IMG/VR virus record: IMGVR_UViG_3300047494_000061
Location: 5,801-69,800 of that record
Source: a virus
Strand: one strand, 5' to 3'
DNA: 64,000 nt
Shown: positions 1 to 64,000 of the stretch, one piece after another
How the letters are laid out: each line of letters starts with the position of its first letter
Position numbering within the stretch: the first letter of the stretch is position 1
The notes under the pieces: generated by a model
Told to the model about the DNA's origin: nothing
Database searches by the model: none
Seen by the model: only the letters and a program-made list of their open reading frames with translations
Position numbers and translations under genes: made by a program

Positions 1-2186
1 AACTCTTTGACCGGCGCTCCCTTGACCGGCGTTCTCGTCAGATTTTCAATTCCTGACGGTTTGAACGCTGATCCTGTGGGAACATGGACGTATGGATGCT
101 CCCCAGCCGCTACTCGATCCGTCCATCGTTGCAACTCCTCGGCCGATTGCCCAGGTGCTGGCGGAGAACCTTGGGCTTTTACCGCCGCCTCATTCGCCGC
201 GTTCTCCCGCCGCGCGAGTTCTTCCTGCACCAGAGCCTTGCGTTGTCCTGTGGTCAAAGCCAAACCCGCCAACCGCTTTTCCATCTGATCTGCAGGAATC
301 AGAGCCGGAAGTGATTGAAGAGCCTGACGAGCCGCGATCACAGGCTTCGTGTTTGGTAGAACTGCCGGAAGCTCTTGGCTGGAAGATTGAGCGGAAGTCG
401 CACTTCCGGCTTTCGGGGCTTCCACTGCCGCAGCTTGATCCTCTTTAGCCTGTCCGATGTCATCCTTGCGCTGCTCAATCGCTTCCTTCTGAGCGTCCTG
501 TTGCGCTTGGGCCGCTTCCGCTCTCCGGTCAACCTCGTCGTTGATGATGTTCGTCGCGATCGTTCTCGCCGATTGCTCTTGCGACTGAGGACTTTGGCCT
601 GTGACCGTGATGACTTTGTTGTCCGGTCCTACGATGGTTCCTTTCGACACAATCCACTTCGCAAGGTTTTGCACCGACGACAGGATTCCCTGCGGTTTTA
701 GCGGAGGAGGAAGCGCATCGATGCCAGCGCCGGCCAAATCGACCGTCTTCTGAGTCAACGATCCCTGATCCATTCCCTCGGGCAACGGAATCTGCTTCGA
801 TCCTGGCGCACCCGGAGGAGGAGGGGGCGGAGGAGGAGGAGCGGCCCCAGCAATTCTTTCAGCAGTCAGCTTGTCCGACGCTGCGCGCGCTGCAGTAGCC
901 GTGACAGCATCTACCAATTCCGCGGACTGGATCTCAGTAGGACTCGGAGGAGGAGTGTTCCCTGGGAGTCCTGTCGGCCCCTGGTCGGAGACGTTAATTC
1001 CTGCGCTTCGCGGCTTGGCGTAGGACGCTTCAAACGGCCCTACCCTGCCAGCAACACCGACGGCTTCGGGACTGGTGGCACCTGTGACCTTAACACGTCC
1101 GCCAAAGCCTGAGACGGTTGCGCGATTGACATCCCCTTGGCGCTCGGTCATCGCTTCGAGTCCTGCGGCTTTAACTGCCACATCAGGCAGGAAGAAGCCG
1201 AGCGTATGGAAGAACTCTTGCTCGTCGGGGGTCGCGCCCATCTTTGCCGCTACTTCTTTGGCTCCTTCGCCCGCAAGTATCCCGGCTCCATAGAATGCTG
1301 CGGCCCTGAATGGGGCTTGCGCGATGCCAGCGAACATCAGGGGCTTGGTGACATCCATCGCGCCAGACATCGCCTGAGTCGCGCCCTTGGCTGCTTTGTT
1401 GAAGTCTGGGGCGGCAGGCTTATTGGTGGGTAAAGCCATGCCGCCAGTGCCGGGGGAAGCCCCGAGAACGCCGCTTTCCGCAACATCGGCGAGTCCTGCG
1501 CCGACATCCTTTACATCTTGGACGGGATGCTCGGGAAGAATCTGTCGAGCGGTCGAGGGAGTCATCGTCCCGCCGCTTGCCACGGCCTGAGCGTCCCGGT
1601 CGGGATTTTCGGTGGTATCGATAACGCCCGAAGCTGGGCCTACTTGTTGGGGAAATCCGCCTTCGACCGGCTGAACTCGCGCATCGTTTGGATTGACGTT
1701 TGGCGCACCGGCGACGAGAGGCGCTTCGGCTGGACCTTCCTCCATCGGGCGCGGGCCGGTGGCCGACGCGAGCCTCGTGCGCACGGTATCCCCGCTTAGC
1801 GGCTTCAGGCGATAGGTCTGCGGCGGGGTATAAGGCTGATTCCGATTGAGCGCAATGGATGCATCGCTCTGTGTCGGTGGGCCGAGGTTTGGAAGTTGCG
1901 GGCCGCCATGCTCCGCATTGAGAGGTTTGTCCCAAAAAGCATTCCAATCCATTGCCCGCTTCCATTCTTTCGGGATTCCCCTTCTGTCCGCGGGAGCGTT
2001 AATGCTCTCTGCGGTTGGAAGTGATCCGTTTGGAAGGTCGCCCTCTTGCGGTTTCGGGGTGTAGGGTTTAAGCGGCACGGCGTATGGGTTTACGGGTCCA
2101 GCAGGCTTCTCTGGTGCTACTTGATCGAAAATATCTCCGTTACTTGCGGCCTGATCGGGCGCGACTTCATCAAAAATGTCTGGCAA
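1..2186 (-). CDS. N-terminal part of giant virion/ejection (large polyvalent, DarB-like) protein; runs off left edge
   Basis: Not in the ORF track because it has no stop in the window. Manual translation from TTG at 2186 (MPDIFDEVAPDQAASNGDIFDQVAPEKP...) stays open to position 1. Pro/Ala/Gln-rich with a poly-Pro tract; follows the ejection-protein genes. Confidence 0.75.
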   Translation of the reverse strand, partial: MPDIFDEVAPDQAASNGDIFDQVAPEKPAGPVNPYAVPLKPYTPKPQEGDLPNGSLPTAESINAPADRRGIPKEWKRAMDWNAFWDKPLNAEHGGPQLPNLGPPTQSDASIALNRNQPYTPPQTYRLKPLSGDTVRTRLASATGPRPMEEGPAEAPLVAGAPNVNPNDARVQPVEGGFPQQVGPASGVIDTTENPDRDAQAVASGGTMTPSTARQILPEHPVQDVKDVGAGLADVAESGVLGASPGTGGMALPTNKPAAPDFNKAAKGATQAMSGAMDVTKPLMFAGIAQAPFRAAAFYGAGILAGEGAKEVAAKMGATPDEQEFFHTLGFFLPDVAVKAAGLEAMTERQGDVNRATVSGFGGRVKVTGATSPEAVGVAGRVGPFEASYAKPRSAGINVSDQGPTGLPGNTPPPSPTEIQSAELVDAVTATAARAASDKLTAERIAGAAPPPPPPPPPGAPGSKQIPLPEGMDQGSLTQKTVDLAGAGIDALPPPLKPQGILSSVQNLAKWIVSKGTIVGPDNKVITVTGQSPQSQEQSARTIATNIINDEVDRRAEAAQAQQDAQKEAIEQRKDDIGQAKEDQAAAVEAPKAGSATSAQSSSQELPAVLPNTKPVIAARQALQSLPALIPADQMEKRLAGLALTTGQRKALVQEELARRENAANEAAVKAQGSPPAPGQSAEELQRWTDRVAAGEHPYVHVPTGSAFKPSGIENLTRTPVKGAPVKE

Positions 2187-2198
2187 CGATCTACCCTC

Positions 2199-3812
2199 TT
2201 AGAATTTCCAGCCGGACTGTTGGGCCAGTTGACGTGCCTTGTTCTTGTCCCCGCCCGCAGCGGCAAGGAATTGCCTTGCAAGCGCAGGATCGGTAAGCGG
2301 CTTTCCGCCGCCTTGGGGAAGTCCTGCTGCGGCCGGCTGCTGAGCAGGAGCAGCCGCTTGAGGTCTCGGCGGTAGGGCCGCTGGCGCAGGACTCGGTTGT
2401 TGAACTTGGGGTTGGCCGCCTACCAAGTTGCCATTCTCGTCAATTTGACGCCCAAAGCGCGCGAGAGCCTTGTTTGGAGTCGTGCGGCCGATTTCCTCGA
2501 TCTTGTCGTGGAATTCCTGCGGACTCAACGAGTCGGGCATATTCACCGTTCCCTTGAGGGAAGGGTCAAGCGCGTAGGAGCCGTCTGGTTGCCGCACATA
2601 GGAATCGACAAGGTTCTGCTTTTTCTGCATCGCATCGCTGACAATAGCCGACGCAGCGATATCGGCGTTGGGCTTGTCTGCAGGATTCATGGGACCGCGA
2701 GGCGTGACCGCGCTGCCATCCGGGTTTTCGCGAATTGAGATTGTGGTGTGTTCGGTAGGACCTATTTGGCGTCCCGCCAAGATGGATGCCCGCTCGTTTG
2801 CACCCAAGGGTTTTCCTTGAGTTGGCAGTGCCGCCGTTTTTCCGTCCGGAGTTTGAACGACCACTACTCCGCGCCTGTAGTCGTAATTGCGAATGTTGCC
2901 GGTGACTGGCTTTCCGTTCGCGTCCTGCAATTGAATGCTATCCCCCGGTCTGCCTTCCGGCATTTCGATGGAACGTATCGTTTCCGACGCCTGGGCCGCC
3001 TTATACTTTGGGTCGTCTTTTATGGAAGCCGGAGGAGGCAAGCCGCGAGCCACTACCTTGCCGGTAGGGTCTACCTGTTGCCATTCGCCCATAGGATTAT
3101 TTTTATCGACCGGCACCGTTTTTAGTGATCGCTGATAGGCGTACTCTTTGCGCTGCTCAGCTTGCGCGTTCCAGTCGCGCACCCGCGCTTGGTTCGCGAA
3201 GTCACGATCAGCCCAGTTTGCTTTGGTAGCTTCGTTCTGGTTCTCCCGCTGGATGCCTTGGTTGGCGATGTTGCCCGCATCAATCTTCGCTTGAGTTCCC
3301 TGCTCGGTTCGAGCTTCATTGGCTGTGGCGCGATCCAGAGGAGCCGATCGAATTCCCTGGCCAATCCTTGCCCCAGCTTCCGCCCCACTCTTCCAACCGG
3401 TAGCCGCCGCCGCGAGCCCCGCGCCGATGTTTCTCCAGACGCTAGGCTTGTATGCACCCGACGCGACCTTTGCCGCAAAGTCGCCTTTTTCCTTTGCCAG
3501 TTCGTTCGCGGCGTCGGCGGGTTCTGTGCTGTAGGGCTTGAACTGCGGCGGCGCAGGAGCCGTCAAGGGCTGTTCATCTTGCCCGTCCGAATCTTGGATC
3601 ATCACATTGTCGGAAGAAGTGTCCTGCTGCGGTTGCAGTTCGTTGGTTCTGTACTCCGGCCCCATATCTTGCGCTGTCGTGTCATCGCTTGGCTCGACAT
3701 AGGGAACGACTACGGCAGGAACATTGGGAGGCGCGGCTTCGTCCGAGCCTGAGAGCGCGTTGGCGACAGACTGCCGGTTATCGTCTTCTTCCTCGTCGTC
3801 AAACGGTCCCAC
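2199..3812 (-). CDS. putative internal virion / DNA ejection protein (537 aa)
   Basis: GTG start with AGGAG RBS; Ala/Gln-rich with a GAGLAAAATG hydrophobic stretch; lies between tail genes and the giant gene, as in podoviruses. Confidence 0.55.
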   Translation of the reverse strand: MGPFDDEEEDDNRQSVANALSGSDEAAPPNVPAVVVPYVEPSDDTTAQDMGPEYRTNELQPQQDTSSDNVMIQDSDGQDEQPLTAPAPPQFKPYSTEPADAANELAKEKGDFAAKVASGAYKPSVWRNIGAGLAAAATGWKSGAEAGARIGQGIRSAPLDRATANEARTEQGTQAKIDAGNIANQGIQRENQNEATKANWADRDFANQARVRDWNAQAEQRKEYAYQRSLKTVPVDKNNPMGEWQQVDPTGKVVARGLPPPASIKDDPKYKAAQASETIRSIEMPEGRPGDSIQLQDANGKPVTGNIRNYDYRRGVVVVQTPDGKTAALPTQGKPLGANERASILAGRQIGPTEHTTISIRENPDGSAVTPRGPMNPADKPNADIAASAIVSDAMQKKQNLVDSYVRQPDGSYALDPSLKGTVNMPDSLSPQEFHDKIEEIGRTTPNKALARFGRQIDENGNLVGGQPQVQQPSPAPAALPPRPQAAAPAQQPAAAGLPQGGGKPLTDPALARQFLAAAGGDKNKARQLAQQSGWKF

Positions 3813-3820
3813 GTTCGCTC

Positions 3821-4387
3821 CTACTTCCCTGCGTAAGCTCCACCCACCGAGCCCCCAGCGCCGACCGCATCTCCGACAAGGGCCAATTCCGCTTTCTGCT
3901 CGGCGTCGTCCGCTTGCGTCATGGAAGACAGGTCGCTCGATTGCGCTCCCAAAGATGTTCCATAGATTCCCGCTTCGGAGTTCGCGCCTGCCTGCTCGTC
4001 CTGAAGCAGCTTGTCCTGTTGATTGAGCCAGGTGTTTTCGTTCTGCGTGTCGCGCGTGGCGTTGTAATTCGTGAGGTCGCGCTGGCCTTGGCGGGCGATG
4101 GAAGCCTCTTCGTTCGGGAGGGCTGCGGAGTTTGTTCCGGTTCGCGCGACTCCGCTTTCCAGCGCCTGTTTCGCGGCATCGTTTTCCGAATTCATCGCGC
4201 CGGACGTGGCTAGGTTCTGCTGGGTAAGGTAGGCTTTGGATTCAAAAGGATTTCCTGCGGCAAGAGCCGAGTTGACATTCGACATATACCCGGCTTCGTC
4301 GCCTTGGTACGCTCCAAGCGCGGCGGCGGCGTTGTCGTAGTTCTGCGTTGCTGCGGAGTGATCTATTCCAGGAGCGGGATTCGAGAT
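3821..4387 (-). CDS. putative small internal virion/ejection protein; start either ATC 4387 or ATG 4285
   Basis: Ala/Gln/Asn-rich helical protein with Gly-rich C-terminus; frame is open upstream to an ATC 5 nt after GGAGGT. Confidence 0.55.
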   Translation of the reverse strand: MSNPAPGIDHSAATQNYDNAAAALGAYQGDEAGYMSNVNSALAAGNPFESKAYLTQQNLATSGAMNSENDAAKQALESGVARTGTNSAALPNEEASIARQGQRDLTNYNATRDTQNENTWLNQQDKLLQDEQAGANSEAGIYGTSLGAQSSDLSSMTQADDAEQKAELALVGDAVGAGGSVGGAYAGK

Positions 4388-4406
4388 GTCACACCTCCGC
4401 GACGTA

Positions 4407-4421
4407 ACGCAGAGTAGCAGA
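4407..4421 (-). promoter_or_regulatory. putative late promoter (TCTGCTACTCTGCGT, extended -10 TGn-TACTCT), copy 1 of 5
   Basis: Identical 15-mer occurs in five intergenic gaps upstream of structural genes. Confidence 0.8.
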
Positions 4422-4429
4422 CACGAAGA

Positions 4430-4876
4430 CTACAACCAACGCCTCCAGCGCACCAGCCCGTCGTCCAAGGGCCAAAACTTTAACTTCCGAAAGACTTTCC
4501 ACATCCTGTCTTTCAGGGCGATAGGACACGTGGCGATCACGCAATCGAATCTGAGGTCTTTCAGCCATGCGCCAAGATCGCTTTCAAGCGCCGCCGACTC
4601 CTCAAAACCAGCCTCGGAGCAGCCCATCTTGATGACTTCCACTTGCGCCTCGACGAATAGGAGATCCACTACTTCTCCGCTGGAATCTTCGGCCACGAGC
4701 GCCAGCATGACAGGAAACTCGAAAAGGTTGGCTTTTCTCTGCCGCTGCTTCATGTACCGTTCGCTGACGAGGCGGATTCTCTCGATTGCTTCCCTGTCCG
4801 AAGGCTTGGCGATGCGCCAAGTAAGCTCTCCCGTTTTCTTCGAGTAGTCCCGCCAATAAGAAAGCCAGTCGGTCAT
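4430..4876 (-). CDS. GNAT-fold-like virion assembly protein (T7 gp13-like position)
   Basis: N-terminal WRIAKPSDREAIERI resembles the GNAT beta1-alpha1 start; located just before the ejection genes. Confidence 0.45.
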   Translation of the reverse strand: MTDWLSYWRDYSKKTGELTWRIAKPSDREAIERIRLVSERYMKQRQRKANLFEFPVMLALVAEDSSGEVVDLLFVEAQVEVIKMGCSEAGFEESAALESDLGAWLKDLRFDCVIATCPIALKDRMWKVFRKLKFWPLDDGLVRWRRWL

Positions 4877-5388
4877 GCCAGCACCACCACTCTCATTGAA
4901 TTTGCGGCCGGCGCGACTCCGAAGACGATGGTCACGGTATTCGCGCTGGTCATCTGAATTGTAACCGCCTGCACCGCGTATGGGCTGGTCAGGGAGTAGA
5001 CCTGCACGATTACGTCTTTCGTTCCAAGATTATGCGTGATGACATAGCTGGTCGCCGAACCATCCCCAAAAGTCTGCGAATATTTGGAGACGCCCGACCC
5101 GTGCGCCGCGATCATCTGATTCGGCCATGAGCCGCTGATAGAGACGTTCGACCCTTGAACCAGGCCGGGAGTAGCCGTGCCAGTCCCGCCGTGCTCCACC
5201 GCGACAGGAGTCACAAGTTTCAGATTCACGTTGGCTAAAGGAGCGGTAGGAGAGGAGTCCATTGATAGAGTGGCGTCTGTGGTGATGGACGCAATATTGC
5301 CGCCGGACCCCGCGAACGCGGCCGATCCTGCGCTGATCGCATAGTCGGCCACATTGGCGTGAGTCTTCGAGGACGCCGGACTGCTCAT
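4873..5388 (-). CDS. short tail-fibre-like protein (171 aa)
   Basis: Likely start ATG 5388 overlapping the upstream TGA; VEHGGTGTAT fibre repeat and C-terminal YVITHNLGTKDVIVQVY module typical of phage fibres. Confidence 0.6.
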   Translation of the reverse strand: MSSPASSKTHANVADYAISAGSAAFAGSGGNIASITTDATLSMDSSPTAPLANVNLKLVTPVAVEHGGTGTATPGLVQGSNVSISGSWPNQMIAAHGSGVSKYSQTFGDGSATSYVITHNLGTKDVIVQVYSLTSPYAVQAVTIQMTSANTVTIVFGVAPAANSMRVVVLA

Positions 5389-6914
5389 ATCCACGCCGCC
5401 AAAAGCCAGTTCACATTGCCGGTCCAGGTAAGCACGGAAGGGTTCGCGTAAAGCAAGGTGGGAACCAGACCTATCATGCCGCACTGCAGGATTCCGCTCA
5501 TGACGTGCGGTTCGGGAAGATCGTATTGCGCCGGAGTGCAGATCGAAAGCATATCGGTAGAGTTGAATCCTGCGGGAAGCGCTACCGGGGTTCCTGAAGC
5601 CACTTGACCCGCTCCAATAACAACCGCGTGTCCCCCTTGAAGCTGAATTCTCAAAAAAGGAAAGCCGCCCACCATCGTGACATCCGCGCCCTCTTCCCAC
5701 GCGATCGCCATCCAATTGGCGGTGGTTCCCCAGATGTTCGAGGCTGAGTCCTGATCCGAATACTCGGCCTGCATGGTCGTGCCGCTCAGTTGATTTTCCC
5801 AGTATCCGTGCGGGCCGTTGCCTGTGTCGACTGCGGCGGTGAGAGAGCAGATAGACATCATCCTGCTGGCGTTGAACCACGATACAGGAGGAGTATAGAT
5901 ATTCGCGCCGTCGACGTTGACCCCTTGCCCGAAGGCCACTCTCGCTCCCCCTGGCAGACGCATGACCGCCCATGTTCCGGTGGAGCTGGTGTGGAGGGTG
6001 ACGTTGGGATTTGTCGGATCGAAGGCGATTGCGAAAACGGAAGCGCTTCCAGATAGGGGAGCGGCGCCGGAGCGCTGACCATAGGTCATGCGGATTTCCA
6101 CTGGGTAATCCGGTATTCCCGCGACGGGAGACGACGGGGTTTGCAGGTCGACATCGCAGGCTGTGACCCCAAAAGTTTCCCCCAAAGTGTTGACCTGATA
6201 TCCGTTCGGTCCTGCGATCGCGACCATACCCGAGGAATATACCTGCGTGGCCAGTTCGAAGATTTCCTGGTCGACGACAAGCGCCGCTCCGATGCCCATC
6301 ACCAAAGACCCCGGAAGCGTGAATAGGGCCCACAGGGAATTGCCAGCGTTCTCCAGCGTGACCTGGTTGATGAGTCCGCCCAAAGCGGTGCCGCTATTTG
6401 CGTTTTTCCACTTGTTGAAATTGATTCCGTCGAAGCTGGAGCGGAATTGGAAGTACCATGTGCCGGAACCGAGTCCGGTGATTGTCCAATAGACCTGCGC
6501 CGAGCCCGTGTTTCCGCCAAAGACCTGGGTGTTGGAATTGACGTTGAACGCAGGACTCGTCGACGCTCGAATCTGGTGATAGATAGTCTGGACGGGCTGA
6601 AGAGGAGTTAGAGGACTGAAGTTTCCTTTCGCTTCCTGCGCCTGAAGCGTGCTGATCGGCGAAGACGCCCCTGGATTGACGAGCTGGACGATATAGTTCC
6701 CCGAGAGAAGACTGACCGATCCGGTCGCTTGGGCGGGAACGGGAGCCGCAGGATTCGGCTGCCCTGGCGTTGGTGAGGCAATAGGAGTCGTGCCGGTAGC
6801 CGCCTGCTGTTGCGTCGTGGTTTGCGCCATCGCCTGCAGGACTTCAAGCAGGCTGGCCGAGTCTCCCCGAGAGGCTGCGAGTATCTTTTGCTGCGAGATG
6901 GAGGGTCCTGCCAT
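5385..6914 (-). CDS. tail structural protein (509 aa, beta-rich, Fn3-like segment)
   Basis: TITGLGSGTWYFQFRS resembles an Fn3 motif; located in the tail gene cluster. Confidence 0.5.
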   Translation of the reverse strand: MAGPSISQQKILAASRGDSASLLEVLQAMAQTTTQQQAATGTTPIASPTPGQPNPAAPVPAQATGSVSLLSGNYIVQLVNPGASSPISTLQAQEAKGNFSPLTPLQPVQTIYHQIRASTSPAFNVNSNTQVFGGNTGSAQVYWTITGLGSGTWYFQFRSSFDGINFNKWKNANSGTALGGLINQVTLENAGNSLWALFTLPGSLVMGIGAALVVDQEIFELATQVYSSGMVAIAGPNGYQVNTLGETFGVTACDVDLQTPSSPVAGIPDYPVEIRMTYGQRSGAAPLSGSASVFAIAFDPTNPNVTLHTSSTGTWAVMRLPGGARVAFGQGVNVDGANIYTPPVSWFNASRMMSICSLTAAVDTGNGPHGYWENQLSGTTMQAEYSDQDSASNIWGTTANWMAIAWEEGADVTMVGGFPFLRIQLQGGHAVVIGAGQVASGTPVALPAGFNSTDMLSICTPAQYDLPEPHVMSGILQCGMIGLVPTLLYANPSVLTWTGNVNWLLAAWI

Positions 6915-7145
6915 TTAGCGTCTCGACGGGTAGATGAACGCGGTGTTGTCCCTAACGATCAGCGTTGCGCTCGAGTATTCGATCCAAGCCTTCGGCTGCA
7001 ACTTGCCGTAGCGCTCGAATACCGTGATTCCTTCCGCCCCGCAAATGTCCACTTTGCGAACCTTTTGCTCGGTGCTCGGATCGCCCCGGTCCACCGGCCA
7101 GACTAGCGGCCATTCTTCCTTCGCGTTGAAATAGACTCTTACCAT
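6915..7145 (-). CDS. hypothetical protein (76 aa)
   Basis: ATG with GGAGG RBS; abuts both neighbours. Confidence 0.55.
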   Translation of the reverse strand: MVRVYFNAKEEWPLVWPVDRGDPSTEQKVRKVDICGAEGITVFERYGKLQPKAWIEYSSATLIVRDNTAFIYPSRR

Positions 7146-9917
7146 TTACACCCCTCCGCCCGGCGTAGGCGCTCCCGGCCATTGCGGATAGACCATCAAA
7201 TCCGACTTGAAGACCTGCCACCAAGCGCCGGGAATGCCGCCGTTATCGATTCCTACCGCCCAACGCATTGAGTATATTCCTGCGTAGGGCATAGGAATGT
7301 CCTGCCTCGTCCTCTGTCCCGGCGTAAGGAAGAACGGGTTGAGCGGTCCCGTGAGAACGTAGGGATAGTCGTTGTCGTCGTAAGCGGTCACATTGCACAA
7401 GCCCTGCCCTGTGCACCACATGCGCGCGCCAGCCAGCTTGTTGTAGACCGTGGACGGGCTCTCTCCAAGGACGCCAACCCAGTTCGAGAAATACCCGACT
7501 TGGTTCCCGTCGTAGTCCTCGTCCCAATACTGGTTGTCGGTCATCGTCTTGATCGAGCCGTCTGCGGCAAAGAAGACCATCTCCGTCTCGACATCCAATC
7601 CCGCGACTTGAACCGCGTTCTTGCTTTTCTGCGGGATGTACACGGCGTCGTTGAACGTCAGAGGGTCTTGCGACCACTTGCGTCCTTCGACGTTGGGAAC
7701 CAGAATTCCCCTGCGCTGCACGAATACGACAGGATCGCCGGTGCCGAAATAGTAGTTGATGACGAACCTGGCGTTGATCGTCGTCGAGCCGTTGACCGGC
7801 GCGAGAATGTGAACCAGCCGGCGCTTATGGTCGATCCTCAGCTTGATGATCTGGCCGTAGTCCCAATTGATCGTCTCCCATGCCGCCTCCTGCTCGCGGC
7901 TTATCAGGGTGGGAGACTGGCCGGTGAACATATAGACCCCGCTGCGATGCACCCACATCGCAAACTCGGAATCGTCCTGCCCCGCAATATCGATCGCGCT
8001 CGCTCCGACAGGACCGTTGCCTCCCCAGACCTTTCTCGGAGTCCATGTGCTCGGATCGCCGCCGCTATTTTCCACGGCGTATCCAGAATTCTCCTTGAAG
8101 GAGTACCCAATTCCTCGAATCTCGCGGTAGCACACCGTCCTGTCGCCGTCGTTTTCCGAAACCTGAAAGTTACCTCCGGGGATGCGCACCATTTCGGGAG
8201 CCTGAATGTCCGAGAAGAGATGGCCGCTCTGATATCCCACCGCGCCTGTATAAACAACGCGCTGGAGAGTCTTGGCGAAATAGACGTCGACGCACGGCGG
8301 GATCTGCACAATATCGAAGTAGTCCGTCACATCGGTCGCGCCGGGAAGATATGTGTCCGTGAAATTGAACAGGGCGGTGGTCGTCACATTGTCTTCAACG
8401 ATGGTCGCGGTGATGGCGACGTTCGGCTGATTGAACCCAGGGGATTCGACATCGGCCTGCGATATGTAAGTGAAGGGTCCGGCCGCGCTCGCCCCGGACA
8501 CCGTTGAGGCGACAACCCTTGCCTGGCAGTTGTAGGGTCCTGTGGGAAGCCTCAAGCACTGGATGGGCCACCCGGACTGGGTGACGTTCACAGGAATCGC
8601 CGCGGAGTCGGAAAAGCCCGTCTGGTACACCGTCTGCGTCTGAAAGAAGACCGTCAAATAGCGAATCCCCGTATCGACGTTTCCAACGGTCGCAGTGGTC
8701 GCCGCGGTGGACGTTTGCGGCAACTGGCTTCCTGTCGGGAATGCGGAGATGGTCTGCGATGCTCCCGAGGCGAGCGGCACGGTGTTGACTTTGGCGTAGT
8801 AGGTCGCATCGACGATCTGGCTGGCATCCGCGCTTGAGTCGGAATCGATGAAGGCGTACAAGTTGACGCCAGTCGCGCCGTAAGCGGCTCCCAGAGTGCC
8901 GCCGGGCAGAAGGTAGGTAGGGATGGCCGCCATCTTCACCGTGAGGTCCACGGCGCTTGCGCTCGTGTTTTTCCACACAAGCACCTTTGTCGTGTCGAGC
9001 ACGCCTTGGGTGTTAGTCAGTTCGTTGGTGCCCTCGCCCACAGGATTGACCAGAGTGCAGCACAAGTAAACCGTGGCTCCCGGCAGGATAGGCGATCCCG
9101 CGTCAACCGTGGTCGTTGGATTCGTCGGAGCGAGCGCGTCTGGAAGGCCAGAGATGAAGATCGGGGTGCATTCTCTCCAGAGAACCGTGTTGTCGATAAC
9201 GTTGGCGTTATAGACTGTCGGCCATGCGGGTTGCGCTCCAGCGGCTCCGCTGACTCCCGACTGAATGCATTGATATAGGTATCCTGTCTGCTTGACCACC
9301 CACGAGCCTTGGCCGTCCGTCTGCCCAAACGTCTGGAAGGTGGAAGGAGAAACCACTTGTCCTGCGCGGTACTGTGTTCCAGGCGTCCACGCCGCGCCGA
9401 AAGGGATGTCGGAAGCGGGATACAGGACGCCGTTCGAAGAGTTGTAAACCAGCGGTCCCTGGCTCGTTGGAAGCAGGAGGTCGGCGAGGGTGATGAACAG
9501 GTTGTTGAACGCTTGGGCCATGACCGGATTCAGCCCCACGAAGGGTTGAAATCCGGTGTTTCCAAAGAACGCCGCGTTCGTCAGGTTGATCAGGCTCGCT
9601 TGAATGAATGGCGGGCACGAGTAGATATTTCCATCGACCGACCCGTAAGCGAAAAGCAGGATGGTCTCGACAGCCTGCAGATTGAGGGTTCCGGGTTGCG
9701 CGGCCAGATAGCGAAGCAGGCCGCCGCCTGTCAGAGAGTTGTTCAGCGAGACTTGAATCCGGGTGGAGTGGCCGAATCTTGTCGCCGTCGACTGGGCGGT
9801 ATACCGCTGATTCTGCGCAATGCGGGCAAGTCCGAGCGGGAGAAGAACCGAGTCGTCCCATTGGCAGGACGACCCGTATCTTGGGATGGAGATCGGCTTA
9901 GCGCCTTCGAAATTCAT
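7146..9917 (-). CDS. tail nozzle / DNA stabilisation protein (P22 gp10 / T7 gp12-like, beta-propeller)
   Basis: 923 aa beta-rich; C-terminal half shows propeller-like WVHRSGVYMFTGQSPTLIS; downstream of the adaptor. Confidence 0.6.
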   Translation of the reverse strand: MNFEGAKPISIPRYGSSCQWDDSVLLPLGLARIAQNQRYTAQSTATRFGHSTRIQVSLNNSLTGGGLLRYLAAQPGTLNLQAVETILLFAYGSVDGNIYSCPPFIQASLINLTNAAFFGNTGFQPFVGLNPVMAQAFNNLFITLADLLLPTSQGPLVYNSSNGVLYPASDIPFGAAWTPGTQYRAGQVVSPSTFQTFGQTDGQGSWVVKQTGYLYQCIQSGVSGAAGAQPAWPTVYNANVIDNTVLWRECTPIFISGLPDALAPTNPTTTVDAGSPILPGATVYLCCTLVNPVGEGTNELTNTQGVLDTTKVLVWKNTSASAVDLTVKMAAIPTYLLPGGTLGAAYGATGVNLYAFIDSDSSADASQIVDATYYAKVNTVPLASGASQTISAFPTGSQLPQTSTAATTATVGNVDTGIRYLTVFFQTQTVYQTGFSDSAAIPVNVTQSGWPIQCLRLPTGPYNCQARVVASTVSGASAAGPFTYISQADVESPGFNQPNVAITATIVEDNVTTTALFNFTDTYLPGATDVTDYFDIVQIPPCVDVYFAKTLQRVVYTGAVGYQSGHLFSDIQAPEMVRIPGGNFQVSENDGDRTVCYREIRGIGYSFKENSGYAVENSGGDPSTWTPRKVWGGNGPVGASAIDIAGQDDSEFAMWVHRSGVYMFTGQSPTLISREQEAAWETINWDYGQIIKLRIDHKRRLVHILAPVNGSTTINARFVINYYFGTGDPVVFVQRRGILVPNVEGRKWSQDPLTFNDAVYIPQKSKNAVQVAGLDVETEMVFFAADGSIKTMTDNQYWDEDYDGNQVGYFSNWVGVLGESPSTVYNKLAGARMWCTGQGLCNVTAYDDNDYPYVLTGPLNPFFLTPGQRTRQDIPMPYAGIYSMRWAVGIDNGGIPGAWWQVFKSDLMVYPQWPGAPTPGGGV

Positions 9918-9941
9918 CGCCGTCGATCCCCCGCAGGACTG

Positions 9942-10334
9942 TTAGCAGCTTCCCTTGGGACCGCGAAAGCGCAGAACGAAAGCGTTTGGAGTCAGAAGAC
10001 CGGCAGGATACGCGCCATTGGCCAGTTCGAGTCCTGTCGTCAACACCGTGACTCTCAGCCCCCAGAGGTTCGGATTGGCGCTTCCCGCAGCCGGAGGGAC
10101 AAGCGTCCCGAGATAGCCCTGCGGCGATTGAAGCACTTCGCCGTTGCTGATCTTTGCAGGGAATCCAATGGCGTCGGAGAGGTTTTTGCCGACCGGAATT
10201 GCGATGTTGTAGAGGTTGACCACATCCCCGGTAGTCCCGTTGTTCACGTAGTTTCCGGAGCACTGGGCGGAGACTTCTACGGTCTTGTCGCGGATATCGT
10301 GAATCGCTGCTGTTGCGGTGAGAGCTACGGACAT
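9942..10334 (-). CDS. small virion structural protein (130 aa)
   Basis: ATG with GGGAG RBS directly after a late-promoter copy; beta-rich. Confidence 0.5.
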   Translation of the reverse strand: MSVALTATAAIHDIRDKTVEVSAQCSGNYVNNGTTGDVVNLYNIAIPVGKNLSDAIGFPAKISNGEVLQSPQGYLGTLVPPAAGSANPNLWGLRVTVLTTGLELANGAYPAGLLTPNAFVLRFRGPKGSC

Positions 10335-10354
10335 TGATCTTCTCCCAATTCGTT

Positions 10355-10369
10355 ACGCAGAGTAGCAGA
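10355..10369 (-). promoter_or_regulatory. putative late promoter, copy 2
   Basis: ACGCAGAGTAGCAGA on + strand, intergenic. Confidence 0.8.
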
Positions 10370-10377
10370 TTCGATTC

Positions 10378-11088
10378 CTAGAAGTACGGGGTGCCACCGG
10401 CCGTAAGCGTCACGCCAGTTCCACGCTTTGTTCCACGTGGAAACTTGTTCTCGGCCTGGGACTGCATCACGATCAGGTTGGTGAAGTTTTGCTTGTTGCG
10501 CGCAAGGTTCTTTTCGAGCCTCGGCCCCAACTTCCCCATGCCGCCGTTCAGGTCGGCCACAAAGCAAGCCACCTGAAGCGCCAACAGGCTGCCAATTCCC
10601 CGCATGACCTGGCCAGCGCTGTCGTAGACCGTCTGCGTCAAAGCGAAGAAGTAGACCCTCAGAGTCACTGCCGCGCCCCAGCTCGGCGTGGTCTGGATCG
10701 CTCCTCCCGCCCACCGGTATTGCTGGCAGCCGATATTGCCCTGCTGCACGTCGTCGAGTTCGTTGACGTTTTGGGATTGGACGTAGGCCGTGTCCGGCTG
10801 GCCCTGAATCTTCCAATCAATTCTCTTCGGGCGCATGAGGTACTGAAGAGGCTGCCCCGGCGCGAAATAGGGAGTCAAGTCGTTCGGCGCGGCGGTCGAG
10901 ACAGGAATATTAAAAATCGCGATAGCCTCTTCCTGCTGCACTCCTAGTCTTTCGAGCATGATCTGGAGTTCTTCGTTCTCTTGATCCACGTAGGGGCGGA
11001 GATAGTCGGCGGAGAAGCGTATGCCGGAGGGATCGTCCAGCAGCGCCTGCGCCCGCGTAATCACCGCGCCTACGGTCATTATCGACAC
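10378..11088 (-). CDS. head-tail adaptor protein
   Basis: MTVGAVITRAQALLDD...LRPYVDQ N-terminal helical pattern typical of podovirus adaptors; precedes the nozzle gene. Confidence 0.6.
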   Translation of the reverse strand: MSIMTVGAVITRAQALLDDPSGIRFSADYLRPYVDQENEELQIMLERLGVQQEEAIAIFNIPVSTAAPNDLTPYFAPGQPLQYLMRPKRIDWKIQGQPDTAYVQSQNVNELDDVQQGNIGCQQYRWAGGAIQTTPSWGAAVTLRVYFFALTQTVYDSAGQVMRGIGSLLALQVACFVADLNGGMGKLGPRLEKNLARNKQNFTNLIVMQSQAENKFPRGTKRGTGVTLTAGGTPYF

Positions 11089-11104
11089 GAATCAACTCCT
11101 CTTC

Positions 11105-12226
11105 TTACAGATTTTTCTTGCCGCCGACCGCATCGGCGATCGCCCGCGCCTGGTCCGCATTCCTGCGCTCAAGCTGCTCGTCGTCGTTCTCCATCATGCG
11201 AAGCACGGCGATGCTCTTGGGCTTCATTCCGCCCAGCTTGAGGCGTTCTTTCTTCTCTTCGATGGTCTCGGCGACGTAATCGGAGATGCCCATGTCCTTG
11301 ACGACATCCCGCGTCAAACGTTCGAGCGAAGGATCGCTCTCCGAGATCGCGCCAATCTCGTAAGCCTTGCGCGGATTGATGATATAGCCGCAGTTCGGAG
11401 TCGTGCATGTGCTCGCGCCGAACGTCGAGCGGGCCTGGCAGCTTGGACAAACCGGCACGGTCTGCTTCAAGTCCACAGTCTTCTGCACCCATTTGGGCAG
11501 TTCCTTGATGACTCCAAGCCAATGCAGCCGGCGCGCGGATGCCTTTTGGGTGTTCGTGGTCGGCTTGTCCATGCGGTCGAGATCGTCTCCGGCCTCGACA
11601 TGGCGCATCATCCACTCGACGGCGGCGACTCGGGTAGCCTCGAAAACCTCGCCGTAAGTCCTGCCGTGGTGTTGCTCCTCGGTGCTTTTCCGCGCTCGCC
11701 ACTTAGGGTCCTCGATATCGGCAGGAACGCCGAGAAACGACATTACGCCTTTGTCGTTGGAGTCGCTGAGAGATTTGGCGAGAACGATCGGATGCTGGTC
11801 GATGGGGATGAGAGGGCTGTCGATGCCGACGCGGGTGGGTTCAAAGAAGCATTCGTCGAAGTAGCAGGTTGTGTAGTTCTCGCCGTCTTTTGGAGGGGCC
11901 AGCATGAAGCCTGGGTAGCGAAGCGGATCGAGAGTCGCGTCGGAGACGAGCGGGATAGGAAGAAAGTTGACGACTGTCGCCGTGGTCACGCCGTAGGCTC
12001 GAATGCGGCCCTTGGTTGATGCCAAGTTGCGCTCGTACTGCTTATCGACCCGGCGCCCTAGAGCCTCGTGGTTGATCGCGCCAATCTCTCGAGAATTGTC
12101 TCCAAAGGTCACGCGCTCGACGGCGGTTGTCGTAATGCCTTTATCCCGCACATAGGTCGTGCGTTCTGCCGCGACCGCAGGCGGCGTGCTTTCGAGCGTC
12201 AATCCATACTCCGCTACTTCTGCCAT
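11105..12226 (-). CDS. hypothetical protein with zinc ribbon (CPSC...CTTPNC)
   Basis: 373 aa ORF with GGAGG RBS; Cys cluster near the C-terminus. Confidence 0.6.
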   Translation of the reverse strand: MAEVAEYGLTLESTPPAVAAERTTYVRDKGITTTAVERVTFGDNSREIGAINHEALGRRVDKQYERNLASTKGRIRAYGVTTATVVNFLPIPLVSDATLDPLRYPGFMLAPPKDGENYTTCYFDECFFEPTRVGIDSPLIPIDQHPIVLAKSLSDSNDKGVMSFLGVPADIEDPKWRARKSTEEQHHGRTYGEVFEATRVAAVEWMMRHVEAGDDLDRMDKPTTNTQKASARRLHWLGVIKELPKWVQKTVDLKQTVPVCPSCQARSTFGASTCTTPNCGYIINPRKAYEIGAISESDPSLERLTRDVVKDMGISDYVAETIEEKKERLKLGGMKPKSIAVLRMMENDDEQLERRNADQARAIADAVGGKKNL

Positions 12227-12263
12227 CTCTTTCCTCCAACGTCACAGGACTTTGTAGTTCTTC

Positions 12264-12989
12264 TTAGTTGCCATAATTGCTGAAAATACCTGCCTTCTCT
12301 GCTGCAATCTGGCGCGCTCGGCCGCCATCGAGGAAGGTAGAAAACAGAGGAGACATTGCAACCATATTGGCAGCCGACGCTTCCCGGTTCCACTTTTCAG
12401 AGGCTTGCGCGTCTTCCTGTTCAGCTTCATACGTTCTCATTCTGACATACGCCCCCGCTTCCATCGCCAGAGTCTCGTCCCGCATGAGTTCCCACTGCTC
12501 CACGAGACGATCCAAGAAGGGTCCTGTCGGAGCCTCTGGATAGGGACCTCCGATCAGAATGTACTCGCCCTTGAATGGATACGGCCCTAGCTTTGGAATG
12601 GAAGTTCCTGGCACGACTCTCTGCTCCCATTCAACCGGCGAACCGAAATAGGCGGGTGCCATCCAACGTTCGAAGATCCAGCCGGGAGCGTGGAACAGAA
12701 TGGGGTATTTCGGAACTTGGCGCATTTCGACAACTTGGCGCTCGGCGCGGCAATTAGGAGTCACGCCTTTGCCTGTCTGGTCGGCCACCAGCGAACCTCT
12801 GAGCGCTGTGGGAAGGTTCTTGTCCCAATCGCTCCATTCGCCTCCCGAGAGGGCTGTGACGTACTGGGAATGAACGATGCGATAGAACTGGAATCCCATG
12901 AATCCGCAGCCGTGGCGTTGGCTGAGGTATTGATTTGTGTCCTGCGGTTCTGGCCCGCTGTAGCCGTCGTTCTCTCGGTGATCTCGCAT
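12264..12989 (-). CDS. hypothetical protein in head/neck cluster (241 aa)
   Basis: ATG with AGGAG RBS; tight packing with neighbours. Confidence 0.6.
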   Translation of the reverse strand: MRDHRENDGYSGPEPQDTNQYLSQRHGCGFMGFQFYRIVHSQYVTALSGGEWSDWDKNLPTALRGSLVADQTGKGVTPNCRAERQVVEMRQVPKYPILFHAPGWIFERWMAPAYFGSPVEWEQRVVPGTSIPKLGPYPFKGEYILIGGPYPEAPTGPFLDRLVEQWELMRDETLAMEAGAYVRMRTYEAEQEDAQASEKWNREASAANMVAMSPLFSTFLDGGRARQIAAEKAGIFSNYGN

Positions 12990-13005
12990 GTGCTCCTAAT
13001 GCAGA

Positions 13006-13036
13006 AAAACGCCGGACCCAGGTTCGAGTCCGGCGC
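13006..13036 (-). terminator. rho-independent terminator
   Basis: Minus strand CGCCGGACTC-GAACCT-GGGTCCGGCG followed by TTTTT, just after the stop at 13052. Confidence 0.7.
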
Positions 13037-13051
13037 ATTTCCCTATTTGCC

Positions 13052-13834
13052 CTAGTTGAGAATGTTGTAGTTGTAGACCGCCGTATTGCCGGTGCCGCAA
13101 GTGGCGCTGAAACTCGTGCCAGGGGTGCTTGCGGTGATGTACGGATTCCCGACGGCCGCCGTGCCCGACTTCCAACTGATGACTACATCGGAAGTTGCCA
13201 AGTAGAGCGCGTTTGCGACCACGATGGTGCCACCAGAGGTGCAAGTGAATGTGCCTTTTCGTGAACCGCTGTTCAGCACTACGCCGCCGCTAGTGGCCGC
13301 CGTGGGCAAAGTACCAGCATTCCCCGATGCGATCGGCAGGGTCTGGGTAAGCACGTTCGACCCGGAAGGAGTCGGAAACCAGTTCGCTTCCCCGTTGCTC
13401 GTCGCTCCAACCCACACCTGATAGTAGGAAGCGTAAGGCACGGGAGTGCAGGTCCATGTGATGCTTCCTGCAGCCGTGGTCGTCACCAGAGCCGACTCGG
13501 TACTCGGCAGGGCAATGCCGCCGTACCAGTCGACCGCGACGCATTTGGCGTAGTTCGCGCCAGCCGCGACGGTGCCGGTCGTGTAAGATGGAGCGCCGGT
13601 GACGGCGGCGGCAGGACCAGGAGTCATGCCTACTTGAAGGCTGTCCAAAAATCCTAGGCCGCCGATGAAGACGTTCTTCGCGAAGTAGGAATTGTTTGAC
13701 CCGTCCTGCCCGCCTACTTGGTAGATCGACGGGGAGTTCTGGAATCCGGGATTGATCTGCTGTGGAGTTTGAGCGACCGCACCAACCGTTGCCAGTGCGA
13801 GCACCGATGCGAAGAGTGATTTCATTACTTTCAT
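13052..13834 (-). CDS. putative capsid decoration protein with Sec signal peptide
   Basis: Immediately after MCP; begins MKVMKSLFASVLALATVGAVA|QTPQ; Thr/Gly-rich beta domains with 4 Cys. Confidence 0.55.
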   Translation of the reverse strand: MKVMKSLFASVLALATVGAVAQTPQQINPGFQNSPSIYQVGGQDGSNNSYFAKNVFIGGLGFLDSLQVGMTPGPAAAVTGAPSYTTGTVAAGANYAKCVAVDWYGGIALPSTESALVTTTAAGSITWTCTPVPYASYYQVWVGATSNGEANWFPTPSGSNVLTQTLPIASGNAGTLPTAATSGGVVLNSGSRKGTFTCTSGGTIVVANALYLATSDVVISWKSGTAAVGNPYITASTPGTSFSATCGTGNTAVYNYNILN

Positions 13835-13875
13835 TTCCGTTTCCTCTCTTGGCTTCACGTCTCTTAGCGTTCTTA

Positions 13876-13897
13876 AGGGCGACTCGAAAGCCGCCCC
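13876..13897 (-). terminator. hairpin / partial terminator after major capsid gene
   Basis: GGGCGGC-TTTCGA-GTCGCCC stem-loop with a weak U tract. Confidence 0.5.
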
Positions 13898-13910
13898 TAA
13901 GTGGTTGGTT

Positions 13911-15185
13911 TTAGTAGCCGGTCGGCTCAGGCAGGCCCGAGATGTACGACTGGGATTTGAGATTGACCACGTAATACTGAACAGTGTCGATCATAAAGCT
14001 CGACATTACGCTGGTCGGCTGTCCGTTGGTGCCGATCTGCCGGAAGATGGTCCTGCCCTGGTCGTTCAACCAGAACGGCGCATCGCCCCAGCGAATCTTT
14101 TCCCAAGTCTCCAGATTCAGGAAGTCCACGCGAGAGATATTGCCGTGGATGTTCTTGACGAAGATATTGCCAGCCACCTTCATATCGCCAGTGGTCAACA
14201 GGTCGAAGCCGGTGCCCACGGTGCCATCGTTCTTCCAGAAGTTCGTCAGCGACAGGCCCGACTGTTCGTATTGAGCTTGCTGGCCGGGGGCCATGTGCAT
14301 CTTGAACTTGCCAGCCTTGACCGCATCCTCGCCGATGGAGTGGATGATCTGATCCAGCCCCAGACGGAAGAGCGGAGGAGTCAGCGACGATCCCGCCGCC
14401 GCCACGCCGTTCGACAGGATGAAGTTGTTGGCCGCCTGAGTCCTGTCAATGCCGATGGTCATGCCGACCGGGGAATTGTTGTTCCAGTAGGGCAGGCCAT
14501 AGACGAACTGGGGAGCGCCGGAGACGAGGTTGTTGAACCGCAGAACGGTTCCGCCGGCATAAGCGTTGTCAACAGTGAGGATCTGGGTCGCGCCGATTGT
14601 CTTCTGCACCGCAGTGACGTTCGAAGTTCCCACATACGCCAAGCCGTTGTAGACGTCGATGTTGTTGCCCTTGTCGAACAGGCGCGCGCCGAAATCAGCC
14701 GAAGACAGGGTATAGGTTCCCCCAGCGCCCGCAGTCGTTGCGGTGATGGTTCCCCAGTATCCTGTGCCGTCGCCGCAGCAAAGGCTTTCATCGCGGGTCA
14801 GTTTTAGTTGCTCGGTCGCGCCGCGCATGGTCTTGTCGACCACGTTGGCGACGGCCAGCATCGAACTGGTAGTGGTGATATCCGCCAACTCGGTCCAGCC
14901 GACAGGAACGGCCCAGGAGACGGGCTGCATGACGCCGTACTGCCAATCGGGAGAACCCGGAGCCGGGTAGTTTGCCGCCGCGTCCAGCGCGATCGCCGAC
15001 CGGATGCCGGGGATTGCGTCTTGGAACGTGACGCGGTACGAATGCTCGGAAACTTTGGTAGCCTTGCCGCTGGAGGAAATGAGCGCGTCCAGCTTGGAGT
15101 CCTTTTCAACCAGCAGTTGCGGCTGGTTCCAGACGCCTTCGAGCATGACCGCCGCCGCACCAACACTTGCCTGGAGAGCTGCCAT
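13911..15185 (-). CDS. major capsid protein (HK97 fold, about 424 aa)
   Basis: Start MAALQASVG after GAAAGGA RBS; follows portal and scaffold; RDESLCCGDGTG and TIGIDRT resemble conserved MCP motifs (..GDGTG.., GI.R). Confidence 0.75.
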   Translation of the reverse strand: MAALQASVGAAAVMLEGVWNQPQLLVEKDSKLDALISSSGKATKVSEHSYRVTFQDAIPGIRSAIALDAAANYPAPGSPDWQYGVMQPVSWAVPVGWTELADITTTSSMLAVANVVDKTMRGATEQLKLTRDESLCCGDGTGYWGTITATTAGAGGTYTLSSADFGARLFDKGNNIDVYNGLAYVGTSNVTAVQKTIGATQILTVDNAYAGGTVLRFNNLVSGAPQFVYGLPYWNNNSPVGMTIGIDRTQAANNFILSNGVAAAGSSLTPPLFRLGLDQIIHSIGEDAVKAGKFKMHMAPGQQAQYEQSGLSLTNFWKNDGTVGTGFDLLTTGDMKVAGNIFVKNIHGNISRVDFLNLETWEKIRWGDAPFWLNDQGRTIFRQIGTNGQPTSVMSSFMIDTVQYYVVNLKSQSYISGLPEPTGY

Positions 15186-15243
15186 CGGGATAGTCCTTTC
15201 TCTGTGTATTGCTGCTCGGTTGCTGGAACGCGATGCGATGTCT

Positions 15244-16725
15244 TTAAGCGGCAAGACCCTTGAGTTTGGGATTCTGAAGCATCATGTGTACCGTGATGTC
15301 CGAACCCTTCGGCTCTCTCCCCGGATTCGCCGCTCTCCAAGAAGCTTCGGCCGCGGCATATTCCTGTTGCGGACTTAGACTTCCGGTAGTGCGTGCTCCC
15401 GGCTGGAGGGATGCACCGCCATTGACTTCGCTGCGAGCGTTTTCCGCTCGTGCGGCCTGTGCTGCTTGACGTGACTCGACCTTGCCCTTGACCGCAACGC
15501 CAGCTTCCCGAAGGATGGGCCGGGCGATTCGCGGAAGATTATCGCGGGTGAATTGCTTGGCCAGCGCTTCTTCTTCTGCGAGACGCGCGGGACTCGCGGG
15601 CTTCATGCGAATCTGCGCTCTGCGGCTTTGATACGCGGCGTTGTTTTTGATCGCGGCCTTGAAATCGGTCTCGATCTGTTTTTCCACCGCGCTGCGGGTA
15701 AATTTATCCAGCCCGGTCGCCAGTCCCAGCAGGCTTCCGACCTCGGTCTCGTACAGCGATTGGAGCTTGCCGTTGAGAGTGGAGGTGTATTCCTTTTGGG
15801 CTGCCTGGGTGGAGGTTTCGCGTTCGGCCTTTAATCTGGCTTCCTGCGCGTCGAGTTCGGCTTTGCGAGCCGCAAGAGCGGGATCGCTGTCGGTGGTCTT
15901 ATCCGCTGTGGAGGGCAGCAGTCCTACACTCTCCATGACCAGATCCAGCGCCGCTTTTACGTTCTCATCGCCTTTTGCTGCTAGTTCTTCCACTTTGCGA
16001 ACCACGTTCAGCGCAAGCCAGCGCTTTCCGACGGTCTGCAAAAACTTGCTTGCGGTCCCATCGGTGAGGATGGTTCCCTTTTCGTCCCGGCGAATCTCGC
16101 CGTTCTCGTCCCGCAAAGCCGATCCTTCGATCAGCTTGTTGATGAAGGACGTAGTTCCCTTTTCAACGTCCTGCGAGACCTGGCTAAAGGCTTCCGAGAA
16201 TCCCGCGTACGTTTGCGCCGTCTCGACCGCAATTTCCGCTTCGGCGGGAGACGCGAAGTATTTTTCATAGGCGGCGCCGCGTTCGGCAAGACGCGCATTC
16301 GCCAGAATCTCGTTGCGGGTGTCTTGATCCAAAGCGGCCTTGAGAGCCGGGTTTGCTTCGATTTTGGCGGCAAGGTCTTTCGCTCCAACGAAACCGTCTT
16401 CGTCGAGCGAGTAGCCGGGTTCGTCTTCCTGCGCGGCGGGAGTCGCTTCCGTAGTGGCAGCAGGCTCCGCTTTGGCAGGCTCGGCAACCGTAGGCTCGGC
16501 CGCAGGAGTCGATGGAGTCGCGGGAGCGGCGCTTAGATCGTCGTTGAAGCCTTTGGACTTGGCGGCTTCGACCATCGCATTGACAGACTGGTCGTGCGAG
16601 AGAGCGCCGGTATTCGGGGTCGCGACAGGACTCGGCGTGGCTGCCGGAGAAGGGGTTGCGGCTGGCGCTGCCGCAGGTGCGGCGGCGGCGGGGGCGGAAG
16701 ACGGAATTGTTGCGCTGGTTGCCAT
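15244..16725 (-). CDS. capsid scaffolding protein
   Basis: Pro/Ala-rich disordered N-terminus plus long coiled coils; between portal and MCP. Confidence 0.65.
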   Translation of the reverse strand: MATSATIPSSAPAAAAPAAAPAATPSPAATPSPVATPNTGALSHDQSVNAMVEAAKSKGFNDDLSAAPATPSTPAAEPTVAEPAKAEPAATTEATPAAQEDEPGYSLDEDGFVGAKDLAAKIEANPALKAALDQDTRNEILANARLAERGAAYEKYFASPAEAEIAVETAQTYAGFSEAFSQVSQDVEKGTTSFINKLIEGSALRDENGEIRRDEKGTILTDGTASKFLQTVGKRWLALNVVRKVEELAAKGDENVKAALDLVMESVGLLPSTADKTTDSDPALAARKAELDAQEARLKAERETSTQAAQKEYTSTLNGKLQSLYETEVGSLLGLATGLDKFTRSAVEKQIETDFKAAIKNNAAYQSRRAQIRMKPASPARLAEEEALAKQFTRDNLPRIARPILREAGVAVKGKVESRQAAQAARAENARSEVNGGASLQPGARTTGSLSPQQEYAAAEASWRAANPGREPKGSDITVHMMLQNPKLKGLAA

Positions 16726-16729
16726 CGAC

Positions 16730-16744
16730 ACGCAGAGTAGCAGA
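16730..16744 (-). promoter_or_regulatory. putative late promoter, copy 3 (near-leaderless scaffold mRNA)
   Basis: Same 15-mer; the -10 hexamer is 8 nt from ATG 16725 and there is no RBS. Confidence 0.75.
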
Positions 16745-16752
16745 TCGCACTT

Positions 16753-19164
16753 TTAGGGCGAGGGAGGTTGCCCACCTTTAGTGTTTGCCGCCGCCTGCGC
16801 CGCCTGCATCTGTTCGGCGGCCTGCTCTTTGGCCATCTGAGCGGAAATAGCGAGAAAGGCGAGAACGTTTCCGTATCCTGTCGGATTCGATTCCGCTTGC
16901 TCCCAGTTTCGCTGCAGCCATTTCTTCGCGAGAATCGTGCAGACCTGGGGGTCGTCGATGCGGAAGTCGGGCATGATCGACGGGATCACGATCAGCTTCG
17001 GGGAGTTCGGGTCTTGCGGATTCAGTGCCGGGTTCGGCTTCGATATCGGTCCGTTCGGGTCTTGCGACAGCCGATGCAGGATCGTTTTAATTTTCGCTCT
17101 CTCAGGCTCGGTCGAGAGCTCCATCCCTTTCGGCAGGACATAATGGGCCACCTCGTTGGCGATATCGGGATCGCTGAGCATTTGGGTTATGAAGGGAAGC
17201 TTCTGGTTTTCTGCCAGCAATTGCTGAACTCGCGCCTGTTCTTCCGTGTAGGTTGCCGGGAATCCTTCGGTATCTTCCGGGTAAGTGAAGAAGTTCCCGC
17301 CAAGTTCCGACTTCAACATCCGAACCGTATTCCAGCCGTCGCCGGAGTCGTTCTCTTCGACGATCTTGATCTCCTCGTCCATGTTGTCCACCGAGCACAT
17401 GACCGAGAGTTTGGCTCTTTGCGCTTTCTCGGAGCGCATCTGGTTCAAGTATTGCTTCAGCCTTCCCAGCGCCGTGTTGAGCGCCTGTTCCTGCCCTTCG
17501 GCCGTCTGGACGTTCTTGTCCGACCCGCCAAATACTTGCGGCATAACTCCCACGAGGAACTGGGCTCGGGTGGTGAGCGTGTCGGGATACTTGTAAATCT
17601 CCGAATCGATCTGGAAGGTCATTTGATGGAACAACTGATCCAGCGGGACTCGCTGCCCGGTCTCTTCGTCAGTCCTGCTGACTCCGGTCAAGTTCCCTGG
17701 AGTCAGAACCTTGTTCTGCATCGCGTTGCCGTCGATGTAGTCGGCGTCGTAAAGCATCGTCCCGTAGGCGACGCGATCCATGTAGGCGTCGATCTTGTTG
17801 ACCGCCCCGGTGACTCGCTCTTGCACGTCCAGGCAAGGCTTTCCAACCGCAGGAGGATAAGCGCCGGCGCCCTTGAACGTCCCGCACCATGTCCAATGCT
17901 TGCGGCAATCCTCGTTCTTCGCGTCAAGGAAGGTTTCGTCGTTCGTTAGAACCAGCTTGCATCCTTCGGGATAGCGGCTGGCGAGCTCTTGGGCGAGTTC
18001 CTGATCTTCTAGTTCGTTGAAGGTCTCGGCTTTAATCCAGCAACGGGAATAGCTGACATTTCCTTCAAGAATGATGGGGCGATTGTTCGATCCTGGAGTA
18101 GTTTGTCCCGCGCGACCCGTGGCCGCCATGTCTCCGCCCGAAGCCGTGTCCGTTCCGCGCCCTGGCGTGATTTCGGAATATCTTTCAGGGTAAGCCGACC
18201 TGATCTTTGAAGCGGCTATTTCGATCGTGTAGTCGAGGATTTCGGTCTCTGCGATCGGATCGCGAATGCAGTCTGGGTTGATATCGACCATCAAGCCGTT
18301 CACGACATCGTAGGCCGTCATGCCGTTGGCGACTTCTACTTGTCCTGTCACCTGCGGCAAGTCGAGAGTTTGGCCTTCATACCAGTCCTTTTGGGCAAGA
18401 GGTTGGCCGCACTTGGCGCAATTCGGATCGTCTCCGAACGGGCTGGAGTTTTGATCGCCAGGGTTGGCGGTTCCGCAGTTCGAGCAAAGATAAGAGTCCG
18501 GCGAGACCTTCGCGGAGACTATGCCGATCTGATCCTGCTTCGAGGTTCCAGCGCGATCCTTGTCGATCACATACCGGACATAGGTGAAGTAGCATCCAGT
18601 CAACCAAAGATAGAGAAGTTCCAGCTGCTGAAGAGACAGGACATCGTTCATCCGGTCGTTGTAGCCGGAGATCGTCGTGCCTTTTTTTGCGATCTGGATG
18701 TCGTCTTCGTCCTGCGCGTCCACCGGCTGCCAAATGATGCCGCCCATATCGACCATCAGCGCCGCGATAAAGATCATGGCGAACGCTTGGTAGATGTTGT
18801 CGTTGTGGGCGTATAGCTGGGGATCGTCGCCCTGGCCCAAGAATCCCTGCATGAGCTGGTTGATCGTGTCGAGCGCCGCGGACTGGTCGTTCAGCAGGGC
18901 ATAGGTGTTTCCACGCAGAGCTTCGATGGAGCGCATCGCCTCCGACACGAATCTCATGCGCTTGGGCTGGTAGCGCGTCTTGAATGTCCTGCGGAGTTCG
19001 ATCAGCGCGGCCTTGCACCGTTCGTCGAGTTGATCTGCGGCTAGTTTCTGCTCTGCAGTCTGGGGAGAATCGGTGGTCGCGTCGTCGCCGGAGGATTGCG
19101 GCGCTGTCGAGTTTGCATCTTGAGCGCTTAGCGCTGCCATAAGGGCCGGGGCCATCGTTGCCAT
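16753..19164 (-). CDS. portal protein (P22-like, 803 aa) with zinc-ribbon insertion
   Basis: Size and position before scaffold/MCP; motifs NIYQAFAMIF, PVDAQDEDDIQIA, LVGVMPQVFG; Gln/Ala-rich C-terminal helix. Confidence 0.75.
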   Translation of the reverse strand: MATMAPALMAALSAQDANSTAPQSSGDDATTDSPQTAEQKLAADQLDERCKAALIELRRTFKTRYQPKRMRFVSEAMRSIEALRGNTYALLNDQSAALDTINQLMQGFLGQGDDPQLYAHNDNIYQAFAMIFIAALMVDMGGIIWQPVDAQDEDDIQIAKKGTTISGYNDRMNDVLSLQQLELLYLWLTGCYFTYVRYVIDKDRAGTSKQDQIGIVSAKVSPDSYLCSNCGTANPGDQNSSPFGDDPNCAKCGQPLAQKDWYEGQTLDLPQVTGQVEVANGMTAYDVVNGLMVDINPDCIRDPIAETEILDYTIEIAASKIRSAYPERYSEITPGRGTDTASGGDMAATGRAGQTTPGSNNRPIILEGNVSYSRCWIKAETFNELEDQELAQELASRYPEGCKLVLTNDETFLDAKNEDCRKHWTWCGTFKGAGAYPPAVGKPCLDVQERVTGAVNKIDAYMDRVAYGTMLYDADYIDGNAMQNKVLTPGNLTGVSRTDEETGQRVPLDQLFHQMTFQIDSEIYKYPDTLTTRAQFLVGVMPQVFGGSDKNVQTAEGQEQALNTALGRLKQYLNQMRSEKAQRAKLSVMCSVDNMDEEIKIVEENDSGDGWNTVRMLKSELGGNFFTYPEDTEGFPATYTEEQARVQQLLAENQKLPFITQMLSDPDIANEVAHYVLPKGMELSTEPERAKIKTILHRLSQDPNGPISKPNPALNPQDPNSPKLIVIPSIMPDFRIDDPQVCTILAKKWLQRNWEQAESNPTGYGNVLAFLAISAQMAKEQAAEQMQAAQAAANTKGGQPPSP

Positions 19165-19167
19165 GAT

Positions 19168-19662
19168 CTATTTCCCCTCCGCAGCGTCGATCATGCGTTG
19201 AACGTGCGCCGGAACGTAGTCCGGCCGCGATGCTCCCGATTCCGGAATCGTGCCGACCGAGGCTTCTTCGAGAGTCCTGCGGGACTTTTGATATTTGTCG
19301 CGAACGATGTTTGCTTTGATACGCGCCACGGTTTGAGCGAGAACATAGGGATTCGCCGGTCCTCCAAGCTCTTTTGCCGCCGCTTTGGCTAGATCCTCGG
19401 GATTGTTTTCGTCGAGGCTCGCCCAGTCGACTTGATCGTCTTCTTTCTTCGGAAGATCTATCGGCTTGCGTCGGCGGGAAGCGACTATCGCAGGAGACAT
19501 GACGGCAAAATCATCAGGTAGCTGAACAGTCACCTTGACAGGCACCGGTTGAGCGATTCGCGCCTCCAAGGCGGCGATCGTCTCCTGCTGCCAACGAATC
19601 TGCGCGTTCTTGGCGCTGACGACATCTTCGTGATGCTCGCGCCCAATCCAAGGCCAACGCAC
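19168..19662 (-). CDS. hypothetical protein (164 aa)
   Basis: GTG start, packed upstream of the portal. Confidence 0.55.
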   Translation of the reverse strand: MRWPWIGREHHEDVVSAKNAQIRWQQETIAALEARIAQPVPVKVTVQLPDDFAVMSPAIVASRRRKPIDLPKKEDDQVDWASLDENNPEDLAKAAAKELGGPANPYVLAQTVARIKANIVRDKYQKSRRTLEEASVGTIPESGASRPDYVPAHVQRMIDAAEGK

Positions 19663-19663
19663 G

Positions 19664-19999
19664 TTAGTTCGTCTCCGATACCCTAACGGCTGTGGCCGCT
19701 CCCATAGACTTCACCTGGCAATAGACCGTGGCAGGGCAATTGGCCGCCGACAGTCCGTTCCATCCCGCAGGAGACCCCACAAGCGGTCCTACGCCGTTCG
19801 GCACGATATTGCCGATGATGATGGGCTGCTGCGTGGGAGGGTATTCGTCGGTGTTGCCGTTGGGCCACAGTACGATGAGTCCCGCGGCTGCGCCAGTGCC
19901 GTCTTCCTGAATGGCGACGCCGCGCGCGAACGTCTTGGCGGTGAGAGCGACGAATGCCGCGCCTGTGACTGCGATTGGCGCTTGAACCTGAATGCCCAT
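19664..19999 (-). CDS. small beta-rich hypothetical, possibly virion protein (111 aa)
   Basis: ATG 19999 with GGAGGG RBS (MGIQVQAPIAV...). Confidence 0.55.
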   Translation of the reverse strand: MGIQVQAPIAVTGAAFVALTAKTFARGVAIQEDGTGAAAGLIVLWPNGNTDEYPPTQQPIIIGNIVPNGVGPLVGSPAGWNGLSAANCPATVYCQVKSMGAATAVRVSETN

Positions 20000-20003
20000 C
20001 GTT

Positions 20004-20453
20004 TTACCCTCCGTACATCGATCCCGGACTTGCCGGAGCCGCAGGCTGCTGCTGCTCGTCGTCCTCCCCGAAAGGATTGGACTTTGGAGCCATAGGCTGC
20101 TGCGCGGGCGCGGCAGGACTCTGCATCGCCTGTTGCGCCATTTGTTTGGCTTCCGGCCCGTACTGCCCCGAGTGCGCCGCCTGGACAAGCTTATGAAGAT
20201 GTTCGGGATGCATCTTGGCAATCATGGCTTTATGGTCGCCAGCGGGAGGGTCGCCACGCTCTCCCAATTTTTTGTGGGCCATCGCTTCGATCTTGGGACG
20301 CTCGGACGGCGGAGCATTGTGGTCGAGTCGCAAAGCCGCCTCGGCGTGAGCCTTATCGGGCATAGGGTAGGAGCCGGAGCCGGGAGCCTTGGAAGGGACT
20401 CCAAAGTCTTTCTTTGGCACTTCTCTGCGGTCTGCGGCGCTCAACACGGCCAT
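20004..20453 (-). CDS. DUF6582-like phage protein
   Basis: LSAADRREVPKKDFGVP...YPMPDKAHAEAAL matches the YP(M/I)PDKAHA motif family seen in phage head clusters. Confidence 0.55.
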   Translation of the reverse strand: MAVLSAADRREVPKKDFGVPSKAPGSGSYPMPDKAHAEAALRLDHNAPPSERPKIEAMAHKKLGERGDPPAGDHKAMIAKMHPEHLHKLVQAAHSGQYGPEAKQMAQQAMQSPAAPAQQPMAPKSNPFGEDDEQQQPAAPASPGSMYGG

Positions 20454-20476
20454 ATCGGGCATCCCCCTGAATCGTT

Positions 20477-20491
20477 ACGCAGAGTAGCAGA
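20477..20491 (-). promoter_or_regulatory. putative late promoter, copy 4
   Basis: Same 15-mer, directly after a terminator and upstream of the head operon. Confidence 0.8.
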
Positions 20492-20494
20492 TCG

Positions 20495-20530
20495 AAAAAG
20501 CAAAGGGCGCGAACCTTTCGGCCCACGCCC
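20495..20530 (-). terminator. rho-independent terminator after lysis operon
   Basis: GGGCGTGGGCC-GAAA-GGTTCGCGCCC followed by TTTGCTTTTT. Confidence 0.7.
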
Positions 20531-20601
20531 CTCTCTTGCCTGCTCTGGCTGCCAGCTTGCGCTAGCGATTCTCCGCGACCTCCTCTCTTCTCCGAATTGG
20601 A

Positions 20602-21129
20602 CTACGAACCGATAACCGATCCCGAAAATGGAATTCGAGGATTCCGATAGTTCTCGACGAGTTGATTGGCGTATCTTCGGACTCCTGCGGGCCACGTGTT
20701 GTCGTGCGGGATGTGGCCGCAATTCCAGATCGCGCCGCAGGACTCGATATCTTTCGGGTCGAACTTCTGAAACTGCCGCTTCATGAACGTCACCGAGCAC
20801 ATGAACGCAATGTCCAATTGACCCATCTCGTCTGGAGTCGTACCCGAAGGGCAATTGCAAAGCATGATCTGGAAGGGGCCGTAGGAACATGCGCCGGCCG
20901 ATCCGAACTTTTCAAGAAGAGGGGCTTGCGTGGGAGATTGGGCGTACATTCCGCCAACATCGAATGCGGGCTCGTGCCGGGGAGTGCAGTTTTCGCCGAA
21001 GGATGATTCGTTGCCGGTGAACGCCCATAGAAGCGTGGCGGCATCCACAAGCGCGGGAAGGGCTACCTGGAGAGAGGGAGCCCACTGCGCACACAATCCT
21101 GCTACTTGCTCTGGCGGGTAGCTCGTCAT
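20602..21129 (-). CDS. endolysin, lysozyme-like / lytic transglycosylase fold
   Basis: Catalytic NESS motif, RHEP, SYGPFQIM (GxxQ) and AIWNCG (AYNxG-like). Confidence 0.7.
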   Translation of the reverse strand: MTSYPPEQVAGLCAQWAPSLQVALPALVDAATLLWAFTGNESSFGENCTPRHEPAFDVGGMYAQSPTQAPLLEKFGSAGACSYGPFQIMLCNCPSGTTPDEMGQLDIAFMCSVTFMKRQFQKFDPKDIESCGAIWNCGHIPHDNTWPAGVRRYANQLVENYRNPRIPFSGSVIGS

Positions 21130-21135
21130 TGCCCT

Positions 21136-22047
21136 TTACGCCGCTGGCACCTTGAACACGTTGAGGATAGCGACGACGGCGGTATTGATGACTCCCAAGT
21201 CGGTCTGAGTCAAAGACGAAGCCCCAAGCTGCTGCGCTACCGCCTGGGCGTCGCCATTCAAGGCGGCGATCACGATGGCGGCCTTTTGCGCTCCGGTCAA
21301 TCCTGGGGTTGATGCTGCGGTGCCGACGGCGGTCGCTGCGGTGGTTTCGACGGTGACCGCGGTGTTGGTCCATTTTTCGATCAGCGCAGTGATCGCGGGG
21401 CCGAAGGCGACGGCCTCGGCGGCTTGGACTGCGGGGCTGGCTTCGATGGCTCCGGCGACGCCGATGATCTTGGCAAGCACTTTCCCGATGTTTTTGAGAA
21501 ACGATTCAAATACGTTGGTGCTCATGGCGATATGCTCCGGGACTGCGGGTTGGGCCGCTGCGGGAGCGGGTTGGATTACCGGCGCCGCTTTCGCGACGTT
21601 CGATTCGGTCGTGTAGGCGATCGGCTTTTCGCTCAGAGGCTCGACGGATAGAGCAGAAACCGGGCTAGGATCGATCACTACGGGTTCGACGACGCGTTGG
21701 ACGGGAATCGGCGTAGAAGCCGCTTTCTTGGCGTCTGCAAGCTTTTGAGCTGTGTTTGCCGCATTGGCCGCATCCGCCAGAGCGGACGCCTGCTCTTTGC
21801 TGTACCACTTTCCGCCGGCAGGCCACTGAAATGGATGAGCCGCGTCTTCATGGTCCTGTCCCGCAGGATTCGAAGGGATGGCTGCCGGAGCAGCCATAGA
21901 AGCGGAATGAAGTGCGGAGATCGGTGCGGGAGGTGCTGCGGCTGGTGCTGCGGGAAGATGTTCCGGCTGAACCGGAGGATGCACGGCGGGAACCGCCGCG
22001 TGGGCCGCTGCGAATTTCATTCGCTGATCCTGAAAGAAGTTGCTCAT
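21136..22047 (-). CDS. lysis-cluster protein; Pro/Ala-rich N-terminus and holin-like amphipathic C-terminus
   Basis: Between holin and endolysin; possible internal start at ATG 21525 with GGAG RBS. Confidence 0.45.
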   Translation of the reverse strand: MSNFFQDQRMKFAAAHAAVPAVHPPVQPEHLPAAPAAAPPAPISALHSASMAAPAAIPSNPAGQDHEDAAHPFQWPAGGKWYSKEQASALADAANAANTAQKLADAKKAASTPIPVQRVVEPVVIDPSPVSALSVEPLSEKPIAYTTESNVAKAAPVIQPAPAAAQPAVPEHIAMSTNVFESFLKNIGKVLAKIIGVAGAIEASPAVQAAEAVAFGPAITALIEKWTNTAVTVETTAATAVGTAASTPGLTGAQKAAIVIAALNGDAQAVAQQLGASSLTQTDLGVINTAVVAILNVFKVPAA

Positions 22048-22394
22048 TTAGGTCCTGCGTCCATCTGCTTCGTGCCGATGTACCACTTGCCGATGGTCGA
22101 CAGGAAGGTCACAAGCAGCGCTATCACGGCGGAAACGTTTTGAAGCTTGGGGTGTCCCGCGCCGAAATCGAAGCCTTTGATGGCCAGCGCAAGACCCAAA
22201 CCGTTGACTCCGAAAAAGTTCAGAATCCCCTGCGCGGTTGTTTTCCAGTTGGGGCCGAGCAGGTTGTACATCAGCACTTCGATCAAGGGCGCAGGCTGTT
22301 CGACGGGAGTGACGACGGCATCGACGGCGGGAGTCGGCTCTGGATGTTTGAGCGGGTCGGGCGGGAGGGGAGGGGCTGCTTCGGTATCCGGCAT
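22044..22394 (-). CDS. putative holin
   Basis: AGGAG RBS; NWKTT motif and two hydrophobic helices; adjacent to the endolysin. Confidence 0.6.
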   Translation of the reverse strand: MPDTEAAPPLPPDPLKHPEPTPAVDAVVTPVEQPAPLIEVLMYNLLGPNWKTTAQGILNFFGVNGLGLALAIKGFDFGAGHPKLQNVSAVIALLVTFLSTIGKWYIGTKQMDAGPK

Positions 22395-22404
22395 AACGAT
22401 TCTC

Positions 22405-22863
22405 CTAGTTCGCTGGTATCGTGCTGTCGCCTGCTGTAGTACTTGATTGTACAACCGACGAGTTTACGGCCTTGATATAAGACTTGCAGCCCTGCACCAA
22501 ATAGGGAATCAGCGCGGCAAGAATTGTGGCCAGAATCGCGAGAAACGCCAGCCTCATCACGTTCCGCTCTTTCCCCGCGCTGTTCTTGCTTTGGATGTCG
22601 GTCACCTTGTCGCACACTTCGATCAGTGTTTTTCGCATCTCCGGAAGCAGCATCGCGTAAGGCGCAAACGTAATTCTGAGGTCTCTCACTTCATCGGAAG
22701 TCACTTTCATCTCCTGACGGTTTCGGATATCCCGCGCAATCACATCTTGTTTAGATGCCTCCAGTTCGACCTCAATCCTCTCGACGCGAGCGTCTAGGTC
22801 GTCGAGTTTGTTTCCGAGGGACTCCCCGTGGATGTCCTCTTCCCTGCGGCGCGGTGGCGTCAT
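22405..22863 (-). CDS. coiled-coil membrane protein with C-terminal TM (lysis cluster)
   Basis: Heptad-rich, then RLAFLAILATILAALIPYLV. Confidence 0.55.
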   Translation of the reverse strand: MTPPRRREEDIHGESLGNKLDDLDARVERIEVELEASKQDVIARDIRNRQEMKVTSDEVRDLRITFAPYAMLLPEMRKTLIEVCDKVTDIQSKNSAGKERNVMRLAFLAILATILAALIPYLVQGCKSYIKAVNSSVVQSSTTAGDSTIPAN

Positions 22864-22872
22864 CTGGCTCCT

Positions 22873-24237
22873 CTATTGGCCGAACATGCCAAGGCTGACC
22901 GCCAGACCCGTTGGAACCGTCCCCGCCGCGTACTGGTACGCCCCGATGTACCAGTAGCCATTGGCCCCCCGCGTGTTTCCGTCCATGTCCATGTTGTAAG
23001 GCGACGAGAGCGAAGTCCCGTTCTGGAACGTCGTCGCGCCTGCCGAGGTCAGCCGGAAATTGGCCGCCAGTTGGTTGCTGGATCCGGTGTTGATGAACTG
23101 CGTCCCGGACGTGTAGCAGATCGTGTGCGCGCCGGAGTCTTTGTCTCCGCAGATATCGTAGGCGTTGTAGTCGGGGCTGGGAGGAGTGGCCACAAGATAC
23201 ATCTGCTGCATCACGTTGTTCTTGAACGCGCCGGAGGATGTGTTGACGTTGGTGAAATCCAGCCAGCCGGGAGAGAAGTCGCCCGTCCCGTCGTTCTCGT
23301 AAACGTTGTTGTAGACGAAAACGTTGGTGGCTTTGGTGCCGACCGACTTGAAGGTCATCAGTTGGCCGCCCGAATGGAAATAGACGTTTCCGTAGACGTA
23401 GACCCCAACCTGTCCGCCGCCGTCGAAGAACATTCCGTCGTTGGGCGAGCTCCAGATCGTGTTGTAGCGCCATGTCAGGTTGTTGACCGCCGTCGATCCG
23501 CCGTTGTCGTAGAGGATGTCCTCGTGCTGGATGTTGTCGTTGTGGGTGCAGCAGATGAAGGAATTCTGGATGACCGCATTCACCCAGTTCGCCGCGCGGA
23601 GAGCTTCGCCCCACTGGTGAACGTAGACGTTGGTGTAGGTGAATCCCGTCCCGCCGTAGGGAAGGTTGATCCCGCTGGCCCCGTTGCCCGTGCAGGACTG
23701 CGAAGGAACGCAGGCAGGGCCGTAGACCTCGACATTCTGGATGGTGTAGTTATTATTGCCCGCGCCGTCGTCGATGCCATCGCAGCTTGTCTCGGTCGAG
23801 CAGTGGAGCAGGATTCCGTAGGCGGTCGGAGTCTGCGGATTGCCGAACCTTCCGTCGATGGTCACGTAGGCGATGCCATTCAACCTGAATCCCGCGAAGC
23901 CCGACCAGTTCAGCAGAATCACTTGCGAGTCGAAAGCCGAGTTCCATCCCGCAGCCGCCACCGGCACGGAGTCGCTGGAGGTCACGCGCTTGATGAAAAG
24001 CGGGTTGCCGGACGTGCAGGTCTTCACGACGGTCAGCGTGGTCGAGTAGGTTCCGCCGGCCAGCCAAAGAGTGTCTCCGCAGGACATTGCGGAGAAGTTG
24101 ACCTGATTCATCTCGTTCCAGGCATTTGTCCAACTGCTGCCGTTGTTTGACCCGGAAGCGCCCTTCGCGACGTAGAAGTTGCTGGCCCATGCGCACGGCG
24201 CGATCGCCGCCAAGAGAGCTAAGATGATCGCCTTCAT
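22873..24237 (-). CDS. secreted right-handed beta-helix (pectin-lyase-like) protein
   Basis: Signal peptide MKAIILALLAAIAPCAWA; FYVAKGASGSNNGSSWTNAW start; Asn-ladder repeats (YNNV, YGNV); C-terminal DMDGNTR..YIGAYQY. Confidence 0.7.
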   Translation of the reverse strand: MKAIILALLAAIAPCAWASNFYVAKGASGSNNGSSWTNAWNEMNQVNFSAMSCGDTLWLAGGTYSTTLTVVKTCTSGNPLFIKRVTSSDSVPVAAAGWNSAFDSQVILLNWSGFAGFRLNGIAYVTIDGRFGNPQTPTAYGILLHCSTETSCDGIDDGAGNNNYTIQNVEVYGPACVPSQSCTGNGASGINLPYGGTGFTYTNVYVHQWGEALRAANWVNAVIQNSFICCTHNDNIQHEDILYDNGGSTAVNNLTWRYNTIWSSPNDGMFFDGGGQVGVYVYGNVYFHSGGQLMTFKSVGTKATNVFVYNNVYENDGTGDFSPGWLDFTNVNTSSGAFKNNVMQQMYLVATPPSPDYNAYDICGDKDSGAHTICYTSGTQFINTGSSNQLAANFRLTSAGATTFQNGTSLSSPYNMDMDGNTRGANGYWYIGAYQYAAGTVPTGLAVSLGMFGQ

Positions 24238-24590
24238 TGGGCCACTCCCGTCAGTCCGGTTGGAGGCGGAGGCGCGACCGTCACGCTCACGCAGTTGGAT
24301 TGATGCGACACGATCCCGTTGACCACCGCCGTCACCACATAGGCGTAAGTCCCGCCGACTGGGGGAGTGTCGGTGTAGGTGGTCTCCGTCACGTTGTCGG
24401 CGAGGCGGTCGAAGTGAGGTTTATTCGCGCAGGTTCCATTGGCGCGATGGATGTCGAATGTCGCTTCGCCGGAGTAGTCCCACGTCAGGATGGCTTGCCG
24501 GGTAGTCTGGCACTTCGCCGCGAGTCCCGCCAGCAAGAGCGCTCCGAGCATCGAGAGAATGCTGCTTTTGAGTATCGTTTGGCAAGACAT
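24234..24590 (-). CDS. secreted fibronectin type III domain protein
   Basis: Hydrophobic N-terminus; LTWD...TTYTD...TYAYVVTAV...SN..PPPPTGL is an Fn3 signature. Confidence 0.7.
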   Translation of the reverse strand: MSCQTILKSSILSMLGALLLAGLAAKCQTTRQAILTWDYSGEATFDIHRANGTCANKPHFDRLADNVTETTYTDTPPVGGTYAYVVTAVVNGIVSHQSNCVSVTVAPPPPTGLTGVAQ

Positions 24591-24598
24591 ATACGCAC

Positions 24599-27500
24599 CT
24601 AGTTGATGATTTCAAATGTGTAGCACTCTGGATTAGTGGTTAAAGTGGGAAGGGTGAGAGTGAAACTCGTTCCGCCCGTGATCGCCGACACGATTGGCGT
24701 TTGCGTGGCCACGGTGTTGCAAGTCTGGCTCAAAAGAGTTCCTTCGTAAGGCGCGAGCGTCACGAGGATCGTGGAATTTGCCGTGACGGCCGAGTCGTTG
24801 ATCGTGCATGTTCCCGCCGACGCCGACACCGAGCAGCTAAAAGCCCCAGCGGTTGCAGCGGAGCAGGACACCACCGAGGGATTGGCCGCGGTGCCGTTCG
24901 AACTGCATCGGGTCGATGTCTGGTAATGGACGGCGGTAAAATTGTTGTTGCCGTCCACCGTGATGCCTGTCGTGCCGTTGACCTTGAAGTATCCATAAGA
25001 ACTGGTTGGAGTTCCGCTGTTGTAGTTATAGCCAAAGACCGCCGAATTATCGGTCGAGTTCGCTACCCCTAGATTGAATTGGTAGTTAGATCCGGACGGC
25101 AGGGACGAATTAAGGAAATTAGCAAAGCTTTGCGTTCCCGCCGTCGTGTTGGAATCGTTGACCGTGATGCACTTCGATCCGCTGTTATTGCAGTTGACCG
25201 AGAACGCTTCGGGCGTTCCTCCCGTGCCTACCGTAAGGTTGCCGCCCTGCACGTTCACCGCCGCCGTGAAGGTCGCGCCGTTCAGCGACGCGAGAGCAGT
25301 CAGCAGTTTGCCCGAGTCCTGAATCTGGCCGCCAGTTCCGGTGAACGTCACCACATCGCCCGAGACGGACGTCACAGGTCCAGTGGTAAGCCCCGCCCCG
25401 GATCCGGCGACGGTTGCCGCCTGAACGACTCCTCCGGCTCCAGTGGCCAGCGCCGCGATGTTTGATCCGGTTCCTACGAGGCTGAGCGCGAAATTCGTGT
25501 AGACGTTCCCGCTCGGATCGACTTGCAGCGCGTTCGCGTGGCCAGCGATGCCAAACTCCGCATAATTAGTTCCGCCCTGAGTGAAGGAGATTTCGGCGGC
25601 ATTGCCCGAAGAATTGGCCATCCCCACATACATCGCTTCCGTGCCTCCGGAGAGGTTCGGAGCGTAGAACTTCGCCACAGTCCCGCCAGTGGCGTTGTTG
25701 TCGGTGAAGACCGCAGGGGTCTGTCCGCCCTGGGTGTACGTGAAGGTCGCCGTCGATCCCGGCACGGTCAAGAGCACCGCTCCGGTGCATCCGTTGCCGC
25801 CGTTGACGACCGAGACCGCGGTGACGATTCCGCCCGCCGCCGTGACCTGCGCGATGGGGAACGTCGAGCACGATCCTCCCGTCAGGGTGATATTGCTGGT
25901 GCCGTTCGTCGCTCCGGTTCCCCCCGAAAGGATCGCGATGGCCGTCAGTTCGTTGTTCGCGTTGGTGTTGCCGTTGACGGTCAGGGTGTTCGACTGTGTG
26001 CCGCCGCCGACCAGTCCTTCGGAGATCGCGCTGATCGCCGCCGAGACGTTCAATGTCGGATTCAGATAAGAGCCGGTGCGGGTCATGTAGAGATCAACCG
26101 GGTTCGTCCCGTTGCCGAAAAACAGCCCCGGATTCGTGCCGTCCACTTTGGTTCCCAGCGCCACCCGGTAGTACGAATCGCCCGCGAAGCAGGTTGATCC
26201 CGTGACCGATGTGCAGTTCTGGCCCGCGAACAACAGTCCCGCGTTGCCGGAGGTTCCGTTCACGAACGCTTGATAAGCGGGCGCTCCGTTTGAGGAGCTT
26301 GAGCTCGACGCGGAGATGACCGGCACCGTGCCGGATTCGGCGATGTTGAGCGGCCCCGAAATGCCTCCGCTAAACACCGGCGCGGCGGTGAATGTAGCTA
26401 CCCCGGTGAACAGGGATGTGGTTCCGACCGAGAGGCTTCCGGTGGTCGAGACGTTCCCATTCGCATTCTGTACTTGGAAGAATTCGGTGGAGCTTCCCGT
26501 AGTCGATGTGCCGATGCCGAAAGCGGTGTTGTCCCAAAGCCCTTTGTAGGTGTTCTGGAAACGCCACGCGAATCCTTGGGACGGCTTCGCCTCGAAAGTG
26601 AGGGTATTCGGCGTGATGGAAGTGTCGTTGAACAGCGCCAGCCTGCCGTCGATATTCACGCCGCCCGAGTTGTATTCCGTGCCCGCGATGTCGCCAGCCC
26701 AGTTGTTCCAATAGGTCGAAACATACGGCAAAGAGCCGTTGGCGATGATCGTCCGCACGTTCGAGTCCGGCTGGTTCCACGAGCTTCCCCAGAAGTCCAC
26801 CTGACCCACGCCGAAATTGCCATTCGAGTTGAATGTCCCGCCGACCGAGCCAAGCCAGAATCCGCCAACCTCCAGCGTCGGGCCTTGGTTGGTTCCCGTG
26901 CTGGTCAGGTTGCTGTAAGCCCCGGCGGGAACGACCCCGTTCACAACCAGAGTGGTCGCGCTGGTGACGTTCTTGACGTAGAAGACCTGAGAGAGTCCCG
27001 CGAAGTTGAGCGGCATTCCATCGAAAGGGGTGTCGTTGGCCGGAAATCCGCTGCTGTTCGGAGGATCGTACGGGAAAGCGACGAAGTTGCTGGTCGGGGT
27101 CAAGGTCAGAGTCGAGTTCGGGCTGCCGCCGTCGCTCGTCACGTAAATCTTCTGCGCAAGGATGCCGCCGCCCAGGTTCTGTTTTCCGCCCATGAACGAA
27201 ACGCTGTTGGCCGAGAGTCCCGCGACGTTCGAATAGCCAAAGTTTTGGTTGATCATCTCCACGCCGGAGAATCGAACGATGTCTCCGGTCTGCGAAAGAA
27301 GCACGTTGTCGGCGGGCGCTCCCATCGTGTTCTCGGTGCAGGACGTGGTTGGCGGGTAGTTCGAAACGCAGGCGTAGGTTCCCGGCTCGATCTGGAAATC
27401 ATCGAAAAACATCATCGCGGGGCCGGAATGGTTGTTGAACTGCTCTCCTGCCACTTGGGTTCCCATCGCGATTGACGAGTTATAAAAGTCGATGGCCCCG

Positions 27501-30355
27501 CCGCCGATGAAGTACCACTGGTCGACGTCCCCGGTCGAAGTCGAACCTGTGAACGAGTTGTAGAACAGCATCTCGGAAGTGTTGGTCGCGAGATCGCCGC
27601 CGTTGCGCCAGAACGAATTCAGCACGACGCTTTCGCGCGCCGATCCGCTGGTGTACGGGCAGTAGGTAGTGCCCGCAAACTCAGGGCCGCGCAGATAGTC
27701 GATGACCACGTCGTCCATGAAGAAGTGGTCGAAGCTGCATATCTGGATGCCCTGCCCGAAGTACGAGCGAAAGTTTGGATCGTAGAAATGGAGATGCTGG
27801 ATCGAGCCGCCGTAGTTGTGGTTCTGCTCGTTGCGGAGAGAGGTCGTCGATCCGGCGTAAAAGATTGCGTTCTGCATCCCTTGCGCGGTAAAGGGCGCAG
27901 ACCACGTTCCTGTAAAGCGCGGAGAGACCTGGCCGGTTGCGAGAACGGTGCAGGCTCCCAAAGTGGTCGTAAAGGTCGCGGCGGTGGAACTTCCGCCAAG
28001 CTGCCCCGCGCCGATGGAGAATGTGGGAGCGGAAGTGTATCCCGCACCGGGGGTGTACGCGATTGTGTAGGCCGTCGAAGATGTCGCGGTGATGGTCAGC
28101 GTGGCGGCGGTTGTGCCGAATCCAGAAGAATCGGTGAAGGTGTAGGTTCCCGCCGTCATCCCGGTGGGCGCGGTGCCAACCGTGACCGATGCCAGTCCGT
28201 TGCCGGAATTCATGGTCAGAGTGTTGTTCGCCAAGCTGACTCCGGACGGGCTATAGGTGCAGACTCCCGAAAGATTCAATCCATAGATTGAGGCCACGGT
28301 GCCCGACTTCAGCCCGGTAAGCCAGTCCACGTTGTTTCCTAGTCCGTGGATGATGAGGTCGGTGGTGTTTTGCGAGTACCCGCCCGACATATAAGCGACA
28401 GGCTGGAGCGAGACCACGACGTTTCCGCAGTTGTTCGAGTTGGCCCCGGAGTTCAAAGGCGTGGACGATCCGCATCCGGTTGGCACGGTTCCCGGAACCG
28501 ACGCGATGAAGGTATTCTCCTGAAGCAGACCTCTTACTCCAATCCACTGCACGTTGGTCGCGGTTCCCGTGGTGCTGGGAGTCGAGCCGGTCACGTTGAA
28601 GGGCTGTGTGATGTAGCCGTTGACCCCGGTCAGCGCGACGGTCGTGCTTCCCGTATTGGTGATGGTCACGGTCGCGGTGCCGGACGCGGAGGTGTTGTTC
28701 ACCGCCAGCGTGTTTTGGAGTTTGCAATAGGTGTCGCTGCCGACAAGGTTGACCGGGCCGCGCACGATGGCCTGCGTTCCCCACTGGCAGTTCTGGGGCT
28801 TGGTCATGACCAGATCGACCGGAGTTAGAAGCGCTGCGCATTGGTTCGTCCCGCCGCCCGCAGGATTCGACGCGGCGCAGAAGTTGTTCAATGCCGCACC
28901 ATAGTCCGTGCCGCCATTCAGATAGTCTTCCCAAACGTAGACTTGCCGGGAAGTCGCGCCGAGCCAATTCGTCGCGGCCGTCAGCGCGGTTGACGAGTTC
29001 CATGTGTTTCCCGAGTTGTATGTCAGGTTGGGAGCGATGGTTTCGTCGCCTCCGCCGTTGCCGATCACAAGATTGTTTGCGGTGAGGGCGCTGGTCAGAT
29101 GCGTCACCACTGCCGCGTTGGCGGTCGGAAACCGGATCGTCCACCAGTTTCCCGGCGCGGAAGAAGAGTCCGAATACACAAAGCTAGCCCAGCCTGGAGG
29201 GATGGTGGAAGAGCCGCCCGTTCCCGATCCGTCGATTTTGTCCGCCGCGTTCGCCTGAAGAGTGTCCGTTCCGCCGTTGAGGTTTTGGGTCACAAAGGCG
29301 AAGTTCGATCCAAAGCTTCCGCTGATCTGCGGCAGAGTGAGAAGCGCGTTCGACGCGGATGTTTCGAGGATGTAGCTCAGCCGGTCGGAATACACCAGCG
29401 AATAGTTCGATCCTTGCGCGTTGACGGGAACGCCGCTAAGGGCGCAGGTCGGGTCCACCGCTGCCGATCCGGTGACGTTGAATCCGCAATTGTAGAATCC
29501 GTTGACCGAAGGCGACGTGACCAGGTTCATCGTCGAGGAGCCTTCCGTCACCAGCAAAGAGTGGGCCGTGGGGGAAGCGATGCCCGTGCCGCCGCTTGAA
29601 GGCGTGACCAGACCGCCTCCTCCTCCGCTGATGGTGTTGCATCCGAATCCCGTCCCGGTCGTCCATGTGAGGGCGTTCGCCGCGCCGGAGCAGGATGGAA
29701 CGGTCAGCCATGAAGGAGTGGTCGTGGCCGCGCCGAAGATCGTGTTGGCGGTTTGCGACTTGAGTGTCGCCGTCACCGTGCCGGAAGTCGTGACTGGAGC
29801 GCTCGGCGTGGAAGACAACACCACTCCGTCTCCGGTGAAAGTTACGCTGCTGACCGAACCCGACCCTCCTCCGCCGCCAGACCCTACGCCGCACCCAAGG
29901 TTCCACAGGATTAGGTAGGTGGACGACGGATAGGGGCTTGGAAGCGCCGTCGCCGGGGTTGCCACTCTTCCCACGCATTGAGTCGTGGCGATGACGGGAT
30001 TGATCCCGAAGTCGTGACCGATCCCAAACGTTCCCACTTCCACAAAATCTCCAGCCGTGGGGGTGTTGTTGAGCTGGAGCGGAATGATGCCTTGGTTCGC
30101 GACGACAACGCTTCCGGTCGTGCCGATGGTCGATCCGGTCAGCGGGATGGATACGCCGATGATGCCAAACGCTTCGGTTCCCGCCGCTCGAACCGCGTTT
30201 CCCGCCGTGGTCAGCGTGGTCAGGGTGTACGCGGTGGTTCCCGTCGTGCCGTCGTTGGGGATGGGCGCCTGGTTCGCGACCGAGATGTTGCTGACGGTGG
30301 TGGACTGGCCGAAAGCCGCAGTCGCCGCAAGCAGGAGTATTCCGAAGATTTTCAT
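24599..30355 (-). CDS. giant fibre/adhesin-like protein (about 1918 aa) with Sec signal peptide
   Basis: ATG 30355 overlaps the upstream TAA; MKIFGILLLAATAAFG|QSTT; Thr/Gly/Ser-rich with GGTG fibre repeats, a central beta-helix-like region and many Cys. Confidence 0.7.
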   Translation of the reverse strand: MKIFGILLLAATAAFGQSTTVSNISVANQAPIPNDGTTGTTAYTLTTLTTAGNAVRAAGTEAFGIIGVSIPLTGSTIGTTGSVVVANQGIIPLQLNNTPTAGDFVEVGTFGIGHDFGINPVIATTQCVGRVATPATALPSPYPSSTYLILWNLGCGVGSGGGGGSGSVSSVTFTGDGVVLSSTPSAPVTTSGTVTATLKSQTANTIFGAATTTPSWLTVPSCSGAANALTWTTGTGFGCNTISGGGGGLVTPSSGGTGIASPTAHSLLVTEGSSTMNLVTSPSVNGFYNCGFNVTGSAAVDPTCALSGVPVNAQGSNYSLVYSDRLSYILETSASNALLTLPQISGSFGSNFAFVTQNLNGGTDTLQANAADKIDGSGTGGSSTIPPGWASFVYSDSSSAPGNWWTIRFPTANAAVVTHLTSALTANNLVIGNGGGDETIAPNLTYNSGNTWNSSTALTAATNWLGATSRQVYVWEDYLNGGTDYGAALNNFCAASNPAGGGTNQCAALLTPVDLVMTKPQNCQWGTQAIVRGPVNLVGSDTYCKLQNTLAVNNTSASGTATVTITNTGSTTVALTGVNGYITQPFNVTGSTPSTTGTATNVQWIGVRGLLQENTFIASVPGTVPTGCGSSTPLNSGANSNNCGNVVVSLQPVAYMSGGYSQNTTDLIIHGLGNNVDWLTGLKSGTVASIYGLNLSGVCTYSPSGVSLANNTLTMNSGNGLASVTVGTAPTGMTAGTYTFTDSSGFGTTAATLTITATSSTAYTIAYTPGAGYTSAPTFSIGAGQLGGSSTAATFTTTLGACTVLATGQVSPRFTGTWSAPFTAQGMQNAIFYAGSTTSLRNEQNHNYGGSIQHLHFYDPNFRSYFGQGIQICSFDHFFMDDVVIDYLRGPEFAGTTYCPYTSGSARESVVLNSFWRNGGDLATNTSEMLFYNSFTGSTSTGDVDQWYFIGGGAIDFYNSSIAMGTQVAGEQFNNHSGPAMMFFDDFQIEPGTYACVSNYPPTTSCTENTMGAPADNVLLSQTGDIVRFSGVEMINQNFGYSNVAGLSANSVSFMGGKQNLGGGILAQKIYVTSDGGSPNSTLTLTPTSNFVAFPYDPPNSSGFPANDTPFDGMPLNFAGLSQVFYVKNVTSATTLVVNGVVPAGAYSNLTSTGTNQGPTLEVGGFWLGSVGGTFNSNGNFGVGQVDFWGSSWNQPDSNVRTIIANGSLPYVSTYWNNWAGDIAGTEYNSGGVNIDGRLALFNDTSITPNTLTFEAKPSQGFAWRFQNTYKGLWDNTAFGIGTSTTGSSTEFFQVQNANGNVSTTGSLSVGTTSLFTGVATFTAAPVFSGGISGPLNIAESGTVPVISASSSSSSNGAPAYQAFVNGTSGNAGLLFAGQNCTSVTGSTCFAGDSYYRVALGTKVDGTNPGLFFGNGTNPVDLYMTRTGSYLNPTLNVSAAISAISEGLVGGGTQSNTLTVNGNTNANNELTAIAILSGGTGATNGTSNITLTGGSCSTFPIAQVTAAGGIVTAVSVVNGGNGCTGAVLLTVPGSTATFTYTQGGQTPAVFTDNNATGGTVAKFYAPNLSGGTEAMYVGMANSSGNAAEISFTQGGTNYAEFGIAGHANALQVDPSGNVYTNFALSLVGTGSNIAALATGAGGVVQAATVAGSGAGLTTGPVTSVSGDVVTFTGTGGQIQDSGKLLTALASLNGATFTAAVNVQGGNLTVGTGGTPEAFSVNCNNSGSKCITVNDSNTTAGTQSFANFLNSSLPSGSNYQFNLGVANSTDNSAVFGYNYNSGTPTSSYGYFKVNGTTGITVDGNNNFTAVHYQTSTRCSSNGTAANPSVVSCSAATAGAFSCSVSASAGTCTINDSAVTANSTILVTLAPYEGTLLSQTCNTVATQTPIVSAITGGTSFTLTLPTLTTNPECYTFEIIN

Positions 30356-32433
30356 TACTTGATGTCCACCCATAGGTTCGAGACGCAAGTGAAGAACGTC
30401 GATCCTGTCCCGCCCGACGTGTTGCTATAGGTCGAGCCGTTGACTGAGCAGGCTAGTCCTCCGACGTTCGTGTTGCCGCTGCAAAAGGTAGGCCCGTTCG
30501 CGCCGCCGATCTGAGTGCATTCGGTCGCGGTCACTCGCCCGGTCGGGCCAATGATCGCGCCGAGAGTTCCCAAAGCGGCTCCGTTGGTCGCGGCAGGATA
30601 AAAATACATTCCCCCCGCCCCGCTCCCTTTTGCGTTGGCGAAGTCGATTTCTCCAACAGAGTGGGTGGCGTTCCAAAACATACAAAAACCATTCGTGAGC
30701 GGGCAGGCCCCGATGGAAAAGTTCTGCCCAAACAACACGCCTTGGCTATTCGCGTCCACTTGCACCAGGTTCGCGGAGGTGGCACCGATCAACGGAATCA
30801 AAGCTGTATTGGGGTTGGCAGAGGATGCCAGTTCCCCTCCGTTCGCAAGGAGCACGGAGCCAGTTGGCAGTCCAGTGCCGAACGGCGGAATGGTGGCATT
30901 GTTGCCGACAATCACATTCCCTTGGTCGACGCTAAAATTCTGATTTCCGTCCGCGGAATCAAGCAAATGCAGCGTTTGATCGGCTGGACCTTCGTCGATA
31001 GACGCGGTGTGTACCACGTTGGATCCGTCGCGCCAGTTCAACGCGATGTACTGCGAACCGGAGTTTGCCGTGGTATCGAACGACCCGATCTGGATCGCGT
31101 AGCCGTTGACCTCGCCGTCGTCGAACAGGATGCCGTAAGACCACTTGCCCGTGCCGACGTTCTTCCCGAGATGGATCTGTCCAAAAGACGACCCGTGCAA
31201 GCTGATATTGCCATTGATAAACAGACATGCCGCGTTGGTCGTTGGCTGGGAGGAGTTGCAGTCCAGTTCGTTGAACAGGGTTACGTTGCTGTAGGTATGA
31301 CCCGGATTGATGACGTTCGCACTATACACATCGCCGTCACCTAGGTTGGTATTGATGCCCCAAATGTTCGCGTTGTTCGTCGCCGCGTTGCCTTGTCCGT
31401 AAAACCCTACACAGTAGGTTTGATAGCCTTGGCAGCGAGTAAACGCTCCGATAGCTGTACCCTGCGTCAGCGTCGATCCGGTTGGGATGGTCTGCCCTAC
31501 ACCGAAGGCGATGTCGTAGGTGATTCCGGCCCCGGACAGAACGTCCGACGCCAAGTATCCATTTTCAGTGAATACATTTCCCAGATACGGCGTGGTCGGG
31601 TTGAAAGCATGGGATAAATTGCTGGCGATCGGCCCAGTCATATTCCCGCCGGCCAGAGGGAGATACAACCCAAGGCCGCCGTTGCCGCTGCTTACCGAGT
31701 TCACCACGCAGGTTCCAGACTGCGGCTGGGCGAATCCGAAACTGTAGCTATATTGGCTTGAGGCGACTGTGATGACCGAGCCCACGTATGAGATTTCGTT
31801 CCCATATTGGTCGTAGCAGGCTGAGACGAAGTTCGGCAGGGTGAAGCCGTAAGTTCCGTAGTTCATCGTCACCAGAGTCTGATTGACAAACGTGATGCCT
31901 GGATTGACGCTTCCCGGACCGCCGCCCATCGAAGGGATGCACGGACCTCCATCGATCGACAAGCATCCGGTAATATTCAGGTTCCTGTATTGAGCGTCCT
32001 GCGGATTCGGAGGAGGCTGGGAGCAGGTGATCGGCTGCTGGGTGTTGATATTCCAAAGCGTTTGCGTCGACGCCACCTGGTAGCACTGCTGAGTCCCGCT
32101 TGGCGCGCCCGCCACGATATAGGTGACGGCGTACATGCTCTGACCGGTCGTGCCGTTGCAGGTGATGACGTCGTTGGGGATGATATTGGAATTGATCTGG
32201 CCTTGCGCGTTCGACTGCAGCAGGACTGCGGTCTGGACAATGACGTTGTATCCCGCCACGGAGGACGGAGATGGGCAATTCTGAAGCTGGATCTTCATCC
32301 CGGCATAGGGCGTCGGGGTTCCAAGTATTTGATTCAGATTGCCGGTGATGGGTATTGTTGGAGGCGCTTGGGCGAGGGCCGCGGCGCTAATCGCCAGCGA
32401 CAAAAATGTGAAAATGCGACCAAATCGCACCAT
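30355..32433 (-). CDS. tail-fibre-like protein (692 aa) with Sec signal peptide
   Basis: MVRFGRIFTFLSLAISAAALA|QAPP; contains YLPLAGGNMTGPI, a classic fibre repeat; Cys-rich. Confidence 0.7.
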   Translation of the reverse strand: MVRFGRIFTFLSLAISAAALAQAPPTIPITGNLNQILGTPTPYAGMKIQLQNCPSPSSVAGYNVIVQTAVLLQSNAQGQINSNIIPNDVITCNGTTGQSMYAVTYIVAGAPSGTQQCYQVASTQTLWNINTQQPITCSQPPPNPQDAQYRNLNITGCLSIDGGPCIPSMGGGPGSVNPGITFVNQTLVTMNYGTYGFTLPNFVSACYDQYGNEISYVGSVITVASSQYSYSFGFAQPQSGTCVVNSVSSGNGGLGLYLPLAGGNMTGPIASNLSHAFNPTTPYLGNVFTENGYLASDVLSGAGITYDIAFGVGQTIPTGSTLTQGTAIGAFTRCQGYQTYCVGFYGQGNAATNNANIWGINTNLGDGDVYSANVINPGHTYSNVTLFNELDCNSSQPTTNAACLFINGNISLHGSSFGQIHLGKNVGTGKWSYGILFDDGEVNGYAIQIGSFDTTANSGSQYIALNWRDGSNVVHTASIDEGPADQTLHLLDSADGNQNFSVDQGNVIVGNNATIPPFGTGLPTGSVLLANGGELASSANPNTALIPLIGATSANLVQVDANSQGVLFGQNFSIGACPLTNGFCMFWNATHSVGEIDFANAKGSGAGGMYFYPAATNGAALGTLGAIIGPTGRVTATECTQIGGANGPTFCSGNTNVGGLACSVNGSTYSNTSGGTGSTFFTCVSNLWVDIK

Positions 32434-32459
32434 GCCGATCTATGCCCCCTGCGAACGTT

Positions 32460-32474
32460 ACGCAGAGTAGCAGA
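32460..32474 (-). promoter_or_regulatory. putative late promoter, copy 5 (drives fibre/lysis operon)
   Basis: Same 15-mer upstream of the AGGGGG RBS of the gene starting at 32433. Confidence 0.8.
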
Positions 32475-32494
32475 TCAAAACAGGGCTTCAGGGT

Positions 32495-32659
32495 TTAGAA
32501 GCGGTGAATCCCGCCGAAGAAATAGAACAGGATCAGAAGCAGCACGACGATCCCTAAAATGCTGGTCCCGCCCTGGGCTCCCCAGCGATTGTAGCCGTAC
32601 CATCCGCCGCCGCCGCCGAACACCAGAAAAATCACTACGAGAATGACGATCAGTTCCAT
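32495..32659 (-). CDS. DUF3309-like small membrane protein
   Basis: MELIVILVVIFLVFGGGGGWYGYNRWG...GIVVLLLILFYFFG: two TMs with a Gly-rich loop. Confidence 0.65.
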   Translation of the reverse strand: MELIVILVVIFLVFGGGGGWYGYNRWGAQGGTSILGIVVLLLILFYFFGGIHRF

Positions 32660-32689
32660 GCTGGTTTGCCTCTGCACTGACTATACGCG

Positions 32690-32986
32690 CTACGGAAGGA
32701 ACCTGACTCTTCCGACGCGCTCGTTGCCCTGCTTCCGCTCTTTGGACGGGGCTTTGTCGCTGAACGTCCTGTCCATGCCGTGAACCTTCGGCCATGTCGG
32801 CCTGGTGACGAATGGAACCGGCAGGACCGTCGTGCCTTTGACCTGCCCTTCGAACACGCTTACGCACTCGGGGCAGTGAACCGGCCGATTTTGATCGACA
32901 GGATGAACGGTTCTTGCGGAGAAATGTCCATGCACGGGGCAGGTCCACTTGGAAAGGTAGTAGGACTGCATGTGCGACGTGCTCAC
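32690..32986 (-). CDS. small zinc-finger protein
   Basis: CPVHGHF...CPEC; GTGA overlap with the upstream gene. Confidence 0.55.
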   Translation of the reverse strand: MSTSHMQSYYLSKWTCPVHGHFSARTVHPVDQNRPVHCPECVSVFEGQVKGTTVLPVPFVTRPTWPKVHGMDRTFSDKAPSKERKQGNERVGRVRFLP

Positions 32987-33357
32987 TTGCGGCACTCCGA
33001 GCAATTCATTAACCCGTGCTTGCAACGCTTGCGGGGCGGAAGGTCTTTCAAATTGCGGCGATCAGGAGGGTCTGTCAATTGAATCGCAGCCGTTGCCACA
33101 GCCTTCACGACCTCGACCGGCAATGATCCTACCGGATGCACTGTCACCGTGACTTGCGAAAGCTTCTCGTCCCACCTCGGCGACTTGCATCGGCCGCAGC
33201 GCAGCGCAGGCTCGCCATTCGCCACCCGAGCCGCCGCCCACCCGCGAATGTCCCGCAATGCCTCCATGTCCACCGAGCCGCCGCCGACGCCGCTCGGGAG
33301 CCACATCTTGCCGCACTTGTCGCATACTGGGAGCCGGATTGGTTCGCTCAAGGCCAT
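32983..33357 (-). CDS. zinc-finger protein
   Basis: CDKCGKMW...CGRCKSPRW and CKHG..CSEC. Confidence 0.6.
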   Translation of the reverse strand: MALSEPIRLPVCDKCGKMWLPSGVGGGSVDMEALRDIRGWAAARVANGEPALRCGRCKSPRWDEKLSQVTVTVHPVGSLPVEVVKAVATAAIQLTDPPDRRNLKDLPPRKRCKHGLMNCSECRK

Positions 33358-33375
33358 AGTTGATTCAGAACATAC

Positions 33376-33386
33376 CACCGATAGTG
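33376..33386 (-). promoter_or_regulatory. CACTWTCRGTG operator fused to extended -10 (TGGTATGTT)
   Basis: Quasi-palindrome repeated at four promoter positions. Confidence 0.55.
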
Positions 33387-33397
33387 CCAGCTTTCAA

Positions 33398-33640
33398 TCA
33401 GGGTTTGTGGCCTACGTGCCAGGCGTCTTCGCAGATCCGGCATTTGTAGGCGTTAAGCCTGCCCACTCCCATCTGAACGACCTGAACCGCCTCCGATTTC
33501 GGGGTTTTCAGGTTCCAGATCTTCTGCCGGGCCGCCTTGAGCGCTATCGACCTCGAAGGGAAAACCACTTTCGTGCAAACGGCCCTTCTTCCAATCGCTC
33601 CCGCGCTCATTCCCAAGGCTTTCAAGTAAGCTGCAGGCAT
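33398..33640 (-). CDS. small hypothetical (C..K..F..AYKCRIC..WHVG phage zinc-finger family)
   Basis: CTKVVFPS...AYKCRICEDAWHVGH. Confidence 0.55.
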   Translation of the reverse strand: MPAAYLKALGMSAGAIGRRAVCTKVVFPSRSIALKAARQKIWNLKTPKSEAVQVVQMGVGRLNAYKCRICEDAWHVGHKP

Positions 33641-33641
33641 C

Positions 33642-33848
33642 TTATTTTCCTGTCAGGCGCCGCCGAACATTTCGCTCCAGCCACATCACGTGCGATCCGC
33701 GGAAAACGTACGCCGGAACATTGTTGAGCTTTCGCTTTTCGTCGGCGACGTCGTACTCCCACAGCTCGGCGTTGATCGCCTGATGCACTTCGGGGCTCTG
33801 CGAATTCAGCCGGCGCAGGACCTGGTCGACCAACTCGGCGCGCGTCAT
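33642..33848 (-). CDS. hypothetical protein (68 aa)
   Basis: Tightly packed ORF. Confidence 0.5.
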   Translation of the reverse strand: MTRAELVDQVLRRLNSQSPEVHQAINAELWEYDVADEKRKLNNVPAYVFRGSHVMWLERNVRRRLTGK

Positions 33849-33850
33849 GG

Positions 33851-34261
33851 CTACTTCTTGGCCTTCTGCTGAACCGGAGGAAGGGCGGGCTGTCCTTTGG
33901 CCGCTTCGGGATCGTGGTCGAGGAATCCTTGGTTGGGGTCGAACCAGACTTTTCCGTCCATGTTGTGCGCGTGGATGATCTGCTTGGCCGACTCTTTGAC
34001 CTCGTTCATCTTGATGTCCCGCTGCGCCTGGGCATCGGTCAGGTCTTTGTATTCGGGAAGCTTCTTAGCGGCCTCGTCGAGCTTGGCTCCCGCGTCCTGA
34101 ATCCGTTTGTAGACTTGCCGCAGGTCGTACTGGTCGGAAGTGATTTTCAACACTTCGTCTTTGGTCAGTTCGAGGTTGAACTGGGTGAGCGGAGACGCCG
34201 GGTTGGGCGTCTGGGCGAGTGCCGACGATCCGGCGAGAACGAATGCGAGTAAAACCTTCAT
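33851..34261 (-). CDS. secreted/periplasmic helical protein
   Basis: MKVLLAFVLAGSSALA|QTP signal peptide; AGGAG RBS. Confidence 0.65.
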   Translation of the reverse strand: MKVLLAFVLAGSSALAQTPNPASPLTQFNLELTKDEVLKITSDQYDLRQVYKRIQDAGAKLDEAAKKLPEYKDLTDAQAQRDIKMNEVKESAKQIIHAHNMDGKVWFDPNQGFLDHDPEAAKGQPALPPVQQKAKK

Positions 34262-34269
34262 GCTTGCTC

Positions 34270-34563
34270 CTAGATGACGTTCAAGTTGATAAGTTCAAGC
34301 AGTTCCTCGAATTCGGGATGCTTGGCGAGGATTTCTGCGGCGCGGTCGAGTCGCTTGGCACGATCAAGGGTGTGCTGGCGCTCCCTCTGGAAACGCTCTA
34401 CCGGGGTTGTGGGGCGAGGAGTGTATTGACCAAGACCCGCTTGAAGGGCATCGCCGCCTAGCGAGTTGTCGGCGTATGTTTTCGCGCAAACATCTGCGAC
34501 GTTCATTTGATGTGCTGCTTGCGCGGCCTTGAGTTCCTGTTGTTCTTTTTCCCAAACCTTCAT
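34270..34563 (-). CDS. hypothetical protein (97 aa)
   Basis: AAGGAG RBS and ATG. Confidence 0.6.
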   Translation of the reverse strand: MKVWEKEQQELKAAQAAHQMNVADVCAKTYADNSLGGDALQAGLGQYTPRPTTPVERFQRERQHTLDRAKRLDRAAEILAKHPEFEELLELINLNVI

Positions 34564-34616
34564 GCTTGCTCCTTATGCGAAATAATACTGCACCGGTGCG
34601 CGGACGCACCTGCCTC

Positions 34617-34948
34617 TTACGCCAATTTTTCGGCCAAAATCTTGATTCCCAAACTTATCCCGTACAAACTCAAACCCACGAAAGACTTCGCCAACGAAAA
34701 CCACGGATGTTTTGCGAACCGGATATGCTCGCCCATGCAGGCCATAATTCCCGTCACAGGCCGGATCGCCGTCTCCCGGCCCATGGTCAACCACAAAACC
34801 AACTCGCCCAGCCGCAGCCACAGTTGGCATGGCAAGCTGGAAGACCTCAGCGCCGCGATCATGCCGTCGCCCGACGACACGATCCACTCGCGGGAGCCCA
34901 GCCGAAAGACGATCGAGAGGTAGCATGCGGATCGGATTAGCGCGGTCA
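34617..34948 (-). CDS. hypothetical protein
   Basis: This frame has the GC-rich third positions; GTG start after GAGG. Confidence 0.4.
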
Positions 34949-35086
34949 CGGCTTCAGCCTCTTGATTTTCTCTATGTCCACTCTGCAAATCCAGTATCCG
35001 AGAGACATGAAAACGAACGCAAATCCTAGAACTCCGAAAACGATAATTACCAGCAGTTTTTGATCACCGGTCACGGTTTGCCCTTT

Positions 35087-35293
35087 TCAGTCAGCAAAAA
35101 CATCATGAAAAACATTAAGATGAACGCAAATATTCCAATCGCAACCGGCAAAGACGCAAGCGCTCATCGCCTTGCAAGCCGCCTGGGCAATGAAGCCCTC
35201 AGTCGCCAGAGGCAGCACGCCGACCTTTTCCTTAATCGCCCGTTCAACCGCAGTCAGCATCCCGCTCGGAGCCAAATAGTGTTTTTCGTTCAT
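35087..35293 (-). CDS. hypothetical protein (68 aa)
   Basis: ATG with GAGG RBS, downstream of the promoter at about 35320. Confidence 0.45.
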   Translation of the reverse strand: MNEKHYLAPSGMLTAVERAIKEKVGVLPLATEGFIAQAACKAMSACVFAGCDWNICVHLNVFHDVFAD

Positions 35294-35320
35294 GCCCAAA
35301 CCTCTCGAAAACAACCATAG

Positions 35321-35331
35321 CACCGATAGTG
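35321..35331 (-). promoter_or_regulatory. CACTWTCRGTG operator fused to extended -10 (TGCTATGGT)
   Basis: Identical 11-mer to 33376..33386. Confidence 0.55.
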
Positions 35332-35549
35332 CATAGCGGACACGCAAAAGTTATATTTTTAAAAAAATTGCGGGCGAACAGGTTTACATGCACGTCATGG
35401 GCCGCCGGCAAAGTCGCCGTCTTGGGAGATCGCCTTTTTGGGCGCTGCTTTTTGGGAGGGTCGAGGGGGAGGATGGCCGGAGGGGGATGGTCCTGGACCG
35501 GCTCGCGAATCCTTTTACGTCCGGCCGCGAGCTCGGATCGGGATGGTCA

Positions 35550-35846
35550 CTATAGTTTGGCGGCAGGCTCAATAGACGACGAGGCATTGGCAGCACCATC
35601 GCTTGTCGCCGTACGGGACGGTTTGGTGATCGGCATGAGGGTCATCTTGGGTCGCGACAGGCTCGGATGCTTCGTTATATCCTCCGCGTCCTCGGTTCTG
35701 GTGCTCCAATTCGTTCCGCAAGGGTTGCACCGGATGTAGGTTGAGCGAAGCACTCTCGGTCGGCCGCAAAACGGGCAGGGCGGCTGGGTTCCTGGTTCGT
35801 CGAGGCGCTGTTGCCGGGTCAGAGACATGTACGTTAAGGTGTCCAT
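35550..35846 (-). CDS. zinc-ribbon protein overlapping the RHH gene
   Basis: GGAG RBS; CPFCG...CNPCG. Confidence 0.45.
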   Translation of the reverse strand: MDTLTYMSLTRQQRLDEPGTQPPCPFCGRPRVLRSTYIRCNPCGTNWSTRTEDAEDITKHPSLSRPKMTLMPITKPSRTATSDGAANASSSIEPAAKL

Positions 35847-35973
35847 CGGTCTTCTCCAATCGTTCTAGGGCTGCTGTTGCGATCCAACTAGTTCGAGTGA
35901 CTCCATAAGCTTCAGCCTGGGCATCAATCCGAGCCAGTAGATCAGGATGTATCCGCATCTGAATCGTCGGCAT
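35569..35973 (-). CDS. ribbon-helix-helix (CopG/Arc-like) DNA-binding protein
   Basis: MPTIQMRIHPDLLARIDAQAEAYGVTRTSWIATAALERL is a canonical RHH pattern. Confidence 0.75.
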   Translation of the reverse strand: MPTIQMRIHPDLLARIDAQAEAYGVTRTSWIATAALERLEKTDGHLNVHVSDPATAPRRTRNPAALPVLRPTESASLNLHPVQPLRNELEHQNRGRGGYNEASEPVATQDDPHADHQTVPYGDKRWCCQCLVVY

Positions 35974-36027
35974 GTAGCTACACTACCATATTCAGGTGTA
36001 GCGACAGAATCCTTGGCTGTAGCGACA
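35973..36027. repeat. three TGTAGCKACA repeats, putative RHH operator
   Basis: Copies at 35973-35982, 35997-36006 and 36018-36027, overlapping the promoter of the RHH gene. Confidence 0.65.
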
Positions 36028-36157
36028 AATCCACCCCAAAACACCCCAATTTGACATCGTAGGAGCCGTTTTAAGCCCTCCGCGCACCCTCGATGGGCCT
36101 ACAGTACCTCCAAATCGCCAAATCGCAATTGAACACCACTCCGCATCTTATTCACCC

Positions 36158-36892
36158 TCAATCACTTGCATCCGCAGCCTGAGAACTTACCGACTTCTTC
36201 CTCTTCACCTTTATCGCATCCTTCCCCACCAAACCACGCTCAACCCCCGCTCTTAACCGCTCATACCGCACACTCCTTCTATCACCGGCCAATACGTTCG
36301 CCCGCTCCAGCAACTCCACAATTCGACCCGAATTCGGCAAGCCAGAAACAGTCAAAATAGGCGCGGAGCTTCCCCTCTCTTCGCGGTGAGATGTTTGCGT
36401 CGAAGTGATTGAATCGCTGACAGTTGTCGATTTCATATAGGCTTGCATGAGTGGGATATTGCGTCGAAGGTTGAATCGAATGGGCGCGCGAAAGTTCTTA
36501 GGTCCTGCGATGGAATATGGTTTGAGGGTTCCGTAGCGCGTATGCCTGGGTTCAATGAATTCGCGGCTGGCGCCGTGCGCCCGCGCTCGCGCCGCTTCGC
36601 TGGGGAACCATCGTGATATCTCGGAGAGTGTGATGACTAGAGTCCTGCGGTTGAACTGTAAATCGGTGCAGATTCGCTCGGAATCGAGTCGAACCGGCAG
36701 GCTGGATATGCGGTCGAATCCGCGCTTAATTGGGTCCTGTGGGGCGGGATAATGCGACTCAAGGTAGATCATGAGAATCGCAGCGGTGAGTCCGCCGACG
36801 TGATTCTTTAGGTTTGGGTAGTACGGAATCGGCTGAGTCAGAGTCGATTTAGGCCGTACCGGCTTCTCGATAAGTTCTCCAGATGCGCTCAT
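36158..36892 (-). CDS. putative winged-helix replication-initiator-like protein
   Basis: IPYYPNLKNHVGGLTAAILMIYL resembles the N-termini of phage replisome-organiser/wHTH proteins. Confidence 0.45.
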   Translation of the reverse strand: MSASGELIEKPVRPKSTLTQPIPYYPNLKNHVGGLTAAILMIYLESHYPAPQDPIKRGFDRISSLPVRLDSERICTDLQFNRRTLVITLSEISRWFPSEAARARAHGASREFIEPRHTRYGTLKPYSIAGPKNFRAPIRFNLRRNIPLMQAYMKSTTVSDSITSTQTSHREERGSSAPILTVSGLPNSGRIVELLERANVLAGDRRSVRYERLRAGVERGLVGKDAIKVKRKKSVSSQAADASD

Positions 36893-36937
36893 AAATTGTT
36901 CATCCTATATATAGTTGCAACAAACTTGAAAATATCG

Positions 36938-36967
36938 TTGACAGCTATCACTTTCGGTGCGTAGAGT
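36938..36967 (+). promoter_or_regulatory. sigma70-type early promoter TTGACA-18-TAGAGT containing CACTTTCGGTG operator
   Basis: Perfect -35 box at the divergence point of transcription. Confidence 0.7.
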
Positions 36968-37023
36968 TGTTTCAACATCGCAAGTGGACGCGATGCACAA
37001 TCAAACCGATGAGGGTGAGAGAA

Positions 37024-37416
37024 ATGACCACCAAGAGCAACTCCGCAAACAATGCAGCGTTCAAATTCTTCTACGCCAACGCTGGATACTCCTACGATCC
37101 TAAAACACAGGCTCCGGCGCAAGGCAAAGCCAAATGCGCACGCTCGCTCGCAGCGGCAGAGCGCAAGGCATCTGCACTCGGATGGACGTTCGATTGGGTG
37201 TTCGACGATCAGCCGTGCATGGGCTGTGAGTGTGGCTCCGAGTCCTGCGACTGCTTTACAGGCGAGCCGCATGAGACGTTCGGATGTGTCCTGCGCGACG
37301 AGAATGGTGAATCGCTCGAATCGCTCTGGGGGATCTGCAAACCGACTCGTGAGTATCGTCGCGTGGTGGAGGCTGAACTAGCCTCTGAAGCGTTGGCGTA
37401 TCGCAAAGCAGCCTAG
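37024..37416 (+). CDS. early hypothetical protein with Cys cluster
   Basis: First gene after the early promoter; CMGCECGSESCDC. Confidence 0.6.
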   Translation: MTTKSNSANNAAFKFFYANAGYSYDPKTQAPAQGKAKCARSLAAAERKASALGWTFDWVFDDQPCMGCECGSESCDCFTGEPHETFGCVLRDENGESLESLWGICKPTREYRRVVEAELASEALAYRKAA

Positions 37417-37426
37417 TTAGCCCTTC

Positions 37427-37454
37427 ACAGGACTCGGAGGAATCTGGGTCCTGT
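37427..37454 (+). other. intergenic stem-loop
   Basis: ACAGGACTCGGA-GGAA-TCTGGGTCCTGT, with a GNRA loop. Confidence 0.5.
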
Positions 37455-37507
37455 CAACCTCAACCACGCATCCGCTGAGCGCAAGGCCAGTACAAGGAGC
37501 AACACCA

Positions 37508-37747
37508 ATGAAGCATCCGATCCAATCCCTCACAGACAAAATCCTCGACCAGACTATCGATGTGCGCGATCTGGCGAAATCCACATGCGTCTACGACTAC
37601 ACCAACCAAGCATGGCTCGTCGATGGTCGCTATGAGAAATGCGGACACAGAAAGCCTTCCGATGGTCCTGCGTGCGAATGCTATGGACGCATCCACGAAG
37701 GCAAGACGCCGGAGGAAGTCGCAGCTGGCCGGCAACCCAATGTCTGA
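37508..37747 (+). CDS. hypothetical protein (79 aa)
   Basis: AAGGAG RBS. Confidence 0.6.
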   Translation: MKHPIQSLTDKILDQTIDVRDLAKSTCVYDYTNQAWLVDGRYEKCGHRKPSDGPACECYGRIHEGKTPEEVAAGRQPNV

Positions 37748-37850
37748 CTCCGACCGTCTCGCGCTGGTTCGCGAGTACCTGATCGGTCGCGAGTTTACCG
37801 CTGACTCCTACTCGGACCTTTGCGAGATCGTTGGAGGCATCGATGCGTAA
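37740..37850 (+). CDS. small hypothetical protein
   Basis: ATG overlapping the upstream gene; fills the gap. Confidence 0.4.
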   Translation: MSDSDRLALVREYLIGREFTADSYSDLCEIVGGIDA

Positions 37851-38178
37851 CGAGTCCGAAGCCTACAACCCGAACTACCACGAAGAGGGCTGGCTTAGCG
37901 ATGGATCGTGGGGCTATTTCAGCGATGACAGAAAGAAGGAGACGACAGTGAACCCATTGGAACAAGCACTAGAGAGACTGAACGCACCGTACAAGGCAGC
38001 GCAAGAGATCATGGCGCAAACGGGTCCTGCGCGACCAGACTTTGAATACGCTTGCGGCAATATCGAGTGTGGCGCAATGTTTGACTACACCCGCGTCTCA
38101 CTTGGCCGTCGCGTAGATCCAAACTTTTGCCCTGATTGTGGTCATGCGTTTCACCAAGAGCCGCAGGACTCGAACTAG
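37843..38178 (+). CDS. zinc-ribbon hypothetical protein
   Basis: GGAGG RBS; CGNIECG...FCPDCG; alternative GTG start near 37948. Confidence 0.55.
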   Translation: MRNESEAYNPNYHEEGWLSDGSWGYFSDDRKKETTVNPLEQALERLNAPYKAAQEIMAQTGPARPDFEYACGNIECGAMFDYTRVSLGRRVDPNFCPDCGHAFHQEPQDSN

Positions 38179-38179
38179 C

Positions 38180-38347
38180 ATGATTACCCTCAACGGCATC
38201 GCGGTTACTCGCTGGCTTTACCGGGAGGGCAGGATGTTCATAGTCCTGTTGGCCGATGGCACGCGAGTAGCCGCAAACCTCAACCAGTTCGGCGCTGAAG
38301 GTGGCGCTGATCAAGTAGTGAGAGAGAGCAGGAGGGCAGGATTATGA
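38180..38347 (+). CDS. small hypothetical protein
   Basis: Packed ORF with ATGA overlap into the next gene. Confidence 0.45.
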   Translation: MITLNGIAVTRWLYREGRMFIVLLADGTRVAANLNQFGAEGGADQVVRESRRAGL

Positions 38348-39516
38348 ACAGCGAACTTGAACCCGGCGCGGCAATAGTGCCAGCGTCCAACTACGTCGAG
38401 CAGAACGCCTCGATGGTCCAGCAGTACGCCACAGCGCGTATCCAGAGCGCCTACACAATGGCTTTGCGCCAACCACGCGATATCGAAGCCGTCCGCCAGG
38501 AAGTGCTCAGAGAGTGCTCCCGGCCATCCTTCTGCACGCCAGACGAGAGCAAGAATGGGTCGAGTCTTGCCATCTACCGAGTCCCGCGGGGCGGCGGCAA
38601 CATTCAGGGACCGACAATCCGCTTTGCCGAGATGCTACTCCGCTCGTGGAAGTATCTCAGCGTCGAAGTAAACCCGATGGGGGAGGATGACACGCAGAGG
38701 CTCTTGCAAGTGATCTGCACGGATTACCAGTCCTGCAACTTCACGTCGGAGATGGTCAGCGTCCCCAAACGCGTCGAGCGCAAGAAGACCAAGAGCGGCG
38801 ACATCGTTGTCGGCCAGCGCGTCAACAGCTACGGCGAGGCAGTCTACCTCGTCATGGCGACCGACGACGAGCTCGCCATGAAGACCAACGCGCTGGTATC
38901 CAAGGCGCGCAGGAATCTGATCCTGCAGGCTGTACCAGGCTGGTTGATCGAGGAAGGCATCGACAAGGTGCGCGAGACGGCGCGAACGAAGGATGCCCAG
39001 GACCCCGACAGCGCGAAACGGAAGCTCTACGACGCCTTCGCGACCCTTGGCGTCACGGCTGCACAGCTAACCGAGTACCTTGGACACTCGAATCAGTTGA
39101 GTCCTGCCGAACTCGAAGACCTTCGCGGCTACTTCAGTGGCATCCGCGAGGGATACACCACATGGGCTGCGATCATCGCCAGCAAGGAAGAGAGCGGCGA
39201 CGGGAATGCCGAGAAGATCGAGGAGTTGTTCGGAAAGCTCGACAAGACTCCCGCCCAGATACGCCAGATCAAAGCCAAACACGCAGGAAATGCAAAGGCG
39301 TTGATCGACTGGCTGGAGAAAGAGGTTGCGAAGAAGGCCAACGACGGAAGCCAAGAGCAGAAAAAGGCTGAAGTCAAAAAGGAGGAGCCGAAACCAGAGA
39401 CGACAACCATCAACCCCGATGCCGATCCAGAACCGGAGTCAGTTCCGGCCCAACGAAAGGAGGAACCAAAGAAACCGGCGCAACCAGCACTCGGCGATGA
39501 CGATGACAAGTGGTAG
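38344..39516 (+). CDS. putative single-strand annealing protein / phage recombinase
   Basis: ALRQPRD...YRVPRGGGNIQGPTIRFAE motif of a phage family usually next to exonucleases; acidic DDDDKW tail. Confidence 0.55.
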   Translation: MNSELEPGAAIVPASNYVEQNASMVQQYATARIQSAYTMALRQPRDIEAVRQEVLRECSRPSFCTPDESKNGSSLAIYRVPRGGGNIQGPTIRFAEMLLRSWKYLSVEVNPMGEDDTQRLLQVICTDYQSCNFTSEMVSVPKRVERKKTKSGDIVVGQRVNSYGEAVYLVMATDDELAMKTNALVSKARRNLILQAVPGWLIEEGIDKVRETARTKDAQDPDSAKRKLYDAFATLGVTAAQLTEYLGHSNQLSPAELEDLRGYFSGIREGYTTWAAIIASKEESGDGNAEKIEELFGKLDKTPAQIRQIKAKHAGNAKALIDWLEKEVAKKANDGSQEQKKAEVKKEEPKPETTTINPDADPEPESVPAQRKEEPKKPAQPALGDDDDKW

Positions 39517-39524
39517 GTTGCTGA

Positions 39525-39546
39525 CCAGCCCTTTCGAGAGGGCTGG
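39525..39546 (+). terminator. hairpin after recombinase gene
   Basis: CCAGCCCT-TTCGAG-AGGGCTGG; no U tract. Confidence 0.4.
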
Positions 39547-39570
39547 CAAGGAACCTAGGAGGGTATCCAC

Positions 39571-39858
39571 ATGAGAATCGAATTAGACTTCAACAATCGC
39601 GAACATCTGGTGGAAGCGATAGAGATGGCCGAGTCCTGCGGCCTGTCTCTATGCCCCAGGTGCGTCAAGGCGTTCACCAGCGGCGGCCTTTGCGGGTCCT
39701 GCGAGGATATCGCAAGGGTCACAGCCAAGCGCATCAACGTCGGCCTCGCCGAGCACTACGCCTATCGGCGCAAATGGCTCATCGCGGCAGGAGTCGCGCA
39801 AACCGCTTTCTGGATCGGCGTCATCGTCCTGCTGATCCGCCACTGGGGGAGCCGATGA
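39571..39858 (+). CDS. hypothetical membrane protein with Cys motif
   Basis: AGGAGG RBS; CPRC...CGSC and a C-terminal TM. Confidence 0.55.
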   Translation: MRIELDFNNREHLVEAIEMAESCGLSLCPRCVKAFTSGGLCGSCEDIARVTAKRINVGLAEHYAYRRKWLIAAGVAQTAFWIGVIVLLIRHWGSR

Positions 39859-39977
39859 TAAACCCATTCAAACTCTTGTGGCAGTGGATTGTCGACCAAG
39901 CCAACCAAGCCATCAACTACAACCCCATCGAAGAGCGGCGTGTCTTCTGGCAGGAATACGACGAGGAGGCCGAATGA
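39855..39977 (+). CDS. small hypothetical protein
   Basis: ATGA overlaps on both sides. Confidence 0.45.
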   Translation: MINPFKLLWQWIVDQANQAINYNPIEERRVFWQEYDEEAE

Positions 39978-41245
39978 TCCCCGCGACCAGGCAAAGCATT
40001 TACGAGCAGATGGCGTGCGAGACGGGCTATAAACTCGTCCACATCGACGGGCTGCGCACTCCCGACACGGCCGAATCGGCGCGAGGCACAGATGTTCACG
40101 CAGTTCTGGCGCCCTACGCCCTCCATTGCGCGAGACGCAAAGTATCGGCAGACTTTGCATATCTCGACTCGCTTTTAGACTCGGCCACGGAAGAGGTAGC
40201 GACGATACTTGAGTCCTGCCGCAACAACCTAAGCGTGGACTGGCAGAACCTGTTCGCGGTCGAAATCCATTGGGGTCTGGATCGTCAATTCAGGCCCACT
40301 TGGAGCTACGACCACGAGGGGCGCAGGATTGAAATTGATCCTGCGTGGGGTATCGAGGGGAGCGGCGAAGAACCCGCCTACTGCGGCATCTCCGACGTCA
40401 TCCTGTTGATGCCAGGGGGCCAGATCGCCACGACCGAGGATTACAAGACGCATCCTCGACCCTTTCCAGCCGATACGTTTCAAGGCAAGCTGTACGCTCT
40501 TGCGCTGATGATGCACATGCCGAAGCTCAAGGAAGTGACCTTTCGACTCCGGTTCGTGCGATACGCCAACCTGAACACAGAGATGATCTACTCGCGCAAG
40601 GATGTGCCGAACATGATGGAGGACTGCCGGCGCGTCCGCAATCGCCAGAAAGACATCCATTCGAAGGTTGAGGATGGGCAAACCCTTCGCGTGCATGGAG
40701 GATCCCACTGCACCTATTGCCCAGGGTCGCAGCAACGCGACCTTTGCCCAATATCCCGAATGAATCCAATGCTCAACATGAGTCCTGCGGATCGCCTGAG
40801 TTGGGATTTGTGGATGCAGGTAGCCAGCCGCGCGAACCAGAAGACGATGAAGGATTACGTGGAGGGGAGCGGCCAAGAGATTCACTCGCAGGACTCGAAT
40901 GGGAAGTTCTACACTTTCGGTCCTGTCCCGAAGGAGAAGATCACCTATCCGCTGTTCGCCGAGGACGGCAACGGCGGATTCACTCTGCCGATTGTGGATG
41001 CTCTCTTGGACTGGCAGAACGCCAACCCGGAAGACCTCCAGCCAAAGCCTTGGTTTCTCAATCTCAGGATCGGCTCGACGCAGTTGAAGAGCTACCTCAA
41101 AGCAAAGAAGCGGGAGATCATCGACAACGCGATCAAGGACCTATCGATCAAGGAGAAGAAGGTCGAGTTGCGAATCACCAGGGACGCATCGATCGACGAC
41201 GGCGCCAGCCGCGAATATCACGAGTACGAGGAAGGGGACTACTGA
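39974..41245 (+). CDS. PD-(D/E)XK exonuclease (RecB/Cas4-like)
   Basis: RGTDVH, GISDV, EDYKT, QGKLYA motifs and HCTYCP...CP Fe-S-type Cys. Confidence 0.75.
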   Translation: MIPATRQSIYEQMACETGYKLVHIDGLRTPDTAESARGTDVHAVLAPYALHCARRKVSADFAYLDSLLDSATEEVATILESCRNNLSVDWQNLFAVEIHWGLDRQFRPTWSYDHEGRRIEIDPAWGIEGSGEEPAYCGISDVILLMPGGQIATTEDYKTHPRPFPADTFQGKLYALALMMHMPKLKEVTFRLRFVRYANLNTEMIYSRKDVPNMMEDCRRVRNRQKDIHSKVEDGQTLRVHGGSHCTYCPGSQQRDLCPISRMNPMLNMSPADRLSWDLWMQVASRANQKTMKDYVEGSGQEIHSQDSNGKFYTFGPVPKEKITYPLFAEDGNGGFTLPIVDALLDWQNANPEDLQPKPWFLNLRIGSTQLKSYLKAKKREIIDNAIKDLSIKEKKVELRITRDASIDDGASREYHEYEEGDY

Positions 41246-41246
41246 A

Positions 41247-41471
41247 ATGCGCATCTTGGAATGGATTCGCCTCGCACGCGCGAGGGCTGAATTGAGGCGG
41301 CAGGGTATGTGTCCTGTCCATCTTGTTTCGTTGTCCGGCGAAGGGCCAAAGGTTGACGACCCGGCCTATATGGGACTCGTCTCTGATGGTGGAACCACCA
41401 AGTGCTGGTACTGCATCGATGAAGCTCGCGAAAAGGCCATCCAAATTATCAAAAAAGGCGGAAAGCCATGA
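41247..41471 (+). CDS. hypothetical protein
   Basis: Packed ORF; CPVH...CWYC. Confidence 0.5.
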   Translation: MRILEWIRLARARAELRRQGMCPVHLVSLSGEGPKVDDPAYMGLVSDGGTTKCWYCIDEAREKAIQIIKKGGKP

Positions 41472-41773
41472 GCCGAGTCTTTCTCATCCGCAAGCCCGAC
41501 GGTACGCCTCATCCTGTGATCGGCGTGGATGTCGATCTTCCTTTCCTGTCCGATTACAGATTCTTTGCATGGGAAGACGAGTTTGGATGTTGGCGCGTCA
41601 CCGAAGCAAGAACCGGCGGCCTTGTGCTAAAAGGCGATCCAGGCCAACCGCTTGAGTATGTAAGTCTTGCCGCGAACACCAAACTAGAGATGATGGGTCG
41701 CGCCAAGTGCGTCGGCCCGATCAACAAGATTCTCGCCGAATACGAACCGCTCAACAATGAAAGGACACAATGA
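41468..41773 (+). CDS. hypothetical protein
   Basis: ATGA overlap. Confidence 0.55.
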   Translation: MSRVFLIRKPDGTPHPVIGVDVDLPFLSDYRFFAWEDEFGCWRVTEARTGGLVLKGDPGQPLEYVSLAANTKLEMMGRAKCVGPINKILAEYEPLNNERTQ

Positions 41774-41973
41774 AGCCCGTACTTGAGTCGGCAACTCTGA
41801 AATTCAGCGGCATTGATAGTCCTGAAGACCTGCGCGCCATGATCCAAGGGCTCAATGCTTCCGTCTTTCCAATCTCCGAGTTCTACTGCCATTTGAACTA
41901 TGGCGCACCCTTGCCGCTTAGCGAACACGAAACCATTTCCGTTATCGAATTCAGAAGGAGACAACGCCCATGA
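41770..41973 (+). CDS. hypothetical protein
   Basis: ATGA overlap; AAGGA RBS. Confidence 0.5.
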   Translation: MKPVLESATLKFSGIDSPEDLRAMIQGLNASVFPISEFYCHLNYGAPLPLSEHETISVIEFRRRQRP

Positions 41974-43835
41974 AGATCACTTCAATCAGCGTCAAGGATT
42001 TTCGCAGCTACGAGCAGGCCGAGATTGCCTTTTCTCAGCCTTTGACCATCATCCGAGCTCCGAACGGCAGCGGCAAGACGTCTCTCCAGCAAGCCGTTGA
42101 GCTCTCCCTAACCTCACGCACCGATGGAACCGACCCACGAGGCGCCGGAGCCAACGCCAAGATCAGGAATGGCGCGAAGAAAGCCTTCATCGAAGTCCTG
42201 CTGGAGACGGCCAAGGGCAGCATAGAACTCAAGACGACCTATGGGCCAGGCAAGACGGGAAGGCAGCAAAGTATCTCCGATCCCAACTTCGACCAGTACC
42301 TTGAGAAGAACAAGGAGCGGCTGTCTTGCGTTCTGAACACGCGGTACTTCACATCCTTGAAGCCGAAAGAGCAGTCCGATGTTCTCGCAGGACTCGTATT
42401 GCCGACCAGCTATGAATTTGACTCCAAGATGCAATGGATGGCCGAGAACCGTTTGGGAGCCTTTGATTGGTCGAAGCGGCGTCCTGTCGCTGTGATCGAT
42501 CAGGTCTACGAGACCGCCTACAACGCCAGGAAAACGGCCAAGGCGACTTTGGCGGCCATTTATATCCCTCAGCAGCCCGCCAAGCCTGAATACTCGTCAG
42601 AGCGCGTACAGAAGGAGCTGGCCGACCTTCGCAAGAAAGCTGCAGCAGAAACGAAGACGTTGAAGGGTGGCGGCAACGCTGCGGTGGGAAGGCTGGAAAG
42701 CGAACTTGAGAGGGCGAACCAAAGCCTTTCAGCGCTGAAGGCAAAGCGCGAAGAGGCATCGCAGCGGTACGCCGAGATTCAATTGCTTGATCCTGCCACG
42801 CTCAAAAAGGCGCAGAAAGCGGCTGCTGGCCGGCGTCTGTTCAATGAGTTGCAGGCCAAGATGGTCGAACTCAATAACGAGATCCACGCGCAACGCAACG
42901 CGCAGGACATCTATCGCGATCTTCTCGCTGAACCTTTTTGCCCAACATGCTCTCAAGCGATTACGCGGGAGTTTGTCGCCGGCAAGATCGCCGAGCACGT
43001 CGCGCTGGAGAACGAGGCTATCGAGGCTCAACGCAACCTCCTGAAAGAGCAACAAGCGTTGGGGGATATCGCGCGCGCCGAGAAGGACCTTGTCGAGCAG
43101 GCGAGTTTGTCGGCCGATAAAGACCGCTACCGCCTCGAATGCGCCCAGATTGAAACTCGAATCAGCGAGGCGAATAGCGCGGTTCGCAAACTCGAAGAGG
43201 ATTTGAGGCTTGCTATTTCCTCCGCTACCGAACCACCCGACACTTCCGCCCTTGACGCGCTGAACGAGCAGATTGCCCAATGGGAGGCCCGTCTGGGTCC
43301 TGCGACGACCTACGAGTCCACCTTGGCGGCAATCGAGCGCGAGACGAAGCGCTACGAGGAGCAGAAGCAGGTTGTCGCCGACCTCGAAACCCTCTGCACC
43401 TACTTCGGCAAGGATGGGATCAAGGCCAAACTCATCTCGGAGCACATCGAAGCCTTCGCCGCGACCGTCAATAGCGTCCTGTCAACATGGGGATTCGCTG
43501 CGACGTTCTCGTTCGATCCATACGAATTCCTAGTGACGGGAGAGCACGGCCAGCTTCCGCTTGAGGAGTTGTCGGGCGGCGAGACGTTCATGTTCTGCGC
43601 GGCCCTCCAGTGCGCGATCGCGATCCACGGCAAGATCAAGACCGTGGTGATCGACGAAGCGGATACGCTGGTAGATGCGGCGAGGAACCGGTTGTTCAAG
43701 TGCGTCAAGGGATTGCTCGACGCAGGACACTTGGACCAGGCGATCATCCTTGAGGCCAGCGGGCTGACAGAAGCGCCCCAGAAGCCGGGAGTGGCCTACT
43801 ACCGCGTGGTTGACGGAAAGGTGGTTGCGCTATGA
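41970..43835 (+). CDS. Rad50/SbcC-like SMC-family ATPase
   Basis: KDFRSY, Walker A APNGSGKTS, coiled coils with zinc hook CPTC, signature LSGGE, Walker B VVIDEAD. Confidence 0.85.
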   Translation: MKITSISVKDFRSYEQAEIAFSQPLTIIRAPNGSGKTSLQQAVELSLTSRTDGTDPRGAGANAKIRNGAKKAFIEVLLETAKGSIELKTTYGPGKTGRQQSISDPNFDQYLEKNKERLSCVLNTRYFTSLKPKEQSDVLAGLVLPTSYEFDSKMQWMAENRLGAFDWSKRRPVAVIDQVYETAYNARKTAKATLAAIYIPQQPAKPEYSSERVQKELADLRKKAAAETKTLKGGGNAAVGRLESELERANQSLSALKAKREEASQRYAEIQLLDPATLKKAQKAAAGRRLFNELQAKMVELNNEIHAQRNAQDIYRDLLAEPFCPTCSQAITREFVAGKIAEHVALENEAIEAQRNLLKEQQALGDIARAEKDLVEQASLSADKDRYRLECAQIETRISEANSAVRKLEEDLRLAISSATEPPDTSALDALNEQIAQWEARLGPATTYESTLAAIERETKRYEEQKQVVADLETLCTYFGKDGIKAKLISEHIEAFAATVNSVLSTWGFAATFSFDPYEFLVTGEHGQLPLEELSGGETFMFCAALQCAIAIHGKIKTVVIDEADTLVDAARNRLFKCVKGLLDAGHLDQAIILEASGLTEAPQKPGVAYYRVVDGKVVAL

Positions 43836-44098
43836 GCAAACCGCAAAATTATCTGCGATTTGAATTGTGTGCCTCAGTACCCGACCGCAAGACGAAAAAG
43901 TGGCATGTGTTTCCGCAGGTCACTACCATCGAGAAGCCGGACGCCAAGTTAGGCGACGTTTACTGGTTCAACCACTGGCGAAGGTACGTGTACTGGCCAG
44001 CAGGCCCACAAATCCTTGATTCATTGTGTCTCGCAGAGTTGGCGAAATTTTGCGAATACGAGACGCAAAGGCATAAGGGAAAGGTGGTTTCGCTATGA
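43832..44098 (+). CDS. hypothetical phage protein
   Basis: KTKKWHV...LGDVYWFNHWRRY...CLAELAKF phage family pattern. Confidence 0.6.
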   Translation: MSKPQNYLRFELCASVPDRKTKKWHVFPQVTTIEKPDAKLGDVYWFNHWRRYVYWPAGPQILDSLCLAELAKFCEYETQRHKGKVVSL

Positions 44099-44319
44099 AG
44101 AAAAGATTGGATTACTTTCAGATCCACTCGGTGCGCAGCTATAGGCAGCGCGACATCGCAATGCAAGTTGCCCTTCAACCCATCCCGATGGTTCAGCTAG
44201 ACGGCACTGTCCCAGAGGGATGCTACTGCGCGACCTACGCTGGAATAGTCCTGCCGAAGCGCAAGCGTGGTCAAAAGTTCGTCGTGGACTATACCGAATT
44301 CAAGCGAGTGACGCTATGA
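44095..44319 (+). CDS. hypothetical protein
   Basis: ATGA overlaps. Confidence 0.5.
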   Translation: MKKRLDYFQIHSVRSYRQRDIAMQVALQPIPMVQLDGTVPEGCYCATYAGIVLPKRKRGQKFVVDYTEFKRVTL

Positions 44320-44426
44320 AGAAGTGGACCAAGCGCAAACCAAGCCAATACGAACTGAGGATCGAGCGCATGTTGGCCTTGGCCGCGCTCGTGACCCAGA
44401 GAAAGAGGCCCCATGCTTTCAGTTGA
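44316..44426 (+). CDS. small hypothetical protein
   Basis: ATGA overlap. Confidence 0.35.
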   Translation: MKKWTKRKPSQYELRIERMLALAALVTQRKRPHAFS

Positions 44427-44946
44427 CGACTTCAGAAAGCGGTCAAGCAAACTCTTCGAGTCCTGCCGCACCCGCTGGAGGACTAAGCTGGAGAAGGATT
44501 TGAAAAAGCAGAAGCTATCCCTCGCGCTCTCTGCCGACCAAATCCTTCCCTTCACCCGCGTACAGTTCCATAAGTGGCTATGGGATCAGATGGGACTCCA
44601 AGCTATTCCCTGCCCCTTCTGCCGGGCGCCCATCGACATACTTTCAATGGAGCTCGACCACAGGACGCCACTTAGACGCGGCGGCGGCCCTGAGTTACAG
44701 AACCTTGAGCCAATCTGCCGAAGATGCAATAGCATCAAGGGCGAACTTACCCGCGAGGAGTATGTCGTTCTGATTGCGTTTCTCGAAGGGCCAGGAGCGC
44801 ATTTCCGGCAGCGATTGGAGGGCAGTTTAATCTCTGGCGGACTCGGCAAGATGCTCAGACATTTCCCTAGAAAGAAAGGAGACAAGTTCGGCCCGACCAA
44901 GAAGCCGGAGGATCAGACCTACCTCTGCGACCTAGATACGTTCTAA
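44413..44946 (+). CDS. HNH endonuclease
   Basis: CPFC...LDHRTPLRRGG...NLEPICRRCNSIKG. Confidence 0.8.
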   Translation: MLSVDDFRKRSSKLFESCRTRWRTKLEKDLKKQKLSLALSADQILPFTRVQFHKWLWDQMGLQAIPCPFCRAPIDILSMELDHRTPLRRGGGPELQNLEPICRRCNSIKGELTREEYVVLIAFLEGPGAHFRQRLEGSLISGGLGKMLRHFPRKKGDKFGPTKKPEDQTYLCDLDTF

Positions 44947-44967
44947 CTCACAAACGAAAGGAGCACA

Positions 44968-45564
44968 ATGAAAACGAAGCCTACCAAGCTAACTCACTTC
45001 TTCGAGGGAAACCGACGCATGGCTTTCCTTACCTCGTGGACCCATCTGAAGACCAAAGCAGGCGAGTCCCGCATCAAGCTCGAAGTCAAACTCCCACTAC
45101 TCAACGAGCCCGTGATCGGCATCAACGGCCCTATCTCCGACGCCTTTGAAGTTATGGCGAAAGACGATAGCAAGATCGACAGGACTAGCCTGAACCTGCT
45201 GTTCGAGGGCATGACCCTAGAGGTCTTCTCGACGGATGGCGTCAAGCGTCCTGCGGTATCCTCGACCGGCGTCCAGATGGTCAAGCTGGCCATTGTTTCT
45301 GCGGGAGAGGGCGAGAAGCGGGAAATCAACTTGCTACTCGTGGCGTATGTGCCGGCCAGCATCCAACTGAGGGACTGGGCATGGACTCATCTGCACAGCC
45401 AATTCCATTTGGAAGCTATATACTCTCAGTCGGAGTTATCGTTCTCGGATTTAGAAGAAGACGACGAGGAAGAGGACGAGTTCGAGAAAGAGCGTCGGAT
45501 CGCGACCTCGAAAGCCAAGGACGCCGAGTTTGGAGTTGCAGCCAAACCGAAGCGCGTGAACTAA
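44968..45564 (+). CDS. hypothetical protein with acidic C-terminus
   Basis: AAGGAG RBS; EEDDEEEDE tract. Confidence 0.65.
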   Translation: MKTKPTKLTHFFEGNRRMAFLTSWTHLKTKAGESRIKLEVKLPLLNEPVIGINGPISDAFEVMAKDDSKIDRTSLNLLFEGMTLEVFSTDGVKRPAVSSTGVQMVKLAIVSAGEGEKREINLLLVAYVPASIQLRDWAWTHLHSQFHLEAIYSQSELSFSDLEEDDEEEDEFEKERRIATSKAKDAEFGVAAKPKRVN

Positions 45565-45620
45565 CGAAGGTTCTCTCAAGTATAAAGCAGTTATAAGCAA
45601 CCAGAAGGAGCGTGAAATAA

Positions 45621-46112
45621 ATGATCCAAATATCGCAAGACATTGATGCAGTGACGCTGATGCCGGCCTATATCTCCCACAAGAAAGTGTGGGCGATCAA
45701 GATCAAATCCGTCACACCCGTCACACTTCACTACTACGACAACACGACAGATTCTGCTGTCGAAGTGACCTTTGAAGACAGCCTATACGCGCCCAGGATC
45801 TTCAGCATTAGCGGCAAGCCGACTCCCGAGGCCGGCTGGTACCTTGTTCAGTACCAAGACGGCTACATTTCGTTCTCTCCAGAAAAGGCGTTTGAGGAAG
45901 GTCACACGAAGGCCAACTCAACATTCGCCGAGCGCGTCATTGCGGAAAAGGTGGAATTGGGGACTAAAGCCACCAAGCTCGCAATGTTCATCGGTACTGG
46001 CGCTTTCAACGATCTTCCCGAAGAGGAGAAAGATCGCCTGAAGCGCCAGCTCAAAATCATGGACGAATACTGCCAAGTGCTCGACGAGCGCATCGCAGCG
46101 TTTCCGAGGTAG
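45621..46112 (+). CDS. two-domain protein: YLVxYxDGYxSFSP domain plus crAss001_48-like helical domain
   Basis: SHKKVWA...GWYLVQYQDGYISFSPEKAFEEG and ERVIAEKVEL...RLKRQLKIMDEYCQVLDERIAAF. Confidence 0.55.
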   Translation: MIQISQDIDAVTLMPAYISHKKVWAIKIKSVTPVTLHYYDNTTDSAVEVTFEDSLYAPRIFSISGKPTPEAGWYLVQYQDGYISFSPEKAFEEGHTKANSTFAERVIAEKVELGTKATKLAMFIGTGAFNDLPEEEKDRLKRQLKIMDEYCQVLDERIAAFPR

Positions 46113-46158
46113 TTTCACCCGAAAAGCAGCTTTTAGACCAACGCACTGAAGGAGCACT

Positions 46159-46917
46159 ATGACACCCCAGCCCAACCCAGTTGACCTCGATCAGGTTCCC
46201 GTCGACAACAGCGGCCAGCCTGATCCTTACCATAACGGCGACTATGCCCAAACCGAGCAGCCCAACAAGGCTCAGCTGTCTCGCTACAACTCCTTCCTTC
46301 CCGTCATCGGAGGACTCGTTCAAGTTTCCTTCTTCGACGGCGCCCACGTCATTCGCAACGCTTTCGCGCACGTACTCTCTGTGAGTCCTGCGGCGGAAGA
46401 CGAACTCCCAACCGTCACCGTCGTCTACCCCAAGCAGCCCGTCGTAGACACCCGCAACCTCGCAGGACCCGACTGGGCCAAAGCCTTTGAACGCCAAGCC
46501 GGAGTTCCCCACATCACCCACGAGGCAATTCAGAACCGAACCTCCTCGATCGCCTACATGGCGCTCTACGACTCTTCCCAAGGCAACGAGCTGCTGGAAA
46601 ATTTGTTCGAAGCTCCTGAAGGCGATCCTGCGCTCCTGCAGGCCGATGGGCAGAAGCGTCAACTGAACCCTGAAGCGCTGAAAGATTCGATCCAGATGGC
46701 CACCGCCGCTCAGTCTGGATCTATGCCGACTCCCACGGTCAAGAGTCCGCTCGTGAACGACCATCTCGTCTACGAGACAAAACAGTACGCGGATGGAAGC
46801 TCGGCTACCGGCATCGCGCCTCTTCCCGACGAGTCGCCGGACGGAGCGCCACGAGTTCAGGCAGGTCCTGCGGTAGTGCCGACGGAGGCCGATCAGCGCT
46901 CCGACGAACCAAAGTAG
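46159..46917 (+). CDS. hypothetical protein (252 aa)
   Basis: AAGGAG RBS; C-ending codon bias suggests high expression. Confidence 0.65.
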   Translation: MTPQPNPVDLDQVPVDNSGQPDPYHNGDYAQTEQPNKAQLSRYNSFLPVIGGLVQVSFFDGAHVIRNAFAHVLSVSPAAEDELPTVTVVYPKQPVVDTRNLAGPDWAKAFERQAGVPHITHEAIQNRTSSIAYMALYDSSQGNELLENLFEAPEGDPALLQADGQKRQLNPEALKDSIQMATAAQSGSMPTPTVKSPLVNDHLVYETKQYADGSSATGIAPLPDESPDGAPRVQAGPAVVPTEADQRSDEPK

Positions 46918-47139
46918 ACAACTTGACACGAGTATTTGAACATCGAGAGGCAACCAATCCACAGGTTGCCTTTTGTTTTGCACTTGACGGATTTTCACAG
47001 GTGGGTCTACGGTGGACAGAGCCGAAGTTTGGTACTATGGGTCTATCGCGCCGAGCGATATTCAGCCACGACTGATCCTCGTGGTTAGGTTTGGGAGAGT
47101 CCCTAGCTCTCCCATTCCGCCTTCTAGGGAAAGGGACGT

Positions 47140-48102
47140 GTGGGGTCAAAGGCCGACATCTGGATGCCGCTGTACATTGGCGATTATCTCGCCGACACTG
47201 CGCATCTCTCCACGGAAGAAAGCGGCGCATACCTCTATCTCCTCATGCACGAGTGGAAGACGGGACCGCTTCCGGCCGACGACGATTCGCTTCGAAGGAT
47301 CACCAGGCTTGACCGGGATGCTTGGAGCAATGCTCAAGCAGTGCTCAAGCAGTTTTTCACGCGACAGGACGATGGAACTTGGATTCAGAAGCGTTTGGAG
47401 GCGGAAAGAGCTAAATCTGATGAAAAGAAAAGGGTTAGCTCAGAAAAGGCCAGAAAAGCCGCAAATGCGAAGTGGAATAAGGATGCTCCAAGCATAGAAA
47501 ATTACTGCTTGGAGGATGCGCCAAGCAATGCACAAGCAATGCTTGAGACATGCCCGTCACCATCACCTTCACAATCACCTTTACCTAAACAACAAAAGCA
47601 AAAGCAAAAGCCTCCGAAGGACAAGCCTTCGGGGACGATCAAGAGCGACCTAATCGCCTCACGACACGCGGAATTTAAGCAGGCGATTGCCGACTTCTGG
47701 GAATGGCGCAACCCCGACGTAGAAATGCAGTGGGACGGGATGGAAGGGAAAGCGTTGGCACTCTATCTGTCTTCGGCGCCGAAGACCACAGTCCAACAAT
47801 TCAAGCGATTTCTGAAGAATCGCGGAGATAGCGACAACGTGTCGCAAACCGAACGCCCAGGAGCATGGGTGCGATCAATAGGAAAGTTCGCTGGCGGTCC
47901 GCTCGATCAGTACGGAAAACCAAAACAACCCGGAGGAAGCAATGGCAGATCAAATTCAACTTCTAAGCAAGCGGCAACCGCCTCAAACGCTACAAGTCTC
48001 GTCTCCCGAATTCTTGGCGTGGATAGTAATCGAATTGGCCAAGATAGCGATCATGATGGGGGAGGAGGTAACGGAGGAGAGGCTTACATTGACGGCTACT
48101 AG
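47140..48102 (+). CDS. DUF1376 (YdaU-like) replication initiator
   Basis: WMPLYIGDYLADTAHLSTEESGAYLYLLM..W..GPLP.DD..L.RI, WIQKRL and PSPSPS linker; upstream of DnaB. Confidence 0.8.
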   Translation: MGSKADIWMPLYIGDYLADTAHLSTEESGAYLYLLMHEWKTGPLPADDDSLRRITRLDRDAWSNAQAVLKQFFTRQDDGTWIQKRLEAERAKSDEKKRVSSEKARKAANAKWNKDAPSIENYCLEDAPSNAQAMLETCPSPSPSQSPLPKQQKQKQKPPKDKPSGTIKSDLIASRHAEFKQAIADFWEWRNPDVEMQWDGMEGKALALYLSSAPKTTVQQFKRFLKNRGDSDNVSQTERPGAWVRSIGKFAGGPLDQYGKPKQPGGSNGRSNSTSKQAATASNATSLVSRILGVDSNRIGQDSDHDGGGGNGGEAYIDGY

Positions 48103-48241
48103 ACTCGTCAAAGAAAAGCCCGTTCCACTCGCCAAAGCTCTGGACACCTACTGCGACGAAGGCAAATTTTTTCCGAAACCTGCGGACATCATCGACATCA
48201 TGAAGCGGCAGGATTCCACCTACGGGATGACATTCGCATAA
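47942..48241 (+). CDS. putative helicase loader/inhibitor-like protein
   Basis: GGAGG RBS; KFFPKPADI motif; sits between initiator and DnaB. Confidence 0.5.
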   Translation: MADQIQLLSKRQPPQTLQVSSPEFLAWIVIELAKIAIMMGEEVTEERLTLTATRLVKEKPVPLAKALDTYCDEGKFFPKPADIIDIMKRQDSTYGMTFA

Positions 48242-49618
48242 ATGGCCGACTTGGAACAATTCGAGCGCGGCCTTCCAGCCAACCTGGACGCCGAACGAGC
48301 GATCCTCGGCGGAGTCCTGCTGGAGAACGATCTCTGGCGGGACGTCATCGCCAAGTTGCGGTCTTCGGACTTCGCGCTGGATTCGCACCTGCGCATCGCC
48401 AAGGCGATCAAGCGGCTAATGGACGCGGGGAACGCCGTCGATCTAGTGACGCTCGTCGAGGAACTGGAGCGCCGGCACGAACTTCAGGCGATCGGAGGAG
48501 TCTCTTATCTCGTCGGACTAACCGAAGGATTGCCGCGCAGGATCAACTTGGACGACTACATCCGCATCGTGAAGGACAAGAGCGTCCTGCGGCAAGTTAT
48601 CGGGGTGTGCTCGGATGCTATTACGCGAGCCGCTGACCAGTCGGACGAGGCTATGGATGTCGCCGGAACCGTGGTCAAGGCGATCAGCCAAATATGCGAC
48701 GACAACGCCCCACAGGAGCGCGGCGCCGACATTGCCGATTCGATCTTGGAAAGCATGGACCAGTTCAATCGGCAGAGAAGCCAGAAGGCATCGCCGGGGC
48801 TCAGCTTTGGCATCGGCAAACTGGACGAGTTGACAGGCGGGATGATGCCGGGATTTCAAACTGCCGCAGGAGCAGTCTCAGGAGCAGGCAAGACCACCTT
48901 CCTCGCTCAAGCTGCTCTCGCAACGCTTCAGGCGGGTCATGCGGTGGAACTCTTCCTGTTCGAGCCCACAAAGCAGCAGATTACCTTCAGGCTGCTGTCG
49001 CTGATGGTCGGATGTCGGTATTCCTACGTCGTGAAGCCTTGGACATGCCCCGTGGACGTGGCTGAGAGCCTCGCCAACGCGGCGGGAGAGATGGCCGAGT
49101 GGGGTAGTAGGCTTCGGATGCACGACAGGGCCAGCATGACCCTTGACGACGTTCTAGTGATCGGCCGTCGCGGGATTGAGAAGAACAACTGCCGGCTGAT
49201 TGGAACGGACTACGTGCAGCGGATGAAGATCCGCCAAGCGGAGAAAGACGAGCCTGTGCGGCTGAGGGTCGGGCGCGCGTCGACGGCAATGGCAGACCTC
49301 GTGAAAGGGACGCAATGCCATTCTCTGCTGCTGAGCCAGATCAACACGGGGCGCAGGAGCGGCACGCAGGCAACTCCAACCATGTTCGACTTTCGGGAGT
49401 CGTCGCAGATTGAGAACGACGCCTGCACGATTGTCCTGCTGCACCGCGACTACGACGAGAAGGAAGGCCATTTCGGGAACACCGGGGCCATTTTTGTTCC
49501 AAAGCAGCGATTCGGAAGTCCTTGCAATATCAAAGCCTGGTTCGATCCCTACACGGCATCGTGGCTGGATCACGATCCTGCTGAGCCGCACAAGTCTTTC
49601 TACGAGGGGCGAGAATGA
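48242..49618 (+). CDS. dnaB: replicative DNA helicase, DnaB family
   Basis: PANLDAERAILGGVL N-domain, SGAGKTT Walker A, DYVQ, LLSQIN, DFRESSQIENDA, KQRFG. Confidence 0.9.
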   Translation: MADLEQFERGLPANLDAERAILGGVLLENDLWRDVIAKLRSSDFALDSHLRIAKAIKRLMDAGNAVDLVTLVEELERRHELQAIGGVSYLVGLTEGLPRRINLDDYIRIVKDKSVLRQVIGVCSDAITRAADQSDEAMDVAGTVVKAISQICDDNAPQERGADIADSILESMDQFNRQRSQKASPGLSFGIGKLDELTGGMMPGFQTAAGAVSGAGKTTFLAQAALATLQAGHAVELFLFEPTKQQITFRLLSLMVGCRYSYVVKPWTCPVDVAESLANAAGEMAEWGSRLRMHDRASMTLDDVLVIGRRGIEKNNCRLIGTDYVQRMKIRQAEKDEPVRLRVGRASTAMADLVKGTQCHSLLLSQINTGRRSGTQATPTMFDFRESSQIENDACTIVLLHRDYDEKEGHFGNTGAIFVPKQRFGSPCNIKAWFDPYTASWLDHDPAEPHKSFYEGRE

Positions 49619-50958
49619 ACTACTACAACGAAATCGACCCTGCCAAAGCCGCATGGCTTCGCGAACTTATCAAAGCGAACCTAGTAGCGCCCGGAGACGT
49701 GGATGAAAGGAGCATCAAGGATGTCGAGCCAGCAGACCTTTTGGGATATGCCCAGTGCCATTTCTTCGCCGGAATTGGCGTCTGGAGCTACGCGCTCCGA
49801 CTCGCCGGATGGCCCGACGACCGACCTGTCTGGACAGGTTCCTGCCCCTGCCCCAGTTTCAGCGCGGCGGGCAAAGGGCGAGGGTTTGATGATGCTCGTC
49901 ACCTCTGGCCGGAGTGGTATCGCCTCATCCGCAAGTGTCGCCCTGGAACAGTCTTTGGCGAGCAGGTTGCAGCGGCAATTGGACACGGCTGGCTCGACCT
50001 TGTTTGCGGAGACATGGAAGCGGAAGGCTACGCCATTGCGGCGGCGGTACTGGGAGCACACAGCGTCGGTGCGCCGCATATCCGGCAGCGGCTTTACTTC
50101 TGTGCCGACACCTTCGGCTCAAGAGTTCGGGACGCTCGACCCGAAAGCCATGCTGGAGCGGCGGGAACGGTGCAAGGAAACAGCCCAGAACGGGAACGGC
50201 TTCGGGTTGACTCTGAGCAATGCGGCGATATTAGCCACCGTCCCGACCCCGATGGCAGGCTCCCCGGCAACGGATACGTACAACGCGGCGGGCAACTCGG
50301 ATTACTCGCGGAGGATTGTGAATCTGGCGAGCGTTCGCAGCCCGACAATGCGCGACCATCATCCGTCGAAATTCGACCCCGACCGGGCGGACTGCCAGAT
50401 TCAGTTATCGCACCAAGCGCAGTTGAGCGCGGTTCCGACGCCCTGCACTCCGAATGGCGGCCGCTCAATCAGCACGGAAGCGATGGATGCGACTGGACGC
50501 ACGACGGACGGGCGCAAACACACAGCGAGCCTAGAACATACGGTGAAGTTCTCAGCGGTGGCAACACCCCGCAGCGAGGACTCCCAATGCGCGGGGTCGC
50601 ACCGGGGAACGCCGGACACGCTGCACTCTCAAGCGAACCTAGCCGCGGTGACAACCCCATCGGCCCGCGACTGGAAGGACACTTCGGGGATGTCCGAGAG
50701 TGGCGTGGACCCGGATGGCTCGACCCGCTCACGGCTCGATCAATTGCCGAGGCAGGCGCAACTCGCGGCTTCTGGGGCGACTGCGACTGGTGGTACGGCA
50801 GAGACGGCAAGTACCGGCCAATTGGATCCGGCTTATTCCCGCTGTCTTCAGGGTCTCCCGCCCGAGTTCTGCGACTGCGCGGTTATGGCGATGCAATCGT
50901 TGCGCAAGCGGCGCAAGCCTTTATCGAAGCGTACATCGAAGCGCGGCAAAGCGAGTGA
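49615..50958 (+). CDS. DNA cytosine-5 methyltransferase, catalytic (alpha) chain
   Basis: HFFAGIG (motif I), TGSCPCPSFS (IV), GEQV (VI), GAPHIRQRL (VIII), LRGYGDAI (X). Confidence 0.85.
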   Translation: MNYYNEIDPAKAAWLRELIKANLVAPGDVDERSIKDVEPADLLGYAQCHFFAGIGVWSYALRLAGWPDDRPVWTGSCPCPSFSAAGKGRGFDDARHLWPEWYRLIRKCRPGTVFGEQVAAAIGHGWLDLVCGDMEAEGYAIAAAVLGAHSVGAPHIRQRLYFCADTFGSRVRDARPESHAGAAGTVQGNSPERERLRVDSEQCGDISHRPDPDGRLPGNGYVQRGGQLGLLAEDCESGERSQPDNARPSSVEIRPRPGGLPDSVIAPSAVERGSDALHSEWRPLNQHGSDGCDWTHDGRAQTHSEPRTYGEVLSGGNTPQRGLPMRGVAPGNAGHAALSSEPSRGDNPIGPRLEGHFGDVREWRGPGWLDPLTARSIAEAGATRGFWGDCDWWYGRDGKYRPIGSGLFPLSSGSPARVLRLRGYGDAIVAQAAQAFIEAYIEARQSE

Positions 50959-50965
50959 AGAATAA
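49721..50965 (+). CDS. overlapping-frame C5-MTase beta chain with repeated TRD-like PTP units
   Basis: AAGGAG RBS; several xPTP/xxTP repeats and GQLDPAYSRCLQGLP (motif IX-like). Confidence 0.65.
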   Translation: MSSQQTFWDMPSAISSPELASGATRSDSPDGPTTDLSGQVPAPAPVSARRAKGEGLMMLVTSGRSGIASSASVALEQSLASRLQRQLDTAGSTLFAETWKRKATPLRRRYWEHTASVRRISGSGFTSVPTPSAQEFGTLDPKAMLERRERCKETAQNGNGFGLTLSNAAILATVPTPMAGSPATDTYNAAGNSDYSRRIVNLASVRSPTMRDHHPSKFDPDRADCQIQLSHQAQLSAVPTPCTPNGGRSISTEAMDATGRTTDGRKHTASLEHTVKFSAVATPRSEDSQCAGSHRGTPDTLHSQANLAAVTTPSARDWKDTSGMSESGVDPDGSTRSRLDQLPRQAQLAASGATATGGTAETASTGQLDPAYSRCLQGLPPEFCDCAVMAMQSLRKRRKPLSKRTSKRGKASEE

Positions 50966-50982
50966 ATAATTCTCACACGGCG

Positions 50983-51000
50983 CACTTTCAGTGCTAGAGT
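50983..51000 (+). promoter_or_regulatory. CACTTTCAGTG operator plus extended -10 TGCTAGAGT
   Basis: Fourth copy of the motif; intergenic, before the MTase/groESL operon. Confidence 0.55.
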
Positions 51001-51010
51001 GGAGTGGTAA

Positions 51011-51184
51011 ATGAATGATATCTCCGATAAGCGCAAGGTCGAGATTCTGATGGCGGCCTTTACCGGCTTCATCATGGTGACTACGGGATGCACGTTGGAG
51101 CAGGCGGCCGAAAGCGCGGCGAGAATGTGCGCGATCACGAAAAATTACTATTACCCGCAAGAAACGGTTTCAACTGTCCAATGA
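51011..51184 (+). CDS. small hypothetical protein (57 aa)
   Basis: GGAG RBS and ATG; stop overlaps the ATG of the HNH gene; below the ORF-track cutoff. Confidence 0.45.
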   Translation: MNDISDKRKVEILMAAFTGFIMVTTGCTLEQAAESAARMCAITKNYYYPQETVSTVQ

Positions 51185-51468
51185 TCCGCATCGGCAAGAC
51201 CGGCACAATCCGCAGGACCGGAAAGGACTGGGACGATCTTGTGCGAGAGAGGTTCGAGATGGACCGGAACACTTGCGACGATTGCAAGACCAGTTTTTAC
51301 GCGCCGTGGCCGGAGATTCGCAATTTTCTCGATCCTGCGCATGTGATTTCTCGCGGGGCCGGAGGACCGGACACGTTGGAGAATTTGAGAACCCGATGCA
51401 GATTTTGCCACACGCGGTCGCACAACTGCGGAGGAAAGCCTGTGCCAGCGAAGGAGCATGTAGCGTGA
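51181..51468 (+). CDS. small HNH endonuclease
   Basis: DRNTCDDC...AHVISRGAGGPDTLENLRTRCRFCH..SH. Confidence 0.75.
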   Translation: MIRIGKTGTIRRTGKDWDDLVRERFEMDRNTCDDCKTSFYAPWPEIRNFLDPAHVISRGAGGPDTLENLRTRCRFCHTRSHNCGGKPVPAKEHVA

Positions 51469-52673
51469 GCTATTCGATCCTTGAAGGCGACGTTATCGAC
51501 CGTCTGCGGGAGTTGCCAGACGATTCGGTGCAGTGCGTTGTGACCTCGCCTCCCTACTGGGGATTGCGGGACTACGGCGTCGAGGGACAGATCGGGCTGG
51601 AAAAGACGCCGCAAGAGTTCGTCGCCAAGATGGTTGCGGTGTTCCGCGAGGTTCGCCGGGTGCTGCGCAAGGATGGAACGTGCTGGGTCAACATGGGCGA
51701 CTCTTACGCGACAGGAACGACGTCGAAGCGCAATCCTACCGCGACCGGCAAGCATGGCTATTGGGAGAATCCTGCGGTCAACATGCGAATCAACGGCGCA
51801 GAGTACGGCCTAAAGCCCAAAGACCTCTGCGGGATGCCCTGGCGTCTCGCCTTCGCCCTTCAGAACGACGGCTGGTGGTTGCGGCAGGACATCATCTGGT
51901 CGAAACCCAACCCGATGCCCGAAAGCGTCACTGACCGATGCACAAAGGCGCATGAGTATATGTTCCTGCTGACTAAGAGCGCGAAGTGTTACTTTGATGC
52001 GGACGCGATCAAAGAGCCTGTCTCGGGTGGCGCCCACATGAGAGCACCAGGCAATAAGACACACAAGGGCGTAGAGGCCTACGAGGGTGGCGCACGAGAG
52101 CATCGTACCAAGGCAGGGCTGCTTGCGTACAGTGATCGCGTCGGACGTGAAGGAAAGAATTCACGGATGCACCAGGACAGAGACCCGAATCATTCTGCGG
52201 AGCGAAAGCAGCGCGCCTACAAGATGCCTGACGGTTGGGATACCGGCGCGGGATCACATGGAACTATTCATCGCGCGGGCCGAGAGAAGGGACGTCATGC
52301 AGGAGTAGGCCCGAAGGCATCGGCACCAGATAGCGGCACCAAGTACAACGAAAGCTTCAGCGCTGCCGTTGTTGATCTAGTTGACTTCCGCAACAAGAGG
52401 GATGTGTGGGAGATAGCCACACAGCCCTACCCTGAGGCCCACTTCGCCACCTTTCCCGAGGCGCTGGTCCAGCCATGCATCCTGGCAGGTAGCAAGCCAG
52501 GGGACACCGTATTAGACCCGTTCTCCGGCTCAGGAACCACCGGCGTCGTCGCGCTGCGTTATCACCGCAAATACATCGGCATTGAGCTTAACCCTGAATA
52601 CGCGGCCATGAGCCGCCGCCGCATCGAGCAGGATCAGCCGCTATTCAACACATCCGAAAGGACCACAGCATGA
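51465..52673 (+). CDS. DNA amino-methyltransferase (N4-C/N6-A, beta class)
   Basis: VTSPPY, IIWSKPNPMPESVTDR, HFATFP, DPFSGSGTT, GIELN. Confidence 0.9.
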   Translation: MSYSILEGDVIDRLRELPDDSVQCVVTSPPYWGLRDYGVEGQIGLEKTPQEFVAKMVAVFREVRRVLRKDGTCWVNMGDSYATGTTSKRNPTATGKHGYWENPAVNMRINGAEYGLKPKDLCGMPWRLAFALQNDGWWLRQDIIWSKPNPMPESVTDRCTKAHEYMFLLTKSAKCYFDADAIKEPVSGGAHMRAPGNKTHKGVEAYEGGAREHRTKAGLLAYSDRVGREGKNSRMHQDRDPNHSAERKQRAYKMPDGWDTGAGSHGTIHRAGREKGRHAGVGPKASAPDSGTKYNESFSAAVVDLVDFRNKRDVWEIATQPYPEAHFATFPEALVQPCILAGSKPGDTVLDPFSGSGTTGVVALRYHRKYIGIELNPEYAAMSRRRIEQDQPLFNTSERTTA

Positions 52674-53017
52674 ACTCACCAGCATTTCGACCTAACCGTT
52701 TTCGTTACCTCGTCCTTCCCGATACCGTGGAGGCCCAATCAGAGCAGATTGGGGACTACAGGATTGAACGAGAAAAAGACATCCACCAACAGCCATCCGA
52801 GGGTCTTGTCGTAGCCGTCGGACGCGACTGCGCCGAGTACCTGGTCGGGGCCAAAGTCCTGTTTGGAAAGTACAGCGGCTACGAGCAGGTCTTCGACGGG
52901 ACATCGTACAAGATTCTCCAGGAGTCGGAGATTCTGGGCGAGCGGATCGTGACGCCGTTCGATGCTCCGCCAACGATCAACGGGCAAAAGCCAACCTGCC
53001 AAGACTTTCCATTCTAG
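52670..53017 (+). CDS. groES: co-chaperonin GroES-like
   Basis: GLVVAVG...VGAKVLFGKYSG...DGTSYKILQESEILG; directly upstream of groEL. Confidence 0.8.
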   Translation: MNSPAFRPNRFRYLVLPDTVEAQSEQIGDYRIEREKDIHQQPSEGLVVAVGRDCAEYLVGAKVLFGKYSGYEQVFDGTSYKILQESEILGERIVTPFDAPPTINGQKPTCQDFPF

Positions 53018-53046
53018 GTAGAAGAAGAAGAGGAGCTTGAAGACTA

Positions 53047-54786
53047 ATGGCAGTTCAGATCAAGTATGGCAAAGAAGCACGAGAAGCGCTCCTCGAAGGA
53101 GCAAGAAAGCTCAACCAGGCAGTCTCGGTCACAATGGGTCCCGCCGGACGCACCGTTATTTTCCGTCACGGCAACATGCTCGTGCCAACCAAGGACGGCG
53201 TTACAGTGGCGAGAGAGATCAACCTTCCCGATCCCTTCGAGTCCATCGGCGCAGACCTCATCAAAGCGGCGGCGGGACAATGCGTCGACCAGGCTGGCGA
53301 CGGGACCACTGCCGCAACCCTCCTCGCCTACTCCATTTTCGAGGCAGGATGCCAAGCCATTGACTCCGGCGCCGAGCCCACGCAGCTTGTCCGAGGCATT
53401 GAGCGCGCCTGCAGGGCGATTGTCGGCGAATACGATCCCGAACAGAAGAAATTCAGCGGCGGGATTCTGGAGAAGTTTTCGGTTCCCACCACTCCCGAAC
53501 TGGCGTTTCAGGCCGCAAGGATATCGGCGAACGGCGACGAGAAGATCGCGAGAGTCGTGTCGGACGCGGTGCTGCAGTGCGGCGTGGAAGGAGCTCTAAC
53601 TATCGGCGACTCTTACTCCACGGAACACGTTCTTGAGCGTTTGGATGGGATGCAGGTCAGGTCTGGAATGGTTCACCCGTATTTCGTGACCGACCCGCAG
53701 CGCAACAGAGCCGTCTACGACGACGTGACGGTGCTGCTGGTCAACCGGCGCATTTCGACGGCGAACGAGGCCACGAACATTATGAAAGCCGCCATAGGGG
53801 CTGCGCAGGCCGATACCAGGGCCGTTTCGATTCTGATCCTGTGCGACGATATCGACCCCGAGGCGCTGATCCATATCGTCAACAACAAGGTGCGTCCCGA
53901 TTCTTCTGCGATTCCTATCGTGGTCGTGCGGACTCCCTTGTGGGCCGACGCAAGACGCGACTTGCTGGAAGACTTGTCGGTCATCACCGGCGGAAAGGTC
54001 ATCGACAGTCCCAGGGGGAAGGCTTACGAGGACCTGCGCCGCGCAGACTTCGGATACGCCAAGCGGGTGGTTGTGGACCACAGCAGGACTCTGATCACTA
54101 CCGATCCTTCCGACTTTGAGCGATCGGCAAAATTGGAGCCGCATATCGCGAGGATCAAGGCCGTGATTGCGGACGAGGCTTCGGACGCTCGTCAGGTGGA
54201 CGCGGCCAAGACTAGGCTGGCGGCTTTGACGGGAGGAGTCGCTGTCATCAAGGTCGGAGGAACTTCGGCCAACGACATTACCGAGATCAAGTTTCGGGTG
54301 GAGGACGCGATCCACGCAACTCGTGCGGCGGTCAGCGATGGAGTTGTGCCAGGAGGAGGGAGCGCGCTGCTGTTCGCGAGCCTTACGTATTCTATAGCGA
54401 AACCTGAACCGGGAGATTTCCCAAGAAAATACGTTTCCCTAGACGATGACTCAATGCCGGAACTTAGCGACGTCGACCGCGGGGTTTCGCTGCTACTTTC
54501 GATTCTCGTGGAACCACTTAAGCAGATCGCGGCTAACGCAGGATATAAAGGCGATGAAGTAGCCAATAAGGTCGCAGAAGACGTACTGGATCACGGCTAC
54601 ACCAACGGCTTTGACGCATCCTCTGGAACGTTCCCAAAGGACATGATCGCCGCGGGAATCGTAGATCCTTTACGGGTCGTGCGGGCCGCATTGAACGCGG
54701 CGACCAGCGCTGCCGCTACGACGTTGTTGAAGTGCGAGGCTGTGATCGCGCACGATCCGGTGAGCGACACCATCACAAGGCGGTAA
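53047..54786 (+). CDS. groEL: chaperonin GroEL
   Basis: VTMGPAGR, TKDGVTVA, AGDGTT, GGVAVIKVG, RVEDAIHATRAA, GVVPGGG, GIVDP. Confidence 0.92.
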   Translation: MAVQIKYGKEAREALLEGARKLNQAVSVTMGPAGRTVIFRHGNMLVPTKDGVTVAREINLPDPFESIGADLIKAAAGQCVDQAGDGTTAATLLAYSIFEAGCQAIDSGAEPTQLVRGIERACRAIVGEYDPEQKKFSGGILEKFSVPTTPELAFQAARISANGDEKIARVVSDAVLQCGVEGALTIGDSYSTEHVLERLDGMQVRSGMVHPYFVTDPQRNRAVYDDVTVLLVNRRISTANEATNIMKAAIGAAQADTRAVSILILCDDIDPEALIHIVNNKVRPDSSAIPIVVVRTPLWADARRDLLEDLSVITGGKVIDSPRGKAYEDLRRADFGYAKRVVVDHSRTLITTDPSDFERSAKLEPHIARIKAVIADEASDARQVDAAKTRLAALTGGVAVIKVGGTSANDITEIKFRVEDAIHATRAAVSDGVVPGGGSALLFASLTYSIAKPEPGDFPRKYVSLDDDSMPELSDVDRGVSLLLSILVEPLKQIAANAGYKGDEVANKVAEDVLDHGYTNGFDASSGTFPKDMIAAGIVDPLRVVRAALNAATSAAATTLLKCEAVIAHDPVSDTITRR

Positions 54787-54874
54787 GCAGTAAGGCGCAG
54801 TGTCAAGCGGGCGCTGGGCAAGTTTGTGGGGGAGCTGTGACCCTCTGGGCGCTGTACCACGAAAGCAGGAGAGT

Positions 54875-55504
54875 ATGACTGACAATAAAGATAGACCTAT
54901 TCTATTCAGCGCGCCAATGGTTCAGGCGCTTCTGGCGGGCGCGAAGACGCAGACGCGCAGGATCATCAAGCCGCAGCCTATTGATATCAAGATTGGCCAG
55001 AGCATCGTGCCATCGGCGTGTGGGAAATGCCTCTACGGTCAGCCGGGAGATAGGCTTTGGGTGCGGGAGGCCTTCGCGTTCTACGGGATGGAAGCGTCCA
55101 CGCTGCCTCCGGTGTTCTACCGTGCCGATGACGATACCAAGCCGGGGTGGGCAACACCACCAGATATACGCTGGCGTCCTTCGATCCACATGCCACGCTG
55201 GGCCAGCCGGATCACGTTAGAGATAACCGAGGTCCGCGTCCAGCGTTTGCAGGAGATCAGCGAAGAGGATGCCAAGGCTGAAGGGGTAGGTCAAGCATTC
55301 TTAACTAAAGGCCTTTACTGGCAGGGCGGAACGGCGTTGATTGACCAACGGAACCCAACTTTCAATCCAAGCGTGGCAATAGCTGGATCGAGAGCAGCTT
55401 TCGCGATGCTCTGGGAGTCCATCCACGGCCCCGGAGCATGGAAGGCGAATCCCTGGGTGTGGGCGCTGAGCTTTCGCGTACTGGATGCGGCGGAGCGGCT
55501 GTGA
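54875..55504 (+). CDS. ASCH/PUA-like phage protein
   Basis: RPILFSAPMVQALLAGAKTQTRR, GDRLWVRE, WRPSIHMPRWASRITLEI, NPWVW. Confidence 0.7.
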   Translation: MTDNKDRPILFSAPMVQALLAGAKTQTRRIIKPQPIDIKIGQSIVPSACGKCLYGQPGDRLWVREAFAFYGMEASTLPPVFYRADDDTKPGWATPPDIRWRPSIHMPRWASRITLEITEVRVQRLQEISEEDAKAEGVGQAFLTKGLYWQGGTALIDQRNPTFNPSVAIAGSRAAFAMLWESIHGPGAWKANPWVWALSFRVLDAAERL

Positions 55505-55562
55505 GCCACGCACTATGGAAGGCGTCACCGGGTTATCGAATACCGAGCCGTGGAGGGATGAG

Positions 55563-55769
55563 ATGGACACACTTGGAGATGCACTGCCGCGTGAGATCGC
55601 GCGAGTCAGAGACGAGGTACTTCCGCTGTACACGGCACTCGGTGTACAGGGCGCGTTCGGCGCGGCTATGATCCGGCTAGACCTGGACGATGCTTCCAAG
55701 GCGATGATCGAGGGTGACTTGCCCGCGATGCTGAGGGCTTATCACAAACTCAAGGAAACCGAGGGCTGA
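55563..55769 (+). CDS. hypothetical phage protein
   Basis: GGAGGG RBS; TLGDALPREIARVRD family pattern. Confidence 0.55.
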   Translation: MDTLGDALPREIARVRDEVLPLYTALGVQGAFGAAMIRLDLDDASKAMIEGDLPAMLRAYHKLKETEG

Positions 55770-55788
55770 GGTTGGGTAAGGGAGAGGT

Positions 55789-56589
55789 ATGAAGCACATC
55801 GTTTGTTTCAGCGGCGGCAAAGACTCGACAGCGCTCATACTTTGGGCGATAGAGAACCTGCCGGACTTTATGACGGTGTTTTGCGATACCGGATGGGAGC
55901 ACCCGATCACTTACGCATACGTGGAGGAAATTAACCAGACGTTGCTCTATGGATCGCTGATTACACTTGTCAGCGCTAAATACGACAGCTTCGTAGACCT
56001 CTGCGTGCTCAAAGGACGTGCGCCTTCGGCGAAGGCGCGATTCTGCACCGAAGCCCTTAAGGTTCGACCAATGATCGACTGGCTCAAAACGTTGGACGAT
56101 GAGGTTACGGTCTACCAAGGCATCCGCGCCGACGAGAGCGTCAGTCGCGCCAAGATGGAAGCGCGTCAGTGGAGCGACGATTACGATGCATGGATTGAGA
56201 GACCGCTGCTAACCTGGACTGCCGAACGGTGTTTCGCGACGATGGCCGCGCACGGAGTGAAGCCTAATCCGCTGTACTTAATGGGCGCAGGACGCGTGGG
56301 CTGTTTTCCATGCGTGATGGTCAACATGCGGGAGTTAAAGGCTTATCTCTCTGGGGAAGTAGGACCGGAACTAAAGCGGAGACTTTTCGATCTAGAGGCC
56401 CGCGTCGGATGTTCGTTCTTTGAACCCTCGTACATCCCAGAAAGATTTTGCACCGGCTTCGACGAGAAGAGCGGTAAGCCGTTTCCGTGGGCTGCTGACG
56501 TATTCCGCTATATCGAGAGCGTGGACGAAAATCAACTGCCGATGTTCCCGGCACGATCCTGCATGAGCGTTTATAACCTTTGCGAGTAG
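55789..56589 (+). CDS. PAPS reductase-family (PP-loop) protein
   Basis: FSGGKDS, DTGWEH, RFCTEALK, GIRADES..R, RVGCFPC. Confidence 0.85.
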   Translation: MKHIVCFSGGKDSTALILWAIENLPDFMTVFCDTGWEHPITYAYVEEINQTLLYGSLITLVSAKYDSFVDLCVLKGRAPSAKARFCTEALKVRPMIDWLKTLDDEVTVYQGIRADESVSRAKMEARQWSDDYDAWIERPLLTWTAERCFATMAAHGVKPNPLYLMGAGRVGCFPCVMVNMRELKAYLSGEVGPELKRRLFDLEARVGCSFFEPSYIPERFCTGFDEKSGKPFPWAADVFRYIESVDENQLPMFPARSCMSVYNLCE

Positions 56590-56601
56590 GTTGGAGGGCA
56601 A

Positions 56602-56889
56602 GTGACGAAAGCCGAGCGCAAGGCGTTGCGATTGAGCTACTGGAGGGCGTTCTGGCTCGGTTTGCTGATGCGCCCGGTTCCATCCGTTAGCGAGTTGTCG
56701 GAGAAGTTTTGGGACGATGTACGCAGGTTTGAGCGATTGGAGGGCAAAGTGAAGCATATAAAATGCGAACAATGTGGCGCTTATCCAATGATTTGTCTTA
56801 ACGGACAGATATGGCTTTGCTGGGAATGCTATTGCGAAGAAATGAAAATTTTGAGGTTTGAGCGCTTGGAGGAAAGGAAGCCGGAATGA
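56602..56889 (+). CDS. hypothetical protein, internally duplicated
   Basis: GTG with GGAGGG RBS; RFERLE occurs twice; CEQC...CWEC. Confidence 0.45.
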   Translation: MTKAERKALRLSYWRAFWLGLLMRPVPSVSELSEKFWDDVRRFERLEGKVKHIKCEQCGAYPMICLNGQIWLCWECYCEEMKILRFERLEERKPE

Positions 56890-57392
56890 GCACACAGTTC
56901 TCTTTGATTTTGATGTTGTTGTGGCTGGTGGGGTGCGGTAAGCCTGCGACGAACCAGCCAGCTACCGCGACGACCGAACCCAAAGCTCAATATACTGACC
57001 TGGGCCTGCAAATACGAAGGTCAGATGGAACCATCGCTTCAATGACTTGCGATGCCGAACCATCTGTCCAGAACCCTAAGAAATACACTAAATGCAAAGG
57101 TAACATGACCATCGATGAGGTCGTTACGGTTGTGATGGCTCAAGAGAATGAGAATCAAAAGACCTACACGAGACTTCGCAAAGAGAACGATGAACTACGC
57201 GAGGCGCTAAGACAACTGCTTATCGAAACTCAAATGCGCGAAACAAGTTATGAAAAGAGGCCACGCCCAAACGTGTGGACTCCGCATCCCATCCGCGCTA
57301 GCGTCCCGCCAAACTTTTCCTTCGCAGATCCACAATCGGCGCCGATTTCCCATTCTTGCGGGGCTTTCCATCCAACCCGATTTTCCCGGTAA
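56886..57392 (+). CDS. putative lipoprotein
   Basis: MSTQFSLILMLLWLVG|C lipobox; coiled coil; 3' end overlaps the convergent terL. Confidence 0.6.
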   Translation: MSTQFSLILMLLWLVGCGKPATNQPATATTEPKAQYTDLGLQIRRSDGTIASMTCDAEPSVQNPKKYTKCKGNMTIDEVVTVVMAQENENQKTYTRLRKENDELREALRQLLIETQMRETSYEKRPRPNVWTPHPIRASVPPNFSFADPQSAPISHSCGAFHPTRFSR

Positions 57393-58536
57393 GCATGGCC
57401 TCGCTCATCAGAAACCTGGCGCGAATCGATTGAGTCAGCGGGTCCGTCACCTTCGACAATTCCTGATTCAAATGCTCCTCGAAGGGAATCGAAGAGGGGT
57501 TGCGAATGGTTCCTGAAAGCATCTTCATGCAATCTAAAAGGTGGTTGTCTTTGTCCTGCAAAGATTCGGACTGGCTTCTGGTCTGAAGCTGCCTCGCCGT
57601 CATCTGAACTCGCTTGGCGCGCCGCATCTCCCACACCAGATTTGGACAATCGTACGGATGAAGCCCTGGCTGCGGTCGATCGCTTGGATTCCTGCACACG
57701 ATCTTCAATCTGGGCGGCCGGCCGTTCGCGATTCCTCTCCAGTAATCCGAATGCATCCATTCCACGAAAGAGACATCCGAGCGGTTGCCGTCGTAGGCGC
57801 GCATCTTGTAGAAGCCGTTCTTGGCGTAGGTCTGGTAGACGTTGGTTGGCTTACCTTTATCCTGCACCTGGCTCTCATAGAAGATCGAAGGGTCAGCGAC
57901 AATCCAGCGCGCGCGATCTAGGTCGGGCATGGGGTCGACCGGAGCATCCAGTTCGTCGACAAGTTCCTCGCTTCCCGCTTTCAGCCGACCGCCGCGCATA
58001 ATCATCGCGCAGTTCTGTTCTACCGTGTTTGACCATCCATCACGCCTGTAGGAGTAGTATTCTCCGGCCAGAATGACCTCTGGGGGATTCTTTTTGCCGG
58101 TGGCGGGGTCAATGGTCGCTCGCGGGATGTAGGCCTTAAGAATGGCAGTGGCGTTAGTTACACCATGATCCATAGCTCCCACTACGTCCCACCGAGGATC
58201 TGGAAACCAGTGCGGATCAGAGATCACAATGATGTCGTAGAACTGACTGAGAACCCTCGCAAAGACTGCCTCGCCTCCTGTCGCGTTGGCGTCGATCTCC
58301 TGCTCGCGATTCCAGAGAGCCATCGATGGGTAGTCGGACTTCTCTCGCTTCTGCCACAATGCGCCTCTTTCTGTTGCAGGATCGCGCTCAGGGATGGCGC
58401 TGTAATGCAGGCGCATGATGGTTCTGCCACCCTTCTTGCGTCGGATCGTAACGCCGTGGATGACCTCGATGGGCGTCTGCTCGGGAACGTCGTCGAGTTT
58501 GGCTACGGCTTTTGCAAGAGGAGTCTCGTCGCTCAT
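57298..58536 (-). CDS. terminase large subunit, C-terminal RNase H-like nuclease part
   Basis: WNREQEID, GAMDHG, ADPS, DKDNHLLDCMKM. Confidence 0.75.
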   Translation of the reverse strand: MSDETPLAKAVAKLDDVPEQTPIEVIHGVTIRRKKGGRTIMRLHYSAIPERDPATERGALWQKREKSDYPSMALWNREQEIDANATGGEAVFARVLSQFYDIIVISDPHWFPDPRWDVVGAMDHGVTNATAILKAYIPRATIDPATGKKNPPEVILAGEYYSYRRDGWSNTVEQNCAMIMRGGRLKAGSEELVDELDAPVDPMPDLDRARWIVADPSIFYESQVQDKGKPTNVYQTYAKNGFYKMRAYDGNRSDVSFVEWMHSDYWRGIANGRPPRLKIVCRNPSDRPQPGLHPYDCPNLVWEMRRAKRVQMTARQLQTRSQSESLQDKDNHLLDCMKMLSGTIRNPSSIPFEEHLNQELSKVTDPLTQSIRARFLMSEAMLTGKIGLDGKPRKNGKSAPIVDLRRKSLAGR

Positions 58537-59105
58537 GTGCGCACCATTACAAACTTGTGTTTGGCGAACGAACCGACGCAGAGGGCCCCAAGCGCCAGCA
58601 TCTCAGCATGGGTGCGAGTCCTGCCGCCTGCTTTACGCGCGACCATTCGTCCGTCCACGACGTAGGTTCTTTCGGGCTTCGTTAACCCGCATGGCTTCCA
58701 ATTGTCTGCGAGGTAGATCGCTCCCGTGTGGCCTCGCCAAGTATCGGCGTAGGTAACAAGACAGGGCCAAAGTCGACGATCAATCAGTTTCCTGGATCGG
58801 CTCAATAGGAAGGTGCAAGCGTTGCGTGGAACCTCGGGCAATATTACCATTCGGGACAGGCAAATAACCCCGGTCCACCGCTCAGGAAATGTAGCTTCAG
58901 CCGCAGAGCGCGTAGGGGGAATCCACCACGCAATCCCTTGGCATTGTTCGTCGAAAATGTCGCCTTTACGGAAAAGTCCATGCAGGTAGGTGCGCGTATT
59001 GGATGCCCCTTTAGCGTAATGGTGTTCATTAACCATTCTGCGACCCACGGCGATGCTCACATCTCTAACTTCCCAATCATTCGCACGAAGGGACTCGTCG
59101 CTCAC
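58533..59105 (-). CDS. Mom-like (GNAT) DNA adenine modification protein
   Basis: EHHY, LSRMV, PRNACTFLLS, LVTYAD...GHTGAIY.A.NW are Mom-family signatures. Confidence 0.7.
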   Translation of the reverse strand: MSDESLRANDWEVRDVSIAVGRRMVNEHHYAKGASNTRTYLHGLFRKGDIFDEQCQGIAWWIPPTRSAAEATFPERWTGVICLSRMVILPEVPRNACTFLLSRSRKLIDRRLWPCLVTYADTWRGHTGAIYLADNWKPCGLTKPERTYVVDGRMVARKAGGRTRTHAEMLALGALCVGSFAKHKFVMVRT

Positions 59106-59869
59106 TGCGTTCCTCCCGAATCCACATCGGCGGTGAAGTCAAAGTACCAGCTCGGCGCCGCAGTCGAATTGAGCACGATCTTCTTCGCCGCCGACAATGC
59201 TTCCGCATAGGCATCCTTCGCTTCAGCTTGGAACGCCGTCTCATCCGAGAAATAGCCCCAAGGATGGTACGAGCGGATCTTGCCGGCTCCCGCAGGAATA
59301 CCGAAAATAACGCTCCCATTCGAAAATCGAAACTCATTCTTTGGCTGGTCTTCGGCCGGCTTCGGAAGTGGAAAGGCTTCTCGCAACCATTCTGGCTGAC
59401 TGCAATAAAGGCACTTCGCGTACTCGATCGGCAATTCGCCTTTTTCTGAGGTCATGGTTTGGACAACGACCTCTCGCTCAGGAACCAGCATGGATTGGAG
59501 AGTGAAGTATCCAACGATTCCCCAAGTGACCATCATGGTCCTGCTCTTTTCGATCAGCTTGACCTTTTCGGAGTCGTCCTCGATGTACTCCAGCAAGACT
59601 GGAAAGAAGGGCCACTTCGGGAACGGCAGGTATGCGCTGTTGAGCCCTTGTTCTTTCCAATGGGGATTGAAGGTTTTCGTGTGCTGCGTGAGCCATGTGT
59701 AGGTGCTGGATGTCGCTTCTCGAACGCGGCGAGACTGTTCTTTTTTGCCTGGGTCGGTGACATGGGAATCGACGCCCCTGGCACGATCCTGAGCCTCTTG
59801 CTCCTGCTCCAGAAGCATGGCGGCTCGGGCGGCGCGCCGAAGTTCTCGAAAGTCGATATGGTCGGACAA
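59102..59869 (-). CDS. terminase large subunit, N-terminal ATPase part
   Basis: LIEKSRTMMVTW (Walker A variant), FSDETAF (Walker B), NST coupling motif; TTG start after GGAG. Confidence 0.75.
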   Translation of the reverse strand: MSDHIDFRELRRAARAAMLLEQEQEAQDRARGVDSHVTDPGKKEQSRRVREATSSTYTWLTQHTKTFNPHWKEQGLNSAYLPFPKWPFFPVLLEYIEDDSEKVKLIEKSRTMMVTWGIVGYFTLQSMLVPEREVVVQTMTSEKGELPIEYAKCLYCSQPEWLREAFPLPKPAEDQPKNEFRFSNGSVIFGIPAGAGKIRSYHPWGYFSDETAFQAEAKDAYAEALSAAKKIVLNSTAAPSWYFDFTADVDSGGTQ

Positions 59870-59870
59870 A

Positions 59871-60380
59871 TCAATACTCCGGCACTGGATCGGGCGATCC
59901 GCCAGCAAGCATTCCGGCTTTGGTTCGTACCGAAGCGATGATTCCCTCAAGGTCCGCGCGAGTCTTGCCGCGCAATGGATCGTCGGTGGCTCCCAGCATT
60001 CCCAGCGTCTCGGCCAGCGTCCTCAGGGCTTTGACCTGGCCGTCGATGGTTCCTTTGGTCTGCGAAGGATCGAGTTGCGCGAGTTCCATCAGGCGCTCTT
60101 CGACGGCGCCGGGACTGATATCCACTTTGCGGAGTTGGCGAAGTTTCGATTTGGCGAGTTCGGCAACGAACTTGTCTTGGGCTTTTTGCATGAACAGGCG
60201 CGCTTCCGGCGAACGAAGGGTTTCTTTGACCTTTTCCAGTTCCCAGCCCAAAGTGAGAGCGGCATGTTCATCGCCGTATTCGGTCGCAATCAAAAGACAG
60301 GAGTATGTGTTCGCGTCCATCATGCAGGAGGCGAACTCGATCTCGTCCTCTTCTTTGCGGGTGCGTCGTCTAGTGGTCAT
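59871..60380 (-). CDS. terminase small subunit
   Basis: Helical; ISPGAVEERLMELA...QVKALRTLAETLGM pattern; upstream of terL. Confidence 0.65.
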   Translation of the reverse strand: MTTRRRTRKEEDEIEFASCMMDANTYSCLLIATEYGDEHAALTLGWELEKVKETLRSPEARLFMQKAQDKFVAELAKSKLRQLRKVDISPGAVEERLMELAQLDPSQTKGTIDGQVKALRTLAETLGMLGATDDPLRGKTRADLEGIIASVRTKAGMLAGGSPDPVPEY

Positions 60381-60381
60381 T

Positions 60382-63300
60382 TTATTGGTTCGCGGAGCGT
60401 CCTGCCGCTGCGTTCATTCTAGCCTGATGGATCTTCATTTTAGCCTGCTGGGTCATCTTAGCCTGAACCTCCTGCATCATTGGCTTCAGCATCGCCCGCT
60501 CTTCCGGGGTAGCGTACTTATTGTAAATCTCCGATTTTTCCGCATAGGTCAGGCCGCCATGCCCAGGCTGCATCTCGAAAATGCGCTTCAGGTACGGCAC
60601 GTCTTTGTTCTTGAGCGCCATGCGCGCTGAATGGACGGTCGGATGCTCCTTTGCCATTTCCCGCGCTTGGACTTCCTCCGGGGTCTGAGGTCCTTCGTGG
60701 ACATGCTGGTAGGCAATTGCCTTGTTCAAAGCCGCCGACCGGTCGAATGCCTTTGGGGTCCCGTTGCCTACGCCCAGGGCGCGGGTAATACGGCTTCCAG
60801 TGTCCTGCGATCCTTGCTTATCGACAAAGTTGGCTGCTGAGATGGGGGTGAAATCGTTCTTCAGGTTGTAGCCTGTGGCCTGCTCAATCTTCTTCCAGAT
60901 CGGGTCTTCGGGGTTGTAGACGTAGTTGCCGCGAAAGTCTCGATTTGTGATGAAGGTGTCGAAAAGTGAACTGACCGGAGCCGCAAGCGAACTGCTGACG
61001 TAGCCTTTCGGATTCAGGTAGGCGTGCTCGTAATCCCTAAAGTCGGTAGGGAAGGTGAACCGGTTCGGGTTGCCGTACTGATCTTCGCCGCCAGTTCTGA
61101 AGTGGGCGGCTTCGAGCGCAAGCGCTCCGGCTTCGGAGAGGCCGTTCTTCTTCTTGTCCTGCTCGGCCCACTCCCACGGCCACTTTCCCGTCAACAGCTT
61201 GCTCATAATCGTGCCGACCGCGACCATGATGATCGCAGCCGACAGGATACCGCCCTGATTGAGACCCAGCGCCGGCATGTTCGACAGGAAGCGATTGGCC
61301 CCAGGTCTTTGGCTTGCCCGATCTTCGCGGGACTCGAATGCTTCTTTTCCCGCGGTTACGGCTGTGGCTACCGTGCCGTATTTCCATCCCGGCGCCGTAA
61401 GCGCCAACTGCAGCGCCGCTTTGAACGTGTTGTTCCAGTACAGGCGCCCATAGTTGAACTCACCAAAGCGATTCTCGATCGTCGCAACGACTTGGCGCGC
61501 GATGGTGTCTTCCGTGATTGTGCCGTCGGCGAGCGCCTGGCTGTACTGATCAAGTTTGTCGGCGAGGAGCTTTTTTGCAAAAACCCACTTGGCACGCGAG
61601 ATGTAATGCGCGAATAGTGGGTAGACAATCCCCTGCGCCAGCCATGGAACGATCTTCACGACCGCAGGTCCGAGATGACCGGATTTCGCATCGGATATAA
61701 TCCTCGTAAATTGCGCCATGAACCCGTGCTCGGAAGAGTTGAAGTCCTGATTCAAGCCGTAGCGCAAGCCCGCCGCCCACAGAAGCGTGTCGAGATGCGG
61801 GTCGTCGGGATGCTGGTTTGCCCACTTCTGGCCTTCGGGCGTGGATAAATACTCGTCGGGGTTCTGGGCGTATTTCAACATCTTGCTACCTTCTGGGATA
61901 ACGCCAATCAGATTCCAGATGGCTTCAGGTAATTCTTTGAGTCCTGCCGCTATTTTTGCTGCATCCCCTTGGCGAACGCCTTGATTGTAGATTTTATCGA
62001 GAGCAACATTGAGCCCTGTCGCAAGGTTCCAGAAGCAGATCACCCCATAGTGAAAGACCGAGACTCCCAGTTTGACTTGGGTCGAGGCCGTCTTGATCGC
62101 CATTGCCGCACGACCGATATTGCTTTCGCGGATGTAGTCGTGGCTGAGGTAGTTCTCCAGGAGTCGAAGGTCGTCAGTATTTCCAACCCATCGTCCTGTC
62201 TGCTGGTAGAGTGTCCCACCCTCCTCCGTCTCGACAGGACGATACACCTTTCCGATGTTGTCGAATTTGCTGATGTCGCTCTCGCCGGGTTCCAACTTCT
62301 TACCGTTCCGCAGGAAGTGAACGATGCCAGCCTGTTTCATCTGGTGCATGGCGTACTGAGCGGCGACATACTTGGAGCCCTCCTGGATCCTGCGCAGGAC
62401 CATCCGAACAGGATTGCCGATCGGCTTTCCGCCCTCCTCGATGCCGCTTTTCAAGGTGTACTTCTGCTGTCGCTTGAAGTTCTTTCCTCCTTCGAAGGGT
62501 CTACGCCCGATTCGAGAAATACGGTCGAGCTCGGAGTCCTGCGGATCGCTTCCGGGCGCTTTCTCCCAACGGTTCGGGAAGTAGTCCGCCTTGTCCTGCA
62601 GTTCCACCTGTTTGCTCTTAGGACGGCCCAGGTTGGCCGCGATCTGCTCGGCCTCCCTTTGGTGCGTCAGAATCCCTTGAATGAGCTCCTGCGCCTTCTG
62701 TAGCTCGGGAGTGGCCTGTTTCCCGTAGTCCGGGTTGTCGGGATTCTGAATTCGGTCGACGAACTCAACCCAGTCCTCTTGCGGCATACCTTCGAACATC
62801 TTATCGACGCCTTCAAGGAGTTTTCCGGCGCGGAACATATCCATCTCGGGCCTGCCGGTGGCGCGACCCATGATGTCCAGCGCTTCGGTTGAGGCGAGAG
62901 ACGTCGGGAAGAACAGCGCGGCTACTTCTTTTCCTGCGCCTTTGGCTGTTTTGGCGATAGCTCCCGAGGCTGCGATAAGGTCTTCCATCGTTCCCTTGCC
63001 GAGTACGGAAGCGACGTGCGCTATGTCTTGTCCAGTCTTCTTGGCCAGAGGGCCGACCGCGCCGGTTCCGAGGAAGGAATAAGTGTTGCCGATTCCAGAA
63101 GCCTGCCTTGTTTTCAATGCGGCAGTTCCGGCTGGAGTCTTGCGGAAGTCGGGGCCGAGCGAGCCAGCGGTGTCCCTACGCTCTACCAGTCCACGCCGAA
63201 TGAGTGAAGCCATCGCGTTGTTGCGCTCTTTTAGATCGTCGAAGTCGTAGAGCAGGGATTCATCCGAAGTCCAGCCGTTCAACTTGGTAAGTATCTGGCG

Positions 63301-64000
63301 TTCCGTTGGCGTCAAATCTGTTGCTGGCTTCGCTTCAGTCTTATCGGGCTCAGAAGGAACGGACAGCCTGCTCTCGGCAGGACTCGTTTTCCCTTCTACT
63401 GTCATTGCTTTTTCATCGGACTCTCTTGCGGCATCGCTTTCGCTTGGCGTTGGGTAGAGAGCCGTTTTCTGCATGATGATCCTGAGAGCCTTTACTTCCT
63501 GCCCCTCTTTGATTTCCGCCCTCATCATGCCGCCGGAAGAAGCAAAGTCGTCTCCAACCACCGTGGACCGCAACGCAGGATCAAGAAAGAACTGTCCTCC
63601 AGCCGCTTTCGAGGCTTTCGTCTTGATGCTCCAGCCATAGGTTCCATGGTTGGTTACCTGGACTTCCCCGCCCGAACTGCCAAGATACTTTGCTTCGCGC
63701 TGCCCCGCGCTGTCGAGAAACGCTTTTGCTCCCTCTGGCGAACGCATCGCATAGGTCTGATCGACATCCTCTTTCACGTCGAACTTGGCTGGCAGCAAGA
63801 TTCCCTGACGAGTCGTGCCGTCCTCCATCGTGAAAGCGATGATCCTACCCTTTGTCTTGCCCTTTAGTTGGCCAAACGCGCTGACGACGTTGCCGGTGAT
63901 GATCTTGGCCTTCTGCCGGCCTGTCGCGTGATCTGCGAAGAGTTGCCGCACGTCGGCGTTCCTTCCCAGATTGTGCAGCACGATCCTGCGAAGTTCGGTT
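60382..64000 (-). CDS. C-terminal part of giant polyvalent/DarB-like virion protein; enters from right edge
   Basis: Open to the window end. IITGNVVSAF...GRIIAFTMEDGTTRQGILLP resembles the C-terminal extension of strawberry-notch-type helicase proteins; C-terminal NRDFRGNYVYNP resembles LPD38-type domains. Confidence 0.65.
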   Translation of the reverse strand, partial: TELRRIVLHNLGRNADVRQLFADHATGRQKAKIITGNVVSAFGQLKGKTKGRIIAFTMEDGTTRQGILLPAKFDVKEDVDQTYAMRSPEGAKAFLDSAGQREAKYLGSSGGEVQVTNHGTYGWSIKTKASKAAGGQFFLDPALRSTVVGDDFASSGGMMRAEIKEGQEVKALRIIMQKTALYPTPSESDAARESDEKAMTVEGKTSPAESRLSVPSEPDKTEAKPATDLTPTERQILTKLNGWTSDESLLYDFDDLKERNNAMASLIRRGLVERRDTAGSLGPDFRKTPAGTAALKTRQASGIGNTYSFLGTGAVGPLAKKTGQDIAHVASVLGKGTMEDLIAASGAIAKTAKGAGKEVAALFFPTSLASTEALDIMGRATGRPEMDMFRAGKLLEGVDKMFEGMPQEDWVEFVDRIQNPDNPDYGKQATPELQKAQELIQGILTHQREAEQIAANLGRPKSKQVELQDKADYFPNRWEKAPGSDPQDSELDRISRIGRRPFEGGKNFKRQQKYTLKSGIEEGGKPIGNPVRMVLRRIQEGSKYVAAQYAMHQMKQAGIVHFLRNGKKLEPGESDISKFDNIGKVYRPVETEEGGTLYQQTGRWVGNTDDLRLLENYLSHDYIRESNIGRAAMAIKTASTQVKLGVSVFHYGVICFWNLATGLNVALDKIYNQGVRQGDAAKIAAGLKELPEAIWNLIGVIPEGSKMLKYAQNPDEYLSTPEGQKWANQHPDDPHLDTLLWAAGLRYGLNQDFNSSEHGFMAQFTRIISDAKSGHLGPAVVKIVPWLAQGIVYPLFAHYISRAKWVFAKKLLADKLDQYSQALADGTITEDTIARQVVATIENRFGEFNYGRLYWNNTFKAALQLALTAPGWKYGTVATAVTAGKEAFESREDRASQRPGANRFLSNMPALGLNQGGILSAAIIMVAVGTIMSKLLTGKWPWEWAEQDKKKNGLSEAGALALEAAHFRTGGEDQYGNPNRFTFPTDFRDYEHAYLNPKGYVSSSLAAPVSSLFDTFITNRDFRGNYVYNPEDPIWKKIEQATGYNLKNDFTPISAANFVDKQGSQDTGSRITRALGVGNGTPKAFDRSAALNKAIAYQHVHEGPQTPEEVQAREMAKEHPTVHSARMALKNKDVPYLKRIFEMQPGHGGLTYAEKSEIYNKYATPEERAMLKPMMQEVQAKMTQQAKMKIHQARMNAAAGRSANQ

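Follow-up and report, generated by a model that had tools for sequence, protein, structure and literature searches.

The window, the whole 64,000-nucleotide stretch of DNA analysed here, comprises bases 5801-69800 of a 69.8-kb uncultured tailed-phage record in IMG/VR that CheckV rates as complete. On its minus strand, a portal-sized gene, an Ala/Pro-rich scaffold-like gene and a gene for a 424-aa protein follow one another in that order. The position directly 3′ of the last of these, here called the slot, is occupied by the gene under study, which is flanked by two RNA hairpins. Read in the direction of transcription, the features are as follows.

16753-19164, minus strand: portal-sized gene, 803 aa, upstream of the slot gene
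15244-16731, minus strand: scaffold-like gene, Ala/Pro-rich, 495 aa, between the portal-sized and 424-aa genes
13911-15185, minus strand: probable major capsid protein (MCP) gene, 424 aa from an internal ATG, in a frame open from TTG 15254
13872-13901, minus strand: GC-rich hairpin of 13 bp without a U-run, after the MCP stop codon (-24.7 kcal/mol, z -2.6, 2 of 200 shuffles as good)
13843-13848, minus strand: Shine-Dalgarno-like GAGAGG, 8 nt 5′ of ATG 13834
13052-13834, minus strand: slot gene, 260 codons, ATG at 13834
13000-13036, minus strand: intrinsic terminator with a 12-bp stem and 8 GC pairs, then TTTTTCTG (stem and tail also given as 13009-13036; -29.1 kcal/mol, z -4.5, 0 of 200 shuffles as good)

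A second possible start of the slot gene, GTG 13858, would add eight residues. Shine-Dalgarno-like motifs stand 5′ of 26 of the 35 window genes, a frequency that speaks against a typical Bacteroidota host. The five genes downstream, encoding proteins of 241, 373, 236, 130 and 923 aa, are all conserved in relatives and are probably neck and tail genes. Within positions 9000-20000, terminator-like sites number 12 against 12.4 expected by chance, the strongest being the one after the slot gene, and no sigma-70-like promoter was found against 2.9 expected, by a consensus that may not be that of the host. The initial annotation had called both a hairpin ahead of the slot gene and a strong terminator behind it, and the folding energies and shuffles bear out the two elements.

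The same annotation had placed the gene directly after MCP. The adjacency stands, and the identity of the 424-aa product as MCP is probable only. Searches with this protein against Pfam (E up to 10), PHROG and the PDB (phmmer and profile) gave no match, nor did tblastn against phages or a Pfam scan of 35 of its homologues; hhalign found nothing between it and the SU10 MCP (Prob 0.1), and the portal-sized protein had no match in the PDB. Forty-five homologues were recovered at 47-95% identity, 44 of them hypothetical or unnamed and one a MAG hypothetical protein. Among 35 homologues, five match phrog_14242, ‘major head protein’ (weakly, with a best E of 2.9e-4), and four match a ‘virion structural protein’ PHROG family. 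An Atlas features search, which puts the start of the protein at residue 24, returned viral clusters at scores of 0.98-0.99, one of which carries SU10_MCP on 24% of its members. Compared with four complete relatives, it is at 72-74% among the best-conserved proteins of the clade, much like the 923-aa protein (69-76%), and a strong hairpin lies 3′ of its gene in all 15 related loci examined. Taken together, the place of the gene behind the portal-sized and scaffold-like genes, the PHROG matches of the homologues, the Atlas clusters, the conservation and the recurrent hairpin indicate that the 424-aa gene probably encodes the MCP, and it is so called below.

Contents of the slot in related phages

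Synteny in relatives had been suggested as a check on the initial annotation. It was examined at 31 loci that include the 3′ end of the MCP gene, counting the window; some are repeats of one contig or protein, leaving about 25 distinct. A gene bearing a signal peptide and the N-terminal motif described below adjoins the MCP gene at 15 of the 31 loci, and at two others an inserted zinc-finger gene and a 376-aa ORF separate such a gene from the MCP gene. Two further slots (one at a locus that is cut) hold a zinc-finger/HNH-like gene only. The remaining 12 are empty, among them those of all four distant relatives with about 50% MCP identity. A profile of the slot protein had no match elsewhere in the whole records of four relatives, three of them 99-100% complete and one 94%. 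Judged by its gene content, the slot is a hot spot for insertions in general, zinc-finger/HNH-like genes included. Because the slot gene is absent from 12 of 31 related loci, it is accessory and not an essential cement; of the capsid accessory protein proposed at first, the accessory character survives.

The hairpins differ with the state of the slot. Inspection by eye showed a T-run after the post-MCP hairpin at six of six loci with an empty slot, whereas at filled slots this hairpin mostly has none, and six of nine filled loci have another strong hairpin, this one with a T-rich tail, behind the slot gene. This pattern places the slot gene inside the MCP transcription unit, in which the U-less hairpin after the MCP gene is likely to be a read-through or RNA-stabilising element.

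Export signal and cysteines of the slot protein

The precursor opens with MKVMKSLFASVLALATVGAVA, and QTPQ follows the predicted cleavage site.

13772-13834, minus strand: signal peptide, residues 1-21, with a predicted signal peptidase I (SPase I) site between AVA and Q, kept in 17 of 17 family members

An n-region with lysines (MK.MK) leads into an uncharged 15-residue hydrophobic core, SLFASVLALATVGAV, and then into A-V-A before the Q at +1. The protein thus has the charged n-region, the h-region and the small residues at -3 and -1 of a Sec/SPase I substrate, by a heuristic reading: signal peptides were called throughout by a crude hydrophobicity and -3/-1 rule, not by SignalP. The protein is neither a lipoprotein, given Q at +1 and no lipobox Cys, nor a Tat substrate, given no twin arginine. 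Its four cysteines, at positions 98, 129, 198 and 246, agree with the two pairs noted in the initial annotation, as does the signal peptide itself under the heuristic rule.

All 17 slot-family proteins examined, at identities down to about 25%, carry a signal peptide ending in A/S/G-x-A with Q at +1, and all 17 have an even number of cysteines (2, 4, 6 or 8); the distant members keep the features of the signal, not its sequence. A search for leaderless versions of the slot family or of the 692-aa family discussed below ended in rejection of that idea, with no slot protein lacking a leader among the 17 and with a signal also on the lone distant homologue of the 692-aa protein. Cys98 and Cys129 co-vary in 71 relatives of their domain, eight of which have both, 62 neither and one a single cysteine, and this first pair fits a disulfide existing only in exported slot proteins. 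Since they are kept in 17 of 17 proteins, the signal, the glutamine at +1 and the cysteine features exceed what chance would produce in these sequences. The case for export that they make is strong and points to selection for it, and the original suggestion of an exported product is in this respect well supported. The conserved export signal and the paired cysteines further make it probable that the protein folds outside the cytoplasm, the compartment in which phage particles are built. The Q at +1 recalls the Q-rule of Bacteroidetes, as given in the consulted part of PMC5837995.

Alternatively, nothing would be exported if the hydrophobic N-terminus resulted from a wrongly assigned start codon or lay inside an MCP fusion that arises by frameshifting, as gp9-gp10 of SU10 does. 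The slot reading frame of the window runs without a stop for 77 nt into the MCP gene, at -1 to it, and in SU10 and phiEco32 slippage is described as joining an Ig-like ORF to the MCP (PMC4281155, in the part consulted). The frame relation is not conserved, however: among nine loci the offset is 0 in three, 1 in four and 2 in two, and in five the slot frame does not overlap the MCP gene at all. By eye, no slippery heptamer was seen in the window overlap. After residue 1 the first in-frame Met is Met69, yet residues 22-68 are conserved as protein, and the distant family members retain the features of the signal. An SU10-type MCP-Ig frameshift fusion was accordingly rejected as a general mechanism on the variable offsets and the five loci without overlap, and we consider it very improbable that the slot protein stays in the cytoplasm.

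Domains shared with fibres and tailspikes

Close relatives of the slot protein are few, 10 in 5.8 billion clusters; a profile search of 1.84 billion representatives gave 341 proteins, and no more than six of these align over the whole length. Sequence alignment and an AF2 model built from 54 sequences (mean pLDDT 72.5) divide the mature protein into three parts.

13583-13771, minus strand: mature N-terminal region, residues 22-84, with the motif VGGQDGSNNSY (pLDDT 26-61, low confidence)
13280-13582, minus strand: Ig/FN3-like beta-sandwich, residues about 85-185, with Cys98-Cys129 (pLDDT 88-98)
13055-13279, minus strand: lectin-like C-terminal beta-sandwich, residues 186-260, with Cys198-Cys246, variable (pLDDT 54-72)

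The N-terminal motif, GG.D..GN.Y or more fully VGGxDxxGNxY, is common to slot proteins that are otherwise unrelated in their middle and end; at least two architectures share the signal and this motif only. A loosely similar motif occurs in P0008, a protein with no signal.

The relatives of the middle domain identify it, at the level of sequence, as a phage-fibre module. A Pfam scan of 50 of its 150 best matches found six proteins with Peptidase_S74, three with Gp34_trimer (the trimerisation domain of T4 gp34) and one each with a beta-helix, GH5, CBM5/12 and DUF2793, leaving 39 without a family; the slot protein itself has neither S74 nor gp34 parts, though it shares a domain with such proteins. 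In structure comparisons, the Ig/FN3-like domain matched the crAss001 muzzle protein (7qok_A; VIA Z 8.0, rmsd 3.0, 107 aligned residues; Foldseek E 8.5e-4) and a capsid chain of SPO1 (9vel_C; VIA Z 8.0), both generic matches of the Ig-like fold. Many phage structural proteins have Ig-like accessory domains that are likewise among its fold matches.

The C-terminal domain resembles the ends of tailspikes and depolymerases. Pfam K1-lyase_C (PF24146) matches residues 193-245 with an E of 0.0035 and 18.2 bits, below the 27-bit gathering threshold; a BFVD search also gave a K1-lyase_C domain match, and the orthologue P0002 has a precomputed match to PF24146. Residues 189-260 superpose on residues 802-888 of the K64-1 depolymerase S2-4 (9k4a_A; VIA Z 7.8, rmsd 2.4, 70 aligned), on the Pam1 tailspike (7eea_A) and the K1 lyase (7w1c_A) (both Z 6.6, rmsd 2.5, 66-67 residues) and on LKA1 gp49 (4ru4; Z 5.8), and lectins are matched as well, values of Z < 8 being such as may mean a common fold only. 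From profile and model, the domain would work like PF24146, with a score below that required for membership of the family.

No such link to a known capsid-binding protein was found. Sequence searches of Pfam, PHROG and the PDB found no known decoration family (the PDB profile gave a chance match to gp120, E 0.67), PHROGs matched none of 12 members of the family, Atlas features scores were 0.80 or below, too low to be informative, and no capsid-binding domain was matched by sequence or fold. The identity as decoration or cement protein that the initial annotation proposed is therefore not borne out by any fold or sequence link to a known one, and the domains are of tail-fibre and tailspike C-terminus type.

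The last domain also moves between genes. The slot protein is 92% identical to P0002 over residues 1-190 and 56% over 191-260; against P0003 the values are 72% and 93%. In a 489-aa signal-bearing, fibre-like protein encoded in the tail-gene region of a related phage (L002), the final 71 residues are 80% identical to the P0002 C-terminus. By these comparisons the C-terminal domain is exchanged as a module between phages, in a pattern typical of host-recognition modules. The slot gene was said at first to support export independently of the fibre operon; since its C-terminus is exchanged with the 489-aa protein, it is not evolutionarily independent of fibre-like genes, and that independence is less than full.

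Four further large ORFs in the window, of 454, about 1918, 692 and 136 aa, bear signals. In the 692-aa protein the first ~160 residues alone are conserved (52-56%), always behind a signal, the distant relative included. A leaderless candidate fibre is also present, a 509-aa family with variable C-terminal extensions. The notion that only signal-bearing proteins look like receptor-binding proteins was dropped on account of these extensions, and because of this leaderless family the export of all receptor-binding proteins cannot be claimed. Among genome contigs, no relatives of the MCP were found, and the domain profile matched two MAG fragments only, one from Planctomycetales and one from Acidimicrobiia.

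Read from sequence and model, the domains suit a tail fibre no less than a head protein, and the slot protein might be an accessory fibre of the tail, or an adhesin bound to the tail, that is exported and docks by its N-motif on a tail component, not on the capsid. Such a placement would suit the occurrence of the central domain in proteins with Peptidase_S74 and gp34 trimerisation domains, the tailspike type of the C-terminal domain, the conserved N-termini and variable C-termini of other signal-bearing fibre-like proteins such as the 692-aa family, and the probable neck and tail genes 3′ of the slot. We nevertheless judge it unlikely: at 239 aa the mature protein is short, its model shows two separate sandwiches instead of an intertwined trimer, the slot is fixed beside MCP whereas the other signal-bearing cassettes lie in tail-gene hot spots, and the 509-aa candidate fibre does without a leader.

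Possible roles and known systems

An exported protein need not be part of the virion. The slot protein could be made late and abundantly, reside in the periplasm or envelope and act, through domains of receptor-binding type, on the host's own surface glycans or receptors; possible functions include masking receptors on lysing cells and debris, by which progeny would be spared, or superinfection exclusion, with T5 Llp and Cor as models. To our knowledge, the exported phage proteins of known biology are all non-virion. The predicted export signal and disulfides are in keeping with such a role, as are the accessory nature of the gene and the insertion of zinc-finger/HNH-like genes into the same hot spot, and a hypervariable C-terminal module exchanged with a fibre-like protein would be expected if it matched the receptor specificity of the phage itself. 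Insertion between core genes and a terminator, both marks of a moron, are seen at the locus, with the U-less hairpin upstream. Against a free-standing moron stand the fixed place of the gene in the MCP transcription unit and the lack of any promoter-like site in 9000-20000; nor was an integrase found among the 50 ORFs scanned. The conservation of the N-motif across slot proteins of otherwise unrelated sequence hints at a partner that is itself conserved, although a host partner could also explain it. We hold a purely non-virion role to be a serious possibility, yet a somewhat doubtful one.

The reading that we tentatively favour, with a confidence just short of even, is that the product of the slot gene is an adhesin which is exported, acquires disulfide bonds, binds glycans and attaches to the surface of the virion, probably to the head, once lysis mixes the compartments. 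Two observations count for a virion protein: the N-motif is the sole part common to slot proteins with unrelated middles and ends, and the layout of hairpin, gene and terminator recurs in related loci. Position, architecture and precedent make attachment to the capsid plausible by analogy. In the proposed course of events, the late MCP transcript would read through the U-less hairpin and the slot protein would be made. Its precursor would be exported by Sec and cut by SPase I between AVA and Q, and each of the two beta-sandwich domains would be locked by one disulfide in the periplasm, if the host has one. After lysis had mixed the compartments, the motif VGGxDxxGNxY would dock the protein on a conserved site of the virion. 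This site would most likely be on the head, to go by the gene position, after the manner of Hoc, pb10 and N4 gp17, and the swappable lectin-like C-terminal domain would point outward.

It is conceivable, if rather less than probable, that this route extends to the outer, host-contacting virion proteins in general, the slot adhesin and the large fibre-like proteins together, which would be exported by Sec and fitted at lysis onto particles built in the cytoplasm. Such proteins would acquire periplasmic disulfides and perhaps an N-terminal pyroglutamate, by a route not described for Caudoviricetes. Our search of the literature found no description of a Sec-exported virion part of a tailed phage, and in the available part of the review PMC7602432 the strings ‘signal peptide’, ‘periplasm’ and ‘secret’ occur zero times.

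What follows for phage biology depends on which role applies. Tailed-phage assembly is taught as purely cytoplasmic. If the signal-bearing proteins are virion parts, a conserved family of fibre/decoration type that folds outside the cytoplasm would change this picture: the completion of some particles would have to wait for lysis or later, virion maturation would include oxidative folding, and host range could depend on the export and Dsb machinery of the host. If they are not, phages would deploy copies of their own receptor-binding modules in the host envelope, a practice that has likewise received little study. In both cases, late ‘hypothetical’ genes that bear a signal should not be passed over in annotation, and the slot family, with a mature protein of 239 aa, offers a compact test object.

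Several known systems share part of this arrangement. T5 Llp, Cor and the signal-peptide and SAR endolysins are exported by the Sec machinery of the host to act in its envelope, and they are not virion parts. These are lipoproteins or enzymes of other folds, whereas the slot protein is composed of fibre/decoration-type modules and its gene belongs to the MCP transcription unit. The C-termini of tailspikes and depolymerases (PF24146; 7w1c, 9k4a, 7eea and 4ru4) superpose on residues 189-260, but the slot protein has no counterpart of their catalytic beta-helix body. In phi29, the gene for the head fibre gp8.5 adjoins the MCP gene. This fibre is dispensable and capsid-bound; it has a base at its N-terminus, and its distal portion is believed to help in contacting the cell wall (PMC7602432, in the part consulted). 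In contrast to the slot protein, gp8.5 lacks a signal peptide and forms a trimeric coiled-coil fibre, and no homology between the two was found.

The closest likeness in gene layout is to the kuraviruses. In SU10 (KM044272), the order is portal, scaffold, MCP, the Ig-like gp10 and a terminator, and the consulted parts of PMC9509320 and PMC4281155 describe for SU10 and phiEco32 the same placing of an Ig-like gene 3′ of MCP and ahead of a terminator. SU10 gp10 thus furnishes a precedent for the position 3′ of MCP within the MCP transcription unit, as the initial annotation had it. The accompanying generalisation, that this slot usually holds decoration proteins, was too strong, because cryo-EM did not show gp10 on the SU10 capsid (PMC9509320, as far as the consulted part reports). 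The SU10 and window MCPs have no detectable similarity. SU10 gp10, of 132 aa, has no signal peptide, unlike the slot protein, and is reported in the consulted part of PMC4281155 to be fused to MCP by ribosomal slippage, whereas the slot gene has its own start and ribosome-binding site.

In kind, the slot protein comes near to Hoc, pb10 and N4 gp17, which the consulted part of PMC7602432 presents as Ig-like, dispensable, monomeric and carbohydrate-binding decorations, possibly derived from tailspikes. Like them it is small and accessory, dispensable to judge from its absence at 12 of 31 loci, and combines an Ig-like domain with a distinct anchoring part, for which the N-motif is the candidate; neither its sequence nor its fold specifically matches any of the three. 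Hoc, pb10 and gp17 have no signal peptide and are assembled in the cytoplasm, whereas the slot protein carries a conserved Sec signal and paired cysteines.

Contents and boundaries of the slot after the capsid gene

The position directly after the probable major capsid protein (MCP) gene, held in the window by the gene for a 260-aa protein with a predicted signal peptide, is a general insertion hot spot. In some relatives, this slot contains a gene for a Cys-rich zinc-finger protein, about 220 aa long, that may be a homing endonuclease, as at the following loci:

L033 1411-2088, Cys-rich zinc-finger protein in the post-MCP slot
L043 1201-1860, the same
L046 392-1054, the same
L050 3937-4614, the same; a 376-aa ORF comes after the zinc-finger gene

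A stem of the GGCAGGACTC...GAGTCCTGCC type is common to the relatives' hairpins after the MCP gene and after the slot gene (intergenic regions of L005, L035, L047, L010 and L007), and the window carries two copies of this motif, at 13009-13036, the stem of the intrinsic terminator that follows the slot gene, and at 37428-37453. Near-repeats of one hairpin lie on both sides of the slot gene in L005, which hints at recombination at terminators as a route of cassette insertion. In addition, the window's slot gene has an open frame that reaches 77 nt into the MCP gene at its 3' end (13914-13990), in the -1 frame; relatives do not conserve this overlap, which is probably due to chance.

Signal-bearing and leaderless proteins

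Four further window ORFs begin with classical signal peptides, with Gln at +1 in three of them, and a fifth ORF has a hydrophobic N-terminus:

22873-24237, minus strand, 454 aa, signal peptide
24599-30355, minus strand, about 1918 aa, signal peptide
30355-32433, minus strand, 692 aa, signal peptide
33851-34261, minus strand, 136 aa, signal peptide
24234-24590, 118 aa, hydrophobic N-terminus

Conservation of the 692-aa protein in relatives is confined to the N-terminal 160 or so residues, which a signal precedes in every case. Two other proteins are candidates for variable surface parts made in the cytoplasm:

5385-6914, minus strand, 509 aa, leaderless
9942-10334, minus strand, 130 aa

Homologues of the former in all four relatives G001-G004 are 70-155 aa longer (581-664 aa), with added C-terminal sequence in G001-G003, and those of the latter span 255 to 462 aa. 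P0008 (318 aa), a protein found in the search for relatives with the slot protein, shares its Ig/FN3-like domain and is leaderless; its residues 26-35 (GAQDAYGNIY) loosely resemble the N-terminal motif of the slot protein.

Replication block and the frame at the record ends

The replication and accessory block (38344-59105) encodes a PD-(D/E)XK nuclease, an SMC/AAA ATPase, an HNH endonuclease, a crAss001_48-related protein, DUF1376, a DnaB helicase, C5 and N6/N4 DNA methylases, a Mom-family protein, a GroEL-type chaperonin (579 aa) and a PAPS-reductase-domain protein. Elsewhere, a single open frame continues past both record ends:

Window 3-2186, minus strand, open frame
Window 60382-64000, minus strand, open frame
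L003 1-5898 (record bases 1-5900), open frame

The two window pieces gave no Pfam match. Should the genome be circularly permuted, these end pieces would fuse into one ORF of roughly 3,870 aa, a size that matches the virion RNA polymerase carried by N4-like phages.

Follow-up and report, generated by a model that had tools for sequence, protein, structure and literature searches.

Organisation of the locus

Four consecutive genes, encoding proteins of 692, 1918, 118 and 454 aa and named here genes 1 to 4, lie on the minus strand between a repeated 16-nt motif and a group of lysis-type genes (Table 1). The window analysed is 64,000 nt, one strand 5' to 3', from positions 5,801 to 69,800 of IMGVR_UViG_3300047494_000061, and covers 64 kb of this complete virus record of 69.8 kb. 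All four products begin with a hydrophobic N-terminus, as the first-pass annotation had stated. The genes are translationally coupled, and stop/start overlaps (TAATG and ATGA) as well as Shine-Dalgarno-like sites (AGGGGG, GGTGGA, AGGTG) back the start codons. The start of gene 2 overlaps the preceding stop as TAATG; the protein is 1918 aa from this ATG (MKIFGILLL) and 1929 aa from the listed TTG start.

Table 1. Features of the cassette and of neighbouring late genes (positions in the window)
Feature	Position	Strand	Remarks
16-nt promoter-like motif ATCTGCTACTCTGCGT	32460..32475	-	heads the cassette; 26 nt upstream of the gene 1 ATG
Gene 1, 692-aa tail-fibre/tailspike-type protein	30355..32433	-	Sec signal peptide, residues 1-21
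Gene 1 N-domain, residues 22-165	31939..32370	-	beta-sandwich, lineage-conserved
Gene 2, 1918-aa giant fibre/spike-like protein	24599..30355	-	signal peptide, residues 1-16
Gene 3, 118-aa small secreted protein	24234..24590	-	passes signal-peptide rule; possibly beta-sandwich
Gene 4, 454-aa secreted right-handed beta-helix enzyme (predicted)	22873..24237	-	best explained as host-derived
152-aa coiled-coil protein	22405..22863	-	C-terminal transmembrane segment (hydrophobic residues 105-123); lysis-associated candidate
136-aa membrane protein	22044..22454	-	holin candidate; hydrophobic residues 104-122
303-aa Ala/Pro-rich protein	21136..22047	-	C-terminal hydrophobic segment
175-aa Cys-rich protein (8 Cys)	20602..21129	-	endolysin candidate by position alone
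Intrinsic-terminator-like hairpin	20502..20533	-	closes the unit; 14-pair stem, 8 GC pairs, T run
Next 16-nt motif copy	20477..20492	-	starts the conserved late block
268-aa signal-peptide protein	13052..13858	-	lies within the conserved late block; starts probably with MKVMKS at 13834

The motif ATCTGCTACTCTGCGT was found in five copies in the window (at most 2 mismatches), where 0.06 would be expected; every copy is on the minus strand. Five copies were reached in 0 of 100 shuffles. The "15-bp promoter" previously said to be shared with portal, capsid and tail genes is thus real as a repeat, and we infer that it acts as a promoter. For the gene blocks given those names, Pfam, PHROGs and PDB sequence searches returned no match. 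The terminator-like hairpin has a fold energy of -31.2 kcal/mol. Judging by the motif, the terminator and the way the genes overlap, we regard the cassette as one operon with the lysis genes, a single motif-to-terminator unit of four signal-peptide genes and four lysis-type genes.

Three of the four lysis-type genes encode one C-terminal hydrophobic segment each. The 152-aa protein gave a weak PHROG "hemolysin" match (E = 0.019); a counterpart of its gene in the relative L120 was spotted by eye only. The 136-, 303- and 175-aa proteins had no family match in Pfam or PHROG. At the place of the 175-aa gene, relatives carry a Phage_lysozyme or Tlde1 domain. The claim that the operon runs into holin and endolysin genes agrees with the shared unit and with the lysozymes of relatives; in this phage itself both are candidates.

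The phage is an uncultured one from soil, and its host is probably a member of the Acidobacteria, Terriglobia. It is best explained as a representative of a new lineage of phages of about 65-70 kb infecting Acidobacteriota (Terriglobia). Six syntenic viral contigs of 64-69 kb carry the gene 1 N-domain. G408, one of the relatives, has provirus status in IMG/VR, and a PHROG "transcriptional repressor" match lies at 35569-35973 of the window. The core proteins gave no BLAST match to those of the Tunturi phages, and the lineages are unrelated. Across the 6 genomes the cassette is the sole late region that is not conserved; the 923-, 803-, 509- and 447-aa proteins and a giant protein outside it are conserved end to end. 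Genes 2-4 are absent from the five relatives, whose cassettes contain other signal-peptide proteins of diverse kinds. The cassette is best explained as the hypervariable host-glycan region of this lineage.

Export signals and cysteine content

Signal peptides were called on six-frame ORFs 50 aa or longer, with a strict rule of our own that combines an n/h/c structure with the residues at -3/-1. The rule was passed by 13 of 483 ORFs, including all four cassette genes. It reproduced the three cleavage sites noted previously, AALA|QAPP (692 aa), AAFG|QSTT (1918 aa) and CAWA|SNFY (454 aa), and added AGLA|AKCQ (or AAKC|QTT) for the 118-aa protein. Two further credible genes passed, at 13052-13858 and 33851-34261. 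The former encodes the 268-aa protein, which had a sub-threshold K1-lyase_C match; a 333-aa signal-peptide homologue occupies the equivalent position in G410 only. Candidate surface proteins that lack a signal peptide are encoded elsewhere in the phage, among them a 171-aa GGTG/Ig-like gene at 4873-5388, and they count against the docking model proposed below.

Homologues keep the signal peptides, a check that the first-pass annotation had proposed. Among relatives with enough upstream sequence, a leader was present in 91 of 92 for the gene 1 N-domain and in 110 of 110 for gene 4 (166 homologues in total). The leaders vary in sequence, yet their n/h/c pattern is retained, as are the small residues at -3/-1. 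Column conservation is 0.41 within the leader; directly past the predicted site it climbs to 0.68 in the N-domain family and to 0.79 in the beta-helix family. The signal-peptide proteins are indeed Cys-rich (1.85% vs 1.03% in other proteins), and their DEKR content is 6-11% vs 21.8%. An argument from even Cys numbers failed its control (5/5 signal-peptide proteins vs 20/25 other proteins). Since the leader pattern is kept in homologues and conservation starts at the predicted cleavage site, export and extracytoplasmic folding of the cassette proteins are well supported at the sequence level, as is their predicted oxidation in the periplasm.

Genes 1 to 3

Gene 1 had 140 homologues at E <= 1e-3, most of which align to residues ~10-165 only. 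In an alignment of 36 sequences, C53, C92, C117 and C137 of the N-domain are invariant. AlphaFold2 modelled this domain with a pLDDT of 83-95 over residues ~20-140. The top four VIA-align matches were phage neck or tail-tip fibre chains, namely the cyanophage A-1(L) neck fibre, the Ur-lambda tail tip, the Bxb1 tail tip and the XM1 neck (Z = 7.4-8.9, to be read as at or below the caution line of Z about 8). The prealbumin-like fold is a common one. Against BFVD, 14 matches at E <= 1e-3 were obtained, tail fibre proteins included; Foldseek against the PDB gave nothing at E <= 1e-3 (best 0.02). The modelled fold is thus moderate evidence for docking. The matches are to fibre-docking domains, and the "capsid-cement-like" N-terminus described earlier is unsupported.

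The N-domain was found only in this phage lineage. There was no credible match in 401 sampled genomes of the bacterial class, where integrated copies are thus rare, if present at all, nor in the 5 genomes from which five beta-helix-gene loci came. The C-terminal modules of gene 1 relatives are swappable, with tailspike or tail-fibre domains. C-terminal Pfam domains scored above the cutoff in 8 of 40 family members: Gp53-like_C, K1-lyase_C (3 members), pectate-lyase-like (2 members), NosD and GH43. The centre and C-terminus of gene 1 are homologous to proteins without signal peptides that have T7 tail-fibre N, pectate-lyase-like and Beta_helix domains. PHROG tail fibre and tail spike matches were also obtained, and the hallmark YLPLAGGNMTG lies at residues 257-267; the Pfam model PF08400 did not match the 692-aa protein. 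Homologues and modelled folds together support a tail-fibre/tailspike architecture.

Gene 2 had a single partial homologue, likewise with a signal peptide. Its C-terminus gave a sub-threshold K1-lyase_C match (E = 5.6e-4) and shares 36% identity with that of the 268-aa protein. GGTG occurs at positions 255 and 1478, as expected from the earlier description. In the Atlas, the nearest clusters were named "Tail fiber family protein" (0.86), which is a mere lead. Homologues and fold matches support a fibre or tailspike nature for gene 2 as well. Gene 3 had no Pfam or PHROG family, and the Pfam search did not confirm its "Fn3" label. A near-length homologue was not found; viral contig L009 has one match of 38% identity, at a distance of 4.5 kb from a beta-helix gene.

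Gene 4 is a host-type enzyme

The beta-helix of gene 4 was confirmed by AlphaFold2 (mean pLDDT 91.9). The nearest folds were GH136, PL9 and PL6 alginate lyases, with TM-scores of merely 0.4-0.5 against the solved enzymes. No Pfam family matched, and there were zero matches among 50,697 GenBank phage records. Gene 4 nests within an Acidobacteriota clade of chromosomal homologues, and of 8 bacterial loci examined, 7 have the homologue amid glycosyltransferase, polysaccharide-deacetylase and Wzy-type genes. Like the cellular homologues, the protein starts straight with the beta-helix cap and has no docking module. The best explanation is a predicted polysaccharide lyase/hydrolase-like enzyme taken from a host locus together with its own signal peptide. 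In the first reading of this operon as exported fibres, export, periplasmic oxidation and the identification of genes 1 and 2 as fibres or tailspikes are supported, and gene 4 as a fibre is not.

A model of export and its alternatives

Of the explanations considered, we favour one in which the cassette encodes exported, glycan-directed proteins and the gene 1 protein docks on virions at lysis, with a probability of about 0.4 for this combined explanation. Between a phage-specific 16-nt motif and a terminator, one late unit would produce four Sec pre-proteins and then the lysis proteins. Judging from the leaders, host Sec would export the cassette proteins and signal peptidase I would trim them. 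Disulfide-bonded folding would take place in the periplasm while capsids are assembled in the cytoplasm. The co-transcribed lysis proteins would then breach the inner membrane and mix the two compartments. The gene 1 protein, and possibly that of gene 2, would dock through the N-domain on finished particles as a receptor-binding depolymerase; this is the least-supported step. Gene 1 alone among the four is a plausible candidate for docking; genes 2-4 lack the N-domain, which, like their absence from the five relatives, speaks against a general docking of the cassette proteins. The gene 4 enzyme would remain free and strip exopolysaccharide near the lysing cell, and gene 3 would supply a small secreted domain.

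The main rival, itself a real possibility, holds that the cassette proteins and their Tunturi analogues are exported and never attached to virions. They would be depolymerases and lectins, either free in the periplasm or released, that accumulate late, escape at lysis, and clear or mask host exopolysaccharide, so that progeny escape, re-adsorption to debris is avoided, superinfection is blocked or neighbours are stripped. The cellular type of gene 4, from polysaccharide loci and lacking a docking module, agrees with this, as do the co-transcription of the cassette with the lysis genes and the varied signal-peptide proteins in relatives. Sec-exported lysis enzymes, fOg44 Lys44 and SAR endolysins, offer an established precedent (PMC6116005). 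In Tunturi 4, the signal-peptide proteins follow a classical signal-peptide-less tail fibre and its assembly protein, which fits accessory exported enzymes and argues against virion docking. However, a free enzyme does not need a lineage-specific N-terminal module with a fibre-docking-like fold, and this module was not found in the bacterial genomes searched; the rival would have to assign it to oligomerisation or envelope anchoring. Among the conserved late genes there is also no other protein of depolymerase type whose C-terminus varies.

It is improbable that the hydrophobic N-termini are unused for export and serve as a structural or membrane-contact helix during cytoplasmic assembly. The fibre-type architecture of gene 1 and the helix modelled by AlphaFold2 for the leader are compatible with this, but the leaders vary while retaining their pattern, gene 4 cellular homologues carry similar leaders, the N-domain has invariant Cys, and the proteins have an extracytoplasmic-type composition. 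Still less credible is the lysogenic-conversion alternative raised by the first-pass annotation, in which prophage-expressed adhesins alter the host surface or adhesion. The provirus class of G408, the repressor match and lambda Lom, a signal-peptide protein encoded between tail genes (PMC12309495), speak for it. On the other side, there was no integrase among the ORFs scanned, and the cassette and the lysis genes lie behind one late motif, in a unit that a terminator closes.

Under the docking model, four sugar-targeting proteins with secretion signals, similar to tail fibres or to capsule-cutting enzymes, suggest that the phage sends its host-recognition equipment through the host export machinery, a route so far not known in tailed phages.

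Comparison with known systems

Known tailed-phage fibres have no signal peptide and are assembled in the cytoplasm. To our knowledge none is exported, and literature searches found no case. Export is not required for virion disulfides, as reported for phage Milano (PMC10811340).

Like tailspikes and fibres of the P22 gp9 type, the K1-specific lyase and lambda Stf, gene 1 places exchangeable modules of beta-helix or fibre type, and then a C-terminal knob, after a conserved N-module. The gene 1 family differs from these depolymerases in the Sec-type signal peptide of every full-length member and in its four-invariant-Cys N-domain. Late expression and Sec export, both predicted for the cassette, and the link to lysis are shared with the exported or SAR endolysins such as fOg44 Lys44 and P1 Lyz. 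Such endolysins wait outside the cytoplasm until the holin fires (PMC6116005). They are small and muralytic, whereas the cassette proteins, at 454-1918 aa, belong to a fibre type or a polysaccharide-enzyme type; no muramidase domain was detected in them. Gene 4 resembles AlgG/AlgE-type epimerases and PL6/PL9 lyases in beta-helix fold and signal peptide. Unlike the beta-helix enzymes of exopolysaccharide loci, it is phage-borne, adjoins lysis genes and belongs to no Pfam family.

Lambda Bor and T5 Llp are signal-peptide proteins encoded beside tail-fibre genes. So is lambda Lom (PMC12309495). All three are small, either lipoproteins or proteins of the outer membrane, and are expressed in lysogens or function in exclusion, whereas the cassette proteins are large, fibre- or enzyme-like and part of a late unit. 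The cultured Tunturiibacter phages Tunturi 1 (gp12, gp13, gp14, gp17) and Tunturi 4 (gp113, gp114) encode large proteins with 10-32 Cys and signal-peptide-like N-termini (PMC11924767). These are annotated as tail spike, virion structural or tail proteins and adjoin tail and lysis genes; neither "signal peptide" nor "mass spectrometry" appears in the main text (PMC11924767). They have some modules in common with the N-domain family, yet lack the N-domain itself. Filamentous-phage pIII and pVIII are virion proteins with Sec signal peptides that are assembled outside the cytoplasm. Those phages are extruded through the envelope without lysis, whereas the present phage is of lytic type, 70 kb in size, and encodes a lysis cassette.

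Signal peptides of the cassette proteins

The cassette consists of four minus-strand genes encoding proteins of 692, 1918, 118 and 454 aa (genes 1 to 4), all found where the first-pass annotation had placed them. The ATG of the 1918-aa gene overlaps the upstream stop codon (TAATG), and the 454-aa gene overlaps the 118-aa gene (ATGA). A purine-rich ribosome-binding site lies ahead of each of the four starts, so the starts are well supported. Signal peptides were called with a strict home-made rule, which asks for a basic n-region, then an uncharged hydrophobic core of 10-18 residues, with small residues at -3/-1, all inside the N-terminal ~35 residues. All four cassette genes pass, compared with 13 of the 483 six-frame ORFs overall; an earlier, laxer heuristic had passed 116 of the 483 and was superseded. 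The 13 ORFs comprise six credible genes (the cassette and two genes outside it), one two-helix DUF3309 membrane protein and six ORFs that are probably non-coding.

Charged residues are scarce in the mature proteins (D, E, K and R together 6-11%, versus 21.8% elsewhere), and G, S, T and N are abundant. The Cys-richness reported earlier was also seen, with a Cys density of 1.85% in the signal-peptide proteins versus 1.03%. In the N-domain, the lineage-conserved residues 22-165 of gene 1, C53, C92, C117 and C137 are invariant across 36 aligned sequences. Composition and invariant Cys residues are those expected of extracytoplasmic proteins. An argument from even Cys numbers was dropped; the numbers are even in 5 of 5 signal-peptide proteins and in 20 of 25 others, and parity is uninformative because the control proteins are also mostly even. 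Judged from their sequences, the cassette proteins would be exported, cleaved and disulfide-bonded.

Conservation of the leaders in homologues

The 692-aa protein gave 140 matches at E<=1e-3 among 1.84 billion representatives. Most of them cover only residues ~10-165 and lie at the N-terminus of proteins of 216-1772 aa. The 454-aa protein gave 166 matches, and its mature NWYV-type motif was present in 112 among the 119 listed. The strict rule produced false negatives among homologues (78/119, 80/139), and the leaders, that is, N-terminal Sec-type signal peptides, were therefore counted relative to the conserved mature motif. For gene 1, 95 matches had the conserved TGN-type motif in the first 90 residues; three of the 95, with fewer than 15 residues upstream of the motif, were set aside. 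A hydrophobic leader was present in 91 of the 92 gene-1 relatives, the 92nd falling just below the threshold, and in 110 of 110 gene-4 relatives among the 119 listed, two 5'-short sequences being left out. Column conservation was 0.41 in the leader of both families and rose past the predicted cleavage site to 0.68 (N-domain family) and 0.79 (beta-helix family). The data strongly indicate that Sec-type leaders are conserved across large families. The first-pass annotation had proposed a check of whether homologues keep their signal peptides; they do, and none of the results it had named as speaking against its reading was obtained.

On viral contigs, a leader was present in about 16 of the 20 gene-4 family members examined. 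One member, on the 62-kb viral contig L016, lacks a leader, its sequence beginning right at the mature motif.

Modular structure of gene 1

Six viral contigs, 64-69 kb long and syntenic with the window, encode the N-domain. Among 401 genomes sampled from the bacterial class, the N-domain query gave no credible match (two marginal matches contain internal stops) and the central domain of gene 1 gave 0 matches; the 5 genomes from which five gene-4-family loci derive likewise yielded no N-domain. Beyond the N-domain, the family proteins differ completely. Gene 1 keeps its position in 6 related genomes while only 20-25% of the protein is conserved, the pattern of conserved N-terminus and exchangeable C-terminus seen in tail fibers and tailspikes.

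A Pfam scan of 40 N-domain family members gave matches at E<=1e-4 in 12, of which 8 were above the curated cutoff; three further members scanned had no Pfam match. The above-cutoff C-terminal domains were the Gp53-like_C tail-fiber C-terminus, K1-lyase_C (three members), a pectate-lyase-like domain (two), NosD and GH43. PHROG tail fiber and tail spike families matched two members. Fiber- and spike-family C-termini thus occur in the relatives, and the 692-aa protein of the window is connected to them only via its homologues P0247 and P0260. Its central and C-terminal parts are homologous to proteins without signal peptides, one with a T7 tail-fiber N-terminal domain and a pectate-lyase-like domain, another with Beta_helix. 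Overall, a tail-fiber/tailspike modularity of gene 1 is strongly indicated.

The confident part of the AlphaFold2 model is limited to residues ~20-140, which form a beta-sandwich. An all-against-all structural search with the N-domain (VIA-align) ranked four phage chains highest: the neck fiber of cyanophage A-1(L) (Z 8.9), the Ur-lambda tail-tip complex (Z 8.3), the Bxb1 tail tip (Z 7.8) and the XM1 neck (Z 7.4). Each alignment begins at the first residues of the phage chain. The fold is common, and the tool cautions on Z <8. BFVD yielded 14 matches at E<=1e-3, with E down to 7e-6 and named tail-fiber proteins among them, and a lambda-like tail-fiber N-domain protein at E 0.01. Foldseek against the PDB gave no match to the N-domain at E<=1e-3 (best E 0.02). 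These predicted structures point, with moderate strength, to a likeness between the N-domain and a fiber-docking domain. PF08400, the lambda-like tail fiber N-terminal domain, was rejected as an assignment; neither the whole protein nor 300-aa pieces matched it in Pfam (E<=1 to 10), and the leads are at fold level only.

Variability across related phages

Every window ORF was compared with five related complete genomes. The genes of the late block are all conserved over 70-100% of their length; identity to the five relatives is 52-76% for the 923-aa protein, over its entire length, and 45-67% for the 803-aa protein. In the region that contains the cassette, the N-domain is the sole conserved part. 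In the cassettes of the relatives, the N-domain proteins are 404-1542 aa long; behind them come other signal-peptide proteins and lysis genes that differ. A second protein with a signal peptide, a conserved N-terminus and a variable C-terminus (268 aa here, 333 aa in the related genome G410) is found within the conserved block of two of the six genomes.

The cassette of one relative, L124, also encodes a 169-aa signal-peptide protein, which by eye resembles a small outer-membrane beta-barrel and had no Pfam match.

Genes 2 and 3

Pfam and PHROGs assigned 0 families to the four cassette proteins, lax thresholds included. The N-domain is absent from gene 2. The 1918-aa protein had one partial homologue, which also bears a signal peptide, and its C-terminus is 36% identical to that of the 268-aa signal-peptide protein. 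A Pfam scan of 300-aa pieces gave a sub-threshold K1-lyase_C match at the same end, and its language-model neighbors, named 'Tail fiber family protein', are a lead only. For the 118-aa protein no homologue of near length was found. It had been described as Fn3, which the Pfam search does not bear out: at E<=10 there was no family except a chance-level zinc-binding match.

Gene 4, a beta-helix protein of host type

AlphaFold2 predicted a right-handed beta-helix for the 454-aa protein (pLDDT 91.9, pTM 0.90), in agreement with the first-pass annotation. Foldseek gave 25 PDB matches at E<=1e-3, the nearest being GH136 lacto-N-biosidases, the PL9 pectate lyase Pel9A and PL6 alginate lyases. TM-scores to these solved folds are modest (0.4-0.5), there is no Pfam match, and invariant D, R, H and N columns are present. 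Mature gene 4 begins directly at the helix cap, like its cellular homologues, so it has no virion-attachment module. The fiber reading, which had been extended to this protein, gives way here to that of a host-type enzyme.

A single-protein scan of viral contigs for loci found nothing, while an alignment-based scan succeeded. The genome-contig scan gave 163 stretches encoding gene-4 relatives, and 77 loci were kept. The best relatives come from Acidobacteriaceae and Terriglobia assemblies, with up to 66% identity. No other cassette gene lay beside the gene-4 homologue in 117 loci, save one 38% match to gene 3 on a viral contig. A conserved polysaccharide-type cluster surrounds the homologue in seven of the eight bacterial loci examined (the eighth, L044, has unrelated neighbors), with glycosyltransferases, a methyltransferase, a FemAB/GNAT acyltransferase, a polysaccharide deacetylase, and WsaF-type and Wzy-type genes. 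A quick maximum-likelihood tree placed gene 4 in a clade of 100% support that includes two such chromosomal loci, inside Acidobacteriota sequences. The host origin of gene 4, as a captured enzyme, is strongly indicated.

Late unit and lysis genes

The 16-nt motif ATCTGCTACTCTGCGT occurs five times in the window, versus 0.06 expected by chance, each time just upstream of a gene block. It was not found in the related phages or in the 126 loci examined, and is therefore specific to this phage. We infer a promoter function; the motif could be the promoter of a phage-encoded polymerase and include the transcription start. One copy precedes the 692-aa gene, and the next copy is directly preceded by a strong terminator-like hairpin, so that motif and terminator delimit one unit of eight genes, four with signal peptides and four others. 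Of these others, three have a C-terminal hydrophobic segment and the fourth encodes a Cys-rich 175-aa protein. The first-pass annotation had the operon run into holin and endolysin. Hydrophobic segments are present, but the four genes gave no Pfam or PHROG family match, and no muralytic enzyme was recognized among them. In the relatives, the endolysin place is taken by a Phage_lysozyme gene (98.7 bits) or a Tlde1-domain gene. A link of the late operon to lysis is strongly indicated.

Downstream of the motif, four copies have AACG, next a purine-rich site and, at a distance of 4-26 nt, a start codon; a hairpin with a T run adjoins two of the copies. The 175-aa protein (8 Cys, no family match) is the product of the unit's last gene, which occupies the relatives' endolysin place. 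The Tlde1-domain protein of relative L122 (133 aa, 55.8 bits), located among lysis-type genes, may be the cell-wall enzyme of that phage. Just upstream of the cassette's motif lies the gene of the small two-helix DUF3309 membrane protein (23.7 bits, cutoff 22.3).

Genome setting

The source record has 69,800 bases (CheckV completeness 100%), of which the window covers bases 5801-69800. The GC content is ~58%, and there are 0 tRNA genes. The plus strand carries a replication and modification module at 38-57 kb, with DnaB, an SbcC-like ATPase, a PD-(D/E)XK nuclease, two DNA methyltransferases, HNH nucleases, GroES/GroEL, a PAPS reductase and a Mom-like protein. The minus-strand late genes had almost no Pfam or PHROG matches. 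No relatives of the late genes were found among 50,697 GenBank phage records (tblastn with the 692-, 803-, 923- and 454-aa proteins gave no match), and PDB sequence searches gave nothing usable.

Two minus-strand ORFs run off both record ends. The matching sequence in five relatives is a single open frame of 3761-4324 aa, while the joined circle here gives two overlapping frames; a giant protein of ~3,900 aa is therefore probably split by the record ends or by an assembly error. At its stop, the 509-aa gene shares an ATGA overlap with a 171-aa gene, which contains a GGTG motif and has an Ig-like C-terminus matching the PHROG 'head decoration' and 'virion structural protein' families; in four of the five relatives the 509-aa homologue extends into a domain that by eye resembles bacterial Ig-like. 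The chaperonins are GroES-like and GroEL-like, the latter 34-36% identical to those of Flavobacterium, Enterococcus and other phages. The DNA-modification set consists of a C5 methyltransferase, an N6/N4 methyltransferase, a PAPS-reductase-like gene and a Mom-like gene, and the 5' end of the N6/N4 methyltransferase gene is overlapped by an HNH nuclease gene. In IMG/VR, one relative is classified as a provirus and a second as carrying direct terminal repeats (records G408 and G409).

Coordinates of features in the window and in related contigs
Feature	Position	Strand
Gene 1 (692 aa)	30355-32433	minus
Gene 2 (1918 aa)	24599-30355	minus
Gene 3 (118 aa)	24234-24590	minus
Gene 4 (454 aa)	22873-24237	minus
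16-nt motif	4407-4422	minus
16-nt motif	10355-10370	minus
16-nt motif	16730-16745	minus
16-nt motif (next after cassette)	20477-20492	minus
16-nt motif (before gene 1)	32460-32475	minus
Terminator-like hairpin	20533-20502	
Last gene of unit (175 aa)	20602-21129	minus
DUF3309 membrane protein	32495-32662	minus
Signal-peptide protein (268 aa)	13052-13858	
Credible signal-peptide gene	33851-34261	
Conserved late block	2199-20462	
Region with N-domain as sole conserved part	20462-32433	
171-aa gene	4873-5388	minus
End ORF	3-2186	minus
End ORF	60382-63999	minus
GroES-like and GroEL-like genes	52670-54786	plus
DNA-modification set	49615-52673 and 55789-59105	
Leaderless gene-4 family member	L016 10001-11215	
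169-aa signal-peptide protein	L124 14225-14734	
Tlde1-domain protein	L122 9499-9900	

Discussion

Phage host range is decided by receptor-binding proteins and depolymerases, whose folding and assembly are taken to occur in the cytoplasm. In the present case, an entire family with tail-fiber architecture carries conserved export signals. We believe that the product of gene 1 may dock on particles after the inner membrane is breached, and that gene 4 may stay a free enzyme; we give this composite model a probability of roughly 0.4. The N-terminal likeness and the exchangeable C-termini are consistent with docking of gene 1. In one respect the family departs from the known tail fibers, which assemble in the cytoplasm and bear no export signal: signal peptides occur throughout it. 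Our literature search found no tail fiber or tailspike with a signal peptide and no exported tail fiber. Only slightly less likely, in our view, is another explanation, in which all four cassette proteins are free exported depolymerases or lectins. Gene 4 on its own would suit it, while the fiber-type modularity of gene 1 does not call for it. For comparison, the excerpt of PMC13507307 gives signal peptides in 5% of prophage CAZymes. Lysogenic conversion, offered earlier as an alternative, is not borne out: no integrase family was found among the 61 window ORFs scanned, and the cassette lies behind the shared late motif.

Extending the composite model, we tentatively suggest a two-compartment assembly for tailed phages of Acidobacteria, with exported fibers and depolymerases joined to the particles late. 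Heads and tails would be built in the cytoplasm. Receptor-binding fibers and depolymerases would be exported via Sec, then trimmed and given their disulfide bonds in the periplasm, and they would attach to particles only once the holin opens the inner membrane. If true, a phage could recruit modules directly from the secreted glycan enzymes of its host, and gene 4 may be an example; such a pathway would operate across the lineage (at least 91 sequence clusters) and perhaps also in the cultured Tunturiibacter phages Tunturi 1, 2 and 4. If the proteins end on virions, this would be a new assembly route and would explain the borrowing of disulfide-rich secreted host enzymes. If they stay free, they would form a new class of 'exit' depolymerases, exported by Sec and linked to the lysis cassette. 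Either outcome bears on the entry and exit of viruses of abundant, slime-producing soil Acidobacteria, on the reading of viral 'carbohydrate-active' genes in soil metagenomes, and on the annotation of signal-peptide fiber proteins.

Phage late proteins that wait outside the cytoplasm have a precedent in Sec-exported and SAR endolysins, as described in the excerpt of PMC6116005. Cultured phages offer a closer comparison. In the podophage Tunturi 1 of Tunturiibacter (PMC11924767), gp12, gp13, gp14 and gp17 start with signal-peptide-like sequences and have 10-32 Cys. They are flanked by a tail protein on one side and the endolysin on the other; gp14 is annotated as 'tail spike protein' and gp17 as 'virion structural protein'. 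The terms 'signal peptide' and 'mass spectrometry' are both absent from the main text of that paper. Tunturi 3, which infects the host strain of Tunturi 1, has ordinary fibers without signal peptides. In the siphophage Tunturi 4, gp113 and gp114 likewise start with signal-peptide-like sequences, directly after a tail fiber without signal peptide and its assembly protein, and mature gp114 has a start like that of gene-4 family members. Tunturi 1, 2 and 4 show the same signal-peptide feature, which is not confined to this lineage.
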